From: an uncultured bacterium
Lineage (GTDB): Bacteria; Babelota; Babeliae; Babelales; Babelaceae
Direction: 5' to 3'
NCBI GenBank assembly: GCA_963722385.1
Contig: CAVRKK010000002.1
Span: 608,001-672,000 of the forward strand
Length of the DNA stretch: 64,000 nt
The notes under the pieces are model-generated. The model did no database searches. It was not told the origin of the DNA and saw only the letters and a list, made by a program, of their open reading frames with translations. Within the stretch, counting starts at the first letter, position 1, and each line of letters begins with the position of its first letter. Shown here piece after piece: positions 1 to 64,000 of this stretch. Made by a program: the position numbers and the translations under genes.

Positions 1-391
1 CATATTTTACTCTCCTATAATATTTTGAAATTCTTCTTTGCTTTGTAGTATCACCTTGTATGGGCATATTTTTCATGCTAAAACTTAGAAGAAAAACAAT
101 CAATTGCTTTAATACATTATCACATAAATAGAGACTTACAAGGCGGCTATATTCTTAAGAAAAGACCATTTTCTGAATCAGCGCGTATAAACTGAAGGGA
201 ATATTTAGGGACATTGCAGCGGTTATTGGTAGCCTTTGGCGCAGATGTGTCATTTGTTGATGCTGCCAAAAAAACAAAGGAGAGCATTATGGTATCGATA
301 TCCCAGGCTCATTGTCGAGAAGCATGCACGTAATATGAAGCATTTCATTGCTGCTTAACATTGACATATGAAGTAATGGTATTTTGACACA

Positions 392-1654
392 TTAAGAAAT
401 TTTGGCAAGCATTTCCGCTACCTGTGTCTGCTGAACGCGACTTTCTTCACCCGTTTTCATATTTTTTACCGTTACGGTGTGATTTTGTTGCTCATCGGAG
501 CCAATCAGGAGGCAGGTTGCTGCCTGGCGAGCATCAGCCTTACGCATCATGCTCTTAAGCGAGCCTGTCTCAAGGAAAACGTCAATGCGCAAATTATGGG
601 CATGTAACTCATCAGCTAGATGGAGCGCAAGAGCTTGCTGTTCTTCTGCCAAGGGAATTATGATGTGCAGAGCAGGCAAGGCGAGCAGCGGTAGCTGCTC
701 TTGGTGAGCTTCAAGCAACAATACCAAGCGCTCGATACCCAATCCCGCGCCGATTGCCGAATAATCTTGGGAACTTCCCAACTGACGAGCAACCATGTCG
801 TAACGGCCGCCAGCGCAAAAGGCACTTTGCGCACCAAGCGCTTGATGGGCGATAAACTCAAAGACAACTTTGTTGTAATAATCAAGCCCTCTCACGAGCT
901 GGGGAACATGGGTATACACAATCGAAAGTTCCGTTAAAAGTCTGCCAATAAGCTGCCATTCATGGGCACAGGCGCTACAAAGGCTATCCGTGATAACGGG
1001 TGCTGATTTATAAAGTGCTTGGCAGGCCGGAATTTTACAATCAAGAATACGCAATATGTTCCGTTCTTGCCTGACCATACATAACTGGCATAAGGCAGAA
1101 GCGTGCTCTGCCAAAAAGGTTCGTAATACTTCTTTATAGCGCACGCGGTCTTCAGGACAACCCACGAAGTTAATGATAAGCGCGTACGAATCAAGCTTAA
1201 GCTCTTGGCTAAATAACCGATCAAGCATAGCGATAAAGTAAGCATCACCAGCCGGCGACGACGCGCCAATAACCTCGGCGCTCACCTGGTAAAATTCGCG
1301 GAAGCGGCCCTTTTGCGGGCGCTCATGTCGAAAAAGTGGCCCGTACGTAAATACCTTCCAAGGTGTTAGGTGAACGCTACCATTTAAAAAAGCCCGCATT
1401 ACCGGAGCTGTCAGCTCGGGCCGCAGGCAAATATCTTCTTCATGATGCTCCTTCGAGCTCACAAAATATATCTCCTTGCTTACAATATCCGTTTGCTCGC
1501 CTACCGTTCTAAGAAAAAGCTCAGTTCTTTCAAGTATCGGCGTTAAGATCTCGGCAAAATTGTATTTTTGAAGATGTTCGCGAATTTTATTCAGTAAAAA
1601 ATTTCTTAGTTGCAGGTTAAGAATGTCTTGAGTACCTTTAACACGAGTAATCAT
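392..1654 (-). CDS. hisS: Histidyl-tRNA synthetase
   Basis: Motifs VKGTQD, LRPELTA, FRHERPQKGRFREF, LVRGLDYY, GGRYD, GLGIERL. Confidence 0.97.
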   Translation of the reverse strand: MITRVKGTQDILNLQLRNFLLNKIREHLQKYNFAEILTPILERTELFLRTVGEQTDIVSKEIYFVSSKEHHEEDICLRPELTAPVMRAFLNGSVHLTPWKVFTYGPLFRHERPQKGRFREFYQVSAEVIGASSPAGDAYFIAMLDRLFSQELKLDSYALIINFVGCPEDRVRYKEVLRTFLAEHASALCQLCMVRQERNILRILDCKIPACQALYKSAPVITDSLCSACAHEWQLIGRLLTELSIVYTHVPQLVRGLDYYNKVVFEFIAHQALGAQSAFCAGGRYDMVARQLGSSQDYSAIGAGLGIERLVLLLEAHQEQLPLLALPALHIIIPLAEEQQALALHLADELHAHNLRIDVFLETGSLKSMMRKADARQAATCLLIGSDEQQNHTVTVKNMKTGEESRVQQTQVAEMLAKIS

Positions 1655-1727
1655 GCGTTCCTTTGAGATTTTCTTGTATATTTTTTGCCGAGCGTGCTAA
1701 AAAGAAAGAAGCAAGAGGGGGGGTTAT

Positions 1728-3191
1728 ATGGGCACTTACAAGATGCTTATTTTAGGGTTTTTTTGCGCTGTTGCTCAAGCACAACAACGGAGCCAAACTT
1801 TTCTTACGGTGCCGCCGCCCTTTCAATCAGGCTCGCCTATGCGCGAATCGTTTATTCGTATGCCTGTTAATGGCAATCTGTCTTTTATGCAGGTTGTTCC
1901 TTTCGGCGGCCACTCGCTCAGTCCTGAAAGTATTGCTGAGTTTTTCTTGCCTTCGGGCAAGTCGGCGCTTCTTGTTGCCGAGGATCTTGCGCCGGGCAGC
2001 GACATGAGGGACCTTGCTGCCAGTCATTTTAACATAAAAACCAAAGAAGGTACATTCAAGAGCCGATTGCACTTTAAGGCGTCGCACCAGTTTGCCGGCG
2101 TTGGCTTAGCCTACCGGCAACAGCTAACTGAGCGGTGGTGGGTTGAAGTGGGAGGCCCCTTTGTTCATGTAGAGCAGACATTCAACTTTACGGAAAAAAT
2201 CATTGATAACGGTGATGGCCCGGTGCGTGAGCTTGGGCTTGATAATAGTCCAAGGGTCGGCTGTATGACCGCGGCATTTAAGCAAAGCACCTGGAGGTTT
2301 GGCAAAAGTGATAAGCGGCTCAAGTTATCTAAAGATGGCTTTGCCGATCTGGAAGTTAAGGCAGGCTATCAGGCACGTGCTGATGAAAAGATTCGGCTTT
2401 ATGGCTACGCCGGCTTTGTTTTTCCTACGGGCAATAAGCCAAACGCTCAATTTGTATTTGAGCCTATGGTTGGCAACAATCAGCATTACGGAGTTCTCTA
2501 TGGCTCGCATATCGGCCTTTCGGCATGGTGTCGTGGCGAGCACATCCTTTCGCTCGCCGTTGATTTTCAAACACGGTATCTCTTTAGCAACCATCAGCTC
2601 CGTTCATTTGATTTAAAAGATAAAGAGTTTAGCCGCTATATTGAGAGTTACAAAAATCCAGAGCAGGCGCAGCAGGCTTTTGATACCCAGGACCCTAACT
2701 CCGGCACTTCGGGCATTAATATTTTTACCAAGCAGGTTAAGGTCTTCCCTGGCCTTTCTTTATCATTTTTAAGCGCCTTTCTGTATAACTACAAAAGGCT
2801 TGAAGTAGAAGTTGGCTCGTATTTTTATGCTCGCCAAGCTGAAAAGGTGGAAATTCGTTGGGAAAGGCTCGCCGATGTTAAAGATGTTGCCGGCCGCGGA
2901 CAAACAAATCGCGCCCGTACCATGAGTGAGGATTTTAAGAAATCTGCTATTCCGTTTGTCGAAGATGAGCCACCTTTTAGGGGTTATACCCCGCTTGCCG
3001 GGCGTAACATTGATAGCTTTTCGCCAGCAAGCCCAGCGTTTTTATCCTACACTGCTTATGCGGCGCTCGGCTACTATGTGAGTGATGGTGATTACCCCAT
3101 TCTCATCGGCCTTGGCGCCTCGTATGAAGTTCCTGCTACCCGAGGCTTGAGCGAATGGGCAAGCTGGGGCAAATGTTCTGTTCAGTTTTAA
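1728..3191 (+). CDS. Secreted, putative outer-membrane protein; paralog of 7239..8759
   Basis: Signal peptide; C-terminal WGKCSVQF; shares PTGNKP, GNNxH, RYLFxNHQLRS and GINxFT blocks with 7239..8759. Confidence 0.75.
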   Translation: MGTYKMLILGFFCAVAQAQQRSQTFLTVPPPFQSGSPMRESFIRMPVNGNLSFMQVVPFGGHSLSPESIAEFFLPSGKSALLVAEDLAPGSDMRDLAASHFNIKTKEGTFKSRLHFKASHQFAGVGLAYRQQLTERWWVEVGGPFVHVEQTFNFTEKIIDNGDGPVRELGLDNSPRVGCMTAAFKQSTWRFGKSDKRLKLSKDGFADLEVKAGYQARADEKIRLYGYAGFVFPTGNKPNAQFVFEPMVGNNQHYGVLYGSHIGLSAWCRGEHILSLAVDFQTRYLFSNHQLRSFDLKDKEFSRYIESYKNPEQAQQAFDTQDPNSGTSGINIFTKQVKVFPGLSLSFLSAFLYNYKRLEVEVGSYFYARQAEKVEIRWERLADVKDVAGRGQTNRARTMSEDFKKSAIPFVEDEPPFRGYTPLAGRNIDSFSPASPAFLSYTAYAALGYYVSDGDYPILIGLGASYEVPATRGLSEWASWGKCSVQF

Positions 3192-3360
3192 GATTGAGCT
3201 TGTTGTTCTGTATGGTGAGCATATTCTCTCTTTTGTTTTTCTAAATCGTTAATTCTATTTTGTTTAATTTTTATTGACAAATAAGCATTCATATTTGCTA
3301 TCTTAAAAACAAGAAGCAGCTGACGAATTCGGTAGCTAAAAAATTAAACCGAGGGGTACG

Positions 3361-4800
3361 ATGAAGATAATAAGAAATTTAGTTCTTACTGGTATGCTTG
3401 TACTGGGCTTCAGCTTGGTGCATGGGGTAGAGGGTGATGAAGACCTCTATACCTTATATCACCGCATATTTGTGGATACGACCAAAGATAATATCCCCTT
3501 TAGGGATCTTCTGGTCGAAATATATCACCGGCTGCCAACCGATACCGAACATGAAAAACAGCTGAAGCAAAAGCTTAAAAAACAATTTGAAAAAAAGTTT
3601 GGCAGTGTTCCTGAGGAAGTTGAGCTGCCTCCCCAAATTGAGCTGCCTCCCTTAGAGAAGTACATTGACAATAACAATCCTAAACGGGCTTTGGAATTGT
3701 CAGTTGGGTCCCTTATCGACAAGCGCAAATATAAGCAAATTCTGCGTACCATTCTTGAGCAGATTATACCATCTGTTAAATCTTCCAAGAGTATTGGGAT
3801 TTATAGTGCTCTCTATGATGCCTACGTTAATTACAATTTTCTTGTTGATGCCGACCGAGGTCTCTTAGCGAGAGCGACAGAAGCTATTAAAACAATACAA
3901 AAAAATATTAAGAATGCGAGTGAGCAAGATGGCAAGATAGCGGATGAAATAGCAGCACTTTATGAAAAAAACAATTATGAGCAGATCTTAATACGTCGCG
4001 GCAACATTGCCGTCGATAGATTTAAAGAAGGGCTTGATAAAATACGCGTACATCATCCAGAACAGAAAACAACACCGGCACTTATTGAGTATCAGTTAGA
4101 AAAATACTTGGAATCACCAATCGAGAGCGGAACTTGGAAGTATAACATAACGGCACCGCTGCCATCACCGCTCGAGCTCTTACTTGTCCCCTTGCTTGCA
4201 ATACAATTAGAATTAGGGCCTAAGATGAGTGAGGGTTTGATCCCTCTTGAAAATAAAGCACAAGGACAGTGGGCACGCTTTATAGGTATTACAGGCGACA
4301 ACGGCAGTCTTCCGAGTAGCACAGAAACGGTATCCCTAAATCAATTTAATAGACAGGCGATGCTTGATCTGCTTGCTCGCCGGCTCGAGCTTACGCTTCA
4401 CGCCATGATTCGGTTCGCCGATGTTCAGGAGCCTTCTGATATCAATCTCAAGCAAGTTTATCCGCCCATTTTAAAGAAGCTCCGATTGCTTTTTTGCGGT
4501 AGCATTGAACCAACATTGTGCAGCAAGGATCCTTTCAGCGAAAGAATGAAAACATTATTCTGTGATTTCGATAAATCTGATTGTCAAAAACAGATTGTTT
4601 CCACGCTTTACACGTATCTTGTATTTAGCCTTGTGGCATATGCTTCCCTTAATTACCGACAAAATACGAAACTTATAGTGGAGGCGCTGAAGGCGCTTGG
4701 CAATTTACGCTATCGCTGGGCAGGGCCTGAAGAAAGCTGGAAACTGGACCAATTGCCTTTTATGCTTGACCCCTATCCCCGCAAAAAGGAGGCTGCATGA
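3361..4800 (+). CDS. Hypothetical secreted protein
   Basis: 479-aa ORF, RBS GAGGGG, signal peptide, ATGA overlap with next gene. Confidence 0.8.
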   Translation: MKIIRNLVLTGMLVLGFSLVHGVEGDEDLYTLYHRIFVDTTKDNIPFRDLLVEIYHRLPTDTEHEKQLKQKLKKQFEKKFGSVPEEVELPPQIELPPLEKYIDNNNPKRALELSVGSLIDKRKYKQILRTILEQIIPSVKSSKSIGIYSALYDAYVNYNFLVDADRGLLARATEAIKTIQKNIKNASEQDGKIADEIAALYEKNNYEQILIRRGNIAVDRFKEGLDKIRVHHPEQKTTPALIEYQLEKYLESPIESGTWKYNITAPLPSPLELLLVPLLAIQLELGPKMSEGLIPLENKAQGQWARFIGITGDNGSLPSSTETVSLNQFNRQAMLDLLARRLELTLHAMIRFADVQEPSDINLKQVYPPILKKLRLLFCGSIEPTLCSKDPFSERMKTLFCDFDKSDCQKQIVSTLYTYLVFSLVAYASLNYRQNTKLIVEALKALGNLRYRWAGPEESWKLDQLPFMLDPYPRKKEAA

Positions 4801-5483
4801 TTAATTTTTACCAAAAGCACATTACGCAAGCACTTTGCATCCTTTCCATTTTTTGTGGGACTCATAAACTCTCTGCAGGCGGGCCAGCTGCTGCCAATGA
4901 CCCACACTATTATTATGGCATAATGCTGTCTAATGCTCAGACAGCTCATGATCCCCACGAGCAGATGGAACAGTTTTTGGCGGGGTCATGGAATTTGTTA
5001 CCAGAGTATTCCGACCGGGACAAGCGGGACAAGAAGCGACGGGCCGACCAGTTCGCGAGTAAGTACGGTAAAAATCTTACTGATATTAAGCTCGTATTAC
5101 CTGAAAATGCGCAGAAGCAGCTGTGCGGCACCATCTGCCAAGAAACATGTAATGTTCAGTTGTCGGAAGCAAAAGAAAAGCACATCCAGGATTTGCAGGC
5201 TTCTCTTAAGGAAGCGGCGGGCAAATTTAGCAAGAGCCAGCTAAACCTTCTGGTGAAGTATGATGCATATTTAGCCCGTAAAAAATCAAAAACTGAGCAA
5301 GATATTGAGTCGGTGATAAACAGGCTCATCGAGGCATGGCAGTCAACGCAAGAAGCAGCAGAAAACCTTCGACTGGAGCTCGTGAGCGTCTCCGGTATTA
5401 AGGATTTCCCGCCTCTACGTATTAAGAATGGGAATAATATTCAAGCAACTGTTGAGCAGCTTAAAAGCTTAGCGGGTAGCTAG
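4797..5483 (+). CDS. Hypothetical secreted protein
   Basis: 228 aa, signal-peptide-like N-terminus, coupled to upstream gene. Confidence 0.75.
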   Translation: MINFYQKHITQALCILSIFCGTHKLSAGGPAAANDPHYYYGIMLSNAQTAHDPHEQMEQFLAGSWNLLPEYSDRDKRDKKRRADQFASKYGKNLTDIKLVLPENAQKQLCGTICQETCNVQLSEAKEKHIQDLQASLKEAAGKFSKSQLNLLVKYDAYLARKKSKTEQDIESVINRLIEAWQSTQEAAENLRLELVSVSGIKDFPPLRIKNGNNIQATVEQLKSLAGS

Positions 5484-7040
5484 ATTTATGAATATATCTG
5501 CTCGAGGTAAGCCATGTATACGCACATCATGAGCATAATCCTTATTTACCATCAAAAGTGTTTGACAGTTAATGCCAGAATTGCCCGTCCACACGGTATA
5601 CGTTAAAATTTTTATGCCCTCAAGGCTAAAAGGGGGCTTGGTAAGATCAATGGGACGATAATCACCACGCTTAATGGGATGATTAAGCTGATCAAGCGGT
5701 GAAAGCCCGTTTGTGATAAGGCAATATTTATACTTCTTGAATTGTGCTATAATTGACTGAATATCTTCGTTGGTCAAATGCTGCAGGACATCTTTACAGA
5801 GAAGTAAATCAGCAGCGGGTAATTCGTGTTGGAGTGCATCAAGCTGCTCAAAGTGGATATGGTCATTTTCGTAAAATAATTTATTTTGCTCAATAACACG
5901 CGCTACAACGTCAAAACCACGATATTCTATGCCATTCCAGTCGATATGGCTCAAGAACTCCCAGATGCCACAACCGAGATCTACAACCGAGTTTATCTTG
6001 TTATCTCTTAAAAAGTTTTGAAGTATGTGCCGATAATTTTGCGTTGATTCAAGTGTGGAGCCGGGGTCAGAAATGCCAGCCTGCTCTTTGCGGTTATATA
6101 TGTCGGTAAAGATCTCTGTCGAGTCACGGTTGGCGAGAAGTGAGAGATAAGTCAATTGTTTATTTATCATTGGCGAAGGCGACCTATGTCCCAAAAATTT
6201 ATTAACCCAGGGCTCTTGGGCAAGCTTTTGAGCGGTATCGGCACGCGTGATGTGTCCATAAATTTCTCGATTATCCAAAATTTGCTCAATCCCGTTTTTT
6301 CGCGCTATGCGGCTAAATTTAACATATTCATGGTGCGCAGAACCATCATCATAAAAAAGTTTTGGCGCCACATTCTGCCGAACAAGATAGGTGCCATTAA
6401 CCACAGGTACCGGAATAAGCCCTTTAACCGTCTGGTGCACGAGGAGGTAATAGTGTGGGCAATCAGCATAATAGCCGTGGGGATCAATGCATGAATGGTA
6501 ATTAGACCATGTTGCGGCTCCCCCCGTTCTCAGTAACGGAGCTATTACTGGCTTGTCGGCTTTGAGAAGCACTTCAAGCGTCGAGGGAAGAATAAAATGG
6601 CTATCATCGACAACAAAATAGTGTGAGTGATGAAGGCAGGCCCAATCAAGCGACCTTTGGCGAACGTTGCTCCACACCGCAAAGCGCCTTGAACCCCACG
6701 TTTCCGCATCATTCCAATGGGCTCGTTCTTCCTCATCACCATAATCAACGTGAACGTCAAGGTAGAGTGGCTTTATCTGCGTAAGCCATTCCTCAAGCAT
6801 TGGCACAAAGTCCCACTTTTTATCATTTATATATACATATAAGCGAATCCTGTCTTTGGGAAATGTTTGATTTTCTATGCTTGAAATATAAAGTGGTACC
6901 GTTGCTGGCCGATTTCGGAAGAGCAGCGCAATAGTCACCGTTTCGGATTGGTCTGCTGCATTGATTTCGGTGATTTCTGATCCTCTCAAAGCGCATGAAA
7001 ATAAAAGCAAAGTTGCGCATAAAAAGCGATTCAAGCTCAT
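5469..7040 (-). CDS. COLGALT1/PLOD-like glycosyltransferase domain fused to class I SAM methyltransferase
   Basis: N-terminal IALLFRN...YPK-like FPKDRI...RQRSLDWA...APLL...SNYH...GYY...VPVVNGTYLV; C-terminal VVDLGCG, YRGFDVV, LCKDVLQHL. Start placed at ATG 7040 after GGGGAG RBS (ORF track starts 7082). Confidence 0.8.
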   Translation of the reverse strand: MSLNRFLCATLLLFSCALRGSEITEINAADQSETVTIALLFRNRPATVPLYISSIENQTFPKDRIRLYVYINDKKWDFVPMLEEWLTQIKPLYLDVHVDYGDEEERAHWNDAETWGSRRFAVWSNVRQRSLDWACLHHSHYFVVDDSHFILPSTLEVLLKADKPVIAPLLRTGGAATWSNYHSCIDPHGYYADCPHYYLLVHQTVKGLIPVPVVNGTYLVRQNVAPKLFYDDGSAHHEYVKFSRIARKNGIEQILDNREIYGHITRADTAQKLAQEPWVNKFLGHRSPSPMINKQLTYLSLLANRDSTEIFTDIYNRKEQAGISDPGSTLESTQNYRHILQNFLRDNKINSVVDLGCGIWEFLSHIDWNGIEYRGFDVVARVIEQNKLFYENDHIHFEQLDALQHELPAADLLLCKDVLQHLTNEDIQSIIAQFKKYKYCLITNGLSPLDQLNHPIKRGDYRPIDLTKPPFSLEGIKILTYTVWTGNSGINCQTLLMVNKDYAHDVRIHGLPRADIFINLATR

Positions 7041-7238
7041 ACTACTCCCCTTTAAAGTTCTCTCGAATAACCTCTTATTCATAAGTGATCTACTATAGTA
7101 TTTTTATCGCCGAACAACAAGCAGATATTTTTGCTTTCAATCAAAATTTTCCTTTATTTCTTAAGGTGTGCTGTGCTAGAAAAGATCAAGGGCATTTTTA
7201 TACGTTTATAGCCAACTGTTTACCAAAAGGAGAGACTG

Positions 7239-8759
7239 ATGCGCACACGCCTACTTATAGCGCTGCTTATGATAGCAGGTAGCTGTAATATTCACGGTTA
7301 CCATTTTTCGGGGCTTAGTTTTTTTTCTGTCCGAACACCTTTTCAAACAGCTTCTCCTGAGAAAGAAGCTCTCTGGCATTATGATGCTCTTGATAACGAC
7401 GAATGCAGAGGTGGTAGCATAGAGATAGTTCCTTTTGGCGGCAAGTATATTGAGCAAGAAATTGCGTTAGGTGAGGGTGACGGCCTTGGCCATTACTTTG
7501 CACCTTATGGCAAGGTGAAGCTCGACGTTGTTGAATTTAAGCCAGGCATACGTTCTTCAACCAAGGATGTCGATCGCACGATTCGGTCGGTTGAGGCACG
7601 CCATTTTAATATAGAAACAAAATCCGCAACAGAGACATTTAGAAGCACGCTTCACTTAAGACCACACCACTCTTTTGTCGGCGTCGGCTTTGCATGGAGG
7701 CAGCGGTTCTGGAATTCATATTGGTTTGATATCTCGGCCCCTGTTGAGCATGTGAAAAATAGGGTTGATATTAATGAAAAAATCATCAACACCGGTGGCG
7801 GCGCGGTCGATAAAATTGGTTTAAGTGGCGAGCGGCGCTTTGGCTCGATAACTGAGGCATTTCGCCATAAAGGTATGGAATTTGGGCTTATAGACTCAAC
7901 TGAGCATACCAAGACAGGTGTTGCCGATGTGGAAGTAAGAATAGGCTGGGACGGCTACAATAGCGGCGATGCCCATTATCGGTCATACATTGGTGGCGTA
8001 TTGCCAACAGGCAATAAACCAGACCCGCGATTTCTCTTTGCACCCGTTATTGGTAACAATAAGCACTTTGGGGTAATGTTCGGCGGCAACATGGGCTTTA
8101 TGCTTTGGATGTCGGGCAACCATCTCCTGCGCCATGAAATTGACAGCCAAGGTCGCTATCTCTTCCCAAATCATCAGCTACGCTCAATTGATCTATGGGG
8201 CAAGCCATGGAGCCGTTACATGGAGACCTATTCAAGCGCTCGGCAAGCAGAAAAGGCCTTTTTGCATGACGACCCAAATGCAGGGACCTTCGGCATTAAT
8301 GTATTTACGACGAACGTGAAGGTGAAGCCGCGCTTTGCTACAACGTTTAATACCGCTTTGATTTATGAGTACTGCGACTACTTAACGGCAGAGGCTGGCT
8401 ATAACTTCTTCGCACGCCAGGGAGAAACGATTGAATTTGTCAATTTTGACCATAACATTGCTTTGAAACATGTTGATGGCAAGGGCTTAACAACAAAGTC
8501 ACGTACTATTGGCGAAAATTTTGAAAAAGACAAGATTCCGTTTAAGGAATTTAGAACGTTAACGAAGAAAGACTTTGATCTTAATTCTGCGGCACACCCA
8601 CCGGTGATTTCGCAGATATTGTACGCTGCCCTCGGCTATCGGTGCATGGAATTCTGCTACCCGACGAACTTTTCCGTAGGTGGTTCATATGAATTTTCTC
8701 ACAGTAATGGTGGGTTGAGGCGATGGATGGTTTGGGGTAAAGCAGCCATCGATTTCTAA
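7239..8759 (+). CDS. Secreted, putative outer-membrane protein; paralog of 1728..3191
   Basis: RBS AGGAGA, signal peptide, terminal WGKAAIDF, shared blocks with 1728..3191. Confidence 0.75.
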   Translation: MRTRLLIALLMIAGSCNIHGYHFSGLSFFSVRTPFQTASPEKEALWHYDALDNDECRGGSIEIVPFGGKYIEQEIALGEGDGLGHYFAPYGKVKLDVVEFKPGIRSSTKDVDRTIRSVEARHFNIETKSATETFRSTLHLRPHHSFVGVGFAWRQRFWNSYWFDISAPVEHVKNRVDINEKIINTGGGAVDKIGLSGERRFGSITEAFRHKGMEFGLIDSTEHTKTGVADVEVRIGWDGYNSGDAHYRSYIGGVLPTGNKPDPRFLFAPVIGNNKHFGVMFGGNMGFMLWMSGNHLLRHEIDSQGRYLFPNHQLRSIDLWGKPWSRYMETYSSARQAEKAFLHDDPNAGTFGINVFTTNVKVKPRFATTFNTALIYEYCDYLTAEAGYNFFARQGETIEFVNFDHNIALKHVDGKGLTTKSRTIGENFEKDKIPFKEFRTLTKKDFDLNSAAHPPVISQILYAALGYRCMEFCYPTNFSVGGSYEFSHSNGGLRRWMVWGKAAIDF

Positions 8760-9134
8760 AAGTGGATTTCTAGCGCTAACAGGGAAAAACTGTTAGCGAG
8801 CGTGTTCGCAGGACCCATGCTTACGCATGGGTCTTCTTCTTTGTTGCGCCGGGCATGGTGACCTCCGGCTTTTAAGCCGGCGTTATTTATTGTTCTTCCT
8901 GTGCCTCACATGTTTTTTATCTGAGATGGACAAAAGTAATGCAAGCGAATATGTTGATTGTTGTTCGCTTATAAGCAACATTAAGAGCTCCTTTTTGTGT
9001 TATAGCAACATTATTTTTTTAAAAGTCAAATCTGTTCAGATCTTTCACTTTTTTGCGGAAGTCCTGTAACTTAATTGAGCATTATAGAACATCAAAGTAG
9101 AAAATAAAGTCACTTTTACATCAGGGGTAAAATA

Positions 9135-12100
9135 ATGATTAAGTATGTGAAATTGATAGTGTTAATAGGGTGTTTCTTGTTAAGGACTATGCCAGCTTAC
9201 GGAATGGAAGGGCCGAGAAGGAATAAACTTTTTGAGTATGTAAAAAAGAATGATGTAAAAAGTTTAAACACTTTTCTGAGCTATAAAAAATTGACAGACA
9301 GGCTTAATTTAAGTGTATATGATAGTGCTGGCTGGCAACCGATTCACCACGCTGTAAAAAGCGGCAATAGGGAGATAGTAAAGCTTCTTATCGAATATGG
9401 TGCAGATGTAAATGCGCAAATAAAAGATAGCCAAGGAGAGCGATCGTTGCATTTAGCAGCTCGAGCTGGGAATGAAGAGATTATTCTCGATCTCGTAGCA
9501 GCAGGAGCCCGTCCTGATTTAGCTGATAATAATGGAATATTGCCTATGTACTATGCTGAAAATATATCAGCTTTATTTGTTGATTCTTCAGCTAATTCAG
9601 TAGGTACGTCTTTTGCTAGGGTGAATGATTCATCAGATGGAGATAGATCTAGAAATTTGTATGAGCAATTGGGTGCATTATCTATAAGTGATGAGTTTTT
9701 GTTGTTAAGTCCGGCAAAGAAGAATAAAGAAACAGAAAAAGCTGATAAGCAGGCAGCAGGCAGGCTTTCTAGTGAAGAATGCGATCAAAGGCTACTTAAT
9801 ACCCTTTTACGTGGCGACCTTGAAAAGGCGCAACTATGTTATGTAGGAGGAGCTGATATAAATTTCCGAGATGCTTTTGGTAATCAGCCTATACATCATG
9901 TAGTAAATCAAGGTGTAATACCTACTCTTGAATGGCTTCTTGTGCACGGCGCAGACATAAATGCGCAAGATAGAGATGGTAACAGGCCGGTACGTATAGC
10001 AGCTCTTAGGGAGCATGCTCAAGTTGCGCAATGGCTTATTAGGCAGGGGGCTCGTTGTGATGATCGAAATGATCAAAAGCCAGAGGTTGAGAAAGAAACA
10101 GATCAGCCATTCTTTTATGAAAATAGTGTTTGTTTGTTACCGAGTTCAAAAAACGAGGTACTTATCTCTGCTGTCAAGCGAGGGAAGATAAAGCGAGTAC
10201 AGAATGCTTTAGCAGCAGGAGCCCATATTAACGCTCAAGATAGCAATGGTCAAACTTCTCTGCATCATGCTGTACGGGCAGGGCGCCTTGATATTGTTGG
10301 CTGGCTGATTAAGCATGGTGCTCAGGTAGAGAGCCGCGATACTACTGGGCAAGAACCGATACATGAAGCTGTTTATAGGGGTCATCTAGAAATTGTCCAG
10401 TTGCTTGTTGAGCATGGTGCTCAGGTTGATGCTCGTGATGATTTGAAGAGAAGCTCTCTCCATTTGGCTGCTTTGGGAGGGCATTTAGAAGTAGTTCAAT
10501 GGCTTGTTGAACACGGTGCTTCCATCCATGCTCAAGATAATGATGGCTTGCAACCGCTCCATTGGGCTGCTCTTGATGGACATTTAGAAGTAGTTAAATG
10601 GCTTGTTGAGCATGGCGCTGCTATCAATGCCCAAGATAAGACTGGCTGGCAACCTCTCCATTGGGCTGCTGTTAAGGCGCATTTAGAAGTAGTTAAATGG
10701 CTTGTTGAACATGGTGCTAATATTGATGCTGTAAGTAATAGTGGTCAAAGACCTATTGATGTAGCGGCTGCAAATAATAAGCAGAATATTGTTGATTGGC
10801 TTTCTACAGCTGGTGAGAAAAGAGAAGCTAAAGAAAAAGAGCCCGAGAAGCAAAAAGAGAAAGAAAAGAAAAATCATCCAAATCAGCTTACTCAACAAGA
10901 GCTTAACGAGAGGTTATTGAGCGCTGCTGCAGCTGGTCATTTATCTGAGATAGAGAGTTTAATTAATCGAGGGGCTTCTGTCAATGCCCAAGATAGTGGC
11001 GGGAAACAGGCTCTCCATTGGGCTGCTTTGGGAGGGCATTTAGAAGTAGTTAAATGGCTTGTTGAACATGGTGCTACCATTAATGCTCAAGCTAATGATG
11101 GCAGTCAGCCTCTTCATTGGGCTGCTTTGGGAGGGCATTTAGAAGTAGTCAAATATCTTGTTAAACAGGGCGCTTCTGTCAATGCCCAAATTAATGATGG
11201 CTTGCAACCGCTCCATCATGCTGCTCTTGATGGACATTTAGAAGTAGTTAAATGGCTTGTTGAACAGGGCGCTTCCATCAATGCCCAAGATAATAATGGT
11301 ATGCAGCCTCTCCATTGGGCTGCTCTTGATGGACATTTAGAAGTAGTTAAATGGCTTGTTGAGCATGGCGCTGCTATCAATGCCCAAGATAAGACTGGCT
11401 GGCAACCTCTCCATTGGGCTGCTGTTAAGGCGCATTTAGAAGTAGTTAAATGGCTTGTTGAACATGGTGCTGTCATCAATGCCCAAATTAATGATGGCTT
11501 GCAACCGCTCCATCATGCTGCTTGGAGAGGGCATATAGAAGTAGTCAAATATCTTGTTGAACAGGGCGCTGTCATCAATGCCCAAAATAATGATGGCAGG
11601 CCGCCTCTCCATTGGGCTGCTGAGGGAGGGCATATAGAAGTAGTTAAATGGCTTGTAGAACATGGTGCTCCAATCAATGCCCAAGATAATGATGGCTTGC
11701 AACCGCTCCATCATGCTGCTTGGAGAGGGCATATAGAAGTAGTCAAATATCTTGTTGAACAGGGCGCTGTCATCAATGCCCAAGATAGTGATGGCAGGCA
11801 ACCGCTCCATCGGGCTGCTTATAAGGGGCATTTAGAAGTAGTTCAATGGCTTGTTGAGCATGGTGCTTCCATCAATGCTCAAGATAATCGAGGCTGGCAG
11901 CCTCTCCACATGGCTGTTTTTGATGGACATTTAGAAGTAGTTAAATGGTTAGTTGAACATGGCGCCCCTATCAATGTCCAAGATAAGACTGGCTGGCAAC
12001 CTCTCCATTGGGCTGCTCTCAATGGGCATTTAGAAGTATTCAAATGGCTTGTTAGCCATGGTGCTGATATTAATGCTGTAGATAAGTCTGGCAAAAGACC

Positions 12101-14420
12101 TATTGATTTAGCTGCTGAGAGTAATAAGCAGAACATTGTTGATTGGCTTTCTAACGCTGCGAACAAAGGAGAGAGTAAAGAAAAATTGCCTGAGAAAGAA
12201 AAGGAGAGAGAAAGCTCTCCTACTCAGGAAGAGCTTAACAATAGGTTATTAAGTGCTGCTTACGCTGGCCGTTTATATGAAGTAGAGAGTTTAATTAATC
12301 AAGGAGCTAATACTAATGCTCAAGATAATAATGGTATGCAGCCTCTCCATAGGGCTGTTTTTGGTGGACATTTAGAAGTAGTCGAATGGTTAGTAGAACA
12401 TGGTGCTTCCATCAATGCCCAAGATAATAATGGCAGCCAGCCTCTTTATTGGGCTGCTTACCGGGGGCATTTAGAAGTAGTCAAATATCTTCTTGAACAG
12501 GGTGCTTCCATCAATGCCCAAGATAATGTTGGCAGGCAGCCTCTCCATAATGCTGCTGAGGGTGGCCATTTAGAAATAGTCAAATGGCTTGTTGAACATG
12601 GCGCTTCCATTAATGCCCAAGATAATGTTGGCAGGCAGCCGCTTCATTGGGCTGCTGTTAAGGGGCATTTAGAAGTAGTTAAATGGTTGGTGGAGCATGG
12701 TGCTCATATTGATGCTGTAAATAGACTTGGTCAAAGACCTATTGATGTAGCTGCTGAGAGTAGTAAGCAGGACATTGTTGATTGGCTTTCTCGCGCTGCT
12801 GAGAAAGCACGGACTAAGGAAGAGCTTAACAATAGGTTATTCATTGCCGCTGACACTGGTCATTTAGATGAAGTAAAGAGTTTAATTAATCAAGGCGTTA
12901 ATGTTAATGCTCAGAATTTTGATGGATCGCAGCCTCTCCATTATGCTGCTCAAGAAGGTCATTTAGAAATAGTAAAATGGCTTGTTGAGCATGGTGCTGT
13001 CATCAATGCCCAAGATAATAATGGTAGGCAGTCTCTATATTGGGCTGTTTTCCGCGGGGATTTAGAAGTAATCAAATGGCTTGTTAGCCATGGTGCTGAT
13101 ATTAATGCTGTAGATAAGTCTGGCAAAAGACCTATTGATTTAGCTGCTGAGAGTAATAAGCAGAACATTGTTGATTGGCTTTCTAACGCTGCGAACAAAG
13201 GAGAGAGTAAAGAAAAATTGCCTGAGAAAGAAAAGGAGAGAGAAAACTCTCCTACTCAGGAAGAGCTTAACAATAGGCTATTTAGTGCTGCTTACGCTGG
13301 CCGTTTATATGAAGTAGAGAGTTTAATTAATCAAGGCGCTCATGTTAATGCCCAAGATAATCGAGGCTGGCAGCCTCTCCATTTGGCTGCTCATAACGGG
13401 CATTTAGAAGTAGTTCAATGGCTTGTTAAACAGGGCGCTTCTGTCAATGCCCAAACTAATGATGGTATGCAGGCTCTCCATTGTGCTGCTTATAAGGGGC
13501 ATTTAGAAGTAGTTAAATGGCTTGTTGAACACGGTGCTTCCATCAATGCCCAAATTAATGATGGCTTGCAACCGCTCCATCATGCTGCTCTTGATGGACA
13601 TTTAGAAGTAGTTAAATGGCTTGTTGAACAGGGCGCTTCCATCAATGCCCAAGATAATAATGGTATGCAGCCTCTCCATTGGGCTGCTTTTAAGGGGCAT
13701 TTAGAAGTAGTTAAATGGTTGGTGGAGCATGGTGCTAATATTGATGCTGTAAGTAATAGTGGTCAAAGACCTATTGATGTAGCGGCTGCAAATAATAAGC
13801 AGAATATTGTTGATTGGCTTTCTACAGCTGGTGAGAAAAGAGAAGCTAAAGAAAAAGAGCCCGAGAAGCAAAAAGAGAAAGAAAAGAAAAATCATCCAAA
13901 TCAGCTTACTCAACAAGAGCTTAACGAGAGGTTATTGAGCGCTGCTGCAGCTGGTCATTTATCTGAGATAGAGAGTTTAATTAATCGAGGGGCTTCTGTC
14001 AATGCCCAAGATAGTGGCGGGAAACAGGCTCTCCATTGGGCTGCTTTGGGAGGGCATTTAGAAGTAGTTAAATGGCTTGTTGAACATGGTGCTACCATTA
14101 ATGCTCAAGCTAATGATGGCAGTCAGCCTCTTCATTGGGCTGCTTTGGGAGGGCATTTAGAAGTAGTCAAATATCTTGTTGAACAGGGTGCTACCATCAA
14201 TGCCCAAGATAATAATGGTATGCAGCCTCTGCATTATGCTATTTTCCGCGGGCATTTAGAAGTAATCAAATGGCTTGTTAGCCATGGTGCTGATATTAAT
14301 GCTGTAGATAAGTCTGGTAAAAGACCTATTGATTTTGCTGCTTGGAATAGTAAGCAGGACATTGTTGATTGGCTTTCTCACGCTGCTGAGAAAGCACAGA
14401 GCAAAGAGAGAAGGACGTAA
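9135..14420 (+). CDS. Giant secreted ankyrin-repeat protein (multiple capped modules)
   Basis: Dozens of 33-aa GxQPLHxAAxxGHLEVVKWLVEHGAxINAQD repeats; signal peptide. Confidence 0.95.
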   Translation: MIKYVKLIVLIGCFLLRTMPAYGMEGPRRNKLFEYVKKNDVKSLNTFLSYKKLTDRLNLSVYDSAGWQPIHHAVKSGNREIVKLLIEYGADVNAQIKDSQGERSLHLAARAGNEEIILDLVAAGARPDLADNNGILPMYYAENISALFVDSSANSVGTSFARVNDSSDGDRSRNLYEQLGALSISDEFLLLSPAKKNKETEKADKQAAGRLSSEECDQRLLNTLLRGDLEKAQLCYVGGADINFRDAFGNQPIHHVVNQGVIPTLEWLLVHGADINAQDRDGNRPVRIAALREHAQVAQWLIRQGARCDDRNDQKPEVEKETDQPFFYENSVCLLPSSKNEVLISAVKRGKIKRVQNALAAGAHINAQDSNGQTSLHHAVRAGRLDIVGWLIKHGAQVESRDTTGQEPIHEAVYRGHLEIVQLLVEHGAQVDARDDLKRSSLHLAALGGHLEVVQWLVEHGASIHAQDNDGLQPLHWAALDGHLEVVKWLVEHGAAINAQDKTGWQPLHWAAVKAHLEVVKWLVEHGANIDAVSNSGQRPIDVAAANNKQNIVDWLSTAGEKREAKEKEPEKQKEKEKKNHPNQLTQQELNERLLSAAAAGHLSEIESLINRGASVNAQDSGGKQALHWAALGGHLEVVKWLVEHGATINAQANDGSQPLHWAALGGHLEVVKYLVKQGASVNAQINDGLQPLHHAALDGHLEVVKWLVEQGASINAQDNNGMQPLHWAALDGHLEVVKWLVEHGAAINAQDKTGWQPLHWAAVKAHLEVVKWLVEHGAVINAQINDGLQPLHHAAWRGHIEVVKYLVEQGAVINAQNNDGRPPLHWAAEGGHIEVVKWLVEHGAPINAQDNDGLQPLHHAAWRGHIEVVKYLVEQGAVINAQDSDGRQPLHRAAYKGHLEVVQWLVEHGASINAQDNRGWQPLHMAVFDGHLEVVKWLVEHGAPINVQDKTGWQPLHWAALNGHLEVFKWLVSHGADINAVDKSGKRPIDLAAESNKQNIVDWLSNAANKGESKEKLPEKEKERESSPTQEELNNRLLSAAYAGRLYEVESLINQGANTNAQDNNGMQPLHRAVFGGHLEVVEWLVEHGASINAQDNNGSQPLYWAAYRGHLEVVKYLLEQGASINAQDNVGRQPLHNAAEGGHLEIVKWLVEHGASINAQDNVGRQPLHWAAVKGHLEVVKWLVEHGAHIDAVNRLGQRPIDVAAESSKQDIVDWLSRAAEKARTKEELNNRLFIAADTGHLDEVKSLINQGVNVNAQNFDGSQPLHYAAQEGHLEIVKWLVEHGAVINAQDNNGRQSLYWAVFRGDLEVIKWLVSHGADINAVDKSGKRPIDLAAESNKQNIVDWLSNAANKGESKEKLPEKEKERENSPTQEELNNRLFSAAYAGRLYEVESLINQGAHVNAQDNRGWQPLHLAAHNGHLEVVQWLVKQGASVNAQTNDGMQALHCAAYKGHLEVVKWLVEHGASINAQINDGLQPLHHAALDGHLEVVKWLVEQGASINAQDNNGMQPLHWAAFKGHLEVVKWLVEHGANIDAVSNSGQRPIDVAAANNKQNIVDWLSTAGEKREAKEKEPEKQKEKEKKNHPNQLTQQELNERLLSAAAAGHLSEIESLINRGASVNAQDSGGKQALHWAALGGHLEVVKWLVEHGATINAQANDGSQPLHWAALGGHLEVVKYLVEQGATINAQDNNGMQPLHYAIFRGHLEVIKWLVSHGADINAVDKSGKRPIDFAAWNSKQDIVDWLSHAAEKAQSKERRT
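10710..11162 (+). repeat. 453-bp direct repeat, copy 1 (copy 2 at 13728..14180)
   Basis: Identical by eye at offset 3018 bp. Confidence 0.9.
12040..12304 (+). repeat. ~265-bp direct repeat, copy 1 (copy 2 at 13072..13336)
   Basis: Near-identical at offset 1032 bp with a few substitutions. Confidence 0.88.
13072..13336 (+). repeat. ~265-bp direct repeat, copy 2
   Basis: Matches 12040..12304. Confidence 0.88.
13728..14180 (+). repeat. 453-bp direct repeat, copy 2
   Basis: Matches 10710..11162. Confidence 0.9.
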
Positions 14421-14459
14421 GTCCTTCCCTCCTCCTACCCGATGTATGTTCGAAACGCT

Positions 14460-14996
14460 TTAGGAGCCGGTGCCAAAGAAAAATGCGATCTCGCGCTCAG
14501 CCGATGCTGCCGAGTCCGACCCGTGAACAGCATTATACGTTTTATCGACCCCGAACATCTTTCTGATAGTGCCTATTTCGGCCTGCTGAGGATCGGTGGC
14601 GCCCATGAGTTTTCGCCACTGAGCAATAGCGTTTGTATGCTCAAGCACGAACGCATATATTGGTCCCGATGTCATATATCCAACGAGTGTTTCATAAAAG
14701 GGCTTGCCTTTGTGCTCAGCATAAAAAGTTTGGGCTTGTTCTCGACTAAGATATATTTTCTTGATATGTACAATCGAGAACTTGTTACGTTCAATGAGGG
14801 AAATGATTTCGCCGACATGGAAAGCGGCAACAGCATCGGGCTTGATGAGCGCACAGGTACGCTCACTACTCGACGAGACGACAGCCCCTTTTTCAGTTAT
14901 TGTCTTGTCTGTTTGGCAAATGAAATCTCGGCCAATGAGCAAGAATGGTAGATGTGCTATAAAAAAGATGCTCAATTTTAGCGGTATACGGATCAT
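14460..14996 (-). CDS. ndk: Nucleoside diphosphate kinase with N-terminal extension
   Basis: ERTCALIKPDAV, FYAEHKGKPFY, GTIR, NAVHGSDS. Confidence 0.95.
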   Translation of the reverse strand: MIRIPLKLSIFFIAHLPFLLIGRDFICQTDKTITEKGAVVSSSSERTCALIKPDAVAAFHVGEIISLIERNKFSIVHIKKIYLSREQAQTFYAEHKGKPFYETLVGYMTSGPIYAFVLEHTNAIAQWRKLMGATDPQQAEIGTIRKMFGVDKTYNAVHGSDSAASAEREIAFFFGTGS

Positions 14997-15159
14997 AAGA
15001 ATCTCCTGTTGGTTAATGTTTTCTCTTCATTATAGTTAAAGAGATTTGGAAAATCAATTAAAAATATTGACTTTTGCAATAAAATATTATTAAAGTTGTA
15101 TTATAATTGACAGAGGGTCATGATTTATTTCAGCTAACCATTTAAACAAGGAGTGTTCC

Positions 15160-15729
15160 ATGAATAAATCAGCATTTATTATACTCAGCTTAGCTGCCTT
15201 CGCAGCCGCATCGCTGAGCGCCGAGAGCTTGTGGCAAAAAACCGTTGATTTGTTTGGCCACAAGAAGGTCGAACAGCCAAAGGTAACGTCTACCACGACA
15301 CCTGCCAAGCCGGAAGAGAGTGTTGGGTCAAAAATTGCGGATATTGCTTCTGCCCTCGGACTTAGCGCTCCTGCGACGACATCTACCAAGACAGAGCAGG
15401 CTATTGGCTCAAAAATTGCAAATCTTGCTTCTTCGATGGGACTTGGGGCCCCTGCTGTTGCAGCTCGCCCAACACGAATTCAGCGTTGGCAAGCGGTTAT
15501 TGACGCATTTAGGGCACGAAATGTTCCTGAAGATAGTCCCCTTATGCAGTGGGCACAGCACAATCTAGCACGCGCACAGCATCCTTCTCGTCGTTACCAT
15601 AGGGTTAAAAGGCATCGTCGGCACATGGCAAAGCCAACTGCACCAAGCAGCAGAAAGCATGCAGTAAGACATGGCTACACGAATGCTCCACGTCCTACCG
15701 CACATACTCAAAAAACGGCAAGAGCATAA
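15160..15729 (+). CDS. Secreted hypothetical protein with duplicated helix and basic tail
   Basis: RBS AAGGAG, signal peptide, two GSKIAxxASxxGLxAPA repeats. Confidence 0.8.
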   Translation: MNKSAFIILSLAAFAAASLSAESLWQKTVDLFGHKKVEQPKVTSTTTPAKPEESVGSKIADIASALGLSAPATTSTKTEQAIGSKIANLASSMGLGAPAVAARPTRIQRWQAVIDAFRARNVPEDSPLMQWAQHNLARAQHPSRRYHRVKRHRRHMAKPTAPSSRKHAVRHGYTNAPRPTAHTQKTARA

Positions 15730-15735
15730 GATATA

Positions 15736-15912
15736 GTCAAAGACCCCATGCCTAAAGGGGGCTTGTATCTGAACTCCACCTCAACCCAGAGTATCTTCTC
15801 AGATACCCTGCTTTAGCTTCATCGTCCGACACATCAGCAGACCATCTTAATGGTCTGCTGGGCGTTCTGACAACACACCCACACTCATCCAGTCTTGCCG
15901 AATGAGCGTCGT
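15736..15912 (-). mobile_element. IS200/IS605-family right-end remnant (tnpB 3' end / reRNA scaffold)
   Basis: Minus strand ends ...AAGCCCCCTTTAGGCATGGGGTCTTTGAC (RE-type hairpin); encodes RQDWMSVGVLSERP / DVSDDEAKAGYLRRYSGLRWSSDTSPL*, which I recall as a TnpB-like C-terminus. Confidence 0.7.
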
Positions 15913-16173
15913 TATATAAGCGGTTTTTTCAACCGTCTCTCTCGTCCACCAATAAGCTGAGCGAGTGCCTTCTCTTTACGCCTTTCTCTTGCCTACAAAG
16001 TGAATACATAAACAAGAAAAGGTCAAGCCAAACTCTGCTGGCTTGTTTTTGCGGCAATTCCTCCCCATATTTAAAAAGGGGGACTCCTGCCACTTTTTGT
16101 TGAGGAGCTTGTAGGTAAAAAAATTAAGGTTTTCAGCCGAGCTCCTCTCAACTAATTTAGAGCTCACTGCGCT

Positions 16174-16677
16174 TCAAGAGATAAAGTCTTTGAGCGATAA
16201 GCCTCGGGTTTTGAGCATCTGCTGAACTTCATGCTGTTGCTCAGGGGTTAATCGTTGCCTGTAAAAGAATGATAGGCGACGAGATGTGCGTTCGTGCTGT
16301 TCAGGGTGCTTAATCATGTAATTAAGAAATTGAGTCACTCGATGGTACTCTTTGCCCTCACGTGCTATTTGTTTAAGTTTATCGAGCGTAAGCCCTTGTT
16401 TATTAAGCTGCATTAACGCTGAGCTTCGTAAATTCTCGCCCGCGAATTCATCATAAATGCGTATAAGGTTCATGGCGGCGCTTGTTCGCGTGGCCAGGTT
16501 GGTGCTGGCGTGATTAAAAATGTTTAATTGTTTGGCAAATAATGCAAATGTCTTGCGGTCGCCTGCCTGTGTCCGATGAGCAGCGGCTTCTTTACGTGGT
16601 GATTGAGCATCCGCACCGCTGAGTATTGTTGTACTAAAAGCGAGCCAACAGAGCACGCTAAAGCGAAATGATTTCAT
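16174..16677 (-). CDS. Hypothetical secreted protein
   Basis: 167 aa, RBS GGGGGA, signal peptide. Confidence 0.75.
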   Translation of the reverse strand: MKSFRFSVLCWLAFSTTILSGADAQSPRKEAAAHRTQAGDRKTFALFAKQLNIFNHASTNLATRTSAAMNLIRIYDEFAGENLRSSALMQLNKQGLTLDKLKQIAREGKEYHRVTQFLNYMIKHPEQHERTSRRLSFFYRQRLTPEQQHEVQQMLKTRGLSLKDFIS

Positions 16678-16801
16678 GAGCCATCCCCCCTCTGTTCTTC
16701 CCGTTTATTTATCATCTGCTTTTAGCGTACTTGCTCTTCTTTGCAAAAATCAATATTTAATTAATTCCCCGTAAAAATTTATTGCTTATAGGGCTTTTTT
16801 A

Positions 16802-16841
16802 ATATCAATAAGCAGGCCGGTTTAAGCCTGCTTATTGATAT
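16802..16841. terminator. Perfect 16-bp inverted repeat after the 16846..18207 stop
   Basis: ATATCAATAAGCAGGC-N8-GCCTGCTTATTGATAT; no clear U-tract on the minus strand. Confidence 0.6.
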
Positions 16842-16845
16842 CGTT

Positions 16846-18207
16846 CTAGTGCGAAGAAAACTGGTTGTTACGTCGCCATGAATCGGCCAATAGCATGGCT
16901 AGGGCGCGAAGTTGGTCGTCATTTGCTTGCCGCGCTGAAAGAATCTGCCTCGTGCTTGTGGTCTGATTGGGTAGCGCTTGGGCAACCAGTCGTCGACGAT
17001 CAAGGCTTAAGGTGCCCGGCCAGCCATAGATATTCCTTTGCTCTTGGGACTGAGGTAAGGGGGTAGCAGGTTGATGAATATGCGTTTCGTTCGGTTCTGA
17101 GCGGCTGATCTGGGATGAAGAGCCCAAAAACCAGGAAGTCATCGGGTCTGTAGAACCTGTCGGCAACGAGCAAGAAGTGCTGCCTGAAAAATCTTGAGGA
17201 GACTCTGGGGTAGCGGAATTAGGTGATGTATTTTCTTGGGTGCGGCTATTTCTGACACCACTCAAATAAGCATCGTACGCGGGGGTACAGTCAGAATAGA
17301 TGCCACCACTTATTAAGGCAGTTAGATACTCGGTTGAGTTATTGCGCAGCGCATGCGCCAAAACATCGCGATGCTCAAATTCAGCATGGAGGAGATCTCT
17401 ATCCTGGGGGATTCGTATAACGGGAGATACGTGCTCACTTTCTTCATCGCTTGCTTGAGATAGTCGTGTTCTTGCTTGGACATGAGCCTGGTGAGGCAAG
17501 AGCTCTCTTAGCACATTTTGAGGATCAACGCCATCTAATTGAGCGAAGATAGTCTCAAGGCATGGTATATGTATCTGAGGTTCAGGCGCAAACCGATGGG
17601 TGTTAATAGATACCGCGTCTTGTTCGCTTGGAGCAATTACGCGTGCGCAAACTAAGCATTCATGGGCTTGCGTCACCATCAACCGTTCTTCTATGAGATC
17701 AATAACGTCTTGGCTCACTTGAGAATTGGTAGGTAATTCATCACGGCTTAAGCCCCCGTGACTTTCTAATATCTGAGTAATTTCTTTATTATTGGATATT
17801 CGCGCAATATCAAGCGGTGTCCGATTGCTTTTTGGATCTAACACATTAACGTTGGCGCCGCGCTCGAGTAAATATAAAACCAGCTTGGCGTAGCGGCGGT
17901 GGATCGCCCAAAAGAGCGCATGTTTGCTCTCGCTACATGCCTGATTTACGTTGATATGGGGATTGTCACTGAGATAGGCGATAATATTTTCTTCTTTTTC
18001 CCCATTGATAATTTGCAGATGAAAATCGGGCATAGAAGTATCAATCGCTTCAAATCTAATTGCTCGTCGGCGGGCTGGGAAGGGGGTCCGCGCACGCATC
18101 TGACGATCGGCTCGATATCGTTGCGTACGAGGGGGTTGGTCGGGACTCTCCCTGCCCTGCGTTGAAATGGCGAGGATAAGGCACAACGTTAAAAATAATT
18201 TTCTCAT
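16846..18207 (-). CDS. Secreted ankyrin protein with degenerate RING-like motif and S/P/T-rich tail
   Basis: ALFWAI...LLERGANVN...TPLDIA; CLVC...H...HIPC. Confidence 0.8.
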   Translation of the reverse strand: MRKLFLTLCLILAISTQGRESPDQPPRTQRYRADRQMRARTPFPARRRAIRFEAIDTSMPDFHLQIINGEKEENIIAYLSDNPHINVNQACSESKHALFWAIHRRYAKLVLYLLERGANVNVLDPKSNRTPLDIARISNNKEITQILESHGGLSRDELPTNSQVSQDVIDLIEERLMVTQAHECLVCARVIAPSEQDAVSINTHRFAPEPQIHIPCLETIFAQLDGVDPQNVLRELLPHQAHVQARTRLSQASDEESEHVSPVIRIPQDRDLLHAEFEHRDVLAHALRNNSTEYLTALISGGIYSDCTPAYDAYLSGVRNSRTQENTSPNSATPESPQDFSGSTSCSLPTGSTDPMTSWFLGSSSQISRSEPNETHIHQPATPLPQSQEQRNIYGWPGTLSLDRRRLVAQALPNQTTSTRQILSARQANDDQLRALAMLLADSWRRNNQFSSH

Positions 18208-18678
18208 AAGTTTTTCTCTTGGTGGTTGCTTAACTTAAAATTACTCGCCAGCCCCACTTTTAATAGTAATTATTTGACGAAACACTCAGATACATTAAGT
18301 ATTCAGTAATATTATACACCACATTACCTATTACGCAATCGTAGCATTTTTCTTTGTAATTATAAGAGAAACCGACGAGGTAAAGTCTCAGGAGTTTGAA
18401 AGCCACTTCTTAGGAAGGCCGATCGACAAAAGAGAGCAACAATACCAAAACATTCCTCATTAGGCACTTTAGGGAAATCCGGCGCCCTGGATTAGCCCCA
18501 TAGCGTAAGCAGAGGAGCAAGAGAGCATGGGCCGAATAGGGCCATCGGGTTCCAAGGCAAAGCCACTACGGACCAATATGTGCCATTACGCATGTTTGAT
18601 GGTGCTAGCGCGAGCATGGCCTGCCGCATCAGTCGGTGGTGACTGGGCCGTGCAGGCTTCAGCACAGACCTATTTTTA

Positions 18679-19413
18679 TTACTCGATTGACTTCTTTAAT
18701 TCTGCAGCTTTAGCTACAGCTTCTTTTGGATTTTTGAAAATTTCAAAAATACGTTGCCAGCCAAGTCCAGAAAGCATATCAGCGAGCCCAAAAGGAGTAG
18801 CATGCCGGCCAAGCAATTTCTTGCATCCGGGCATGTGAGGATCGGCACCAAATCCAACGAGCAACGCAGCTAATATTTTACCAAGATCATCCATGCGACT
18901 AACTGCCCATGATAAGGGCGTGCATCCTTCTTCATCACGCTGGTTGGGGTTAGCCCCTTTTGATAAAGCATAAAGCGCTATGCCCCAGGCTGAAGCGAGT
19001 TCTTCAGGTGTTGATGCTGGGTATTGGAGGGCTTGGAACAGCAGTTTATTGAGCTCAGCCGTTGAAGTAAAGACTGGCTCTTTTGCCTCGCCATGCTTTA
19101 AAAAACCATCATATTGTGCTCGCTTATTAGCATCTGATAGAGTCTCATATGCTTCGGTAATTTTTACAAAGAAGGCTTGGTTTGCCACAGAAGGATTTTT
19201 ATCAGGATGATAGCGTAAGGCAAGATTTTTATAAGCGCGCCTCAGGTCAGCCTGAGATGCATCTTCGCTCACTCCCAAAAGCTCATAATAGTTTTTTACC
19301 TTTTCCGGTTGTTCTGTGGTGCCCCAGGAGCCAAACCAGCCCTGACTTGAGATCGGCATAAAGCTACATAAGAAAAGTAATGCAGTCGAAAATGATAATA
19401 TATTGATCTTCAT
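18679..19413 (-). CDS. Secreted DnaJ-domain plus ankyrin protein
   Basis: YYELLGV...YHPDKN...AYETLSD; GANPNQRDEEGCTPLSWA; signal peptide. Confidence 0.88.
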   Translation of the reverse strand: MKINILSFSTALLFLCSFMPISSQGWFGSWGTTEQPEKVKNYYELLGVSEDASQADLRRAYKNLALRYHPDKNPSVANQAFFVKITEAYETLSDANKRAQYDGFLKHGEAKEPVFTSTAELNKLLFQALQYPASTPEELASAWGIALYALSKGANPNQRDEEGCTPLSWAVSRMDDLGKILAALLVGFGADPHMPGCKKLLGRHATPFGLADMLSGLGWQRIFEIFKNPKEAVAKAAELKKSIE

Positions 19414-19876
19414 AGTGAATTCTCCTTAGCTTAATGAAATTAATTTTTAGCATTAATAGCGGATCAACATAATTATAATAATAGAAATAATTAACAGAAG
19501 TCAAGAAACAATATAGCTTCTGGCTGAAATATCCTTAAGTTAGTTATGCTCCTTTAACGCAATGAGCTGTGATACCTTTTATACCAGCTACATGCCCATT
19601 GATGCACGGCAAACGAGTAAGGCTTAATATAACGTTTTATGAGAGCTTTGTTTTTTTCACCGCAACGATAATTGGGCCAGGGATAAAAGAAGCCTGCCGA
19701 AAAGGTATGGTTACCCCTGGAACTTTAAGGGCTGTCTGAAGAAAGCAGCGTGTTAAGTGAAGAGGCCCCGTTCGCCTGAGTATAGCGTTTACGTCCTCTT
19801 TTGGTCCACCTGTAGTCAGTGTGTCTATGCACTGTTTGATAATAGGATGCTGAGCTACGATGTACGATGTTAAAAA

Positions 19877-22438
19877 TTAGCCGCAGCACTTCTTATATTT
19901 TTTGCCTGAGCCGCATGGGCATACCTCATTGCGTCCGGTGCGCTCATTTTTTTGAGCTGGCGTCGCTGCTGTTTCATTATCAGCAGTATCGCTTGCCCCG
20001 CGCATGCTCATCTGTTCCATCTCAAGTTCGCGCTTATGCTCTAACTCGTGCTGATCAAACCGCTCAATATTAAGATGGAAAATGTTATGGACAATTTCGC
20101 CTCCAATAGCACGCATCATGGCTTCAAACATGCCAAAAGCCTCTCTCTTGTATTCAAGAAGTGGATTTTTTTGGCCCCACCCGCGAAGGCCAATACCTTC
20201 TTTTAGGTGGTCAAGGTTGAGCATGTGCTGCTTCCATGCCTGGTCGATCGCCTCAAGCACCACCCATTTTTGGGCTTCATGCAAAAGCGCTGATCTACTC
20301 TCGCCTTCTGGTTTGCCATCATGCTCCGGCGTAATTGATTCATATTTTGACAAGAGATATTCCGCCAGATCAGTGCGCAACCCTTCGGCATTGTGCAGAT
20401 CAATTTTTTGCTCCTTAAGCTGCTCAGCTGTTGTGCTGGCTAAAGTGCTGACCGCTGCCAAGACCTCATCAAGAGCTTCTGCTGGCAGAGCGCCCTTGGG
20501 GGCGTGGGCAGCAAAAATGTTCTCAATTACCGCATTGATCTGGTCACGTACCAGGGCAAGGACGTTGTCATGGCCTTCAAGCGCATGGCGCCGGCAACGG
20601 TATACCACGTTGCGCTGTTGGTTGAGAACGTCATCATATTCGATCAGGTGCTTGCGTGATTCAAAGTTTTGTTTTTCTATCTTTTCTTGGGCATTTTCAA
20701 TGATACGGGATACGAAGCGCGATTCTATGACCTCATCTTCTTTCATGCCAAAGCGATGCATATTCTTTTGCAAGCTTTCCCCGGCAAAGATCCGGATTAT
20801 GTCGTCATCAAGAGAGATATAAAAACGGGATTCGCCGCGATCTCCCTGGCGGCCCGATCTGCCGCGTAGCTGATTATCGATACGGCGGCTTTCATGGCGT
20901 TCAGTACCTAAAATATAGAGTCCTCCTGCTTCCCGCGACTCTGGCGTAAGCTTGATATCAGTACCACGCCCGGCCATATTGGTCGCGATCGTTACGCGAC
21001 CGGCTTCGCCCGCGTATTGAATAATTTCTGCTTCACGCGCGTGATTTTTGGCGTTAAGCACTTCATGTGGTATCCCATTGCTCGTTAAGATATCGCTTAG
21101 TAACTCCGACGTAGCGACGGCAATCGTACCTATAAGAATAGGCTGACCCTTGGTATGGCGCTCTTTAACGTCTTCAACAATCGCTTTATACTTTGCCGCC
21201 TTGGTGAGGAATATGACATCATTTTTATCGGCACGGATAAGCTTCTGATTAGTAGGAACTGAGACCACATCAAGCTTATAAATTTTCCAAAACTCTTCTG
21301 CCTCGGTAGCGGCGGTCCCCGTCATACCAGCTAACTTTTTATAAAGCCTGAAGTAATTTTGGAGCGTAATAGAAGCCAGTGTTTGGCTTTCGCGCTCGAT
21401 TTTTACGCTTTCCTTGGCCTCAAGCGCTTGGTGTAATCCATCACTGTAGCGTCGGCCCGGTAAAATTCTACCAGTAAATTCATCAACAATAAGCACTTGG
21501 TCATCCCTGATGACATAGTCCACGTCTCGCTTGAAGAGCGCGTGGGCGCGCAAAGCCTGATTGATATGATGTAACAGCTTAAGGTTTTCCATGAAGTAGA
21601 GATTCTTAATACCAAAAGCTGCTTCTACCTTATCAATAGCGGTCTCGGTCATTTGCGCCGTGCGCATTTTTTCATCAAGCTCGTAATCAGTGTCTTTCTT
21701 AAAATGACTTACGACGGCGTTAGTTTCTTTGTAAAGCTTGCTGCTTTCTTCTGCTGGACCGGAAATAATGAGCGGTGTACGTGCTTCGTCAATCAGGATC
21801 GAGTCGACTTCGTCAACAATGGCGTACGATAAGTCACGCTGGACGTAATCATCCAGCCTAAATTTCATATTGTCCCGTAAGTAGTCAAAGCCAAGCTCAT
21901 TGTTGGTCGCGTATAATACGTCGGACTGATACGTCGCTTTGCGCTCATGATCAGACATCCAATTTTGGATACAGCCGATTTTCAAGCCGAGTGCTTTATA
22001 AATGGCTCCCATCCACTCGGCATCCCGCCGCGCAAGGTAATCATTGACGGTGACCAAGTGTGCTCCGCGCCCGGTGAGCGCATTAAGATAAAGAGGCAGC
22101 GTAGCGGTGAGCGTTTTGCCCTCGCCTGTCTTCATCTCGGCTATTTTGCCCTCATGTAAAGCGATTCCGCCCATAAGCTGAACATCGAAGGGACGTTGAC
22201 CGAGCTTACGCTTGGCAGTTTCGCGTACCAGAGCGAACGCCTCAGGCAAGATATCATCAAGTGATTTGCCCTGATCAATCTGCGTACGAAACTCATTGGT
22301 CTTTGCCGGAATCTGCTCGTCACTCAGTGCCTGCATTCGCGGCTCAAGCGCATTGATCTGCTCGACCAGAGAAGAAAGACGGCGTAGCTTGCGCTCGTTT
22401 GCCGTGCCAAAAACTTTTGCCAAAATACGTGCTATCAT
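19877..22438 (-). CDS. secA: Preprotein translocase ATPase SecA
   Basis: MKTGEGKT, DEVDSILIDEARTPLIISG, SRRIDNQLRGRSGRQG, SEC-C CPCGSGKKYKKCC. Confidence 0.98.
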   Translation of the reverse strand: MIARILAKVFGTANERKLRRLSSLVEQINALEPRMQALSDEQIPAKTNEFRTQIDQGKSLDDILPEAFALVRETAKRKLGQRPFDVQLMGGIALHEGKIAEMKTGEGKTLTATLPLYLNALTGRGAHLVTVNDYLARRDAEWMGAIYKALGLKIGCIQNWMSDHERKATYQSDVLYATNNELGFDYLRDNMKFRLDDYVQRDLSYAIVDEVDSILIDEARTPLIISGPAEESSKLYKETNAVVSHFKKDTDYELDEKMRTAQMTETAIDKVEAAFGIKNLYFMENLKLLHHINQALRAHALFKRDVDYVIRDDQVLIVDEFTGRILPGRRYSDGLHQALEAKESVKIERESQTLASITLQNYFRLYKKLAGMTGTAATEAEEFWKIYKLDVVSVPTNQKLIRADKNDVIFLTKAAKYKAIVEDVKERHTKGQPILIGTIAVATSELLSDILTSNGIPHEVLNAKNHAREAEIIQYAGEAGRVTIATNMAGRGTDIKLTPESREAGGLYILGTERHESRRIDNQLRGRSGRQGDRGESRFYISLDDDIIRIFAGESLQKNMHRFGMKEDEVIESRFVSRIIENAQEKIEKQNFESRKHLIEYDDVLNQQRNVVYRCRRHALEGHDNVLALVRDQINAVIENIFAAHAPKGALPAEALDEVLAAVSTLASTTAEQLKEQKIDLHNAEGLRTDLAEYLLSKYESITPEHDGKPEGESRSALLHEAQKWVVLEAIDQAWKQHMLNLDHLKEGIGLRGWGQKNPLLEYKREAFGMFEAMMRAIGGEIVHNIFHLNIERFDQHELEHKRELEMEQMSMRGASDTADNETAATPAQKNERTGRNEVCPCGSGKKYKKCCG

Positions 22439-22658
22439 GCTTACCTCAATTTCATAAACTTTTTATAATAGAGAGTATATACCATCTGCTCGGGGAATGT
22501 AATAGACAAGATGTCAGCTTGGCTCATCGAAATTTGCTTCGGCTTGTCGCTCTGGCCCCTGCACGGTTTATTTCTATTTGCAGTATTTATACTATAGCAA
22601 AAAAAATGATTTTGGTCCACTGGGGTAGCTTATGGGCTCCTACTTCGGAGAAAGCCCG

Positions 22659-23846
22659 TCAAGTTTCGTAAATAGCATCAATAAGGTTCGCTGCAGATTG
22701 CCAGCTTAACACGACTCCCCTACTTCTTTTTTGGTTTTCCGTACCGGCATAGAGTACAAAACTTTGGGTGACCGCAGACTGAGCCAGAGCTTTAAAATGC
22801 TCTAATCCTACAAAATAATCGTCAACAACTGTTCTTCCAGCTTTAATTTCGATAGGAAACAGGTGGGTACCTTTTTCAAGAATACAATCAACTTCATTGC
22901 CATGATTGTCACGCCAAAAATAGAGATTAGGCATACGACTTGTGTCGTAGTACTGCTTAAGCAAGTCGCTTACCAGCAATGATTCTACCAATCCGCCTCT
23001 TAAATAGTGTGTTCGGACTTGCTCCACAGATTCTATGTTGAGAAGCGAGCACGCAAGCCCTGTGTCATAAAAGTATAGTTTTGGTGTTTTGACCACGCGT
23101 TTACTAAAATTTTTGTAATAAGGCTGTAATAGAAAAATAATGTAGCTGGCCTGAAGCAAGGATAACCATGTCTCGGCAGTACGCAGATTAATACCGCAAT
23201 CATTGGCTAAAGATGAAACATTAAGTAATTGGCCAATTCTGCCTGCGCAGAGCTGCATAAAAAGCTTAAACGTTGTCAAATCACCTATGGTAGTTACCTG
23301 TCTTACGTCTCTTTCGATATACGTAAGTATATAGCTAGGATACCAAAGTGTAGGAGAGACAGCATGGGAGTACAGCTTTACGTAAAATCCTTTGTAAATA
23401 ACTTCCTCAATAGTTTGTGGTAATAAAGCATGTGCTTCAAGTTCAGCAATTGATAAAGGAAGTAATGTTAAAATAGCTATTCTTCCAGCAAGTGTTTGTG
23501 TGATGGCTTGATTGATCAAAAAATACTCCGATCCAGTTAAGATAAAGTATCCTGGTATATTATCTTGATCAACTTGGGTTTGGATATAAGAAAGAATGCT
23601 CGGCGCGTTCTGAATTTCATCCAGGATAAGACCATGAGGATTTTTGTGAAATTCTAAGAATTCTCTTGGGTCTTGGGTTGCTTGTGCACGCTTATCTAAG
23701 TCTTCCAAAGATATGTAGACGTGTTGGTTGAAAGTAAGGCGAGCAAGAGTCGTTTTTCCTGATTGACGAGGTCCCATAAGAGCAACAACGGGCAGTTGCT
23801 TTGCAGCTGAGCGTAAAACGGTCGTAAGCTGTCTGGGAATAACCAC
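22659..23846 (-). CDS. AAA+ ATPase with DUF4143-type C-terminus
   Basis: GPRQSGKTT, ILDEIQ, LAGR, PKLYFYDTGL, EVD..PIEIK. Confidence 0.88.
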   Translation of the reverse strand: MVIPRQLTTVLRSAAKQLPVVALMGPRQSGKTTLARLTFNQHVYISLEDLDKRAQATQDPREFLEFHKNPHGLILDEIQNAPSILSYIQTQVDQDNIPGYFILTGSEYFLINQAITQTLAGRIAILTLLPLSIAELEAHALLPQTIEEVIYKGFYVKLYSHAVSPTLWYPSYILTYIERDVRQVTTIGDLTTFKLFMQLCAGRIGQLLNVSSLANDCGINLRTAETWLSLLQASYIIFLLQPYYKNFSKRVVKTPKLYFYDTGLACSLLNIESVEQVRTHYLRGGLVESLLVSDLLKQYYDTSRMPNLYFWRDNHGNEVDCILEKGTHLFPIEIKAGRTVVDDYFVGLEHFKALAQSAVTQSFVLYAGTENQKRSRGVVLSWQSAANLIDAIYET

Positions 23847-23962
23847 AAGGTAGACCTTTCAAAATAATTTGTACTTATCTTACATAAAATGTAAAAATTG
23901 TACAAGATAGATGAAGAGAAAATGCAGAAACGCTCGTTCCGAGCTTTTAATTGATAAGCATG

Positions 23963-26251
23963 TTAGAGAGCATCATTCCCTAATGGTTCATTTTTGCCAA
24001 AGTTAACGCTTCCTCTTTTACGATGCTGCACGTATTTATAAAATAACCAGGTGCTCACTCCACCTATAACGGTTATAAGAACAAGACCTGCGGGAATGCC
24101 AACCGTTGTTCCAATGATAAGACCTAAAGGTAGGTTGCTGCCGCTCCCCGTTCCAGAGCCAAGCAAGGGGAATACGGACACATCATTTGATGCGCTATTA
24201 GCCGTTGCAAGCACTATGCCTCCATCGCTTAAACTAAGTGGCGAAAAGGCAAGCGCTACATCATTGCTTGATTGGATAGGTAAATCATACGTTGTACCTT
24301 CGCTTAAAACACCATGAGAAAAACTATAAAGCGTAATACTATTAGAATTGCTATTGGCTGTCGAAAGATACGCATCATCAACTGAGGCAGCAATAAAAAC
24401 AGGATATACGGTACCTTGAGGTAATGGATATGATTGACCTGCTTCAAGTATACCTGCTACAAGAGGAAAGATTGATACGTCATTTGATTTACTATTTGCT
24501 GTCGCTATAAATAACTCATGAGCGCTTGAATCAGACAAAAAAGTGAGTGAATTTGGTGTGCTTGAATTGCGCGGTAGTAATTGTGAAGATACGATACTTG
24601 CTATGCCATTTGCGAAAGAAAAAAGAGTTACGTCATTTGAATAGGCATTTGCTGTAGCAAGGAATGAGCCACTCGGTGAAAATGCCACTGCTACCGGTTC
24701 TTTAGATCCCATTGGTAGCGCGTAGGAAAGAGCATTTACGAGTGCTCCTTCAGCTACCTTAAAGAGAGTTATATCACCTGATTTGCTATTGGCAAGTGCA
24801 AGATAGAGGTTGTCTGGTGAAAAATTGACTGATACAGGCTCAGTCGAATTTGCTGGCAATGGATATGATGTTGCATTTGTCAATGTTCCTCCTGCGAGGG
24901 TAAATAAAGTAACATCATTTGACTGGCTGTTAGCTGTGGCTAGATGCTCCGTATCAAAAGAAAAAGCGATACCTGACGGGAATGATGATCCAGCAGGCAA
25001 CGAGTAAGATGTACCGCTGTTAAGCACACTTCCGGAATTTACCGTAAAAAGCGTTACATCGCTTGTACCATAGTTTGCTGTTGCAAGATACAATCCATCT
25101 CTTGAAAAAGCAATCGCCACTGGGTCTGTTGAGTTAGCTGGCAATGGGTATGATGTCGCAGAGTTGGTTACACTTGTAGCACATCCAATAGTAGGTAGTA
25201 TAACGACGGTGTTAGACGTCGCATTAGCGACAGCTACATACTGACCGGAAGGTGAAAATGCTAATGAAAAGGGATCTTGTGAGCCGGATGGCAAACTATA
25301 GGAAGTAGCTGCACTTAGGACGCCATTCGGCCCCATAGTAAAAATAGTAACATTGTTTGAGGTGCTATCACCTATAGCTACATAATTACCTAATGGTGAG
25401 AACGTTATCCCAACGCCGGGAGTAGTAGAGCCAACAGGCAAAGGATAAGAAGTGCCATTGCTTAATATTCCTCCTGCTTCTACACTAAAAACAGTGACAC
25501 TATTAGAACCATCATCACTAACAACTAGATAATTACCCAGTTGAGAAAATGCTGCAAGAACAGGATCCGTAGAACCAGCAGGCAAAGGATATGATGTACC
25601 TCCGCTTAAAATACCCCCTGCTCCTACTTGAAAGATGGTTACGTTATTTGAGGTATTATTAGCGGTAGCCAAATACGCGCCGGATGGTGAAAATGCTACT
25701 GAGCCTGTTTGAGAAGACCCCGCTGGTAAAGGGTAAGAAGTACCATTGCTTAAAGCGCCTCCTGCTCCCACGCTGAATAGAGTAACATTGTTTGAGCTGC
25801 TATTAGCGATAGCCAAATAGTCACCTGCTGGAGAAAATGCTACTTTAACCGGCCCATTAGAACCTGAGGGCAATGCATATGAAGTTGCTCCCGATAATAT
25901 TCCTGCTCCCACTTGGAATATTGTTACATCATTTGATGAACTATTAGCAGTAGCAAGATAGAGACCATTCGGTGAAAATGCTAATCCCTGAGGAGCGATT
26001 GAACCAGCAGATACGGGATACGACGTGCCAGCATTTAATAAGCCTTGAGCACTTATGGTAAACAAGGTAACATCATTTGAACCATTGTTAGCAGTGGCTA
26101 TGTAAGTCCCATCTGGTGAAAAAGCTATATAAATAGGGCCACTCGAACTGGCAGGAATGGCATAAGGTGTACCTGATAGTAACGAGCATGTTTCAGAAGT
26201 TTGTACGTTTACCGTGAAAAATATGAGGCAAAATAAAGCAGCAATTTTCAT
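23963..26251 (-). CDS. Membrane-anchored beta-propeller repeat surface protein
   Basis: Many AFSPxGxYLATANxxSNxVT repeats, signal peptide, C-terminal TM helix plus basic tail. Confidence 0.85.
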   Translation of the reverse strand: MKIAALFCLIFFTVNVQTSETCSLLSGTPYAIPASSSGPIYIAFSPDGTYIATANNGSNDVTLFTISAQGLLNAGTSYPVSAGSIAPQGLAFSPNGLYLATANSSSNDVTIFQVGAGILSGATSYALPSGSNGPVKVAFSPAGDYLAIANSSSNNVTLFSVGAGGALSNGTSYPLPAGSSQTGSVAFSPSGAYLATANNTSNNVTIFQVGAGGILSGGTSYPLPAGSTDPVLAAFSQLGNYLVVSDDGSNSVTVFSVEAGGILSNGTSYPLPVGSTTPGVGITFSPLGNYVAIGDSTSNNVTIFTMGPNGVLSAATSYSLPSGSQDPFSLAFSPSGQYVAVANATSNTVVILPTIGCATSVTNSATSYPLPANSTDPVAIAFSRDGLYLATANYGTSDVTLFTVNSGSVLNSGTSYSLPAGSSFPSGIAFSFDTEHLATANSQSNDVTLFTLAGGTLTNATSYPLPANSTEPVSVNFSPDNLYLALANSKSGDITLFKVAEGALVNALSYALPMGSKEPVAVAFSPSGSFLATANAYSNDVTLFSFANGIASIVSSQLLPRNSSTPNSLTFLSDSSAHELFIATANSKSNDVSIFPLVAGILEAGQSYPLPQGTVYPVFIAASVDDAYLSTANSNSNSITLYSFSHGVLSEGTTYDLPIQSSNDVALAFSPLSLSDGGIVLATANSASNDVSVFPLLGSGTGSGSNLPLGLIIGTTVGIPAGLVLITVIGGVSTWLFYKYVQHRKRGSVNFGKNEPLGNDAL

Positions 26252-26421
26252 TAAAATCTCCTTTATTGTAATATTAGTTAATCTAGGCTCTCATGAAGAA
26301 AGAGTATATCAACAAACGTGCATTGAGCAAAAATTTTTCTTTTTAAGGGTGTAATTAAATCTGTTAGCTGGACTGACCATGTGGGTGTCAGAAGAGGCTT
26401 CGACCTTGGTTGCCCCCCAGA

Positions 26422-27165
26422 TCAGTTGTTCATGTACTTGAGCGATGCAATTGTTAGTTGCCGCTGTGCGTGTACGCCGTCGCGGCGGTATGAGCAGAAT
26501 GTCTTGTTACAGATGGTGCATAAGTTATAGCGTTGGTTAAATGCGGTGGTATCTAGCTCCGCGTTTTCAAGCTGAAGCTGATTAAAGAGCGCGACATCAA
26601 AAAAAACCTTGCCGTCACGTTCCACGACGGCTTGGTGGCCATAGGAAAATCGTTGAATTTTTGCAAGCACGTCTTCTTTGATTTCGTAGCAGCAAGCTTT
26701 GGCGGCGGGTCCCAAAAAAATTTTGAGATCGTCAAGCTGGCAGTCAAAAGCCTTTTGCATATGCTCGAGCATATGGAGGCTTACTTGTGCAAGCGAGCCA
26801 GCCCACCCTGCATGCGCTATGCCAAGTGTATTTGTCTTCGTATCGTATATAATAAGCGGTAGGCAGTCGCCGGAAGAAATGGCAAGTCCAACATGAGCAA
26901 GATTGGTTACGAGATAGTCACCCTCATAACGATAAGGCTGAAAGCGGTCGAGATCGCTCGCTCTCCTGATTGCATATCCCTGATTACCATGTACTTGTTT
27001 GAGTATAATAAGATTTTCAAGCGCTAGGCAACGACAAGCAAGGCGAAATTGAGAAATCTGCAAAAGGGCCTTGTCATCGCCAATATCGTAAAACTCTTCC
27101 CGCTCAAAAGCCGTTTGCTTGTCCCCCCAGCAAATCGAAAAAAGGGGCGCACTGTGAAGCAGCAT
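26422..27165 (-). CDS. pgeF: Peptidoglycan editing factor / purine nucleoside phosphorylase (YfiH/PgeF)
   Basis: QVHG, GDCLP, HAGWAG, GPAAKACCYEI, CTIC...SYRR. Confidence 0.9.
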   Translation of the reverse strand: MLLHSAPLFSICWGDKQTAFEREEFYDIGDDKALLQISQFRLACRCLALENLIILKQVHGNQGYAIRRASDLDRFQPYRYEGDYLVTNLAHVGLAISSGDCLPLIIYDTKTNTLGIAHAGWAGSLAQVSLHMLEHMQKAFDCQLDDLKIFLGPAAKACCYEIKEDVLAKIQRFSYGHQAVVERDGKVFFDVALFNQLQLENAELDTTAFNQRYNLCTICNKTFCSYRRDGVHAQRQLTIASLKYMNN

Positions 27166-27319
27166 CTATTTCTCCTTGAGTATTTGCATCACTTTAGCAC
27201 AACACGAGCAATTTGCATAACGCGAGCGAGGTCCTCTTGACGATCTACTCAGGCAATATATATACTGCCTATTATTATCAAATAATTATTTTTGATTTTG
27301 ATAAACCCAAGGGTAGCCA

Positions 27320-27805
27320 ATGGCAAAAGTTAGCCCTATCATAGTTTTTATACCACTTCTTTTGGGTGCTTTTCTTAAGCTGTGCTGTATGGAAGCGCCG
27401 GCTAACCATACGGTGCCACAAGAAAAATTATCTGATGATATCTTGAATGATATCGAAGAGCAGCTCCTGCTTAATTGTGGCTTGATAGGCAGTGTGCTCG
27501 AAAGAAGTGCCGACAGTGTCGTCTTTTACTTGCAGCTGGGCGCTGATATTAATTTTCGTGATCCACGTCAATATAATAACACGGCCCTCCATCTGGCTAT
27601 AATGTGCGATAATTTTGCAATTACCTGTTTACTTCTTGAATCAAAAGCAAAAACAACGATACGCAACAAGAAAAAACAGACTGCCCTTGATTTGGCAACC
27701 GCGATAGAGTCCTCGACTCGTGATATTGTCGAATATTATACTCAAGCCAACTTCGTAGGCGATATACTTGATATCGTCAGTCGCCCAAACGAAGAAAGCC
27801 CGTAG
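27320..27805 (+). CDS. Small secreted ankyrin protein
   Basis: GADINFRD...TALHLAI...TALDLA. Confidence 0.85.
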   Translation: MAKVSPIIVFIPLLLGAFLKLCCMEAPANHTVPQEKLSDDILNDIEEQLLLNCGLIGSVLERSADSVVFYLQLGADINFRDPRQYNNTALHLAIMCDNFAITCLLLESKAKTTIRNKKKQTALDLATAIESSTRDIVEYYTQANFVGDILDIVSRPNEESP

Positions 27806-27827
27806 AATGCTCAACGTTTGATACGGT

Positions 27828-28002
27828 TTACCTATCTATACCTGCCTCTTCTAAAAATCAACGTATCTTCTAATGCTCCTTTATTTGTGTCTTTCCTAGG
27901 AGGCGGTTGGTGAAAAGTAGCCTTAATTCCATTCAATTAAAAACGAACCCCAGAGCCAGGGCCTTCATCTACGAGCACCCCTAAATTAATCAACAATGAC
28001 TC
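27828..28002 (-). pseudogene. hicA: HicA toxin remnant
   Basis: ESLLINLGVLVDEGPGSGVRF*LNGIKATFHQPPPRKDTNKGAL.../FLEEAGIDR*: internal stop, frameshift and missing 5' end; resembles E. coli-type HicA. Confidence 0.75.
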
Positions 28003-28164
28003 GCAAGGATAAGGAAGCGTTTTTGGTATAAGGTCAGTGTAAACGTCTACCGAGTAGGAGGCATGGAAAGGGTAAAGACCGTAAAATGCAAACTTACCAT
28101 TGACGAGGAACAGGCAGCTCTTGTTCTAGATACCATTGCATTGCTCTCTAACAAAGTTGCATAG
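28003..28164 (+). mobile_element. IS200/IS605 tnpB 5'-end remnant
   Basis: RBS AGGAGG plus MERVKTVKCKLTIDEEQAALVLDT...; homologous copy on the minus strand at ~44690-44765. Confidence 0.6.
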
Positions 28165-28236
28165 ATTAGTTTAATTTGCTATGAAACTACTATTATTTGA
28201 TCCAAGAGCCTACAGAAGGAAGAGGAGGACAACCCG

Positions 28237-29607
28237 ATGAAAAAAGCTTTAGTAATATCGTTGTTATTATGCTTATTAAATACCATATTAGCATACGATG
28301 GAGAGCTTGACCCGACTTTTGGCCCCGGGCAAAATGGAACTGTTGTTATGAATTTTGATGGGCTTAACGATAAGATATTAGCTATCAAAGTACAGAGTGA
28401 TGGTAAAATATTAGCAGTAGGAGGGGTAGCCCTTGGAATACCTTCAAACGGAAGCTTCGCTATTGCTCGCTATAACTATCAAGGTGCATTGGATGGATCA
28501 TTTAATACCGATGGTGATATTCCTGGATTGGTTACCACGAGTTTTGGCCCCTCTATCGCAGCGGAGGCTGTTGATGCTCAAACTCAAAAAAATGGGAAGA
28601 TTCTTATAGCTGGTAATGCCTCGGGAAATAACTTTAGCTTTGCTTTAGCGCGGTATAATGTAAATGGAACACTTGATACATCTTTTAATGCGCAGAGCAA
28701 GAGTCCAGGAAAAGTAATCACTAATTTTTTGCAAAGTAACAATGACCGGCTTTCTGGAATGGTATTACAACCTGATGGTAAAATTGTTGTTGTAGGTAGT
28801 ACTCAAGCTCTAGAATATACTTCATTTGTTATTGCTAGATACAATGCAGATGGTAACTTAGATAAGTCTTTTAATTCTAACGGGCAACAGCCTGGTGCAG
28901 TTTTTATTGATTTCGGAAGCAAGTATTCTATAGCTACTGGTGTAGCCATACAAAGCGATAGCAAAATCATAGTAACTGGCCTTGACAATGTAGAAAGCGA
29001 ATATATTATAGCTCGTTTTACCGAAGATGGCTGCTTAGATAAATCTTTCAATCCTCAAGGGGAGCAGCCAGGAGTTGTTCGAGGTAATTTTTACTATGGT
29101 GCTGGCGTAACAGGCGTAATAGTCCAGGAAGATAATAAGATTGTTATTGCAGGATATGGTTCTTCGATTTTTTATTCATCATTTGCCATAGCTCGCTACT
29201 TGGAAGATGGTATGCCAGATATAACTTTCAATCCTAAGGGACCACAACCAGGTACAATCCTTACGCGCTTTAACAATGGAAGTGCTCAGGCATTGGCCAT
29301 TACTCTTCAAAAAGATGGAAAAATAATAGCTGTAGGACGAGATCAACTGCCAAGCCTACAAGTAAAATTCGCGCTTGCCAGATATACCATTAACGGTAGT
29401 CTTGATACTTTTTTTAATCCTAAGGGAGTACAACCGGGTACAGTCACTACAAGCTTCGGCGGTTCAGGAATTCCTGATGATGAGGCTTATAGTGTTGCTT
29501 TACAGGCTGACGGTAAAATAATAGTTGGAGGCTATACATATAGCTTAGGAGGCTTTAAATCATTTGCGTTAGCTCGTTACAAAGGAGCTTCGTTAATTAA
29601 TTTGTAA
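28237..29607 (+). CDS. Delta-60 repeat beta-propeller secreted protein
   Basis: Repeated QxDGKIvvxG...FALARYxxxGxLDxSFN. Confidence 0.9.
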   Translation: MKKALVISLLLCLLNTILAYDGELDPTFGPGQNGTVVMNFDGLNDKILAIKVQSDGKILAVGGVALGIPSNGSFAIARYNYQGALDGSFNTDGDIPGLVTTSFGPSIAAEAVDAQTQKNGKILIAGNASGNNFSFALARYNVNGTLDTSFNAQSKSPGKVITNFLQSNNDRLSGMVLQPDGKIVVVGSTQALEYTSFVIARYNADGNLDKSFNSNGQQPGAVFIDFGSKYSIATGVAIQSDSKIIVTGLDNVESEYIIARFTEDGCLDKSFNPQGEQPGVVRGNFYYGAGVTGVIVQEDNKIVIAGYGSSIFYSSFAIARYLEDGMPDITFNPKGPQPGTILTRFNNGSAQALAITLQKDGKIIAVGRDQLPSLQVKFALARYTINGSLDTFFNPKGVQPGTVTTSFGGSGIPDDEAYSVALQADGKIIVGGYTYSLGGFKSFALARYKGASLINL

Positions 29608-29701
29608 AAGATCAGAAAGAAAGATTTGTACCTTGGTTCCTGGTTCAAATGGTACGTTGGGAAGTAGATTTTAAAAGGTAGAAATTACGGCGTGCTCATG
29701 G

Positions 29702-30001
29702 CTATGGATGGGGGATAATGGCAACTATGGAAATAATATCTTTTCCTGGACCGTAATACCAAAATACTCGATAAGCACCTGGAGTTTTTTGTTGCGCATA
29801 GGCTTCAAAAACTTTTTCTCCATTGGGTCCCTTAAATCTACTATACTCGTGAGTATTGAGGGAAGGGTGCCTTAGATTTGTCTCCATCAATTCTAACGTT
29901 TTTAGGACAGCTTTAAGAACCTTTTTTTTTGATGAGTCTTGTTCTAAAACAGCTAAATCCTGATCCCCTTGCTCTGTAAAAACGATTTTTCTTTGCACCA
30001 T
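29702..30001 (-). CDS. RelE-fold type II toxin
   Basis: 99 aa, RHPSLNTHEY, EAYAQ, GAYRVFWYYG, ends PHP; directly after antitoxin. Confidence 0.75.
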   Translation of the reverse strand: MVQRKIVFTEQGDQDLAVLEQDSSKKKVLKAVLKTLELMETNLRHPSLNTHEYSRFKGPNGEKVFEAYAQQKTPGAYRVFWYYGPGKDIISIVAIIPHP

Positions 30002-30004
30002 CAG

Positions 30005-30307
30005 CTACCGTTTCTTAGGCTTGGCAAATGATCCTCTATATATGGTCGCCTTTTGCTTTAATCCTTTTTCTATATGTTCTATAAGGTTTTTATTTGCAGG
30101 ATCGTAGACCCATAGCTCATGGTCTGGTATTTGTTTTTTTTTCGTTGAAGACTTTGGCCGTCTAGAGGGTGTTTGCGTAGATATCCATTCATCAATAGAT
30201 TCAAGGATTATTTGCCTTAAAGTTTTGCCCCGCAAAGCAGCTAGTGCTTTTAGTTGTTTATGATAGTCAGTTGGAATATCGAGAGATATGCGTGTTTTTT
30301 CGCTCAT
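30005..30307 (-). CDS. Type II antitoxin with N-terminal RHH domain
   Basis: TRISLDIPTDYHKQLKALAALRGKTLRQII; C-terminal IPDHELW...GSF. Confidence 0.75.
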   Translation of the reverse strand: MSEKTRISLDIPTDYHKQLKALAALRGKTLRQIILESIDEWISTQTPSRRPKSSTKKKQIPDHELWVYDPANKNLIEHIEKGLKQKATIYRGSFAKPKKR

Positions 30308-30469
30308 GATTAGCCTTAATCAGTGGTTAGGATAATAATTATTATATTATCTAAGCTGAAATAAGTAAATACTCAAATACTTATTTGACTAAGGAGTAAT
30401 GATTTGCTCAATCAAAAGCGATACTCTCTTATGAAACAGCTCGGCATAGGCAATTCATGTTTCAGGTAA

Positions 30470-30566
30470 CAGCTAAGCCCGCTGTTTAGGCGGGCTTGCT
30501 CTTGTGGACCGGCCATGTTTCAGACACTTGGCCACAATGTTTTATTTCGCTACTAGATCAAAGACG
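30470..30566 (-). ncRNA. Candidate structured sRNA, copy 1
   Basis: TTGACT-16-TATAAT promoter at 30600-30573; internal stem; terminal GC hairpin; homolog at 46315..46411. Confidence 0.55.
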
Positions 30567-30572
30567 TACCTA

Positions 30573-30664
30573 ATTATATAACAATCCAAAACAAAGTCAA
30601 GCAAAATCTTACATATTTTACAAAATAAGACAAAATTGCTTATTTTTGCACAACATGATACAAT
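30573..30664. promoter_or_regulatory. Divergent sigma70 promoter pair
   Basis: Minus: TTGACT-16-TATAAT. Plus: TTGCTT-17-TACAAT with TG extension. Conserved at 46418..46509. Confidence 0.65.
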
Positions 30665-30702
30665 TTTTTGAATCTTTAAGATCATTACTCAGGGAGAAAA
30701 AA

Positions 30703-30933
30703 ATGGCAGGATATAGCTACAAAGAACTTCTGGATAAAAAGAATCAAGATGCAATCCGTGAGAGACTACTTATTGTTAACAGAAAAACAGGACTATCAAT
30801 TGCTAAAATGTCCGCTCAAATTGGTATAAGCCCAACGACATTACGCTCATTTCTGGTCGATGAAAAGAAAGCAATATATGCGGTTATATCAAAAATCTTG
30901 GGTTTTATTGAACAACACGAAATAGACAACTGA
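30703..30933 (+). CDS. Small XRE/Cro-type HTH protein
   Basis: GLSIAKMSAQIGISPTTLRSF; ATG after GGGAG RBS. Confidence 0.75.
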   Translation: MAGYSYKELLDKKNQDAIRERLLIVNRKTGLSIAKMSAQIGISPTTLRSFLVDEKKAIYAVISKILGFIEQHEIDN

Positions 30934-31267
30934 ACAATGTCGGCAAAGCGTTGCCTTTTTAATTAAGGTTGCTTGAATATTCAAGCCTTGATTGCTGTAG
31001 CTTGCGAACCGCTTCTATAAGCGGAAGCTTTGTTATCTATCATAAGAGTTTACGCTTTAAGCTTTATGTTAACTTATGCTCTTTGACTTATGACGGTGAT
31101 AAGTTAAAATAAAGCTATAGCTAAATATTTTTCATTAGAGATATTTGAAATACTTCTGCTGCATGAAGTAGAATTTTTAAAAACAGAGGAGATCCCGATC
31201 GGCTATTTTTGAGGCAAGCTCAATCGTTGATGAAGCCAAGAAACAATTTACAAAAAAGGAGAGGCAG

Positions 31268-31968
31268 ATGAAGAAAAACTTTGTCCTATATGGGTGTTCT
31301 TGGGGTTATTCGGCCTGATTGCCGGCGACACTCTGAGCAAGCCCGACTCCGCACAAAAAGTGCGGCATGGATCAACTGGTGCAGGTTCCACCTGGCTCAA
31401 CGGGCTCAACGGGCTCGACAGGATCAACTGGCAGGACTGGGTCAACAGGTTCTACAGGCATTACTGGCCCCACTGGTGAACCTACCCTCGAACCAGCGCA
31501 TAAGCCTTTACAGTAATTCAGCACAATCAGCCCCAGCTAATACTGCTGTTACCATTAACACCCTTAATGTAGCAGCTGCACTAAACGGTTGGACTCTCGA
31601 TGCCAACAGCATGGATTTTTCATCAACAGCCACTGGTGTATATCTGGTTAATTACCAAATATCAATTGCAACATCGGTTGAACTCGCGGGATCAGCTACC
31701 GTAGCTTCGCGAGTTACCCTGGATGGCGTTGAAGTACAAGGAAGTTTTGCAGGGTTAACCCAGACATTGAGCGTGGGCGCTCTGCAACATCTTACCCTCG
31801 CAAGAAGCTTTATCATGAATTATAATACTGCCGGCCAAACCGTGAACGTCCAGTTTACTTGCGAAGCGACAGTAGCAATTGATAACTGCGCATTGGCATT
31901 CGATGCCAACTTCTTCTTCGTTTGTTACGCCAGTAAGTGCCACAGTTACTATTGTAAGGATAGCTTAA
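31268..31968 (+). pseudogene. Frameshifted collagen-like (GxT) BclA-type protein
   Basis: Signal peptide, GSTGSTGSTG...GITGPTG, BclA-C-like TGVYLVNYQI domain and SATVTIVRIA* lie in different frames. Confidence 0.75.
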
Positions 31969-31973
31969 TAGAA

Positions 31974-32006
31974 AGCAGACCAGCCAATATGTTTGGCTGG
32001 TCTGCT
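31974..32006. terminator. 14-bp stem hairpin between convergent genes
   Basis: AGCAGACCAGCCAA-N5-TTGGCTGGTCTGCT. Confidence 0.6.
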
Positions 32007-32652
32007 AATCGAAGCCAAGCAAGCGTGCAAAGTACCAGCGCAAAGGATACACAAGCATGATAGCGCCAAGCACACCATCGATCCTATCTAAAAAGCCCCC
32101 ATGACCAGGCAATAACGAACCAGCATCTTTCAGGCCAACGCGCCGCTTAAGATACGACTCAAAGAGATCACCTGCCGTTGCTGCAGTGCAAATCATCAGG
32201 CAGAAGATAAAAATTGCTCCTAGGGATGATGGATGACCGCTTGAGGCTAAAAATATTTCTGAGCCACAGAGCGCCGCGACAAACCCACCAACTACGCCTT
32301 CCCAGGTTTTTTGAGGACTAATAGCAGGACACAGCTTATACCTACCCCATTGCTTGCCCGCCAAAAATGCCCCAGCATCATAACTTGACACCGTCACCAG
32401 TAAAAGCGAAAGCAAAAGGCGCATGGCGCCCTGATTAAGGGCTACTAATAAGAGAAATGGTAAAATAGGATACAGCGGGGTAAGCCATGGCAGACGAAAG
32501 AGCGGCCACTCGGTCCTCAAAACAAACAAGAGAACACCAATTAAAATGAGCGAAAAAACCCATGCAGGTGCGTATACATAGCAGGCTATGAGGCCGACTA
32601 TGAGTACCGTGCTTGTTATCATTCTTTGAAGAAGTTCGTGATGAAATCTCAT
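32005..32652 (-). CDS. cdsA: Phosphatidate cytidylyltransferase
   Basis: ISPQKTWEG, GDLFESYLKR..GLKD.G.LLPGHGGFLDRID. Confidence 0.93.
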   Translation of the reverse strand: MRFHHELLQRMITSTVLIVGLIACYVYAPAWVFSLILIGVLLFVLRTEWPLFRLPWLTPLYPILPFLLLVALNQGAMRLLLSLLLVTVSSYDAGAFLAGKQWGRYKLCPAISPQKTWEGVVGGFVAALCGSEIFLASSGHPSSLGAIFIFCLMICTAATAGDLFESYLKRRVGLKDAGSLLPGHGGFLDRIDGVLGAIMLVYPLRWYFARLLGFD

Positions 32653-32658
32653 TGGTAT

Positions 32659-33027
32659 TTATTCTTCGGCGGCGGTAAAAGCGTTGGCAATATAGGTAAG
32701 AGTATAATTGCTTTCTTGCTTTTCTAAAAGAGCAACATCAAATCGATATACCCTGTCTTGCAACCTCTGGTAAGCTATGTAGGCACGCGCTGTCTTGATA
32801 ATCTTTTTTTGCTTATCACGACCAACTACTTCCGATAGATGAAAATAGTGGCGCTGACGCAGCTTTACCTCAACAAAGATAAGAAGCTCGCCCCTCACCG
32901 CAATAATATCAATTTCACCCCAGCGAAGTGCATAATTATACGCGGCAATGGAAAATTGCTGCTCCTCAAGATAACGGCCAACCAGCTGCTCACCCTCAGA
33001 GCCGAGTTGCCTGCGGATATTTACCAT
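32659..33027 (-). CDS. yraN: YraN family endonuclease
   Basis: LGSEGE, GEIDIIA, FVEVK, RFDV. Confidence 0.9.
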   Translation of the reverse strand: MVNIRRQLGSEGEQLVGRYLEEQQFSIAAYNYALRWGEIDIIAVRGELLIFVEVKLRQRHYFHLSEVVGRDKQKKIIKTARAYIAYQRLQDRVYRFDVALLEKQESNYTLTYIANAFTAAEE

Positions 33028-33856
33028 GTCGTTTCGTTTGTAACCATCTTGTTATAAAAGATTCTTCAGGCTCAGCATGCTTGTCCACGTAATCGCTTAC
33101 TTGCGTAAGAGCATACACTAAGCCGTCTCGGTATATCTCCGGCGAGGAAGTATCAATCTGGCCAAGGTTCAGAAGGTTTTCAGCACCCTTGAGATTGGCA
33201 GCATATTCTTTGAGGGCATATTCGAGGCGATCATGCGCAGCCTTAAGAACACTCTGCTTCGGCTCGTAAACGTATTTACTCAGGTAAAATTGTATGGCAG
33301 CAACTTCGCTTTTAAGTAGTTTTAAAAGCGTGAGACGAATAATTTTCTTTACGTCCTTAGTATATTCGGTTCCTTCAGGAAACTCCTCAAGAAATTGCCG
33401 CGCAAGAGCGAGCGTCTCAAGCGTTTTGCTCTGATCTTTGCTACTAAGAAGCGAATCATACTTATTGGCCACAATCTCACGATACAAAACGTACGTTATA
33501 GCCGGACTTCCTGGGTAAAAGATCTTATACTGATTATAAAGCTTGCTCGCCTTGCTGCGCTGGCCCAGTTCCATGTAGAGATCAGCAAGCTCAAGGGTAA
33601 GCTCACGTCGCACATCATGGTCTTTGGCTAAACTAAGCGCATGATCAAGGTACTTGGCAGCAAGAGCGCTATCCTGCATTTTGAGATAATAATTTTTGCA
33701 TGTTAATGCTTCTTCTAGGTTCGTTTGACGGATACCCTTCATCGGTAACACTTCAACATTCGCTTTCCGGAGCCGTCGCGATGTCTGGACCCGTGGTCCG
33801 CAACCGCTCATAAAAACGATGGCAAGCAGAAGCAAAATTCTGAAATAATATGTCAT
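32996..33856 (-). CDS. bamD: Outer-membrane assembly lipoprotein BamD-like (TPR)
   Basis: Lipobox MSGC, YPGSP, DQSKT..A, FPEGTEY, E..AIQFY. Confidence 0.75.
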   Translation of the reverse strand: MTYYFRILLLLAIVFMSGCGPRVQTSRRLRKANVEVLPMKGIRQTNLEEALTCKNYYLKMQDSALAAKYLDHALSLAKDHDVRRELTLELADLYMELGQRSKASKLYNQYKIFYPGSPAITYVLYREIVANKYDSLLSSKDQSKTLETLALARQFLEEFPEGTEYTKDVKKIIRLTLLKLLKSEVAAIQFYLSKYVYEPKQSVLKAAHDRLEYALKEYAANLKGAENLLNLGQIDTSSPEIYRDGLVYALTQVSDYVDKHAEPEESFITRWLQTKRHGKYPQATRL

Positions 33857-34007
33857 GTAGTGCCCGTTGATCGTTGAATTATTGTTATTTTAGCTTATAA
33901 ACTGGCTCTTGCGAGCTTTTAACCAAGCACATACTTAATGTATTACACAATTTGTTATCAGGCAAGTCTGTGGTATCTTAAGTAATAAAATATAAGGGGT
34001 TTTCCTC

Positions 34008-35720
34008 ATGGTGGAAAAAAATATTGGCGAAATCCTAAAAGAGCTGGGCCTCATTAGCTCCGAGCAATACGAAACGTTTCAAGCGGCAAGCAAAAAGCTC
34101 GGACAGGATTTTGAAACGTATGTCATTGCCCACAATCTTGTGCGTGACAAAGACCTTGCCCAAGCGCGGGCGGTCAAGTTCGGTTTGCCATTGATAGAGG
34201 TGATTACCGATAAAATGGCAGAGCCCGATGTGCTCGGCAAAATTCCCTTAAAATTCCTTCGCGAAAATAGCATCATCCCTTTACGCAGCCCGACGGGCAC
34301 CATCATAATAGCCATGGCCGACCCGCTCAATTACCAACCCGCCGATGAGCTCGACAGCCTCTTTGGGGGCTCAACATCCCGCGCCGTGGCAGCACGCTCA
34401 ACCATTATTGATGCCATTAATCGTTATTACCCTCTTGAAGGCACCAAGCAAATGATCGCCGAGCTTGAGGAAGAAAAAGGCCTCGGACCCGAAATGGATT
34501 TCGGTACGATCCAAGAAGAAGATATATTGGGCATGGCAAGCGAGGCGCCTATCATAAAGCTCGTCAATCATATTCTCTATCAGGCGGTCAAGCGGGACGC
34601 CTCAGATATTCACATCGAGCCTTTTGAAAAAGAGCTCCAAGTACGATATCGCATTGATGGTGTTCTCCACACGGTTATGATGCCCCCTAAGCGTGCGCAA
34701 GCAGCGATTATATCTCGTATCAAAATTATGGCTAACTTGAATATCGCTGAAAAGCGACAGCCGCAGGATGGTCGCATTCAGATCAAGATTGCGGACAAGC
34801 CAATTGATATACGGGTATCGGTGCTGCCCGTTGTCTTTGGCGAGCGCGTTGTGATGCGGCTATTGGACCAAAGTAAAACATTTGCCTCGTTATATGAGCT
34901 CGGCTTTAGCGAGCGCGATTTTAAGATTGTGATGAATAGCATCGCGCAACCCAATGGCATCATCTTAATCACCGGTCCAACCGGCTCTGGTAAGACAACA
35001 ACCCTCTATGCCATCTTGAGCAAGCTCAATAGCCCCGAAGTTAATATCATTACGGTTGAAGACCCCGTTGAATACCAAGTCCCTGGTATCGGACAAGTAC
35101 AGGTAAAAGAGAGCATAGGGCTCACCTTTGCCGCCGCGCTTCGCTCCATTCTGCGCCAGGACCCCGACATCATCATGATTGGTGAAACACGCGACCGGGA
35201 GACGGCCCAGATTGCTATTCAAGCCGCCCTGACCGGGCATCTTGTCTTGAGCACATTGCATACCAATAGTGCAGCAGCCAGCATCACCCGCTTAATTGAC
35301 ATGGGTATCGAGCCGTTCCTCATCGCATCAACACTTTTGTCAGTCGTAGCCCAGCGACTCGTGCGCAAGCTTTGTCCCCATTGCAAGAGAGAGTACAAGC
35401 CTGATCCTGATCTCTTAAAGCGCCTCGGAATATCACCAGCGCAGGCCCAGCATATACATTTTTACCAGGCAGTTGGCTGCCCCGAGTGCTCAAACACTGG
35501 CTACAAAGGACGAATGGCTCTCTTTGAAGTAATGCTTATGAGCAATACAATTGCACGTATGACCGTGGAGCGAGCTGATTCCGCGCTTATTCAGCAGGAA
35601 GCAGTCAAAGAAGGCATGACACTCTTGCTTGATGATGGCGTTCGCAAGGTCAAGCTCGGGCTGACAACGATCGAAGAGGTCCTTTCTGTTGCTACAACCG
35701 CTGTGCAGGAAGCGCTCTAA
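34008..35720 (+). CDS. gspE: Type II secretion / type IV pilus assembly ATPase
   Basis: ASDIHIEP, PQDGRI, GPTGSGKTTTLY, LRQDPD, TLHTN, two CxxC. Confidence 0.93.
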   Translation: MVEKNIGEILKELGLISSEQYETFQAASKKLGQDFETYVIAHNLVRDKDLAQARAVKFGLPLIEVITDKMAEPDVLGKIPLKFLRENSIIPLRSPTGTIIIAMADPLNYQPADELDSLFGGSTSRAVAARSTIIDAINRYYPLEGTKQMIAELEEEKGLGPEMDFGTIQEEDILGMASEAPIIKLVNHILYQAVKRDASDIHIEPFEKELQVRYRIDGVLHTVMMPPKRAQAAIISRIKIMANLNIAEKRQPQDGRIQIKIADKPIDIRVSVLPVVFGERVVMRLLDQSKTFASLYELGFSERDFKIVMNSIAQPNGIILITGPTGSGKTTTLYAILSKLNSPEVNIITVEDPVEYQVPGIGQVQVKESIGLTFAAALRSILRQDPDIIMIGETRDRETAQIAIQAALTGHLVLSTLHTNSAAASITRLIDMGIEPFLIASTLLSVVAQRLVRKLCPHCKREYKPDPDLLKRLGISPAQAQHIHFYQAVGCPECSNTGYKGRMALFEVMLMSNTIARMTVERADSALIQQEAVKEGMTLLLDDGVRKVKLGLTTIEEVLSVATTAVQEAL

Positions 35721-36214
35721 TGCGCCATGGCTTTGGCCTTCTAGAGCTTGCAATCGCTCTTGGCGTACTCGCACTTATTGCTCTCTTGACGCTGCCAACG
35801 CTGCGTATCATTGATGAGCTGACTGTATCACTCGCGGTCGATAATCTTTATGCGCAGTTGCTCAGCCTGCAACAACAGGCGCGCTTACTAGGCAAGATCC
35901 GTACCATGACGGTGTTTCCAGAAGCTGGCTCATATAGCGTGGCATCAAAAAAGTATGTACTGCCACCCCTTGTACGCTTTGGCATTATCCCCGGCGTCAA
36001 AGGACCGCCATCAAAGCCGCTCAACACCCTTAGTAAGCCGGTAACGTTTACCGACCAGGTGATCACGTTTCATCCTTCGGGAGCTTTACAATCAGGAGCG
36101 CTCTACCTTACCGATCAAGCGGGGCTCTGTCTTTATGCGGTGACCGTGGGGGTAGCGCCCTATTCATATGTCCGGCGATATGCCTATCAAGATGGCTGGG
36201 TACTCATGTCATGA
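35720..36214 (+). CDS. Pseudopilin / minor pilin (GspH/FimT-like)
   Basis: Prepilin motif MRHG|FGLLELAIAL. Confidence 0.8.
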   Translation: MRHGFGLLELAIALGVLALIALLTLPTLRIIDELTVSLAVDNLYAQLLSLQQQARLLGKIRTMTVFPEAGSYSVASKKYVLPPLVRFGIIPGVKGPPSKPLNTLSKPVTFTDQVITFHPSGALQSGALYLTDQAGLCLYAVTVGVAPYSYVRRYAYQDGWVLMS

Positions 36215-38967
36215 AGGCACTCATTACGCTCATGGCAATCACCATAGGTAGCGCGCTCGGCTTTTGTCTAATCGGCCTTCAGCTGAGCCATGATGAGCAC
36301 GTCAAAAAGGTTGTCGAGCAGCACGTAATGGCGACGCTCAGCAGAGGGCTTGGCTGTTCTCTCAACGGGCGCCTCGAAAGCTTTAACCTGCTAACCGGTA
36401 TGTTAGAATTTTCCGATGTTATTGCCGAGGACCGACGAAAGAGCTGGCGATGGCATGCGCAGCAGGCCTTTGTATCTTTTTCTCGCTTTGAGCTTCTCTT
36501 GCATCGTGTTTTGAAGCTCCACATCACGCTTGCCGCCGTTGAAGCATTTTCGCATCTTAATGGTATACAATTAGCGATTACTTCGCACATTAAAGCCTGG
36601 ATTTCATTGCCTGCCGGCCCGCTTGTTACTTCGCTCAAGTCGCTTCGCCTGCGTGATGCCCGGATAAGAATTATTGAGGCGGGCGGCCAGGCTCCGTCAG
36701 AATCATCAGCCACCCTGCATGGGCAGCTAACCATAACCGCGCACGCGGTGCAAATCGCTGCCGCTTTGGGAGACGCAACGGTCACACGGCACGGGGTACG
36801 ATACTTTGAAGCAGCAAGCGGTTTATGTCGTGCTTATATTCCACGAACAGATGCTCATCGATCCAAAGACGTTCTTCACCTTGATCTTAACGCGGTGGGT
36901 AAGTGTGCCTGCCTGCCCTCCTTTAAGCCGCAGTGCTCATTAACGGCGTCATGGCAATCAGGCAAGGTGAGTGGAATATTTTATAGCGAACACCATGAAA
37001 TGGACGCCAAGCTGGTCGGTGACACAAGTGCGGTAACCGTTACCGGCAAGGTGCCCTATAGGTATGTAGCCGATTTTATGGGCCACGCCGAGCCGGAAGC
37101 ATTTGTCGGTGATGCTGCCTATGTTCTTACGTCATCGCCGAAAGCGTTAGCGCTTAAGAAGGCAAGTGGCACGGTCACGCTCAACGCTGGTCGCTACCGC
37201 GCTTATGACGTACCCCAAGGCACGCTGCAATTTAAAACAATGCCCGACACCCTACAAGGCGAGGCGGCGCTTTCTTATGGTGGCCTGCGCGTTGGAGGTG
37301 ATTGGCAATGGGATATGCAGACACGTCGCGGGCATGCCACGTGCGCTAACGTTAGTGAATTTGTTCTACCTGGAGTTGGCGTTTGTCCTTCGCAGGCTGC
37401 TCATGCCGATATTGCACTTGATGCAGCAGGAATTATAGAGGGTTCCTATGGTATTGATCTTGACCAGAACGATGAAACAATAAAGGGAAACTTTAAGATT
37501 GGCAAGCATGGCGGCGAGGTTACGATTGCTCGGGGCGAGGGGTTACTGGCGCTTAGCGCAAAATTTGAGCCGCGTATGCACCTTTCTGCACTTGATTACA
37601 AAGAGGGAGATGGGCAGCAAGCAACCGTTATCTGCTCAGCAGATGGCGCTTTTGAGGGAAGAATCGAGTATGGGATTCTTAAAAAGCTTACCAAGCTGCT
37701 CAAGGTGGGCAATATGGAGGTAGGAGGCGAAAGAGCGGCGTCGGTTCGCGGTAGGCTCAAGGGCGATAAGGTGTTTTTTGAGAGCGAATTTGATCAAGCA
37801 CGCATCCGCTTACCCGAGACGTATACAATCGTGCAAGCAGGCCAGCTACGGGGTGAGCTCGACTGGCGAGCGGGTTCGCTTATTCTGCACGAGGGGCAGG
37901 TGACGCTTAACAAGGGAAAGATCCGAATCCCTCATGCCAACCTCTCCTGCCCACGTTATCGCGACTTTATATCCGGCGACGTTCCTGCGCCGCCCATTTT
38001 TGTGCATATGCCGCTTATTCTGGACGACTGCTTTGTCCACTGGAAAAAAGATATTATTGGGAGCGTTTCTGGCATCCTTACGCTAAGCATTACCGATGAG
38101 CAGGCGCTGATCAAAGGGTATGTTACGCTCGACAAGACCCATATACAGAGCAACGTGCTCTCATCTAAGTTTGAGGCTGAGTTGACCAAGGGTATTATGA
38201 TGGCACGTGATAAGCCGCTCGCCAACGTGAAGCTTGATATTGGCATCATTTCGGGAACACTGGTACGCGTCAAAACAGCGTTTTTGAAGGCCGATGCACT
38301 CTTCCGGCTTGCGCTGCACGGGACCTTGGCTATGCCTGAGCTCTCTGGGAGCATACAGCTTGCCGAAGGGGTGCTCAATTTTCCCTATCAGCCACTTTAT
38401 ATTACGCATGGGCGTATTTATTTCTTTGCGCATCAGCTTCAAGACCCGACGCTGGAGCTTGCTGCCAAGAACAAGATAAAGAATTATGTGGTCACCATGA
38501 ATGTAACAGGCTCGTTACGCCAGCCGCTTATAACGTTTACTTCATCGCCCGAACTGACCGAGGGTCAAATTATCACGTTGCTCTTAGGCGGCGCCGAGGA
38601 CGGGTCGTTGTTTCTTGCCATGCCGGTTTCGCTTACGAACAGTATTGAGAACCTGATGTTTGGGCCAGCCGAGTCGACTTCGCAGCTCCAGCGATACCTG
38701 GGCAATCTCTTCAAGCCGCTCAAAAGTGTTCGCATCGTCCCGCGTTTTAGCGATGAGTCTGGGCGAGGCGGGCTGCGCGGCTCGCTTATGATCGAGGTTA
38801 ATGATAATTTGCGAGCGACCATTCAGAAGAATTTTGATTTATCAGAGGACGTGCTTATCGAAGTGGAGTACGGCCTGCCCAATAATATGGTCATACGCGC
38901 CGTAAAAGACGAGCGCGGCGATCTGGGAGCCGAGCTAGAAAAAGTGTGGAAGTTCTCACGCCCGTGA
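36211..38967 (+). CDS. TamB/AsmA-like protein
   Basis: N-terminal anchor, beta-rich; GTLAMPELSG, VTGSLRQPLITFTSSPEL...IITLLLGG. Confidence 0.75.
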   Translation: MKALITLMAITIGSALGFCLIGLQLSHDEHVKKVVEQHVMATLSRGLGCSLNGRLESFNLLTGMLEFSDVIAEDRRKSWRWHAQQAFVSFSRFELLLHRVLKLHITLAAVEAFSHLNGIQLAITSHIKAWISLPAGPLVTSLKSLRLRDARIRIIEAGGQAPSESSATLHGQLTITAHAVQIAAALGDATVTRHGVRYFEAASGLCRAYIPRTDAHRSKDVLHLDLNAVGKCACLPSFKPQCSLTASWQSGKVSGIFYSEHHEMDAKLVGDTSAVTVTGKVPYRYVADFMGHAEPEAFVGDAAYVLTSSPKALALKKASGTVTLNAGRYRAYDVPQGTLQFKTMPDTLQGEAALSYGGLRVGGDWQWDMQTRRGHATCANVSEFVLPGVGVCPSQAAHADIALDAAGIIEGSYGIDLDQNDETIKGNFKIGKHGGEVTIARGEGLLALSAKFEPRMHLSALDYKEGDGQQATVICSADGAFEGRIEYGILKKLTKLLKVGNMEVGGERAASVRGRLKGDKVFFESEFDQARIRLPETYTIVQAGQLRGELDWRAGSLILHEGQVTLNKGKIRIPHANLSCPRYRDFISGDVPAPPIFVHMPLILDDCFVHWKKDIIGSVSGILTLSITDEQALIKGYVTLDKTHIQSNVLSSKFEAELTKGIMMARDKPLANVKLDIGIISGTLVRVKTAFLKADALFRLALHGTLAMPELSGSIQLAEGVLNFPYQPLYITHGRIYFFAHQLQDPTLELAAKNKIKNYVVTMNVTGSLRQPLITFTSSPELTEGQIITLLLGGAEDGSLFLAMPVSLTNSIENLMFGPAESTSQLQRYLGNLFKPLKSVRIVPRFSDESGRGGLRGSLMIEVNDNLRATIQKNFDLSEDVLIEVEYGLPNNMVIRAVKDERGDLGAELEKVWKFSRP

Positions 38968-38987
38968 GTGTACTCATCTGCATTCAA

Positions 38988-39159
38988 TCGAATCGCCTGT
39001 GCGGCTGGCACGCCTATGCTGCGGGCAGCAGGAGCGTGCTCCTGCACCTGTCGATTTTGTTTCTTTCTTTACATGCTTATTTCTCGATTTTGTTTAATGC
39101 CATAACCGTGCGGAGCGCATGATTACGGCAAACGCAATTCTCCTCACGGAGAATAGAAA
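38988..39159. repeat. Multi-hairpin REP/MITE-like element, partial copy A
   Basis: Homologous to 60674..60848 with three covarying hairpins. Confidence 0.7.
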
Positions 39160-39324
39160 GTTTCTTATATGTCAACAGCAGCTTCTCTATTAAAAGAGGA
39201 CTAAAATCTTTAATATATATTAGCTTCTTTTTACTTAATGTACAAAACAAAGATAAGAGCTTAGAGGGGAATACACACTGTTTTATCTTTTGATACTTTT
39301 CGGCGATCGTGTTTGTTATTCATA

Positions 39325-39501
39325 AGAAGAAAAGTGCTGTACGAAGCTCAAAAGCCGTTTGATTTGATCTTAAAAAATGAACATGGTACATTTTGGCGTC
39401 GACTTATAGATATGTTCAGGAACGGTGAATTAGATTCAAGCTTCACGTTAAGCACAATTCAGACGATTCTTGCAACACTCAGTATCAGATTTAATGATTA
39501 A
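39325..39501 (+). pseudogene. Serine recombinase C-terminal fragment spanning the left attachment junction
   Basis: KVLYEAQKPFDLILKNEHGTFWR matches KVLYDANKPFDLIINNEDRVLWR of 49829..51289 and continues RLIDMFRNGELD... Confidence 0.85.
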
Positions 39502-39525
39502 CAGATAGTTTACTTAAGAATTCAA

Positions 39526-39552
39526 GCGAGGAGGTTAGTTAACCTCCTCGCT
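39526..39552. terminator. Hairpin between recombinase tail and convergent hydrolase
   Basis: GCGAGGAGGTTA-GT-TAACCTCCTCGC. Confidence 0.6.
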
Positions 39553-39608
39553 AACTCCTCAGCTTAGAAAAATAGCCACATCGATGCCTTAGAGCTATTC
39601 ATGATTGA

Positions 39609-40763
39609 CTAACTATTCTTTTCATGTTTTGTTATGGTCTTTGTAACCCACGCAGATATTGTGTACAAAGCAACAGGAGCCATCGTCTCCTTAATAGTCG
39701 CGTACTCCGACAAAGCACCCGTTTGACACGTTTGAAATACATGGTTCAGATTAGGCAATTCAATGAGTGTATACTCCTTATGCCCAGATATTTCAAAAGC
39801 TTTTTTAAGAATTGGAAATATCTTAGCTGGCGAAGTAGTCATATCAAGACTTCCTACAATCGCTAGTGTAGGAACCTTAATGGCCTCCAGAATAGGCCTT
39901 GGATCATAATTCAAATAAAAGTGATATGCAGGCGAAGTTACTATATTCACATACATATCAATCTTCGGTTCGGTAAATGCCCAAGATAGCCTTTCTGATT
40001 CACGCTTCATTGAATCTGGAAGCTTAGCCCAATAATGAACTATCGCATCTCTAATGTGCTGACCAGCAGCTTGTTTATCAATTTCTTGCTGAGCTATTGT
40101 GTAAATAGCAGATCTCAAGGATTTATCACCAGCGATAAATTCTTCACTTGCACCATCTACTCGTAGCTGCAAACCTGCTTGATAAACAATATTGTCTACA
40201 CCAAGTGCAATATATGGTGCCATAAGTACCATAAAATTTACATCTTTAGATTGTGCTGCAACCATAGTAGCTATAAGGCCACCTTCACTAAGTCCAATAA
40301 GTCCTATCTGATTCTTGTTAATCTCGCTTCTTGTTTTGAGATATTCAATTCCAGCAAGTACATCTTGAGCTAGTTCCTTGCTTGTTACATTTGCCCAATT
40401 TCCAGTAGACTTACCAACACCACGTTTGTCATATCGCAGTACTGCTATACCTTGCGAAGTTAAATGTTCTGCAAGAACTTTAAAATATTTGTGCCCCATA
40501 CCTGTTACGTCACGGTCATTTGGCCCATAGCCAGCAATAAGCACAACTGCAGGAAAGGTTTCATTGGCACTATCAGGGATTGTTAATGTTCCCGAAAGTG
40601 TTATTCCTTCTGCATTATTTGTATAACTAACTTCTTCTTGCTTGTGTTGAATTTTATGTGCTTGATTTGATTGCATTGTTTGTGCCTTCTCAAAGGATAT
40701 TATCAAAAAAGTTCCCATAATAATGGATAAAACTTGAAACATTTTAAACATGTTTACATCCAA
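39609..40763 (-). CDS. Secreted alpha/beta hydrolase
   Basis: LSGTLTIP, GYGPNDRD, RYDKRGVG, GLSEGG, LNHVFQ. Confidence 0.9.
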   Translation of the reverse strand: MDVNMFKMFQVLSIIMGTFLIISFEKAQTMQSNQAHKIQHKQEEVSYTNNAEGITLSGTLTIPDSANETFPAVVLIAGYGPNDRDVTGMGHKYFKVLAEHLTSQGIAVLRYDKRGVGKSTGNWANVTSKELAQDVLAGIEYLKTRSEINKNQIGLIGLSEGGLIATMVAAQSKDVNFMVLMAPYIALGVDNIVYQAGLQLRVDGASEEFIAGDKSLRSAIYTIAQQEIDKQAAGQHIRDAIVHYWAKLPDSMKRESERLSWAFTEPKIDMYVNIVTSPAYHFYLNYDPRPILEAIKVPTLAIVGSLDMTTSPAKIFPILKKAFEISGHKEYTLIELPNLNHVFQTCQTGALSEYATIKETMAPVALYTISAWVTKTITKHEKNS

Positions 40764-41049
40764 AATAACTAGAGACTAAAAAAAATATAATAGAAATATT
40801 TGTTTTAAATTTGCCTGAATAAAATGTTTTATTGCAATATGCGTTACATTAAAACATTAAATACTAATAATCACCATATTTCTGATGATTTTTATGCGCG
40901 GCAAACAGAAGAAGAAAAGACTTTCACAACACACCTCATAATCAGTTCAGTATCCTTAAGATACCTAAACATTCATAATTTAATCTCTCATAATAGTGTT
41001 TTAATGTCAAATCCAATAGACAAGACTTTAACGGTCCTCACATACAAAT

Positions 41050-43071
41050 TTAAAGAATTATCTCTTTTTGAGGTAAACTTACAGCATTGTTTATCTGCAA
41101 ACTGATTTCTGGAAACTGTTCGCTTATACGTTCCAAATTGCCATTCTGACCTTTAAGATATTTATCAAAAAACTGAACTAATAACGCTCGGGTTATTTCG
41201 ATCCCGCAGGTTGGATCAAGTTTAAGCGGTTGATCACCTTTCCATGGAATAAAAAGAAAAAGGTCAGTAAATGATCCATGTAAAGCATCTTTAATAACAG
41301 CATAATGAGAAGGACCCGTCATAGCATGCCATAGTTGGCGCATACGCTCTTCTTTTTCTTTTTTTTGTAATGAGCTCGTTACAAAAAGCGCAGGTACTGA
41401 AAACCCTTGTGTGGCTAATCCTTGCGGTTTACCATCAAGATCTGCTACCGCTTTACATATACCCAACACGCAGCAAGTAGCTAGAGAAGTGCCGCCGCCA
41501 AAAGAATGCCCAAACATTCCCAAACGCTGAAGATCGAGCTTGCCTGTTAAAATACCCTGAGGATCATTGCGGTTGATTTGCTCAAGCTCCTTTACAATGA
41601 ATCTTATATCATCAACCCATATTCCTTGTTCGCGTATAGATGCTTCCGCTTCGCTTTTCAATTGCCATAACTCTTGCAAATCCTTAAGACTCATTGCAGC
41701 TATTTTTTTGCCATTAGACAAAATAACTGCATCCGTAACATAAGGGTAAGCAATCCCAACTACAATGTACCCATGGCTTGCTAACTCCTCACATAAACTT
41801 GTATAAAAATGTATAGGAGACCCAAAACCTGGTGAAAAAATAATAACCGGATAAGTAGCACACGATTCTGAAACTTTGCCACTCACATAAGCATGCGTCT
41901 TCATTCCATCAAGAAAGGAAAGCTCATTAAGCGTTATTTTAAAATGTTCTTTTAGACCCTCTTTTATGGCAGCAGTACTGAGCGGATTAATATACCAAGC
42001 CTTTGTTGCATGAGGCTTGAGTTCAGCTGGATACCATATCTGAGCAACCAATTCTCGATTATCACTAACATTCTGAGAGTGAGCCTCTCTTCTACTTTTA
42101 TCAACCAGATGATAAGGCGTTGTCCCAATCGAAAGTTTTCCCATCGGAATCGGTAGTTTTCCTGTGTTCATAACCGAACATGCACCGCGTGCTTTTTCAG
42201 ACTCGTCTGAAAGTTTAAATTTCTTTAGTATTGTGCGTTGTGCATCATTCAATTGAAACGTATCTATTTTCAAAGTTCTTTGATTATCAGTTAACTTCAG
42301 AAGCTTAGGGAGCTCAGTTTTAATACGATCAAAAATTCTATCCATAACATCCTTTGGAGAGATAGAAATTTTTTCCAGGAAATGTGCAATAGTACTGCTT
42401 AGGTGACCAAAAGTAATATGCGGCTCATAGCGATATTGCTCGCTAAAAGAAGAATCATACAATTGCTTGCCATGTGATTTTTTGTATATTTCGTTGGCAT
42501 GAAGCAATGCATCTTTGATAGCTGCCCGCAATGACATCAAACCTTCTTTTCCATCATCAATTTTTATAACCAACTCCTTGATGCTACCAAAAAAATCAAA
42601 TCGATCGCTTATTTTTACCACAGATAGCGGCCCCGTTCCTTTATGGTGCTTTTGCATATCCGTCAGAGCATCAACCAATAAATACTCATTGTGCTCATCC
42701 ATTTCACCCAAGTAGTACAAGGTAATCCATAATCGTTCTTTTTTCACGAAACTTCGTGCAAAATCCTTCACCACATCTATTTTATTGAATCGTTTTAAAG
42801 CATAATTTACTTCCTGATCAATGATCTTATTTATCTCTTCTCCGATTCTTCTTTGCAATTCATAGACGAAACTGTTTGGAGAAAACTCCGTTACCACCAT
42901 AGGACCTGGCACACTAAATTTTCTTTTAGAAGCTTCAGCTACACGATAAACATCTGACGATGGAGGTATATGAGCATCTTTAACATAACATTGATTTGCG
43001 ATCATGAATGCAGCAAATAGCATAAAAAACAATGTAAAGCCAAAATTAAACATTTTCAAACGTTCAACCAT
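41050..43071 (-). CDS. 2H-phosphoesterase-like domain fused to PAF-acetylhydrolase-type alpha/beta hydrolase
   Basis: WITLYYLG and PHITFG; QIWYP, FSPGFG, ELASHGY, GHSFGG, HGSFTD. Confidence 0.8.
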   Translation of the reverse strand: MVERLKMFNFGFTLFFMLFAAFMIANQCYVKDAHIPPSSDVYRVAEASKRKFSVPGPMVVTEFSPNSFVYELQRRIGEEINKIIDQEVNYALKRFNKIDVVKDFARSFVKKERLWITLYYLGEMDEHNEYLLVDALTDMQKHHKGTGPLSVVKISDRFDFFGSIKELVIKIDDGKEGLMSLRAAIKDALLHANEIYKKSHGKQLYDSSFSEQYRYEPHITFGHLSSTIAHFLEKISISPKDVMDRIFDRIKTELPKLLKLTDNQRTLKIDTFQLNDAQRTILKKFKLSDESEKARGACSVMNTGKLPIPMGKLSIGTTPYHLVDKSRREAHSQNVSDNRELVAQIWYPAELKPHATKAWYINPLSTAAIKEGLKEHFKITLNELSFLDGMKTHAYVSGKVSESCATYPVIIFSPGFGSPIHFYTSLCEELASHGYIVVGIAYPYVTDAVILSNGKKIAAMSLKDLQELWQLKSEAEASIREQGIWVDDIRFIVKELEQINRNDPQGILTGKLDLQRLGMFGHSFGGGTSLATCCVLGICKAVADLDGKPQGLATQGFSVPALFVTSSLQKKEKEERMRQLWHAMTGPSHYAVIKDALHGSFTDLFLFIPWKGDQPLKLDPTCGIEITRALLVQFFDKYLKGQNGNLERISEQFPEISLQINNAVSLPQKEIIL

Positions 43072-43272
43072 AATAAATCCTTAATTATAATAACCAGTTT
43101 AGATGATATGATCCCTAGACTGCAACGCTTATTAATTTGAGCTATCATTTCAGAGAAAAACGCTACACCTCATTAAAATGTTTTTTTAGTTCCCTATTGA
43201 TAGATGGGATAACTCGGCTTTTGCCTCACGGGACTTCAGAATGGCTGAATAGCAGGCCCAAACAGCCAATTC

Positions 43273-44675
43273 TTGGTTGTCTTATGTCCTAAGATTAAGG
43301 AATACCGGGAGTCTCTTTCGGCACTTAGCATCAAGCTTACGAGCTACGGTGGCTGGCCGATCAGCGTAGAATTTAAGCCATCTCCATACAGCAAGACACA
43401 GTATTCATATGCCCCGCTCAAGCCCGTTACTGTAGCTGGAGACACGTATAATCTTGCTGATATGGATGCCAAAGCATACTTGGATCTTTATCGTCGCCAT
43501 CCGCAAGCAATTGATCCTGAGGACATGGATATGATTCAGGGGCGCATTCTGTTAAATACCGATTTTCTAATAGCTTCGCCGCAAGGGCCGAAAATTTATT
43601 GTTATAATTTTATAACTAACAGCGATCCCGAGCAGTATAAAAAAGAGCTCAAGCGTATTATAAGCCGCATGATGCTTGAGTGGTTCACGAGCCCAACGAG
43701 CAAGTTTTTCCAAGAGCGTTATAAAATTGCACACGCAGCGCTCACGAAGTATTCTCAAAAGAAAAGGGGGTTCTTATACCGGGTACATCAGTAACGACAC
43801 AGCCGAGCGAAGCTCAAGAGGCTCAAGCTTTTTGGAGCAAATATCACGCATTGCAGCAAAAAAAGCGTACCGATTTTCGGGCTTTGGTGCTCTCAAGGGG
43901 TTATCATGACTGGAAAGCAGACTTACTCGATGAGGTTATGCATGATAAAGAGGAGAGCGCTTTGCTTGCGTTTCTTGGTGACGATTTATTAGCAGCAGGG
44001 TACGCTTTGGTGATACTATTGTTTCCTGAAGAGTACACCGATAATGAATTGCTATACGCCTATAACTTTTTGAGGGATCTGCGAAGGGTTCCGCTGGCCT
44101 CACGTGCTGAAATTGATCCCATGTGGATCAATGGAGAAAATACACGTTTGCTCAAAGAGCTTATACGGAAGAATCTAGAGTTCCAGAAGACGCCGCTCAA
44201 GCAGGAAATATTTCTTCTCAATATTGTATTTCAGCCGCACTGTTTGTCGGGATATCTTGGCCATGTCGCGCTTGATAAAAAGCCTTATCTTGCCGGTATG
44301 ATAAAGCTGCTAGCATACAATGATCTTCGAGCTAGACATAATGAAGCATTGGCTGTATCAGTCGATGGCATTGATAATAGTTGGCTCCAAGAGCAGGATT
44401 ATTTAATTTTTAAGCAGGCTTTGGAAACATACTTTACCGATAAAAAGAATACCGTACCTAAACAGCAGCTGTTTCTTATTAATCTTGTGAAAATTGCCAC
44501 ATATCGTGATAGTCTCGATGTTAATGAATTATATGATAACTGTGTTACAAGCGATCGTGTGCAGCTCAACGCCTATAACATGCTCCGCCAGATGCTCAAC
44601 AAGCCCCGTATTCCTTCGCTCGATCATATCAATATGACCTGGCTCAACAGTCTCCCGGTCAATAAATTTGCCTAA
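43273..44675 (+). pseudogene. Frameshifted hypothetical gene with ~87-aa internal repeats
   Basis: Two ORFs join across a frameshift at AAAAGGGGG (~43762-43770); no clear start; ends at the tnpB remnant. Confidence 0.55.
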
Positions 44676-44687
44676 GAATATCAAACA

Positions 44688-44765
44688 ATCAACTATAAGT
44701 TTGCATTTTACCGTTTTTACCCTTTCCATGCCACCTATTCTCACATCTTCCTCATCCTATGCAAT
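44688..44765 (-). mobile_element. IS200/IS605 tnpB 5'-end remnant, copy 2
   Basis: GAATAGGTGGCATGGAAAGGGTAAAAACGGTAAAATGCAAACTT closely matches 28051-28096 (MERVKTVKCKL). Confidence 0.6.
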
Positions 44766-44927
44766 GAAAAGCATGAGCAATTCCTCTCAAATCCTTAAAA
44801 AAGCTCATCAACAGCTGCTAAAGCTTGACGTTAAAGGCTGTATATCCTTGACGCGGAGTAAAAAATTTACTAGCATATTCCACACTAAAATTCTACCTTT
44901 TAGGCCAAGAAGAAGGACAAAATCAAT

Positions 44928-46169
44928 ATGAGGAAGCTATTTTTACTGCTCCTAGCAGCCTTATCAATTGCACAAAAAATAGTAACCATGGAGGGCGAAA
45001 GCTCATTAGGCATCCTTAGAGAACAATCTTTGATTTTAAGTAGCACTACGCCAGCAGCGGGAATTAACATAACAGCGGAAAACAGCCAAAGGCAAAACCT
45101 TTCTTTGCCTTTCAATTTAAGCAATAATGAGCCAAGATCATATCCTCGCGAGATATACTGTGTAATACTCGCAGGGGGAGTGGGCGAACGCTTATGGCCT
45201 TTAAGCAGAAAAAATAAGCCTAAACAATTTCTACCATTTACAAACAAATTATTTGTCGAAATGGTTCTCGATTGGTTGCAAACCATTGAGGGGAATAAGC
45301 ATCACTGGGTTGTCACAACTGAATCTCTAGCAGCCTCTATTAAGGAGGTCCTAGGGGAAAAAGTTGAACATATTGTTACTGAACCAGATCGTCGCAACAC
45401 TGGCCCTGCCGTTTTACTCGCTTGCCATCAAATAGCGGCCATACATCCCGATGCTTTCGTTATTTTTCTACCAGCTGATGAGGATATTCCTGAATACGAA
45501 AAATTTGGTGCAGCAGTCAATATAGTCTTTCAACAAACCACATCGCCAAACCTCATTCTTTTTGGCATTCGACCTCGTTATCCGGCAACAGGATATGGTT
45601 ACATAGAATACGAAGAAGAACTTAATCAACAATCTATCGTGCCAGTATTAAGCTTTCACGAAAAGCCCTCGCTGGATAGGGCGAAAGAGTATCTTGAAAG
45701 AAGAAATATGTTATGGAATAGTGGCATCGTATGTGGGCAAGTATCTTCCTTTTTAAGGCAATATCAGCAATATGCCGGTGAAATGTATGAAAAAATGCTT
45801 AATTTCCTTAACGGTAGCACCTCTTATCATGAACTACCTGCCCTCTCTATAGATTACGCTATTTTAGAGAGGAGCCAACAGATTTCTGTTTTGCCAGTTG
45901 ATTTTCAATGGGAACACATAGGCGATCTTGCTAGCTACCTTGCCCTACGGTCAGCTCAACAAACAACAGCAACAGTATTGCCTATTAATAGCAATAATAA
46001 CCTCATACATACAACCAATTTACAACTTATTGCCTTAGTTGATGTAAATGATCTCTGCGTGGTGGAAGAAGATGGAATACTTCTTGTCATTCCAAGAGGA
46101 AGTTGTGAAAAAATCAAAGCGGTTATTTCACAGTTAAAAAAAGATACGGGACAAGAAAGGTTTCTTTGA
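44928..46169 (+). CDS. Mannose-1-phosphate guanylyltransferase-like protein with signal peptide
   Basis: ILAGGVGERLWPLSR..PKQF, RNTGPA, TGYGYI, FHEKP, WNSG, SIDYAILE. Confidence 0.88.
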   Translation: MRKLFLLLLAALSIAQKIVTMEGESSLGILREQSLILSSTTPAAGINITAENSQRQNLSLPFNLSNNEPRSYPREIYCVILAGGVGERLWPLSRKNKPKQFLPFTNKLFVEMVLDWLQTIEGNKHHWVVTTESLAASIKEVLGEKVEHIVTEPDRRNTGPAVLLACHQIAAIHPDAFVIFLPADEDIPEYEKFGAAVNIVFQQTTSPNLILFGIRPRYPATGYGYIEYEEELNQQSIVPVLSFHEKPSLDRAKEYLERRNMLWNSGIVCGQVSSFLRQYQQYAGEMYEKMLNFLNGSTSYHELPALSIDYAILERSQQISVLPVDFQWEHIGDLASYLALRSAQQTTATVLPINSNNNLIHTTNLQLIALVDVNDLCVVEEDGILLVIPRGSCEKIKAVISQLKKDTGQERFL

Positions 46170-46314
46170 TGTAGTCAAAATACTCTGACCCTAATTTTTT
46201 CATGCCCAGATTTTTTGGCCTATTCCACTTTTTAATATCAAGGATTTCAAAAAGCTGCTTTAAATCTGATTTTGATAATAGCGAAAAGTACAGCAAACTG
46301 CTGGATAATTATAA

Positions 46315-46411
46315 ACAATTAAGCCCGCTGTTAAGGCGGGCCTGTTCAGGTGGTACCCGGCCATGTTTCATGCTCGCGGCCACCTTATTTTTTGTATGTT
46401 GATGCAAGTCA
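46315..46411 (-). ncRNA. Candidate structured sRNA, copy 2
   Basis: TTGACT-16-TATAAT at 46445-46418; same stems and TGAAACATGGCCGG core as copy 1. Confidence 0.55.
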
Positions 46412-46660
46412 AAAAATATTATATACCAATTTTGTGCAAAGTCAAGCAAAATCTTACATATTTTAACAAAATATAATAAATTACTCGCCCTTAGCCAATA
46501 TGATACAATTTTCTCATCCCCCAAAACTCACTTCAGATGAAAAGATGGCAAGATATACCTAAATTTGAGATGGGGGCGGGGCCGCCTTGTATTCACATAT
46601 AACAATAATATATATCCGCTCCAGATCGCGCAATAAATGTTGTATAAATATATATTAACG

Positions 46661-46936
46661 ATGAACACAAATAATGAAGTAACACGGATGATAGTTGAAC
46701 TTCCAAAAAGCTTACATAGGAAGGCCAAGGTGGTAGCCGCTTTAAGGGGTATCAGCATAAAACAGCTTCTTATTGCAGGATTAAATCAGCAACTAGAGGA
46801 GTCCGCAGAATGCCTTGATTGTAAAGGCAGCGAATTCAATGAGGAAACAATGAAGATAATGGGGGAAATTCTTCGAGGTGAAGGGATTATTGAAGCTAAA
46901 GATACTAAGGATCTCCTCAAAAAACTAAGAGAATAG
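46661..46936 (+). CDS. RHH antitoxin with DinJ/RelB-like C-terminus
   Basis: TRMIVELPKSLHRKAKVVAALRG; FNEET...DLLKKL; upstream of yafQ remnant. Confidence 0.75.
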   Translation: MNTNNEVTRMIVELPKSLHRKAKVVAALRGISIKQLLIAGLNQQLEESAECLDCKGSEFNEETMKIMGEILRGEGIIEAKDTKDLLKKLRE

Positions 46937-46939
46937 ATA

Positions 46940-47069
46940 ATGCTGATACCTCGTTTTACGCATCAATTTAAAAAAGATCGAAAGTTCTCTGAAAAACGGG
47001 GGTCGAGAAAAAGATAATACCCATATCACTTTTACTCGTATTGCGACTCACTCAGGTCTTAAATTTTGA
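46940..47069 (+). pseudogene. yafQ: YafQ-type toxin with central deletion
   Basis: N-terminal MLIPRFTHQFKKDRK..KRG joined out of frame to C-terminal ITFTRIATHSGL. Confidence 0.7.
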
Positions 47070-47390
47070 CTATTCAACTTACCTCACTGAGAACATATAA
47101 AAAAGAAACGCTTCTTGTATTTATCGAAAATCGCATTATACTCATTCTCAATTAACCGAATCAATTTACGAGGAACAAACCAATGTTAATGCTATCACTA
47201 TTTCGAGCTATAGCTGCTCTGAAAATGGGCAGAACTTGAGTTGGTTTGTGCTTGTTGCTTAATGCGATAGCCCTTGTAGATTCAGCTTGCCTCCTTTTCA
47301 GTTACCATAATCCCCAATCAATATATTTTTTTCATTGAGTATTGATCGAAAAGACGTGATCAATGCTGTGACCATCTTTAGGAAATACCT

Positions 47391-47633
47391 ATGGGCAAAC
47401 CTAATTTTTCAATTGCGCCCGATAGAATCTTGACCGCTGAGGAGCGCGATAGGTTAACACATTTTGTTACTTTGTTGATAACCATTGACACACGATTGCG
47501 AAAGACAAGTAAGCGCTCAAAGGCAAGCAAAGCAAAGTCGGAACTATATCATAAGTCCATTCTCGAATTGACCTTATTTTTCTTCTTAATTGCTTTATAC
47601 TTGAGCTATCTCAATGAGCAAAAAAGCGATTAA
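47391..47633 (+). CDS. Small hypothetical protein upstream of rep
   Basis: 80 aa, RBS AGGAAA, overlaps rep start. Confidence 0.5.
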   Translation: MGKPNFSIAPDRILTAEERDRLTHFVTLLITIDTRLRKTSKRSKASKAKSELYHKSILELTLFFFLIALYLSYLNEQKSD

Positions 47634-48747
47634 CATGGTGGACACTGTTATTTTAATCTTACATAAAGATATGTTCAAAATCGGTGCCCCCGAAGCATTT
47701 TCCCCTTCAGCAAAATGGGTTGCAAATTCGCCTACGAGCCTTGCTATTCGTTCAAAGCAAAATCCCACAAAAAAAGAACTACAGGCTGGCATCTATAAGC
47801 CGCGACTTACTTTGACCAATCGAATCAAGCCCACAGGAGGCGTAGAATTGATCCTTAAAGTTGAGTTTTCATTGCCGAAGCTTCTTTTCGGCAATAACTT
47901 TGACGAGCTTGCAAGAAAGGATTTTGCCGCGCTAACACGAAAATTAGCCGTCATCCTGAATACCATGGGCATTTCCACGACTGCTGCAGCAATCGAACAA
48001 GCAGATGTTTCGGGTATCCATTATTCTAAAAATATTCCGTTAACTGATGGCTCTATTCCTTTTCAGTATATTAACAAAATTAGAGAAGCGAATATTCAAG
48101 AAGCTCTCGATAAAAGTAAGACTGAATATAGGATCGGACATAGCTTTAAATGGCATTGCAATTCCTACGAGGTTATTTTTTACGATAAAATTAAGGATCT
48201 CGAGGCAGCAAGAAAAAGCAATAAGCGATCCCTGGAAAAAGACAGCGAGCTGCAACTTGAGCTCTTTGAGCGCTTCAAAAAGCAAAAAAAGTTTGAGCTT
48301 TTACGTATGGAAGTACGACTTAATAAGCGGCAAAAAGCTAAAAGCCTATTTAAAAAGCTGGGCATTAAATCTGATTTCACCTTCAAGAGTTTATTCAAAG
48401 TTGCGATAGCAAAGAGAGTATTACTGCATTATCTTGAGCAAATCGAAAGCAAAAGACCGGCAATACTTGATTACTCTGCGATAGGTGATAAAAACCTACT
48501 TGCTACCTTGGTTACCCATAACGCTGAGCTCAATAGCAAATATATCTTGCAAATATTTGGGCTAAAAAAGGCCCTTGAGTCTTTTGATATTAGAGAGTTG
48601 CGTGCGATGCTTTCGCGCTTTAGCAACCGCACCTGGTATCGGTTAATTGCAGACGCAAACAAAATAAAATTACTTCCAGCAATTAGGCCTTTGGAAGTTA
48701 TAAAAGGATGCATCAGTAAGTTTAAACCATTGCGAATATCGACATAG
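47614..48747 (+). CDS. Phage/plasmid replication initiator (gpII/X, Rep_trans-like rolling-circle type)
   Basis: MVDT, EFSLPKLLFGNN, FYDK, LLRMEVRL. Confidence 0.72.
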   Translation: MSKKAINMVDTVILILHKDMFKIGAPEAFSPSAKWVANSPTSLAIRSKQNPTKKELQAGIYKPRLTLTNRIKPTGGVELILKVEFSLPKLLFGNNFDELARKDFAALTRKLAVILNTMGISTTAAAIEQADVSGIHYSKNIPLTDGSIPFQYINKIREANIQEALDKSKTEYRIGHSFKWHCNSYEVIFYDKIKDLEAARKSNKRSLEKDSELQLELFERFKKQKKFELLRMEVRLNKRQKAKSLFKKLGIKSDFTFKSLFKVAIAKRVLLHYLEQIESKRPAILDYSAIGDKNLLATLVTHNAELNSKYILQIFGLKKALESFDIRELRAMLSRFSNRTWYRLIADANKIKLLPAIRPLEVIKGCISKFKPLRIST

Positions 48748-48797
48748 TTCCACCATAAAAGTTCAAGGACTGTTTCGCAAATCTTTGCAAAACTTAT

Positions 48798-49193
48798 TTA
48801 GCGCCGTACTTCTGGCTGATAGGTGACAGCTTCCTGATATTCAGTCCTTTTGAGTTTCTTGGCTTTACTTTCCTGAGGCACTTTTTTCGAAGGAACAATA
48901 GTGAACTCAAAGCCCAAAGCTTTTAATAAAACGATAAGTGTATCCAGACGAGGATTCCCACGCGAAGATAGGGTTTTATATAAACTTTCACGATTTAATC
49001 CTGACTTTTCAGCCAGACAACTCATGCCACCTTGTGCATTCACAATATCTCTAAGAGCCAATAGAAGAACTTTTTTTGCGTTTTTATCACTTGGAGTTAC
49101 ATCCTCCAAGGCTGCGTTAAGGTAGCCAGCAGCTTTTTTAGTATCTTTAAGTCTTCTATAGAGCCATTCTTCATGATTTGTATACTTTGCCAT
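48798..49193 (-). CDS. HTH antitoxin (addiction module antidote)
   Basis: YLNAALE, GGMS.LAEKSGLNRESLYKTLS..GNPRL. Confidence 0.9.
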   Translation of the reverse strand: MAKYTNHEEWLYRRLKDTKKAAGYLNAALEDVTPSDKNAKKVLLLALRDIVNAQGGMSCLAEKSGLNRESLYKTLSSRGNPRLDTLIVLLKALGFEFTIVPSKKVPQESKAKKLKRTEYQEAVTYQPEVRR

Positions 49194-49527
49194 TTTTCTG
49201 TTCTCTTTCCAAATAATGATAATAATATTTATTTGCTTTACTGATATCGCTTTTCTGTTCTTTCTTAATCCCAGCCATTATAATTAGCAGTTGATCTTTA
49301 GCAATTTTCACATAATAAACTCGGTAACCAGGGCCATAATCAATTACCAATTCACATATTCCGTTCGCAGTTTTAATGGGTTTACAATTGTTAAAAATAC
49401 CAGATCTCAATCGACCAATGTAAGCAAGAATTTTGTCCTGTGTTTTCTCATCGGGAATGCCTTCTAGCCATTTCTCAAAAATATCAATGTTATTGGGCGT
49501 CTTGTAATGAATAATTTTGAAAACCAT
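49171..49527 (-). CDS. RelE/HigB-type toxin (toxin-first operon)
   Basis: FEKWL, ELVIDYGPGYRVYY, Q..DI..A. Confidence 0.9.
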   Translation of the reverse strand: MVFKIIHYKTPNNIDIFEKWLEGIPDEKTQDKILAYIGRLRSGIFNNCKPIKTANGICELVIDYGPGYRVYYVKIAKDQLLIIMAGIKKEQKSDISKANKYYYHYLEREQKNGKVYKS

Positions 49528-49559
49528 CTACTCCCCGAATCTTTTGCAAATAACGATAA

Positions 49560-49588
49560 CAATGTAGCATATTGGCTACAATTTGTAA
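49560..49588 (-). promoter_or_regulatory. TA promoter with palindromic operator
   Basis: TTTACA-17-TACATT overlapping TGTAGC-N6-GCTACA. Confidence 0.65.
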
Positions 49589-49828
49589 AGCATTGATTAG
49601 GCATCAAGGATGCAAACTCAAATATTGATGAGCTGGATATGTTGAAATTCTTGTTAACAAAATCGGCATCATAATAGGCCTGCTATATGGGCTGACTTAA
49701 AGGAATATTGTATATACGGAAGGCAGAGTTCGCATTCACATACCCGCTATATAAGATTGCTATAGCTGCAAAACGCGTCCTTTATGATAAAATAGCAAAA
49801 TATTAATCCAATATTATCGGGACTACTA

Positions 49829-51289
49829 ATGAAAGCAATTCTTATCGCTCGCGTAAGCACGGAGGAGCAAAGGGAAGCCGGCAATTCTTTACCAGCACAA
49901 GTAGCACGTCTAGAAAAATATTGTTTGAGCAAGGGCTTTACTATTTGGAAGACCTATAGTTTTGACGAAAGTGCCTATAAAGCACAGCGTAGCGAGTTTG
50001 ATGCGATCTTGGACATGATTAATAGCCAAAAAGAGAAAATTGTTGTGTGCTGCGATAAAGTAGATCGGCTCACGCGCAATATCTTTGATAAGCGCGTATC
50101 GCTTCTCTATGAGAAAGCGTTAAACGACCAAGCTGAGCTACATTTTGTTTCTGAAGGACAGATCATAAATAGCTCTATTTCTGCGGCCACAAAATTTCAG
50201 TTTAGCATCAGTCTCGGGCTTGCAAAATATTACTCAGATGCGATTAGCGATAACGTTAAGCGAGCTACCGAGCAAAAGCTGCGTAAGGGCGAATGGATAT
50301 CTAAGGCTCCCCATGGATACGATTACGTAACATTATCTGATGGCAAAAAAGACCTCAAAATAGTAGAGCACGAGGCATACCTGGTTAAGAAGGCTTTTGA
50401 GCTTTATGCTACCGGCGCTTTTTCTCTCAATCTCTTGCTCAAAAGATTAAAGGAAGACTTTGGTGTTGTCTGGAACAAGAGCTTTCTGGGCAAGCTTTTT
50501 ATAAACCCCTTTTATTACGGCATAATGGAGATTAAAGGCAAGCAATATCCCCATAAGTACCCACCACTTATAACTAAATCACTCTATGACCAAGTACAGA
50601 AAACAAAAAGCAACTTTAATAAGCGGAAAAAGTTCAAGTATGCTGGCCTGCCTTATATTTATCGAGGGTTGCTTCGCTGTGGCGATTGCGGACTCGCCAT
50701 AACCCCAGAGAAGCACAAGGGCTTTGTTTATTACCATTGTACCCAATATTATGGCAAGCATGATGCTACCTGGTTTCGGGAAGAAAAGATAACCGAGCTA
50801 TTAGGAAGCGTATTTAAGCGCTTACAAATGTCTGACAATATCACAAACCAGATTAGTGAAGCTCTTTCTACGGATCATGCCAATAAAGCTAATTTTACTG
50901 AAAAAAGGCGTTCTGAGCTTACGACAGAGCATAAAAAATTAACCACAATGCTCGATAATCTCTACCTTGATAAACTACAAGGGAGTATTACTGAGCGCGA
51001 TTATGACAGATTTTACAGCCGACTCCGCGACCAACTCATTGAAGTTGAGTCCCATCTTGGCCAGTTAGAAGATGCAGATGAAACTTATTATAAAACTGCA
51101 AAGTGCTTACTGAAGCTCATATCCAAAGCCCACCAACTCTTTTTAAATTCGGAAATGGAAGAACGACGGTTACTTATCAAGCTCGTACTTTCGAACTTGA
51201 GGATAGAAGGAGAAAAGGTGCTCTACGACGCTAATAAGCCATTTGATTTGATCATAAATAATGAGGATCGTGTACTTTGGCGTCCCTAA
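49829..51289 (+). CDS. Large serine recombinase (integrase)
   Basis: ARVSTEEQ, ESAY, DRLTRN, P.GY, NPFYYG, zinc ribbon CGDCG..YYHC, coiled coil. Confidence 0.95.
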   Translation: MKAILIARVSTEEQREAGNSLPAQVARLEKYCLSKGFTIWKTYSFDESAYKAQRSEFDAILDMINSQKEKIVVCCDKVDRLTRNIFDKRVSLLYEKALNDQAELHFVSEGQIINSSISAATKFQFSISLGLAKYYSDAISDNVKRATEQKLRKGEWISKAPHGYDYVTLSDGKKDLKIVEHEAYLVKKAFELYATGAFSLNLLLKRLKEDFGVVWNKSFLGKLFINPFYYGIMEIKGKQYPHKYPPLITKSLYDQVQKTKSNFNKRKKFKYAGLPYIYRGLLRCGDCGLAITPEKHKGFVYYHCTQYYGKHDATWFREEKITELLGSVFKRLQMSDNITNQISEALSTDHANKANFTEKRRSELTTEHKKLTTMLDNLYLDKLQGSITERDYDRFYSRLRDQLIEVESHLGQLEDADETYYKTAKCLLKLISKAHQLFLNSEMEERRLLIKLVLSNLRIEGEKVLYDANKPFDLIINNEDRVLWRP

Positions 51290-51355
51290 GGGGATTTGAA
51301 CCCCTGTTTTCGCCGTGAAAGGGCGATGTCCTGGACCGGGCTAGACGATAGGGAC
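51278..51355 (-). tRNA. tRNA-Glu(TTC)
   Basis: GTCCCTA...TCGCC-CTTTCAC-GGCGA...GGTTCAAATCC...TAGGGACGCCA. Confidence 0.95.
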
Positions 51356-51363
51356 TTAAATTT

Positions 51364-51439
51364 TGGTGAGCCGCGTTGGATTCGAACCAACGACCCACAG
51401 CTTAAAAGGCTGTTGCTCTGCCAACTGAGCTAGCGGCTC
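51364..51439 (-). tRNA. tRNA-Lys(TTT)
   Basis: GAGCCGC...ACAGC-CTTTTAA-GCTGT...GGTTCGAATCC...GCGGCTCACCA. Confidence 0.96.
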
Positions 51440-51492
51440 GCTTTCAAGCTGTGTCAAAGAGTATGCTTATCTCCTAAAGAGACTATAGCTAA

Positions 51493-51520
51493 AGTATAGC
51501 CCTCTAGTACTTTTTGTCAA
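51493..51520 (-). promoter_or_regulatory. Sigma70 promoter for the tRNA pair
   Basis: TTGACA-16-TATACT. Confidence 0.65.
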
Positions 51521-51829
51521 TATATCTTCCGTGTAACGCGATAATAGCTCCAAGTTGCGTGCGAGACGCTTGCGGCCGAGCTTCTCTTTCCTTTCACAAA
51601 TTCTCTTTCAGACCGCTCGCTACGGCCAGCTGGTGTTTTTTGGGCTTTGGCGCTATTTCTTGAGCGGTATTGGTAAAGCTGGCCCAAAACAGCGCAAGAC
51701 AAAGTTGGTATTTGGAAACCATAGTGCCTCTCCCTTTTTAATAATGTGCCTCAAATATTCCTGCAGATTAGCCAATTTAACCAGATGTTATCGAAAGAAT
51801 TGGGCAAGCGGGGATCCCTTTCTTGCTTG

Positions 51830-52792
51830 TTACCCTAGGACATCCTTATGCATTTCAGATGGCTGACTCAAGTTAACCGGTACTGAGGTGCTATTGGCGA
51901 GCGAGGGATAGCCCATCTTTTGTCGTAATGCAGGAATAAACCTATCAATATATCGCTCAGTATCCTCAATGTCGTTGCCTAATTGTGCCCACCAGGCAAT
52001 TGCTTCAGGCGAGAGCTTGGCGTTCATGTTCTTTTGTTTTCTCCAAAGCTTTGTTTGATAAAAGTAGTCAACGCTTCTATTAATATAATGGTTGAGCCTC
52101 AACTCGTCCTTTCCCACTTTAACGCCTGGCTTTCCATTCGTGTAGACACATTGATGGCATGGCCATGAAAACTTCTCAAAGAGCTCTGGTTTAAGAATAG
52201 TTTTGAAAACATCAGTATTCATGCGGTTATCAGGCAAGGCAACCATATGCAGCGCCTCTATCATCAAGGTATCAACGGGAAGTTTTTGAATATTAGCAGT
52301 TCCGTAGATATGCCAATATACGTGCACACCAGGTGCTTCATCGTAAGCGGCTAAAACTTCTTGAACGGAGGCAGCTTTTGTTGGAACAAGATACTCATCA
52401 ATATCAATAAACCCAAGCCATTTCGCCTCTTGGCGAGCAGTCTCGCATGCGTGCTGATAGGCGGCTGCCTGCGTATATGTCGAAAAGGGGTATAGCGAGG
52501 TTGAATCAGGAGGTACGCGGGTAGGCCAATCGACAAGCGTAATAATCCCTTGGTCAATATAAGGGGTAAGTATTGTCATGAAGTCATCAGTGCTTATATT
52601 ATTATAAAGGTAGAAGTGCTCTACGCCGACCACAAGATGATACTCGATCCATAGCTTAAGATAAAGCGCTTCGTCCTTAAAAATGCTTGCGACGGCCAAT
52701 TGGTACTTTTTAGGCTGCGCTACCGTTTCTTCAGAAGAATTGATAAAGCCAGCCCAAAAGAATGCAAGGCAAATCGCGTATTTGGAAATCAT
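51830..52792 (-). CDS. GT92/DUF23-type glycosyltransferase with signal peptide
   Basis: IFKDEA.YL..WIEYH..GVEHFYLYNN.STD, Q..AY..C, WLGFIDIDEY, LNHY. Confidence 0.87.
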   Translation of the reverse strand: MISKYAICLAFFWAGFINSSEETVAQPKKYQLAVASIFKDEALYLKLWIEYHLVVGVEHFYLYNNISTDDFMTILTPYIDQGIITLVDWPTRVPPDSTSLYPFSTYTQAAAYQHACETARQEAKWLGFIDIDEYLVPTKAASVQEVLAAYDEAPGVHVYWHIYGTANIQKLPVDTLMIEALHMVALPDNRMNTDVFKTILKPELFEKFSWPCHQCVYTNGKPGVKVGKDELRLNHYINRSVDYFYQTKLWRKQKNMNAKLSPEAIAWWAQLGNDIEDTERYIDRFIPALRQKMGYPSLANSTSVPVNLSQPSEMHKDVLG

Positions 52793-52871
52793 AATGCTCT
52801 CCCCTTTATATAGTGAGCTTGACGCAAAGTATTCTGGAAACTTACGGTTACCATTCCTATATACTTATTGA

Positions 52872-54711
<1,840 letters not shown>

Positions 54712-54715
<4 letters not shown>

Positions 54716-56307
54716 CTAAAAAAGCGCTGGGCCACATTCTCGGTGGGTCGTTGAGCGAAGGTTTTGCGATGCGGATTAGTCCGCACGTTGACATGGAAGA
54801 ACTTAAGACGGGAAAATTTGTTGCTATTGAAACGCCAGAAGGCAAATTTTTTTCGCTTATTACCGATCTTAAGCTTGAAGTGAGTAACCCTGATATTTTG
54901 CTGTTTCCTCCGCAAGAAAGCGAAAAGCTCTTAAAGAATTTTTTACCACTCAAAGATATCTACGCAACAGCGTCATTGCGACCACTCTTGTCCCTTAATA
55001 ATCATAAAAAGCCAGCACCGGTCAAGACTATTCCGCGCCATTTTGCGCCAGTACATGAGGTAGATAGTGCAGACGTAGCGCTTATTTTTGGCGATGAGCA
55101 TGAGGCGAATCGTCGCTACTTTAATATCGGCAATCCGCTTGATATGGAGGCACCTGTCTGTATTAATTTAGAAAAATTGACGGAGCGGAGCACGGGTGTT
55201 TTCGGAAAAACGGGCACGGGCAAAACATTTATAACGCGGCTTTTGTTGGCTGGGCTTATCCATAATGATAAAGCAGTGACGCTTATTTTTGATATGCACA
55301 GCGAGTATGGCCTACAGGCGCGCAAAGAGTCATCGACTGAGTCGTTTGTCAAAGGATTGAAAACACTTTTTGGCAGCAAGATAGCGCTCTTTTCGCTCGA
55401 CCCTGCCTCAACCAGGAGACGCGGCGGATCGCCTGATGTGGTATTGACGCTCAGTTACCAATCGGTAGCGGTCGAAGATATTATCGCGCTCCAGGACGAG
55501 CTTAACTTGCATCCTACAGCCTGCGAAGCCGCCCATTTGATAGCTGCTAAATATAAGCGCGACTGGCTTGCTATTTTATTGAGCCAGGGCGATCGGTTAA
55601 AGGAATTCGCTCAAGAGGTCGGCGGTCATCCCGAGTCAATCGCTGCCTTATATAGAAAATTACGGCACGTAGAGCGTTTGCCTTTCTTTACTCCTGATGC
55701 GAAAGACGACGTTTTTGAGACCATGCTTGAGTATATTAGTAAAGGCATTTCTATAATCATAGAGTTTGGTAACTTCACGTCGACTTTTTGCTATCTTTTG
55801 CTTGCCAACATTATAACCCGGCGGATACATACCCTTTATACCCAAAAGACGGAAAAATTTCTGGGCTCACATGCGCCCCAGGATGAGCCAAAAAAGCTGA
55901 TGATTGTTATTGAAGAAGCGCACAAGTTTCTAAACCCGACTGCCGCGCGCCAAACAATTTTCTCTATTATTGCGCGCGAAATGCGCAAATATTACGTGTC
56001 TCTGTTAATTGTTGACCAACGGCCTTCTGGTATAGATGCTGAAGTTCTTTCGCAGCTCGGTACCAAAATTATTGCACAGCTTAATGACGACCGTGACATT
56101 CAGGCGGTATTAACAGGCGTTAGCAATGCTTCGCAATTACGGGCGGTTTTGGCCTCACTGGAAAGCAAAAAGCAAGCGCTTGTTTTGGGGCACGCTTTGG
56201 CGATGCCCATTGTTATTGAGACACGCGCCTATGATGAAGAATTTTATAAAGCACTGACGGTCTATGAGCACCGAAGCGTGAATCACCTTATCAACGAGCT
56301 TTTTTAA
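54712..56307 (+). CDS. HerA/FtsK-family ATPase with HAS-barrel-like N-terminus
   Basis: GKTGTGKT, FDMHSEY, IEEAHKFL, AREMRKY, DQRPS. Confidence 0.88.
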
Positions 56308-56318
56308 GTAGGAACTTT

Positions 56319-57095
56319 ATGGATCTAAAACATCGCCTCATGACAACGACTATTAAGGCACCGTGTTTTTATTATTCGTATGCTGATATACACCATACGC
56401 TTAAGCCTGATGCTGCGGAATTGATCAAGCAAGCCGAGAAGTATATTGAGCAGCAAGCGATACCACAAGCAACTGAGTGTTACAAGAAAGCACTTGAGAA
56501 AAATGGGAGCTCGCCCTTTTTGACGCTCAATTACGGTACCATCTTAGCTGAGCAAGGATTGGTTAATGAAGGAATCGAGGAATTGCGATCGATTGCTGAT
56601 CAAAATCAGGTTGGCAGCAGTGCTGCGTGTTATAACATTGGTACCGTTCTTCTGGGTCACCGAATGCTTAAGCCAGCACTAGAGTACCTCGAAAAGGCCT
56701 ATGAGCTTGATCCTCGCAATGTAAACATTAGTAATAATTTGGGGCTTGCCTCACTCTATGCTAAGCACGAGGATAAGGCGCGTTATTATTTTTTGAAGAC
56801 GCTCGACGAGCGTCCCGATTATGAATACGGAGCCCACAACCTTGGTTGCATTGCCTATGAGCATGATGATTTTGTAAAAGCTATTGAGTGGTTTGAAAAG
56901 GCGCGCACTATTAACCCTGCTAATTTTGCTACGCTCAACAATTTAGCATGTGCGCTGTTTCTTAATGACCAAGCAAAACAAGCACTGCCGCTGCTCTACG
57001 AGTGCATCAAAAATAATCCGTATTATCGCATGCCATATTACAATCTTGGCTTTATAGTTTATGAGAAGAAGTTGCTTGATATTGCCCAGGCTTGA
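56319..57095 (+). CDS. TPR repeat protein
   Basis: Repeated NLG...A...F.KA.....P units. Confidence 0.88.
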   Translation: MDLKHRLMTTTIKAPCFYYSYADIHHTLKPDAAELIKQAEKYIEQQAIPQATECYKKALEKNGSSPFLTLNYGTILAEQGLVNEGIEELRSIADQNQVGSSAACYNIGTVLLGHRMLKPALEYLEKAYELDPRNVNISNNLGLASLYAKHEDKARYYFLKTLDERPDYEYGAHNLGCIAYEHDDFVKAIEWFEKARTINPANFATLNNLACALFLNDQAKQALPLLYECIKNNPYYRMPYYNLGFIVYEKKLLDIAQA

Positions 57096-57205
57096 CAATG
57101 CGGGAAAGGGTTGTTACGCTCAGGTGTGTCAGGTATTGAGCATGCTAGCAAAGATTATTGTAGTGTCCCTAAAGAACAATACGTAAAGTATTGTTCACCC
57201 CCTAA

Positions 57206-57243
57206 CCCTTCAGCTTGATTAAGTTGAAGGGCTTTTTATTTTT
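57206..57243 (+). terminator. Rho-independent terminator
   Basis: CCCTTCAGCTT-N4-AAGTTGAAGGG followed by CTTTTTATTTT. Confidence 0.75.
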
Positions 57244-57440
57244 GACGATTTAATTTCGACGGTGTTCTCATCATTGCTGTAGGCGCAGACCTCGAGGTCA
57301 AGGTCATGAAGGATTGCGGTAACTAGAAGTTCGTCTGGCAACGTATATCCGAAGCTAAAAGGGTTACGTGCTTTTTGGCTGGCAGCCTGCACTGTCATTG
57401 ATGCTAAAAGCGCACCAAACAAAATAAGCAAATTTAGCAT
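57219..57440 (-). CDS. Small secreted protein, possibly PilP-like
   Basis: Signal peptide, RNPF motif, overlaps upstream gene. Confidence 0.55.
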   Translation of the reverse strand: MLNLLILFGALLASMTVQAASQKARNPFSFGYTLPDELLVTAILHDLDLEVCAYSNDENTVEIKSSKIKSPST

Positions 57441-57988
57441 ATTGAACCTTTCTCGCCTATAACATCGATAGGGGCGTCATAGGTAAGGTGGAAAGTGGCC
57501 TCAAGCAAAGTGTCATGCTGCCGAATTATCGAGCATGCTTCAAGGGCAAGCGGGTGTACTGATTGATTGAGCTGAGTAATAAATTTGAGCAATGTTGGAA
57601 AATCGCCGTGCACACTGATTTCGATACTTGGGGCTGGTTCAGGAAGCATCCCACATTTCTCAACAATCAAGCCTACCTGTGTAGCTTTTTGCATCACCCA
57701 TGCAAAGGGAGAAAAATCTGGTGAAGGCTTGCCCGTCAGCTTTTCTAAATTTGCCGTAAGTGTCTGAACGTCATGCTCGTAAAAGCTTGAGTCAAGGTGA
57801 ATGCTCTTTGCATGATTCAGTACAGTAATAAGCGGCTTGAGTCTATATGACCACCAAAACGTTGTTATCGCAATCAGGAGTACAGCTGTCATGGCATAAC
57901 GGCGTGTCGGCGACCATGCCATAACCTCGTAAAAAGCTTGTGAAAAAAAGCGCATACACTTACCTGTTAGAAACCGAGCTTGGTCCAC
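57434..57988 (-). CDS. PilO/GspM-like membrane protein
   Basis: Single TM helix, ISVHGDFPTLLKFITQL; true start may be 57955. Confidence 0.6.
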   Translation of the reverse strand: MDQARFLTGKCMRFFSQAFYEVMAWSPTRRYAMTAVLLIAITTFWWSYRLKPLITVLNHAKSIHLDSSFYEHDVQTLTANLEKLTGKPSPDFSPFAWVMQKATQVGLIVEKCGMLPEPAPSIEISVHGDFPTLLKFITQLNQSVHPLALEACSIIRQHDTLLEATFHLTYDAPIDVIGEKGSIC

Positions 57989-59175
57989 TCCATGGGGTCA
58001 ACCTGCATATTATCACCTATACGGATTTCCCAGTGAAGGTGATAACCACTGGCATAACCAGTTTTACCGAGCTTACCAATTGGGTTGCCCTTTTCAACCA
58101 TATCACCCACTTCGAGCGGAGCAAAAGAATCGAGATGAAAGAAGAGCGATAGAACGCCACAGCCATGATCGAGGACAACGGTATTGCCACTGTGAGCGTA
58201 GCGCTCCTTTATAACAACTTTGCCATTTTGTGGTGCCCATATCACGGATCGTGGAACGCCAAGAAGATCGACAGCGTTGTGGCGATACTTGCCGCGGTCC
58301 TGGGTAAGGCGCATGGTGCCATATTCGGTGGAGATGCCGCGCATTTCTAGAGGTATGTCAAAAGGACCACGCCATAATTTACGCGAGATTGAATTGCGAG
58401 AGGCTTCTTCAAGGTCTTTTTCGAGCTCTCTTTCTGAAAGACCTTGTTCAATCTCTTCTTTTATTTTATCAGGGTTTATGGTGAGTACTTGCTTTTTGAA
58501 TGGGTACATAACGACATGGAATTTATTTTCAAGCACGGCGCGATTGCCAACGTAATCGCTTAACGCAATACGTAATAGGTGTTCATTAGGTGCTTCCTCG
58601 CAGCTGATAGGGAAAAAGCATTCATAAATAAGCGAGCCATCAGATTCTGGGTAGCAGGGGTACTTTTTAGACAGGGCTTCAATGGTGGCATCTTTAAGCT
58701 CTTTATTAACTTGGAACTGTATATGTAATGTCCTGCCTTGAAATACCCGGCAATTGTTATCGGCTTTTACAAAAGCAGCTTGTAGCGGTGCGTTATCGAT
58801 GTAAAAGTTAATTTCTTTAACGGTTTCGTTTTTGTTGCGGGAGCCATCGACGGCGCTTATTTTGAGCGTATGCTTGCCCGGTGTTAATGAGCTTGTTGTA
58901 ATGGTAAAGCCGTAGTCAAACACCTTGCGGTTTATTTTATAGTGATTTATTAACGGTTTGTCATCGAGCCAAATCGAGATATCGGCCACCGTATTCTTGT
59001 CTTTTCCTGTTATGGTACAAGCGATATCGCCGGCGTAATAGCATTGGTCTTCGATGCCTGTCAAGTTTATCTCGGGAGGATAGGTATCAAGCGCTGATCG
59101 CGCGTAATAAATGCCACCTGCCGTGAGAACGAAAATAATGGGTAAAAAAATAAACGTGCGGAGTCGCGCTGTCAT
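57967..59175 (-). CDS. M23 family peptidase with Ig-like domain
   Basis: HNAVD, GNTVVLDHG, HLHWE. Confidence 0.9.
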   Translation of the reverse strand: MTARLRTFIFLPIIFVLTAGGIYYARSALDTYPPEINLTGIEDQCYYAGDIACTITGKDKNTVADISIWLDDKPLINHYKINRKVFDYGFTITTSSLTPGKHTLKISAVDGSRNKNETVKEINFYIDNAPLQAAFVKADNNCRVFQGRTLHIQFQVNKELKDATIEALSKKYPCYPESDGSLIYECFFPISCEEAPNEHLLRIALSDYVGNRAVLENKFHVVMYPFKKQVLTINPDKIKEEIEQGLSERELEKDLEEASRNSISRKLWRGPFDIPLEMRGISTEYGTMRLTQDRGKYRHNAVDLLGVPRSVIWAPQNGKVVIKERYAHSGNTVVLDHGCGVLSLFFHLDSFAPLEVGDMVEKGNPIGKLGKTGYASGYHLHWEIRIGDNMQVDPMEWTKLGF

Positions 59176-59422
59176 GACCGCCTCTTTCAAACCAAGTCAG
59201 ATAAATACATATCAATAATAGCGTTTTTTAGGCATAACGCAACCGAAATTAAGTTGTCTACGAAGGCGACTCTGGCTCATAAGGTATGTCGCGGTTTGAT
59301 AAATCTGTGAGTCATGTATAAGATTTGTCAAGCTCAACTGCGCGATTCTGACAACCTGTCAATATTTTGCTAGACTATAGAGTAATTATCTCGAATTTTA
59401 GTTGCTTAGGATGGGGATAGCT

Positions 59423-60676
59423 ATGCTTGAGTTATACCATGATGATCCGCTTATAGCCCAGCTTATTAATGCTGAAGAGCAGCGCCAGGAAGCCGAAATT
59501 AATCTTATAGCATCGGAAAACTATGCTCCAGCGAGCATAAGGGAGCTGATGGCTTCGGTACTCACCAATAAGTATGCCGAGGGGTATCCTGGCAAGCGGT
59601 ATTATGCAGGTTGTAATATTGTCGATGAAGTCGAAGCTTTGGCCATTGAGCGTTGCAAGAAGCTCTTTGATGCCGAGCATGCTAATGTGCAGCCCCATTC
59701 GGGCACGCAGGCCAACATGGCATTATATGCCGCTTTGCTCAAGCCTGGTGACATTATCATGGGCATGGATCTTGCTTCCGGCGGTCATCTTACGCATGGG
59801 CATTTAGTTAATTTTTCTGGCATTTTATATAAAAGCGTATCGTACCATGTTGACCAACATACGGAGCTTCTTGATTACGAGGCGATTAGCCGGCTTGCTG
59901 AGCAGCACAAGCCTAAATTAATTATAGCTGGTGCTTCTGCGTATTCGCGTATTATCGAGTTTGACAAGTTCGCAGCGATAGCGCAAAGTATTGGCGCGTT
60001 TTTTGTTGCTGATATTGCGCATATTGCTGGGCTCGTTGCGGCAAGATTACATCCAAGCCCTATTGGCTGTGCTGATATAGTCTCTGGCACCACCCATAAA
60101 ACACTGCGAGGGCCGCGTGGCGGGTTTCTTTTGAGCAAGGCGTTTTATAAAGAGCGCCTAGATCGCAGCGTAATTCCTGGCATTCAAGGGGGCCCGCTTA
60201 TGCATGTTATTGCTGCTAAAGCGGCGGCGTTTCAGGTTGCCAGTAATCCTGATTTTATTGCTTATCAACAGCAAGTAGTTTCCAATGCGAGGTTGATGGC
60301 CGACGTATTACAAGGCAGGGGCTATCGTATTGTTTCAGGTGGTACTGATAATCATCTCTTCGTGCTCGATCTGCGCAATCGCGGGCTAACCGGCCTTCAA
60401 GCGGAGCAGTTGCTTGGTCAAGCGGGTATTACGGTTAGTCGCAGTTGTATACCCTTTGACTCGGAGCGGCCGTGGGTAACAAGCGGTATTCGTTTAGGCA
60501 CCGCTGCGGTTACTACCCGTGGCTTTGGGCCCGAGCAGGTGGGCATTATTGCTGAGTGGGTGGATGAGGTGCTGAGCCAGCCCGGCAATGAGGTGCTTAG
60601 GCAACGTGTGCGTGAAAAGAGCAAACAGCTTTGTGCTGCTTTTCCTGTATATCGGGATCGAGCGCGGGTAAGGTGA
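59423..60676 (+). CDS. glyA: Serine hydroxymethyltransferase
   Basis: LIASEN, NKYAEGYPGKRYY, GGHLTHG, TTHKTLRGPRGG. Confidence 0.97.
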   Translation: MLELYHDDPLIAQLINAEEQRQEAEINLIASENYAPASIRELMASVLTNKYAEGYPGKRYYAGCNIVDEVEALAIERCKKLFDAEHANVQPHSGTQANMALYAALLKPGDIIMGMDLASGGHLTHGHLVNFSGILYKSVSYHVDQHTELLDYEAISRLAEQHKPKLIIAGASAYSRIIEFDKFAAIAQSIGAFFVADIAHIAGLVAARLHPSPIGCADIVSGTTHKTLRGPRGGFLLSKAFYKERLDRSVIPGIQGGPLMHVIAAKAAAFQVASNPDFIAYQQQVVSNARLMADVLQGRGYRIVSGGTDNHLFVLDLRNRGLTGLQAEQLLGQAGITVSRSCIPFDSERPWVTSGIRLGTAAVTTRGFGPEQVGIIAEWVDEVLSQPGNEVLRQRVREKSKQLCAAFPVYRDRARVR

Positions 60677-61020
60677 ATATCGCCTCCGCGGCTAGCGCGA
60701 CTACGCGTCGAGCGGCAGGGCGGCGGCCCTGCACCCGTTGCCTAATTTATTTTTCTCTACATGCCTGTCTTTTATATTTCTTTCCATGCTATAAGCATGC
60801 GTGGCGCATGCTTATAGCTATCGCAATTCTCCTAACGGAGAATAGAAAAATATGGGTTTTTTATCATGGAGCGTAGCGCACATGATAAATGGCGTAAGTT
60901 ATCGTACGCTTTGGCGTACGATAACTACTCACCAAGCCTATAAGCACTAAGCATAAACGCTATGGGGATTGTTAAGGGACGATGTCCCTTAACCGCTAGC
61001 CGCGCAGGCGATTAGATTCA
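60674..61020. repeat. REP/MITE-like element, full copy B with terminal inverted repeats
   Basis: Left TGAATATCGCCTCCGCGGCTAGCG vs right CGCTAGCCGCGCAGGCGATTAGATTCA; at least five internal hairpins. Confidence 0.7.
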
Positions 61021-61085
61021 ATTTGCTGCATTAGTGTGCCTGACTTTACTGGCTTACGCAGGCGATTAGATTCGTTGCTCTTAAG

Positions 61086-62693
61086 CTACCGCTTAATAAA
61101 TCGCGGGTTATGCTCCATATGCGGTGCTGAATTGTTAATCTTAAACAACGGCCTGATGTCCATTTTTAAGCCCGCATTGAACTTGCTTAATAGCTCAACG
61201 GGCGTATAAAGCGCCATGTTGCGGTTTTTGGAATAAGTCTGAACCAAATTGAGTGGGATATTCACGATCTGCGACGTTACGGGGCAAAGTCCGATGAGCG
61301 AAAAGTTGCTAAACTGCTCCCATGTTGCCTCAAGCTCATTAGGCGTATGATATCGAAGCGATTCGAGAGCACCCCTGATATCCCGCTTGCGATACAGTGT
61401 CATATCCAACGTACATATCTGGCGCCACTCTCCTCTACCTGCCATAAACTGCCACGCATAAACCGTAGGCGTAATTTTCAGCAAGGGCGGCGTACCCGTA
61501 TAAGCACCCCTGGGCAACACAGAATAACAATGAGTAATGTTTTTTCCCAAGCGCAAGTAAAAGCCATGGGCACCCGTTAGCTCAAGCAGCATGAGCGCAG
61601 CGTCAAGATCAATCGCATCTTTGATAATAATATCATCAACAGCAAATGCAACATAATCACCAGCTCGCTGATACACTGAGGCAAGCGTCAAAGCCTTAAG
61701 ATCAGCAGCGGTTCGCTGATGATGAAATATGGCTTGAGGGAAGTGCGCCTTCAGCACGTCATAGGCACGCCCGTAGCTGCTATTCGACGTTGCGTAAATA
61801 ACAACAACCTCATAAGCGCCGGTTACGTGTGCATAACAAGACTCAAGGAAGGCATACAATTGTAAGGGGCGATCTTTAGAATAAACAATGAGTCTCGCCT
61901 TCTGCTTGTCGCTCGTGACCGGCTGGGCAAGGGGCTGATACTTTCGCTTTGAGCGAATTAAGCGCTCTTGCTGCTTTTCTTTTTCTGATGGTGCCGGTAC
62001 TGGCGAGTGCTGGATGCAGAGAATATCATCAATAAAGCGATAGTGCTCTTTGCCTGCCATTTCAAGCAAGGGGAAAAGATAGGCTTTCTGAACATTGCCA
62101 TAGAAGTGACCACGGTCTATTAAGTCGCCAAGCTTAATCTGTTTTAAAAGCCAGGCACGACACGTAAACGGCAAACCAATGCACCAAGCTTTATGTGAAC
62201 GGAAAGTATTGTCCTGGTAGATGTTAAGAGGAAAATCTCCAGCGATACGCTTGCCGCTTAAGCCCTTGAGCTGGTAATTGCCGGACGCCGCCCACACCGT
62301 CGAATCTTCATAAAGCTCTGCCAACTGGGCAAGCACATTCTGGTTCGCAAAAATTTGGCCGGGCAACAATATAAGAATAACGCTCTGATCGGGGCAGCTT
62401 AAGCCTGTCGTATAAACGGCCTGTACCAACTCTTGACGGTGGCTATTAGAAGCGACCGTTAAGCAAGATTCATGCTTTTGCATAAAATCCCGGACTTCTT
62501 TAGCCTTTAACGAGCCATTGTTGATAGCGTAAAGGTGCCAGTTGATATAACGCTGATCGGTAAGCGATGCGAGTGTCTCAAAAAGGTCTTCCGATACGAC
62601 AGGTGGAACAATAATTGAAAATTTGCATGAAGCGCCTTGGATAGGCGCCGAGATGAGAGCTAAACAAAAAATAACGTTTTTATATATGCGCAT
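61086..62693 (-). CDS. Two-domain glycosyltransferase-like secreted protein
   Basis: GT-A-like N-terminus (FSIIVP, SL..Q.Y.NW, PLLEMAG) plus SKDRPLQL...VDD...LRLG domain. Confidence 0.72.
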   Translation of the reverse strand: MRIYKNVIFCLALISAPIQGASCKFSIIVPPVVSEDLFETLASLTDQRYINWHLYAINNGSLKAKEVRDFMQKHESCLTVASNSHRQELVQAVYTTGLSCPDQSVILILLPGQIFANQNVLAQLAELYEDSTVWAASGNYQLKGLSGKRIAGDFPLNIYQDNTFRSHKAWCIGLPFTCRAWLLKQIKLGDLIDRGHFYGNVQKAYLFPLLEMAGKEHYRFIDDILCIQHSPVPAPSEKEKQQERLIRSKRKYQPLAQPVTSDKQKARLIVYSKDRPLQLYAFLESCYAHVTGAYEVVVIYATSNSSYGRAYDVLKAHFPQAIFHHQRTAADLKALTLASVYQRAGDYVAFAVDDIIIKDAIDLDAALMLLELTGAHGFYLRLGKNITHCYSVLPRGAYTGTPPLLKITPTVYAWQFMAGRGEWRQICTLDMTLYRKRDIRGALESLRYHTPNELEATWEQFSNFSLIGLCPVTSQIVNIPLNLVQTYSKNRNMALYTPVELLSKFNAGLKMDIRPLFKINNSAPHMEHNPRFIKR

Positions 62694-63483
62694 TGCTACG
62701 TGGTGCTAAAAGTCCAAGATTGGCGAGCAATTGATCAATTTGATTTTTGTATTGATGATATGGCCGTAACATATGTGAGTCTATGTAGTAGCCAGCCTTG
62801 AGTAATCGTTGATCAAACTGCCATTTTGACCGATCGATGCGCTGGTTGCCCGTCTCATAACCAAGCAGTTTAAGACGATCCGGATAGCCATGCCATTTTC
62901 TTAACAGCCAATAGAGCAGTACTTCATCAGCAGTCCAGCCAATTTTGAATGCATACCACTCTTGGATTTTAGCAGGAATTTCGTCAATAGAGCTTATACC
63001 GAAGATTTCTCTGAAAGTAGCACCCTTTGCCACGTTATAGCAAATGGGATATTGCTTAGCTTTGGTGCCATACGCTCTATCATTAAAAACAACAAAGAAG
63101 TTATCAGGCACATTGCTAATAAGGTTTGTATAATAAACTTTGCTGATAGGCAGCATGTCAATATCAGAAAGAATACATACCTCGTCAGGATAGAGCACGG
63201 GAATAAGAAGGCGGATGATTTGGCTATAAAATGACGAGGGAACTCCAGGCAACGGTGTAAAGCGTATCACGTCGCCGAATGATTCATCAGCAAAAACATC
63301 ATCAGGGGCTATAAGCGCCAATGTTGGCTTTAAACCGATATGCTCTTTCCAAGCTTTGGCAACAATAGGCCAAAACTCAAGGTACATGGGATGAGCGCCA
63401 GCCGATAAGATAACCCGCTCGGGAATAAGCGGATAAATCGACCAAGCAAAGCTTAAAGCGATAAAAAGACAGAGTAAGCGCAT
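62680..63483 (-). CDS. Putative glycosyltransferase (DxD), secreted
   Basis: YLEFWP, SQIIRL, SDIDM, YPICY, RIDR, DSH..RPY. Confidence 0.65.
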   Translation of the reverse strand: MRLLCLFIALSFAWSIYPLIPERVILSAGAHPMYLEFWPIVAKAWKEHIGLKPTLALIAPDDVFADESFGDVIRFTPLPGVPSSFYSQIIRLLIPVLYPDEVCILSDIDMLPISKVYYTNLISNVPDNFFVVFNDRAYGTKAKQYPICYNVAKGATFREIFGISSIDEIPAKIQEWYAFKIGWTADEVLLYWLLRKWHGYPDRLKLLGYETGNQRIDRSKWQFDQRLLKAGYYIDSHMLRPYHQYKNQIDQLLANLGLLAPRSNAHI

Positions 63484-63626
63484 AACTAACCAGTATTTTG
63501 TTGTTTATAGTAAACGTATATAATCAAACATTTTTTTATCTGTCAAGCAGCTTGTGTGTGCATTCTTGATACAAAAAATATTACGTGGTATAACTTTGCT
63601 AAGCAACTTAAGAGGAGACGATTTTT

Positions 63627-64000
63627 GTGAGAAAAGTATACCGGTTAAGCACCCTGATTTTTTTAGGAATAGTGAGATTCTCTAGCCTCTCTGCAGAAAT
63701 TAAGAGCAACTCGCCCTATGACGTGACAATCGTTGGTTTTATGAAATTTGCTGACGGGTTGGGCAGAATATCGATAGGGATTGCCGATGCATTAAGCAAG
63801 CGCCTGAACGTTAATTTTATTAATACGCGCAAGGACCACACCAGTTTAGATAATCTTTCGCCAGCAGTTCACGCAATTGCAAAAAATGGGGATGCAAGGC
63901 CCGGTAAAATTGCTATTTTTACTGACTGCTTATGGGATATCGCGCGTGACCACTCAGCCGCAGTGCCCGAAACATGTGACATCAAAATTGCCTATTCTAT
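63627..64000 (+). CDS. 5' part of a probable glycosyltransferase (runs off the window)
   Basis: RBS GAGGAG, GTG start, open to the end; DVTIVG....DGLGR, IKIAYS. Confidence 0.55.
   Translation, partial: MRKVYRLSTLIFLGIVRFSSLSAEIKSNSPYDVTIVGFMKFADGLGRISIGIADALSKRLNVNFINTRKDHTSLDNLSPAVHAIAKNGDARPGKIAIFTDCLWDIARDHSAAVPETCDIKIAYS

Follow-up and report, generated by a model that had tools for sequence, protein, structure and literature searches.

Does integration at this locus exchange the C-terminus of the element's own integrase? The window, the whole 64,000 bp stretch of DNA that was analysed (part of Babelaceae contig CAVRKK010000002.1), includes a large serine recombinase gene that runs into the 3' end of a tRNA-Glu gene. 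The original prediction was that attP lies within this gene, such that the integrated and excised states encode different C-termini. This was borne out, as the predicted join of the two att cores creates a 518 aa integrase frame in place of the 486 aa one, while the chromosome side keeps an intact tRNA-Glu. The analysis confirmed that an 11.9 kb mobile element occupies the end of the tRNA-Glu gene and that the site of its insertion falls within the integrase gene it carries. The features found at its two ends are as follows.

39324–39393 (+): 3' remnant of an older sister integrase, approximately 23 codons (about 75 bp), which supplies the left-hand arm of the left site
39394–39400 (+): left att core, TGGCGTC, complementary to the acceptor end and CCA of tRNA-Glu
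39394–39501 (+): attP arm encoding the displaced integrase C-terminal tail, W-R plus 33 aa and a stop codon (38-row tail alignment)
39525–39552 (no strand): hairpin, a 12 bp inverted repeat that follows the tail and lies between convergent frames (z −3.4, 0/200 shuffles)
49829–51289 (+): large serine recombinase, integrated (short) form, 486 aa (Resolvase, Recombinase and Zn-ribbon above the Pfam cut-offs)
51278–51284 (+): right att core, TGGCGTC, located both in the tRNA 3' end and in the final three integrase codons
51278–51355 (−): tRNA-Glu(TTC), the target, intact (ARAGORN; the sole tRNA-Glu that it finds in the genome)
51364–51439 (−): tRNA-Lys(TTT), the upstream member of the same tRNA pair

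The integrase

The recombinase ORF ends W-R-P-stop in the antisense of the CCA end of tRNA-Glu, as originally described, and the overlap of 49829–51289 (+) with 51278–51355 (−) was found. Its N-terminal catalytic domain matches PF00239 (E 3e-20) with an intact nucleophile, and the PF07508 and PF13408 matches are above cut-off. In an alignment of 60 integrase sequences, R8, S10, D79, R80 and R83 are invariant, as are C284, C287, C304 and H311. The structure model of a homolog has long helices (335–415) that form a coiled coil, by fold it is most similar to serine integrases (SPbeta, Bxb1, phiC31 and LI), and its domains stop short of the W codon. No canonical domain (catalytic, recombinase, zinc-ribbon, coiled-coil) is lost from the 486 aa form, which can probably still recombine. 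Scores against the NCBIfam equivalogs for the SCC recombinases CcrA, CcrB and CcrC were 75, 72 and 33 bits, far below the respective cut-offs of 900, 700 and 900. With the canonical large serine integrases (SPbeta, Bxb1, phiC31, LI/A118) the enzyme shares domain order, fold and a short core, at 13–20% identity. The att sites of those integrases lie outside the integrase gene.

Structure of the att sites

The original prediction also held that a 9 bp core recurs in the same phase 11.9 kb upstream. Both copies of TTTGGCGTC are present, at 39392 and 51276 (spacing 11,884 bp), but only 7 bp of it, TGGCGTC, matches the tRNA, and the phase is uninformative. As there are 14 copies of the 9-mer in the 1.6 Mb genome, and any copy would be 'in phase' after the cores are joined, the 9-mer alone is weak evidence; it is the open, conserved tail, rather than the phase of the 9-mer, that argues for a split gene. 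The same core opens a tail at the tRNA-Glu of a genome of the same genus (G001). The tmRNA gene is located elsewhere in the genome and not at this insertion site.

Comparison of the two sites revealed that similarity extends approximately 70 bp leftwards from the left core (80.8% over 78 columns versus 51207–51284, E 6e-13), while rightward of the core identity falls to 22–30%. The residues encoded by this leftward segment are closer to a homologous integrase, P0003 (18/22 identical), than to the element's own (14/22). Because of this similarity, the left site is a chimera of a sister-integrase 3' remnant and the tail, not of chromosome and tail. Such a structure would arise if the element entered a tRNA end already scarred by an older sister element, or if the sister decayed later. 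The left site has two phage-type arms. A canonical serine integrase may not recombine such a site with attL, and this copy may consequently be locked in. Site rules seem looser here than in canonical integrases, given the tandem insertion at sites that carry a phage-type arm.

Beyond the left core, the prediction of an open 33 aa tail followed by a hairpin was correct, with the frame, its stop codon (39499–39501) and the hairpin (39525–39552) all found. The hairpin is likely a terminator. It is not a family feature, since only 8/44 related tails reach −10 kcal/mol and their mean is −6.7, against −5.8 when shuffled.

Conservation of the displaced tail

If the tail is the true end of the integrase, it should be conserved among homologs, and the alignment check that had been proposed came out in its favour: frame tests, pN/pS and the 38-row alignment all point to conservation as protein. 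A tail profile scored 32.5 bits at 39394–39501, its sole match in the window, and had 0 matches in the reversed genome; a second, internal tail was sought in 39.5–49.8 kb of the window and none was found. A same-strand tail lies upstream of 19 of the 29 tRNA-bound, intact integrases for which 8 kb or more of upstream sequence was available, and the reversed loci, used as a control, gave 0 matches to the profile. In 17 of these 19 the tail carries an in-register core of 5–10 nt that matches its own tRNA, so the core shared by the att sites is short in these elements, as it is here (7 bp).

Over tail codons 10–27 in 44 tails, pN/pS was 0.54 (95% 0.43–0.65), compared with 0.93 and 1.51 in the shifted frames, though selection of the 44 by a protein profile biases the value downwards. 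Tails were also selected with a DNA pattern that leaves every position after codon 9 free; 66/71 stay open for at least five further codons, versus 44/71 and 45/71 in the other frames, and none reaches 40 codons, while 11 and 15 do in the other frames. Five small clades of tails selected in this way gave pN/pS values of 0.08–0.61. Beyond the att arm, tail residues vary mainly synonymously: I21 is encoded by ATT in 13, ATA in 12 and ATC in 12 tails, and T23 uses all four codons. The conserved positions are internal (F8, L19, T24) and the tail ends are variable. Conservation holds in both Babeliales-like and Levybacteria-like records. Judged by its codons, the tail is shown to be under selection as protein.

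The tail has a helix/strand/helix pattern and is joined next to the zinc-ribbon domain. It is poorly modelled (pLDDT 39–54), and the alignment is shallow there. A prediction of binding between the tail and residues 262–483, both entered as alignments, gave no answer, with a score 0.14 under the mark. A misalignment prompted the idea that the tail is a copy of an internal integrase helix, which we rejected (E 0.13; 5/60 shuffles were equally good). Co-evolution of integrase and tail is not distinguishable from common ancestry, as their distance correlation of 0.52 is no higher than ancestry explains (Rep-tail 0.45, integrase-Rep 0.78).

The integrase family

The 68 intact homologs recovered from 79 GTDB loci end in tRNA-like antisense (57), in a tail (7) or otherwise (4). 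Among the best 120 protein homologs, 76 stop no more than four residues from the W, 32 have a tRNA-antisense-like peptide, seven a tail and five another end. Antisense-derived ends of 1 to >60 residues are tolerated. The clade uses at least 12 tRNA isotypes and, by record titles, spans several phyla.

Intact integrases are less common before tails (4/28) than before tRNAs (22/47, p 0.005; 32/66 when unconfirmed tRNAs are included), though p values are overstated because the compared genomes are kin. A costly permanent long form would lead one to expect this deficit, but age alone predicts it as well.

A single-protein query of viral contigs found no relative, and an alignment query found 76 loci, nearly all 22–31% identical; the best match in the plasmid set was 32.5%. 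In neither set was a free circular form of a close relative found. A region search for long forms gave four candidates and returned the query alone. Our literature searches turned up no description of this family, though TIGER 2020 or the supplements of the papers cited here may contain one.

Other genes of the element

Between the tail and the integrase gene lie the following.

39609–40763 (−): cargo, alpha/beta hydrolase (S15/S33-like; Pfam)
41050–43071 (−): cargo, PAF-acetylhydrolase-like hydrolase (Pfam), with an N-terminal 2'-5' RNA ligase-like stretch below cut-off
43273–44675 (+): cargo, two ORFs of no family, 173 and 274 aa, with homologs in the tRNA-Asp array of G001
44928–46169 (+): cargo, mannose-1-phosphate guanylyltransferase-like (below the NCBIfam cut-off)
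46637–46936 (+): candidate Arc-like (ribbon-helix-helix) regulator (phrog_582, E 7e-4)
47391–47633 (+): small conserved ORF directly upstream of Rep, candidate RDF or regulator (profile)
47614–48747 (+): replication-initiator-like protein (Phage_CRI/G2P-like), a core gene in 32/35 elements
48798–49527 (−): type II toxin-antitoxin pair, RelE/ParE-family toxin and HI1420-like antitoxin (TIGR02683 and TIGR02684, above cut-off)

The Rep-like protein matches, at an Atlas score of 0.97, clusters in which 25–31% of members carry PF05144, and phrog_702 (E 7e-4); it has no Pfam match. No homolog of DsiA, RecF, ParB or Mom was present among the main ORFs of the element that were scanned. The ORF at 47391–47633 has no Pfam, PHROG, NCBIfam or Atlas match, but its profile matches 30/35 elements and 0/35 reversed ones; 17 of the 30 were seeds, and 13/18 non-seeds matched, the window's own copy included (20.6 bits). 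From its size, position and conservation we would guess at an RDF role. The earlier statement that no RDF is recognisable in the element is consequently not safe, and any argument from a missing RDF is weakened.

Role of the tail

With its integrase, Rep-like gene, small conserved ORF and cargo, this is a small integrative and probably self-replicating element. Its circle would carry the whole 518 aa integrase gene and would recombine with the tRNA-Glu CCA end, the crossover falling at the W codon or just past it and leaving the tRNA intact. On insertion the 33 terminal codons would come to lie at the opposite end of the element, and the inserted gene would gain a throw-away end read off the tRNA. 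By analogy with phage Mx8, we think it fairly probable that the long, circle-encoded form is the efficient integrase and that tail loss damps or alters its activity after insertion, in which case excision would need the short form and the small conserved ORF.

The original prediction instead suggested that the tail could be a directionality or stability switch; as an in-cis directionality module, the long form would only integrate and the short form only excise, with no RDF. The conserved, helix/strand/helix-patterned peptide beside the zinc-ribbon domain suits this, and the 58-residue RDF of SPbeta is described as acting on the zinc-ribbon domain and as working when fused to the C-terminus. 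However, the small ORF offers an ordinary RDF candidate, and the seven of 68 intact homologs that end in a tail are chimeric long forms with non-cognate tails, intact on chromosomes. Lack of an RDF would in any case not demand a tail, because an AICE is excised by a serine recombinase with no identifiable RDF and, in that account, no split gene. We regard this reading as unlikely. The swap could also be incidental, with the two forms equivalent, the tail mildly aiding folding or synapsis and the overlap merely linking att and integrase. The short form does have every canonical domain, antisense ends of very different lengths are tolerated and a pN/pS near 0.5 is modest. Yet a 33-codon frame that would be unexpressed until excision has stayed open and conserved in both groups of records, which calls for a real benefit in the circle, and we consider equivalence quite unlikely.

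That the tail is a degradation tag, making the circle's integrase short-lived while the form left after insertion is stable, is very unlikely; the BPs repressor is a published precedent for such a tag. In the wider family 22/72 tails end in Ala, versus 16/165 neighbouring ORFs (p 2e-4), 12 tails end AA and charged ends are rare (5/72 versus 50/165), but by clusters the Ala excess shrinks to 8/38 (p 0.09), and conservation is inside the tail. In the window's clade only 5/45 tails are Ala-final, their ends vary and the window's tail ends in Asp, so a degron is not supported there. The remaining possibility, that the tail is DNA only and its conserved residues reflect an integrase binding site in attP, draws on the T-loop word TCGAAC, which has 5.9/6 matches at offset 15 in 25 tRNA arms and 5.5/6 at offset 20 (+5) in eight sister-class tails; a shift of approximately 5 bp in the zinc-domain motif between attP and attB has been described for large serine integrases. 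The F-R-T/N residues of the tail may thus be partly DNA-driven. In the window's tail class the shifted motif is weak (2.3 at +5 and 3.2 at +6, n=44), and no mirror motif was seen in the coding arm. Conservation with synonymous variation through codons 10–27, beyond the 25 bp arm, and the frame tests largely refute this reading, which we hold to be extremely unlikely. A bolder and unlikely proposal is that nearly every tRNA's CCA end can serve the clade as attB, with the T-loop as zinc-domain motif, the tail making the enzyme integrate-only and its loss making it excise-competent.

Comparison with known elements

The principle of swapping an integrase C-terminus is already published for Mx8, the streptococcal rumA ICEs and Dehalococcoides DsiB. 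The original prediction cited archaeal SSV-type tyrosine integrases but under-rated precedent, namely Mx8, the rumA ICEs and DsiB, and also the tRNA-targeting serine enzymes, which are reported as rare, not absent. In Mx8, attP lies inside the tyrosine integrase gene and integration exchanges 112 C-terminal residues for 13, and the short form was measured to be less active (PMC4701971; PMC6070905). As in Mx8, the att core here is in the integrase frame, and an open and conserved extension of that frame is present at the far end, but Mx8 is a phage with an enzyme of an unrelated family, and here the element is small and Rep-bearing with a 33-residue tail.

DsiB, a large serine recombinase, has a 3' end that overlaps attL, antisense of ssrA, in tandem arrays, and was proposed to be fully functional solely on the circle or before a neighbouring island's 3' fragment (McMurdie 2011, PMC3146451). 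Its C-termini are divergent, and a conserved tail is not part of that account (PMC3146451). The DsiB islands target tmRNA and carry a DsiA/ParB/Mom module, whereas here tRNA-Glu is used at this locus and many tRNAs in the clade, the element has a Rep-like gene and its tail is under selection. In the rumA ICEs att is inside the serine integrase gene, the excised form differs in length and C-terminus (Ambroset 2016, PMC4701971) and a functional difference between the forms was proposed (PMC4701971); these elements are conjugative and target a protein gene, not a tRNA. In mycobacteriophage BPs attP is inside the repressor gene and integration removes 33 C-terminal residues (PMC4557955). There, it is a repressor gene that is split, with an ssrA-like tag for a tail; here it is an integrase gene, and the clade's tails lack such an end.

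Serine recombinases at tRNA 3' ends have been described as rare, in Mycobacterium AICEs (tRNA-Leu) and phiRSM1 (tRNA-Ser) (Ghinet 2011, PMC3218068), while Islander 2015, contrary to Ghinet 2011, states that none is known. Those examples use one tRNA each, with no split gene in that description, against at least 12 isotypes in this one clade. Rep_trans/MobT IMEs accumulate in tandem next to decayed elements and have chimeric att sites (Guedon 2017, PMC5704250), and the present element resembles them in these respects as well as in its small size, Rep-like gene and toxin-antitoxin pair (PMC5704250). However, serine-recombinase IMEs are described as disrupting dispensable genes (PMC5704250), while here the tRNA stays intact.

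Splitting the integrase gene has been proposed to regulate recombination by serine integrases, with no test found in the literature seen, and this clade, with at least 12 tRNA targets in several phyla, provides a large natural series for one. Finders of tRNA islands assume that tRNAs are used by tyrosine integrases only, which this clade contradicts, and cores of 5–10 nt would be easily missed. Genome-mining pipelines would take the short form for cloning and might rate these integrases as weak, while the long form, going by its predicted target, may act on sites in nearly every bacterial chromosome and leave the tRNA unharmed.

The integrase frame and its tRNA target

The recombinase, which is a large serine integrase, ends in W-R-P-stop within the antisense of tRNA-Glu, as the original prediction had it, and the predicted repeat, open tail and hairpin were also found. 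The relevant features are:

39392, left copy of the 9 bp repeat TTTGGCGTC
39499–39501, stop of the 33-residue open tail that follows the left copy; a 12 bp hairpin (z −3.4) lies beyond it
41050–43071 (−), cargo protein in which a stretch resembling a 2'-5' RNA ligase (hit below cut-off) is joined to a PAF-acetylhydrolase-like domain
47391–47633 (+), small ORF
49829–51289 (+), integrase, 486 residues
51276, right copy of TTTGGCGTC
51278–51355 (−), tRNA-Glu(TTC)

When the cores are joined, the integrase frame grows to 518 codons and tRNA-Glu is not disrupted. The proposed 9 bp core stands as a repeat, but the stretch common to the sites and the tRNA is only TGGCGTC. As the TTTGGCGTC 9-mer occurs 14 times in the 1.6 Mb genome, the case for a split integrase rests on the tail.

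A sigma-70-like site (11/12 positions; 51520–51493, −) was found upstream of the tRNA pair in a scan whose total was not above that of shuffles. On the minus strand from this site, the first terminator-like match is only at 49896, so tRNA read-through could cover the whole integrase gene in antisense.

Among 35 elements delimited by a tail and an integrase, 32 contain the replication-initiator-like gene (377 aa), and the small ORF just upstream of it was matched in 30 by a profile search. Seventeen of the 35 had been seeds of that profile, which matched 13 of the 18 non-seeds, the window included, and none of the 35 reversed elements. The small ORF had no match in any library searched. Judged solely by size and conservation, it is a candidate recombination directionality factor (RDF), which makes the earlier statement that the element has no recognisable RDF less safe. 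Cargo comprises two hydrolases, a sugar-nucleotide transferase, an Arc-like regulator and a toxin-antitoxin pair.

Homologs and their targets

The homolog search scored 8000 candidates, and 3358 proteins fell below E 0.001. Among the best 120 proteins, 76 end no more than four residues past an invariant W; 32 continue into a tRNA-antisense-like peptide, seven carry a W-x6-[FL][RT] tail and five are other. Matches were present in 28 of 61 related genomes, counting that of the window. The 79 GTDB loci, drawn from the 80 best of 425, hold 68 intact genes with a W junction (57 tRNA-like, 7 tail, 4 other). A pattern scan for the gene end plus the T-loop word gave at least 120 loci, and ARAGORN found tRNAs of 12 isotypes in 58 of the 80 retrieved. 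Named homologs and loci are for the most part from Candidatus Babeliales/Dependentiae, with some from Levybacteria and others, and they point to a Babeliae-like host.

A same-strand tail lies 4–11 kb away from 19 of the 29 tRNA-bound intact genes with at least 8 kb of upstream sequence, and in 17 of these 19 there is an in-register core of 5–10 nt that matches the gene's own tRNA. Reversed loci gave zero tail matches. At tRNA-Asn loci the left-side W codon is often lost, which locates the crossover at, or immediately past, the final base of the codon.

Other traces of the family occur in the window's genome (G000). A second element is at tRNA-Gln (C1:296951–305460); its integrase is broken close to the 5' end, and a tail with the core TGGCTG lies 8.5 kb upstream of it. 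A displaced relic (C2:480800–482800) combines a piece of an integrase and two frames resembling tails with three small genes, orthologs of which (83–92%) are directly at tRNA-Glu in the same-genus genome G001. The relic, which adjoins a frame we take to be transposase-like, may be an older part of the tRNA-Glu array shifted by rearrangement. Decayed integrase fragments and tail-like pieces lie behind tRNA-Asp (C2:48450–57190).

The tail is selected as a peptide

The original prediction proposed aligning homologs to see if the tail is conserved, and both pN/pS and open-frame tests revealed selection at the peptide level. For the window's class, 44 non-redundant tails gave a pN/pS over codons 10–27 of 0.54 (bootstrap 0.43–0.65) compared with 0.93 and 1.51 in the shifted frames, and none of the 44 has a stop in frame, versus 36 and 41 of them in the shifted frames; as this set was chosen by protein profile, the pN/pS test is partly circular. 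DNA patterns with no constraint beyond codon 9 supplied a cleaner set (36 loci and 80 of 91). Its 115 junctions were reduced to 94 by a filter on upstream residues and codon 8, then to 74 non-redundant, 72 complete and 71 long enough. The frame stays open for at least five codons beyond the motif in 66 of the 71, versus 44 and 45 when the other frames are read; a length of 40 codons is reached by none in frame but by 11 and 15 out of frame. Within five clades of 3–7 sequences each, pN/pS was 0.40, 0.08, 0.61, 0.33 and 0.23. At the level of sequence evolution the tail is thus selected as a peptide, and the split-integrase geometry and selected tail are well supported as real.

The first nine tail codons may also be constrained as DNA. 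In eight sister-class tails the T-loop word is repeated 5 nt farther from the core, an offset that the literature describes for attP against attB; the repeat is weak in the window's class.

Possible roles of the tail

Split integrases of this kind are known in principle, and this clade is a variant. Phage Mx8 has attP within its tyrosine integrase gene, where 13 residues substitute for 112 and activity is lower, and streptococcal rumA ICEs have att within a serine integrase gene (PMC4701971, PMC6070905 for Mx8; PMC4701971 for rumA). For DsiB, which overlaps attL at ssrA, the authors suggested that it is fully functional only when on the circle or when a neighbouring island's 3' fragment follows it (PMC3146451). 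The window's enzyme would work like those of Mx8 and DsiB, but by the features tested it is not a member of the DsiB or Ccr families. The BPs repressor loses a 33-residue tag (PMC4557955). Serine recombinases at tRNA ends were termed rare, with two cases (PMC3218068), or unknown (Islander; PMC4383910). Here one serine clade uses at least 12 tRNA isotypes. A literature search returned no description of this clade in the passages and listings it covered; the clade, which is broad, sits at tRNA ends and has a displaced tail that is conserved, is apparently new to the literature.

In the predicted model of P0021, a natural long homolog (64% identical; mean pLDDT 84.6), the tail forms two low-confidence helices (pLDDT 39–54). 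Because the canonical domains finish ahead of the W and the fold matches those of the SPbeta, Bxb1, phiC31 and LI integrases, we infer that the short form probably has all it needs for catalysis. We favour, with some reserve, a role as in Mx8, in which loss of the tail would damp the integrase while an ordinary RDF is at work. That the tail is itself a built-in directionality switch, as first proposed, seems unlikely, and that the C-terminal swap is incidental somewhat more so; these readings are not fully exclusive. Intact genes precede tails in 4 of 28 cases and tRNAs in 22 of 47 (p = 0.005, a test inflated by kin), or 32 of 66 with unconfirmed tRNAs included. Their scarcity before tails fits a costly permanent long form but also plain age.

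A degron is improbable. Ala-ending tails are enriched in the wider family (22/72 versus 16/165), and one clade (L056, L065, L251, L299 and others; Acidobacteria by record titles) has ssrA-tag-like tails of 15–16 residues ending in AA. However, the excess is weak when counted by clusters (8/38, p = 0.09), and with 5 of 45 tails ending in Ala the window's class has no enrichment. Given the pN/pS and open-frame results, a tail that matters as DNA only is very improbable.

The left site and its surroundings

Leftwards, the left and right sites are similar for approximately 70 bp (80.8% across 78 columns, E = 6e-13), compared with 22–30% on the right side, and the leftward stretch translates as an integrase C-terminus. 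As this remnant shares 18/22 residues with the homolog P0003 and 14/22 with the element's own integrase, we interpret the left site as a fusion of the element's own tail with a scar left by an older sister integrase. The window holds no further tail, so this is the element's cognate arm. In G001, a tail (75% similar over 93 nt, core TGGCGTC) 4.3 kb from tRNA-Glu has a non-integrase flank and is a plain attR. Tandem accretion and chimeric sites are described for IMEs in PMC5704250. The window copy may no longer be able to excise, given the two phage-type arms of its left site.

Similar scars were seen elsewhere. At L114, another locus of the family, the tail is preceded by a perfect 94 bp copy of that element's own integrase 3' end (5706–5799), and other loci have 40–150 bp copies (78–93%). 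Short integrase scars also lie directly at tRNAs, and 25 of 47 tRNA junctions are without an intact gene.

The GC content is 35–42% at 39–51 kb and 43–54% at 31–38 kb, and gene order around the island differs by rearrangement from that of relatives. In those, tamB is approximately 3.6–8.5 kb upstream of tRNA-Lys/tRNA-Glu, while in the window it is across the island (flanks 36211–39324 and 51440–52935). The genes that stand between tamB and the tRNAs in relatives are at C2:443–448 kb in the window's genome. A 260 bp direct repeat (70%) is shared by the element (46314–46561) and the flanking chromosome (30468–30719), and next to tRNA-Lys the glycosyltransferase-92 gene has its 5' end duplicated as a 74% copy (51615–51749 versus 52685–52818).
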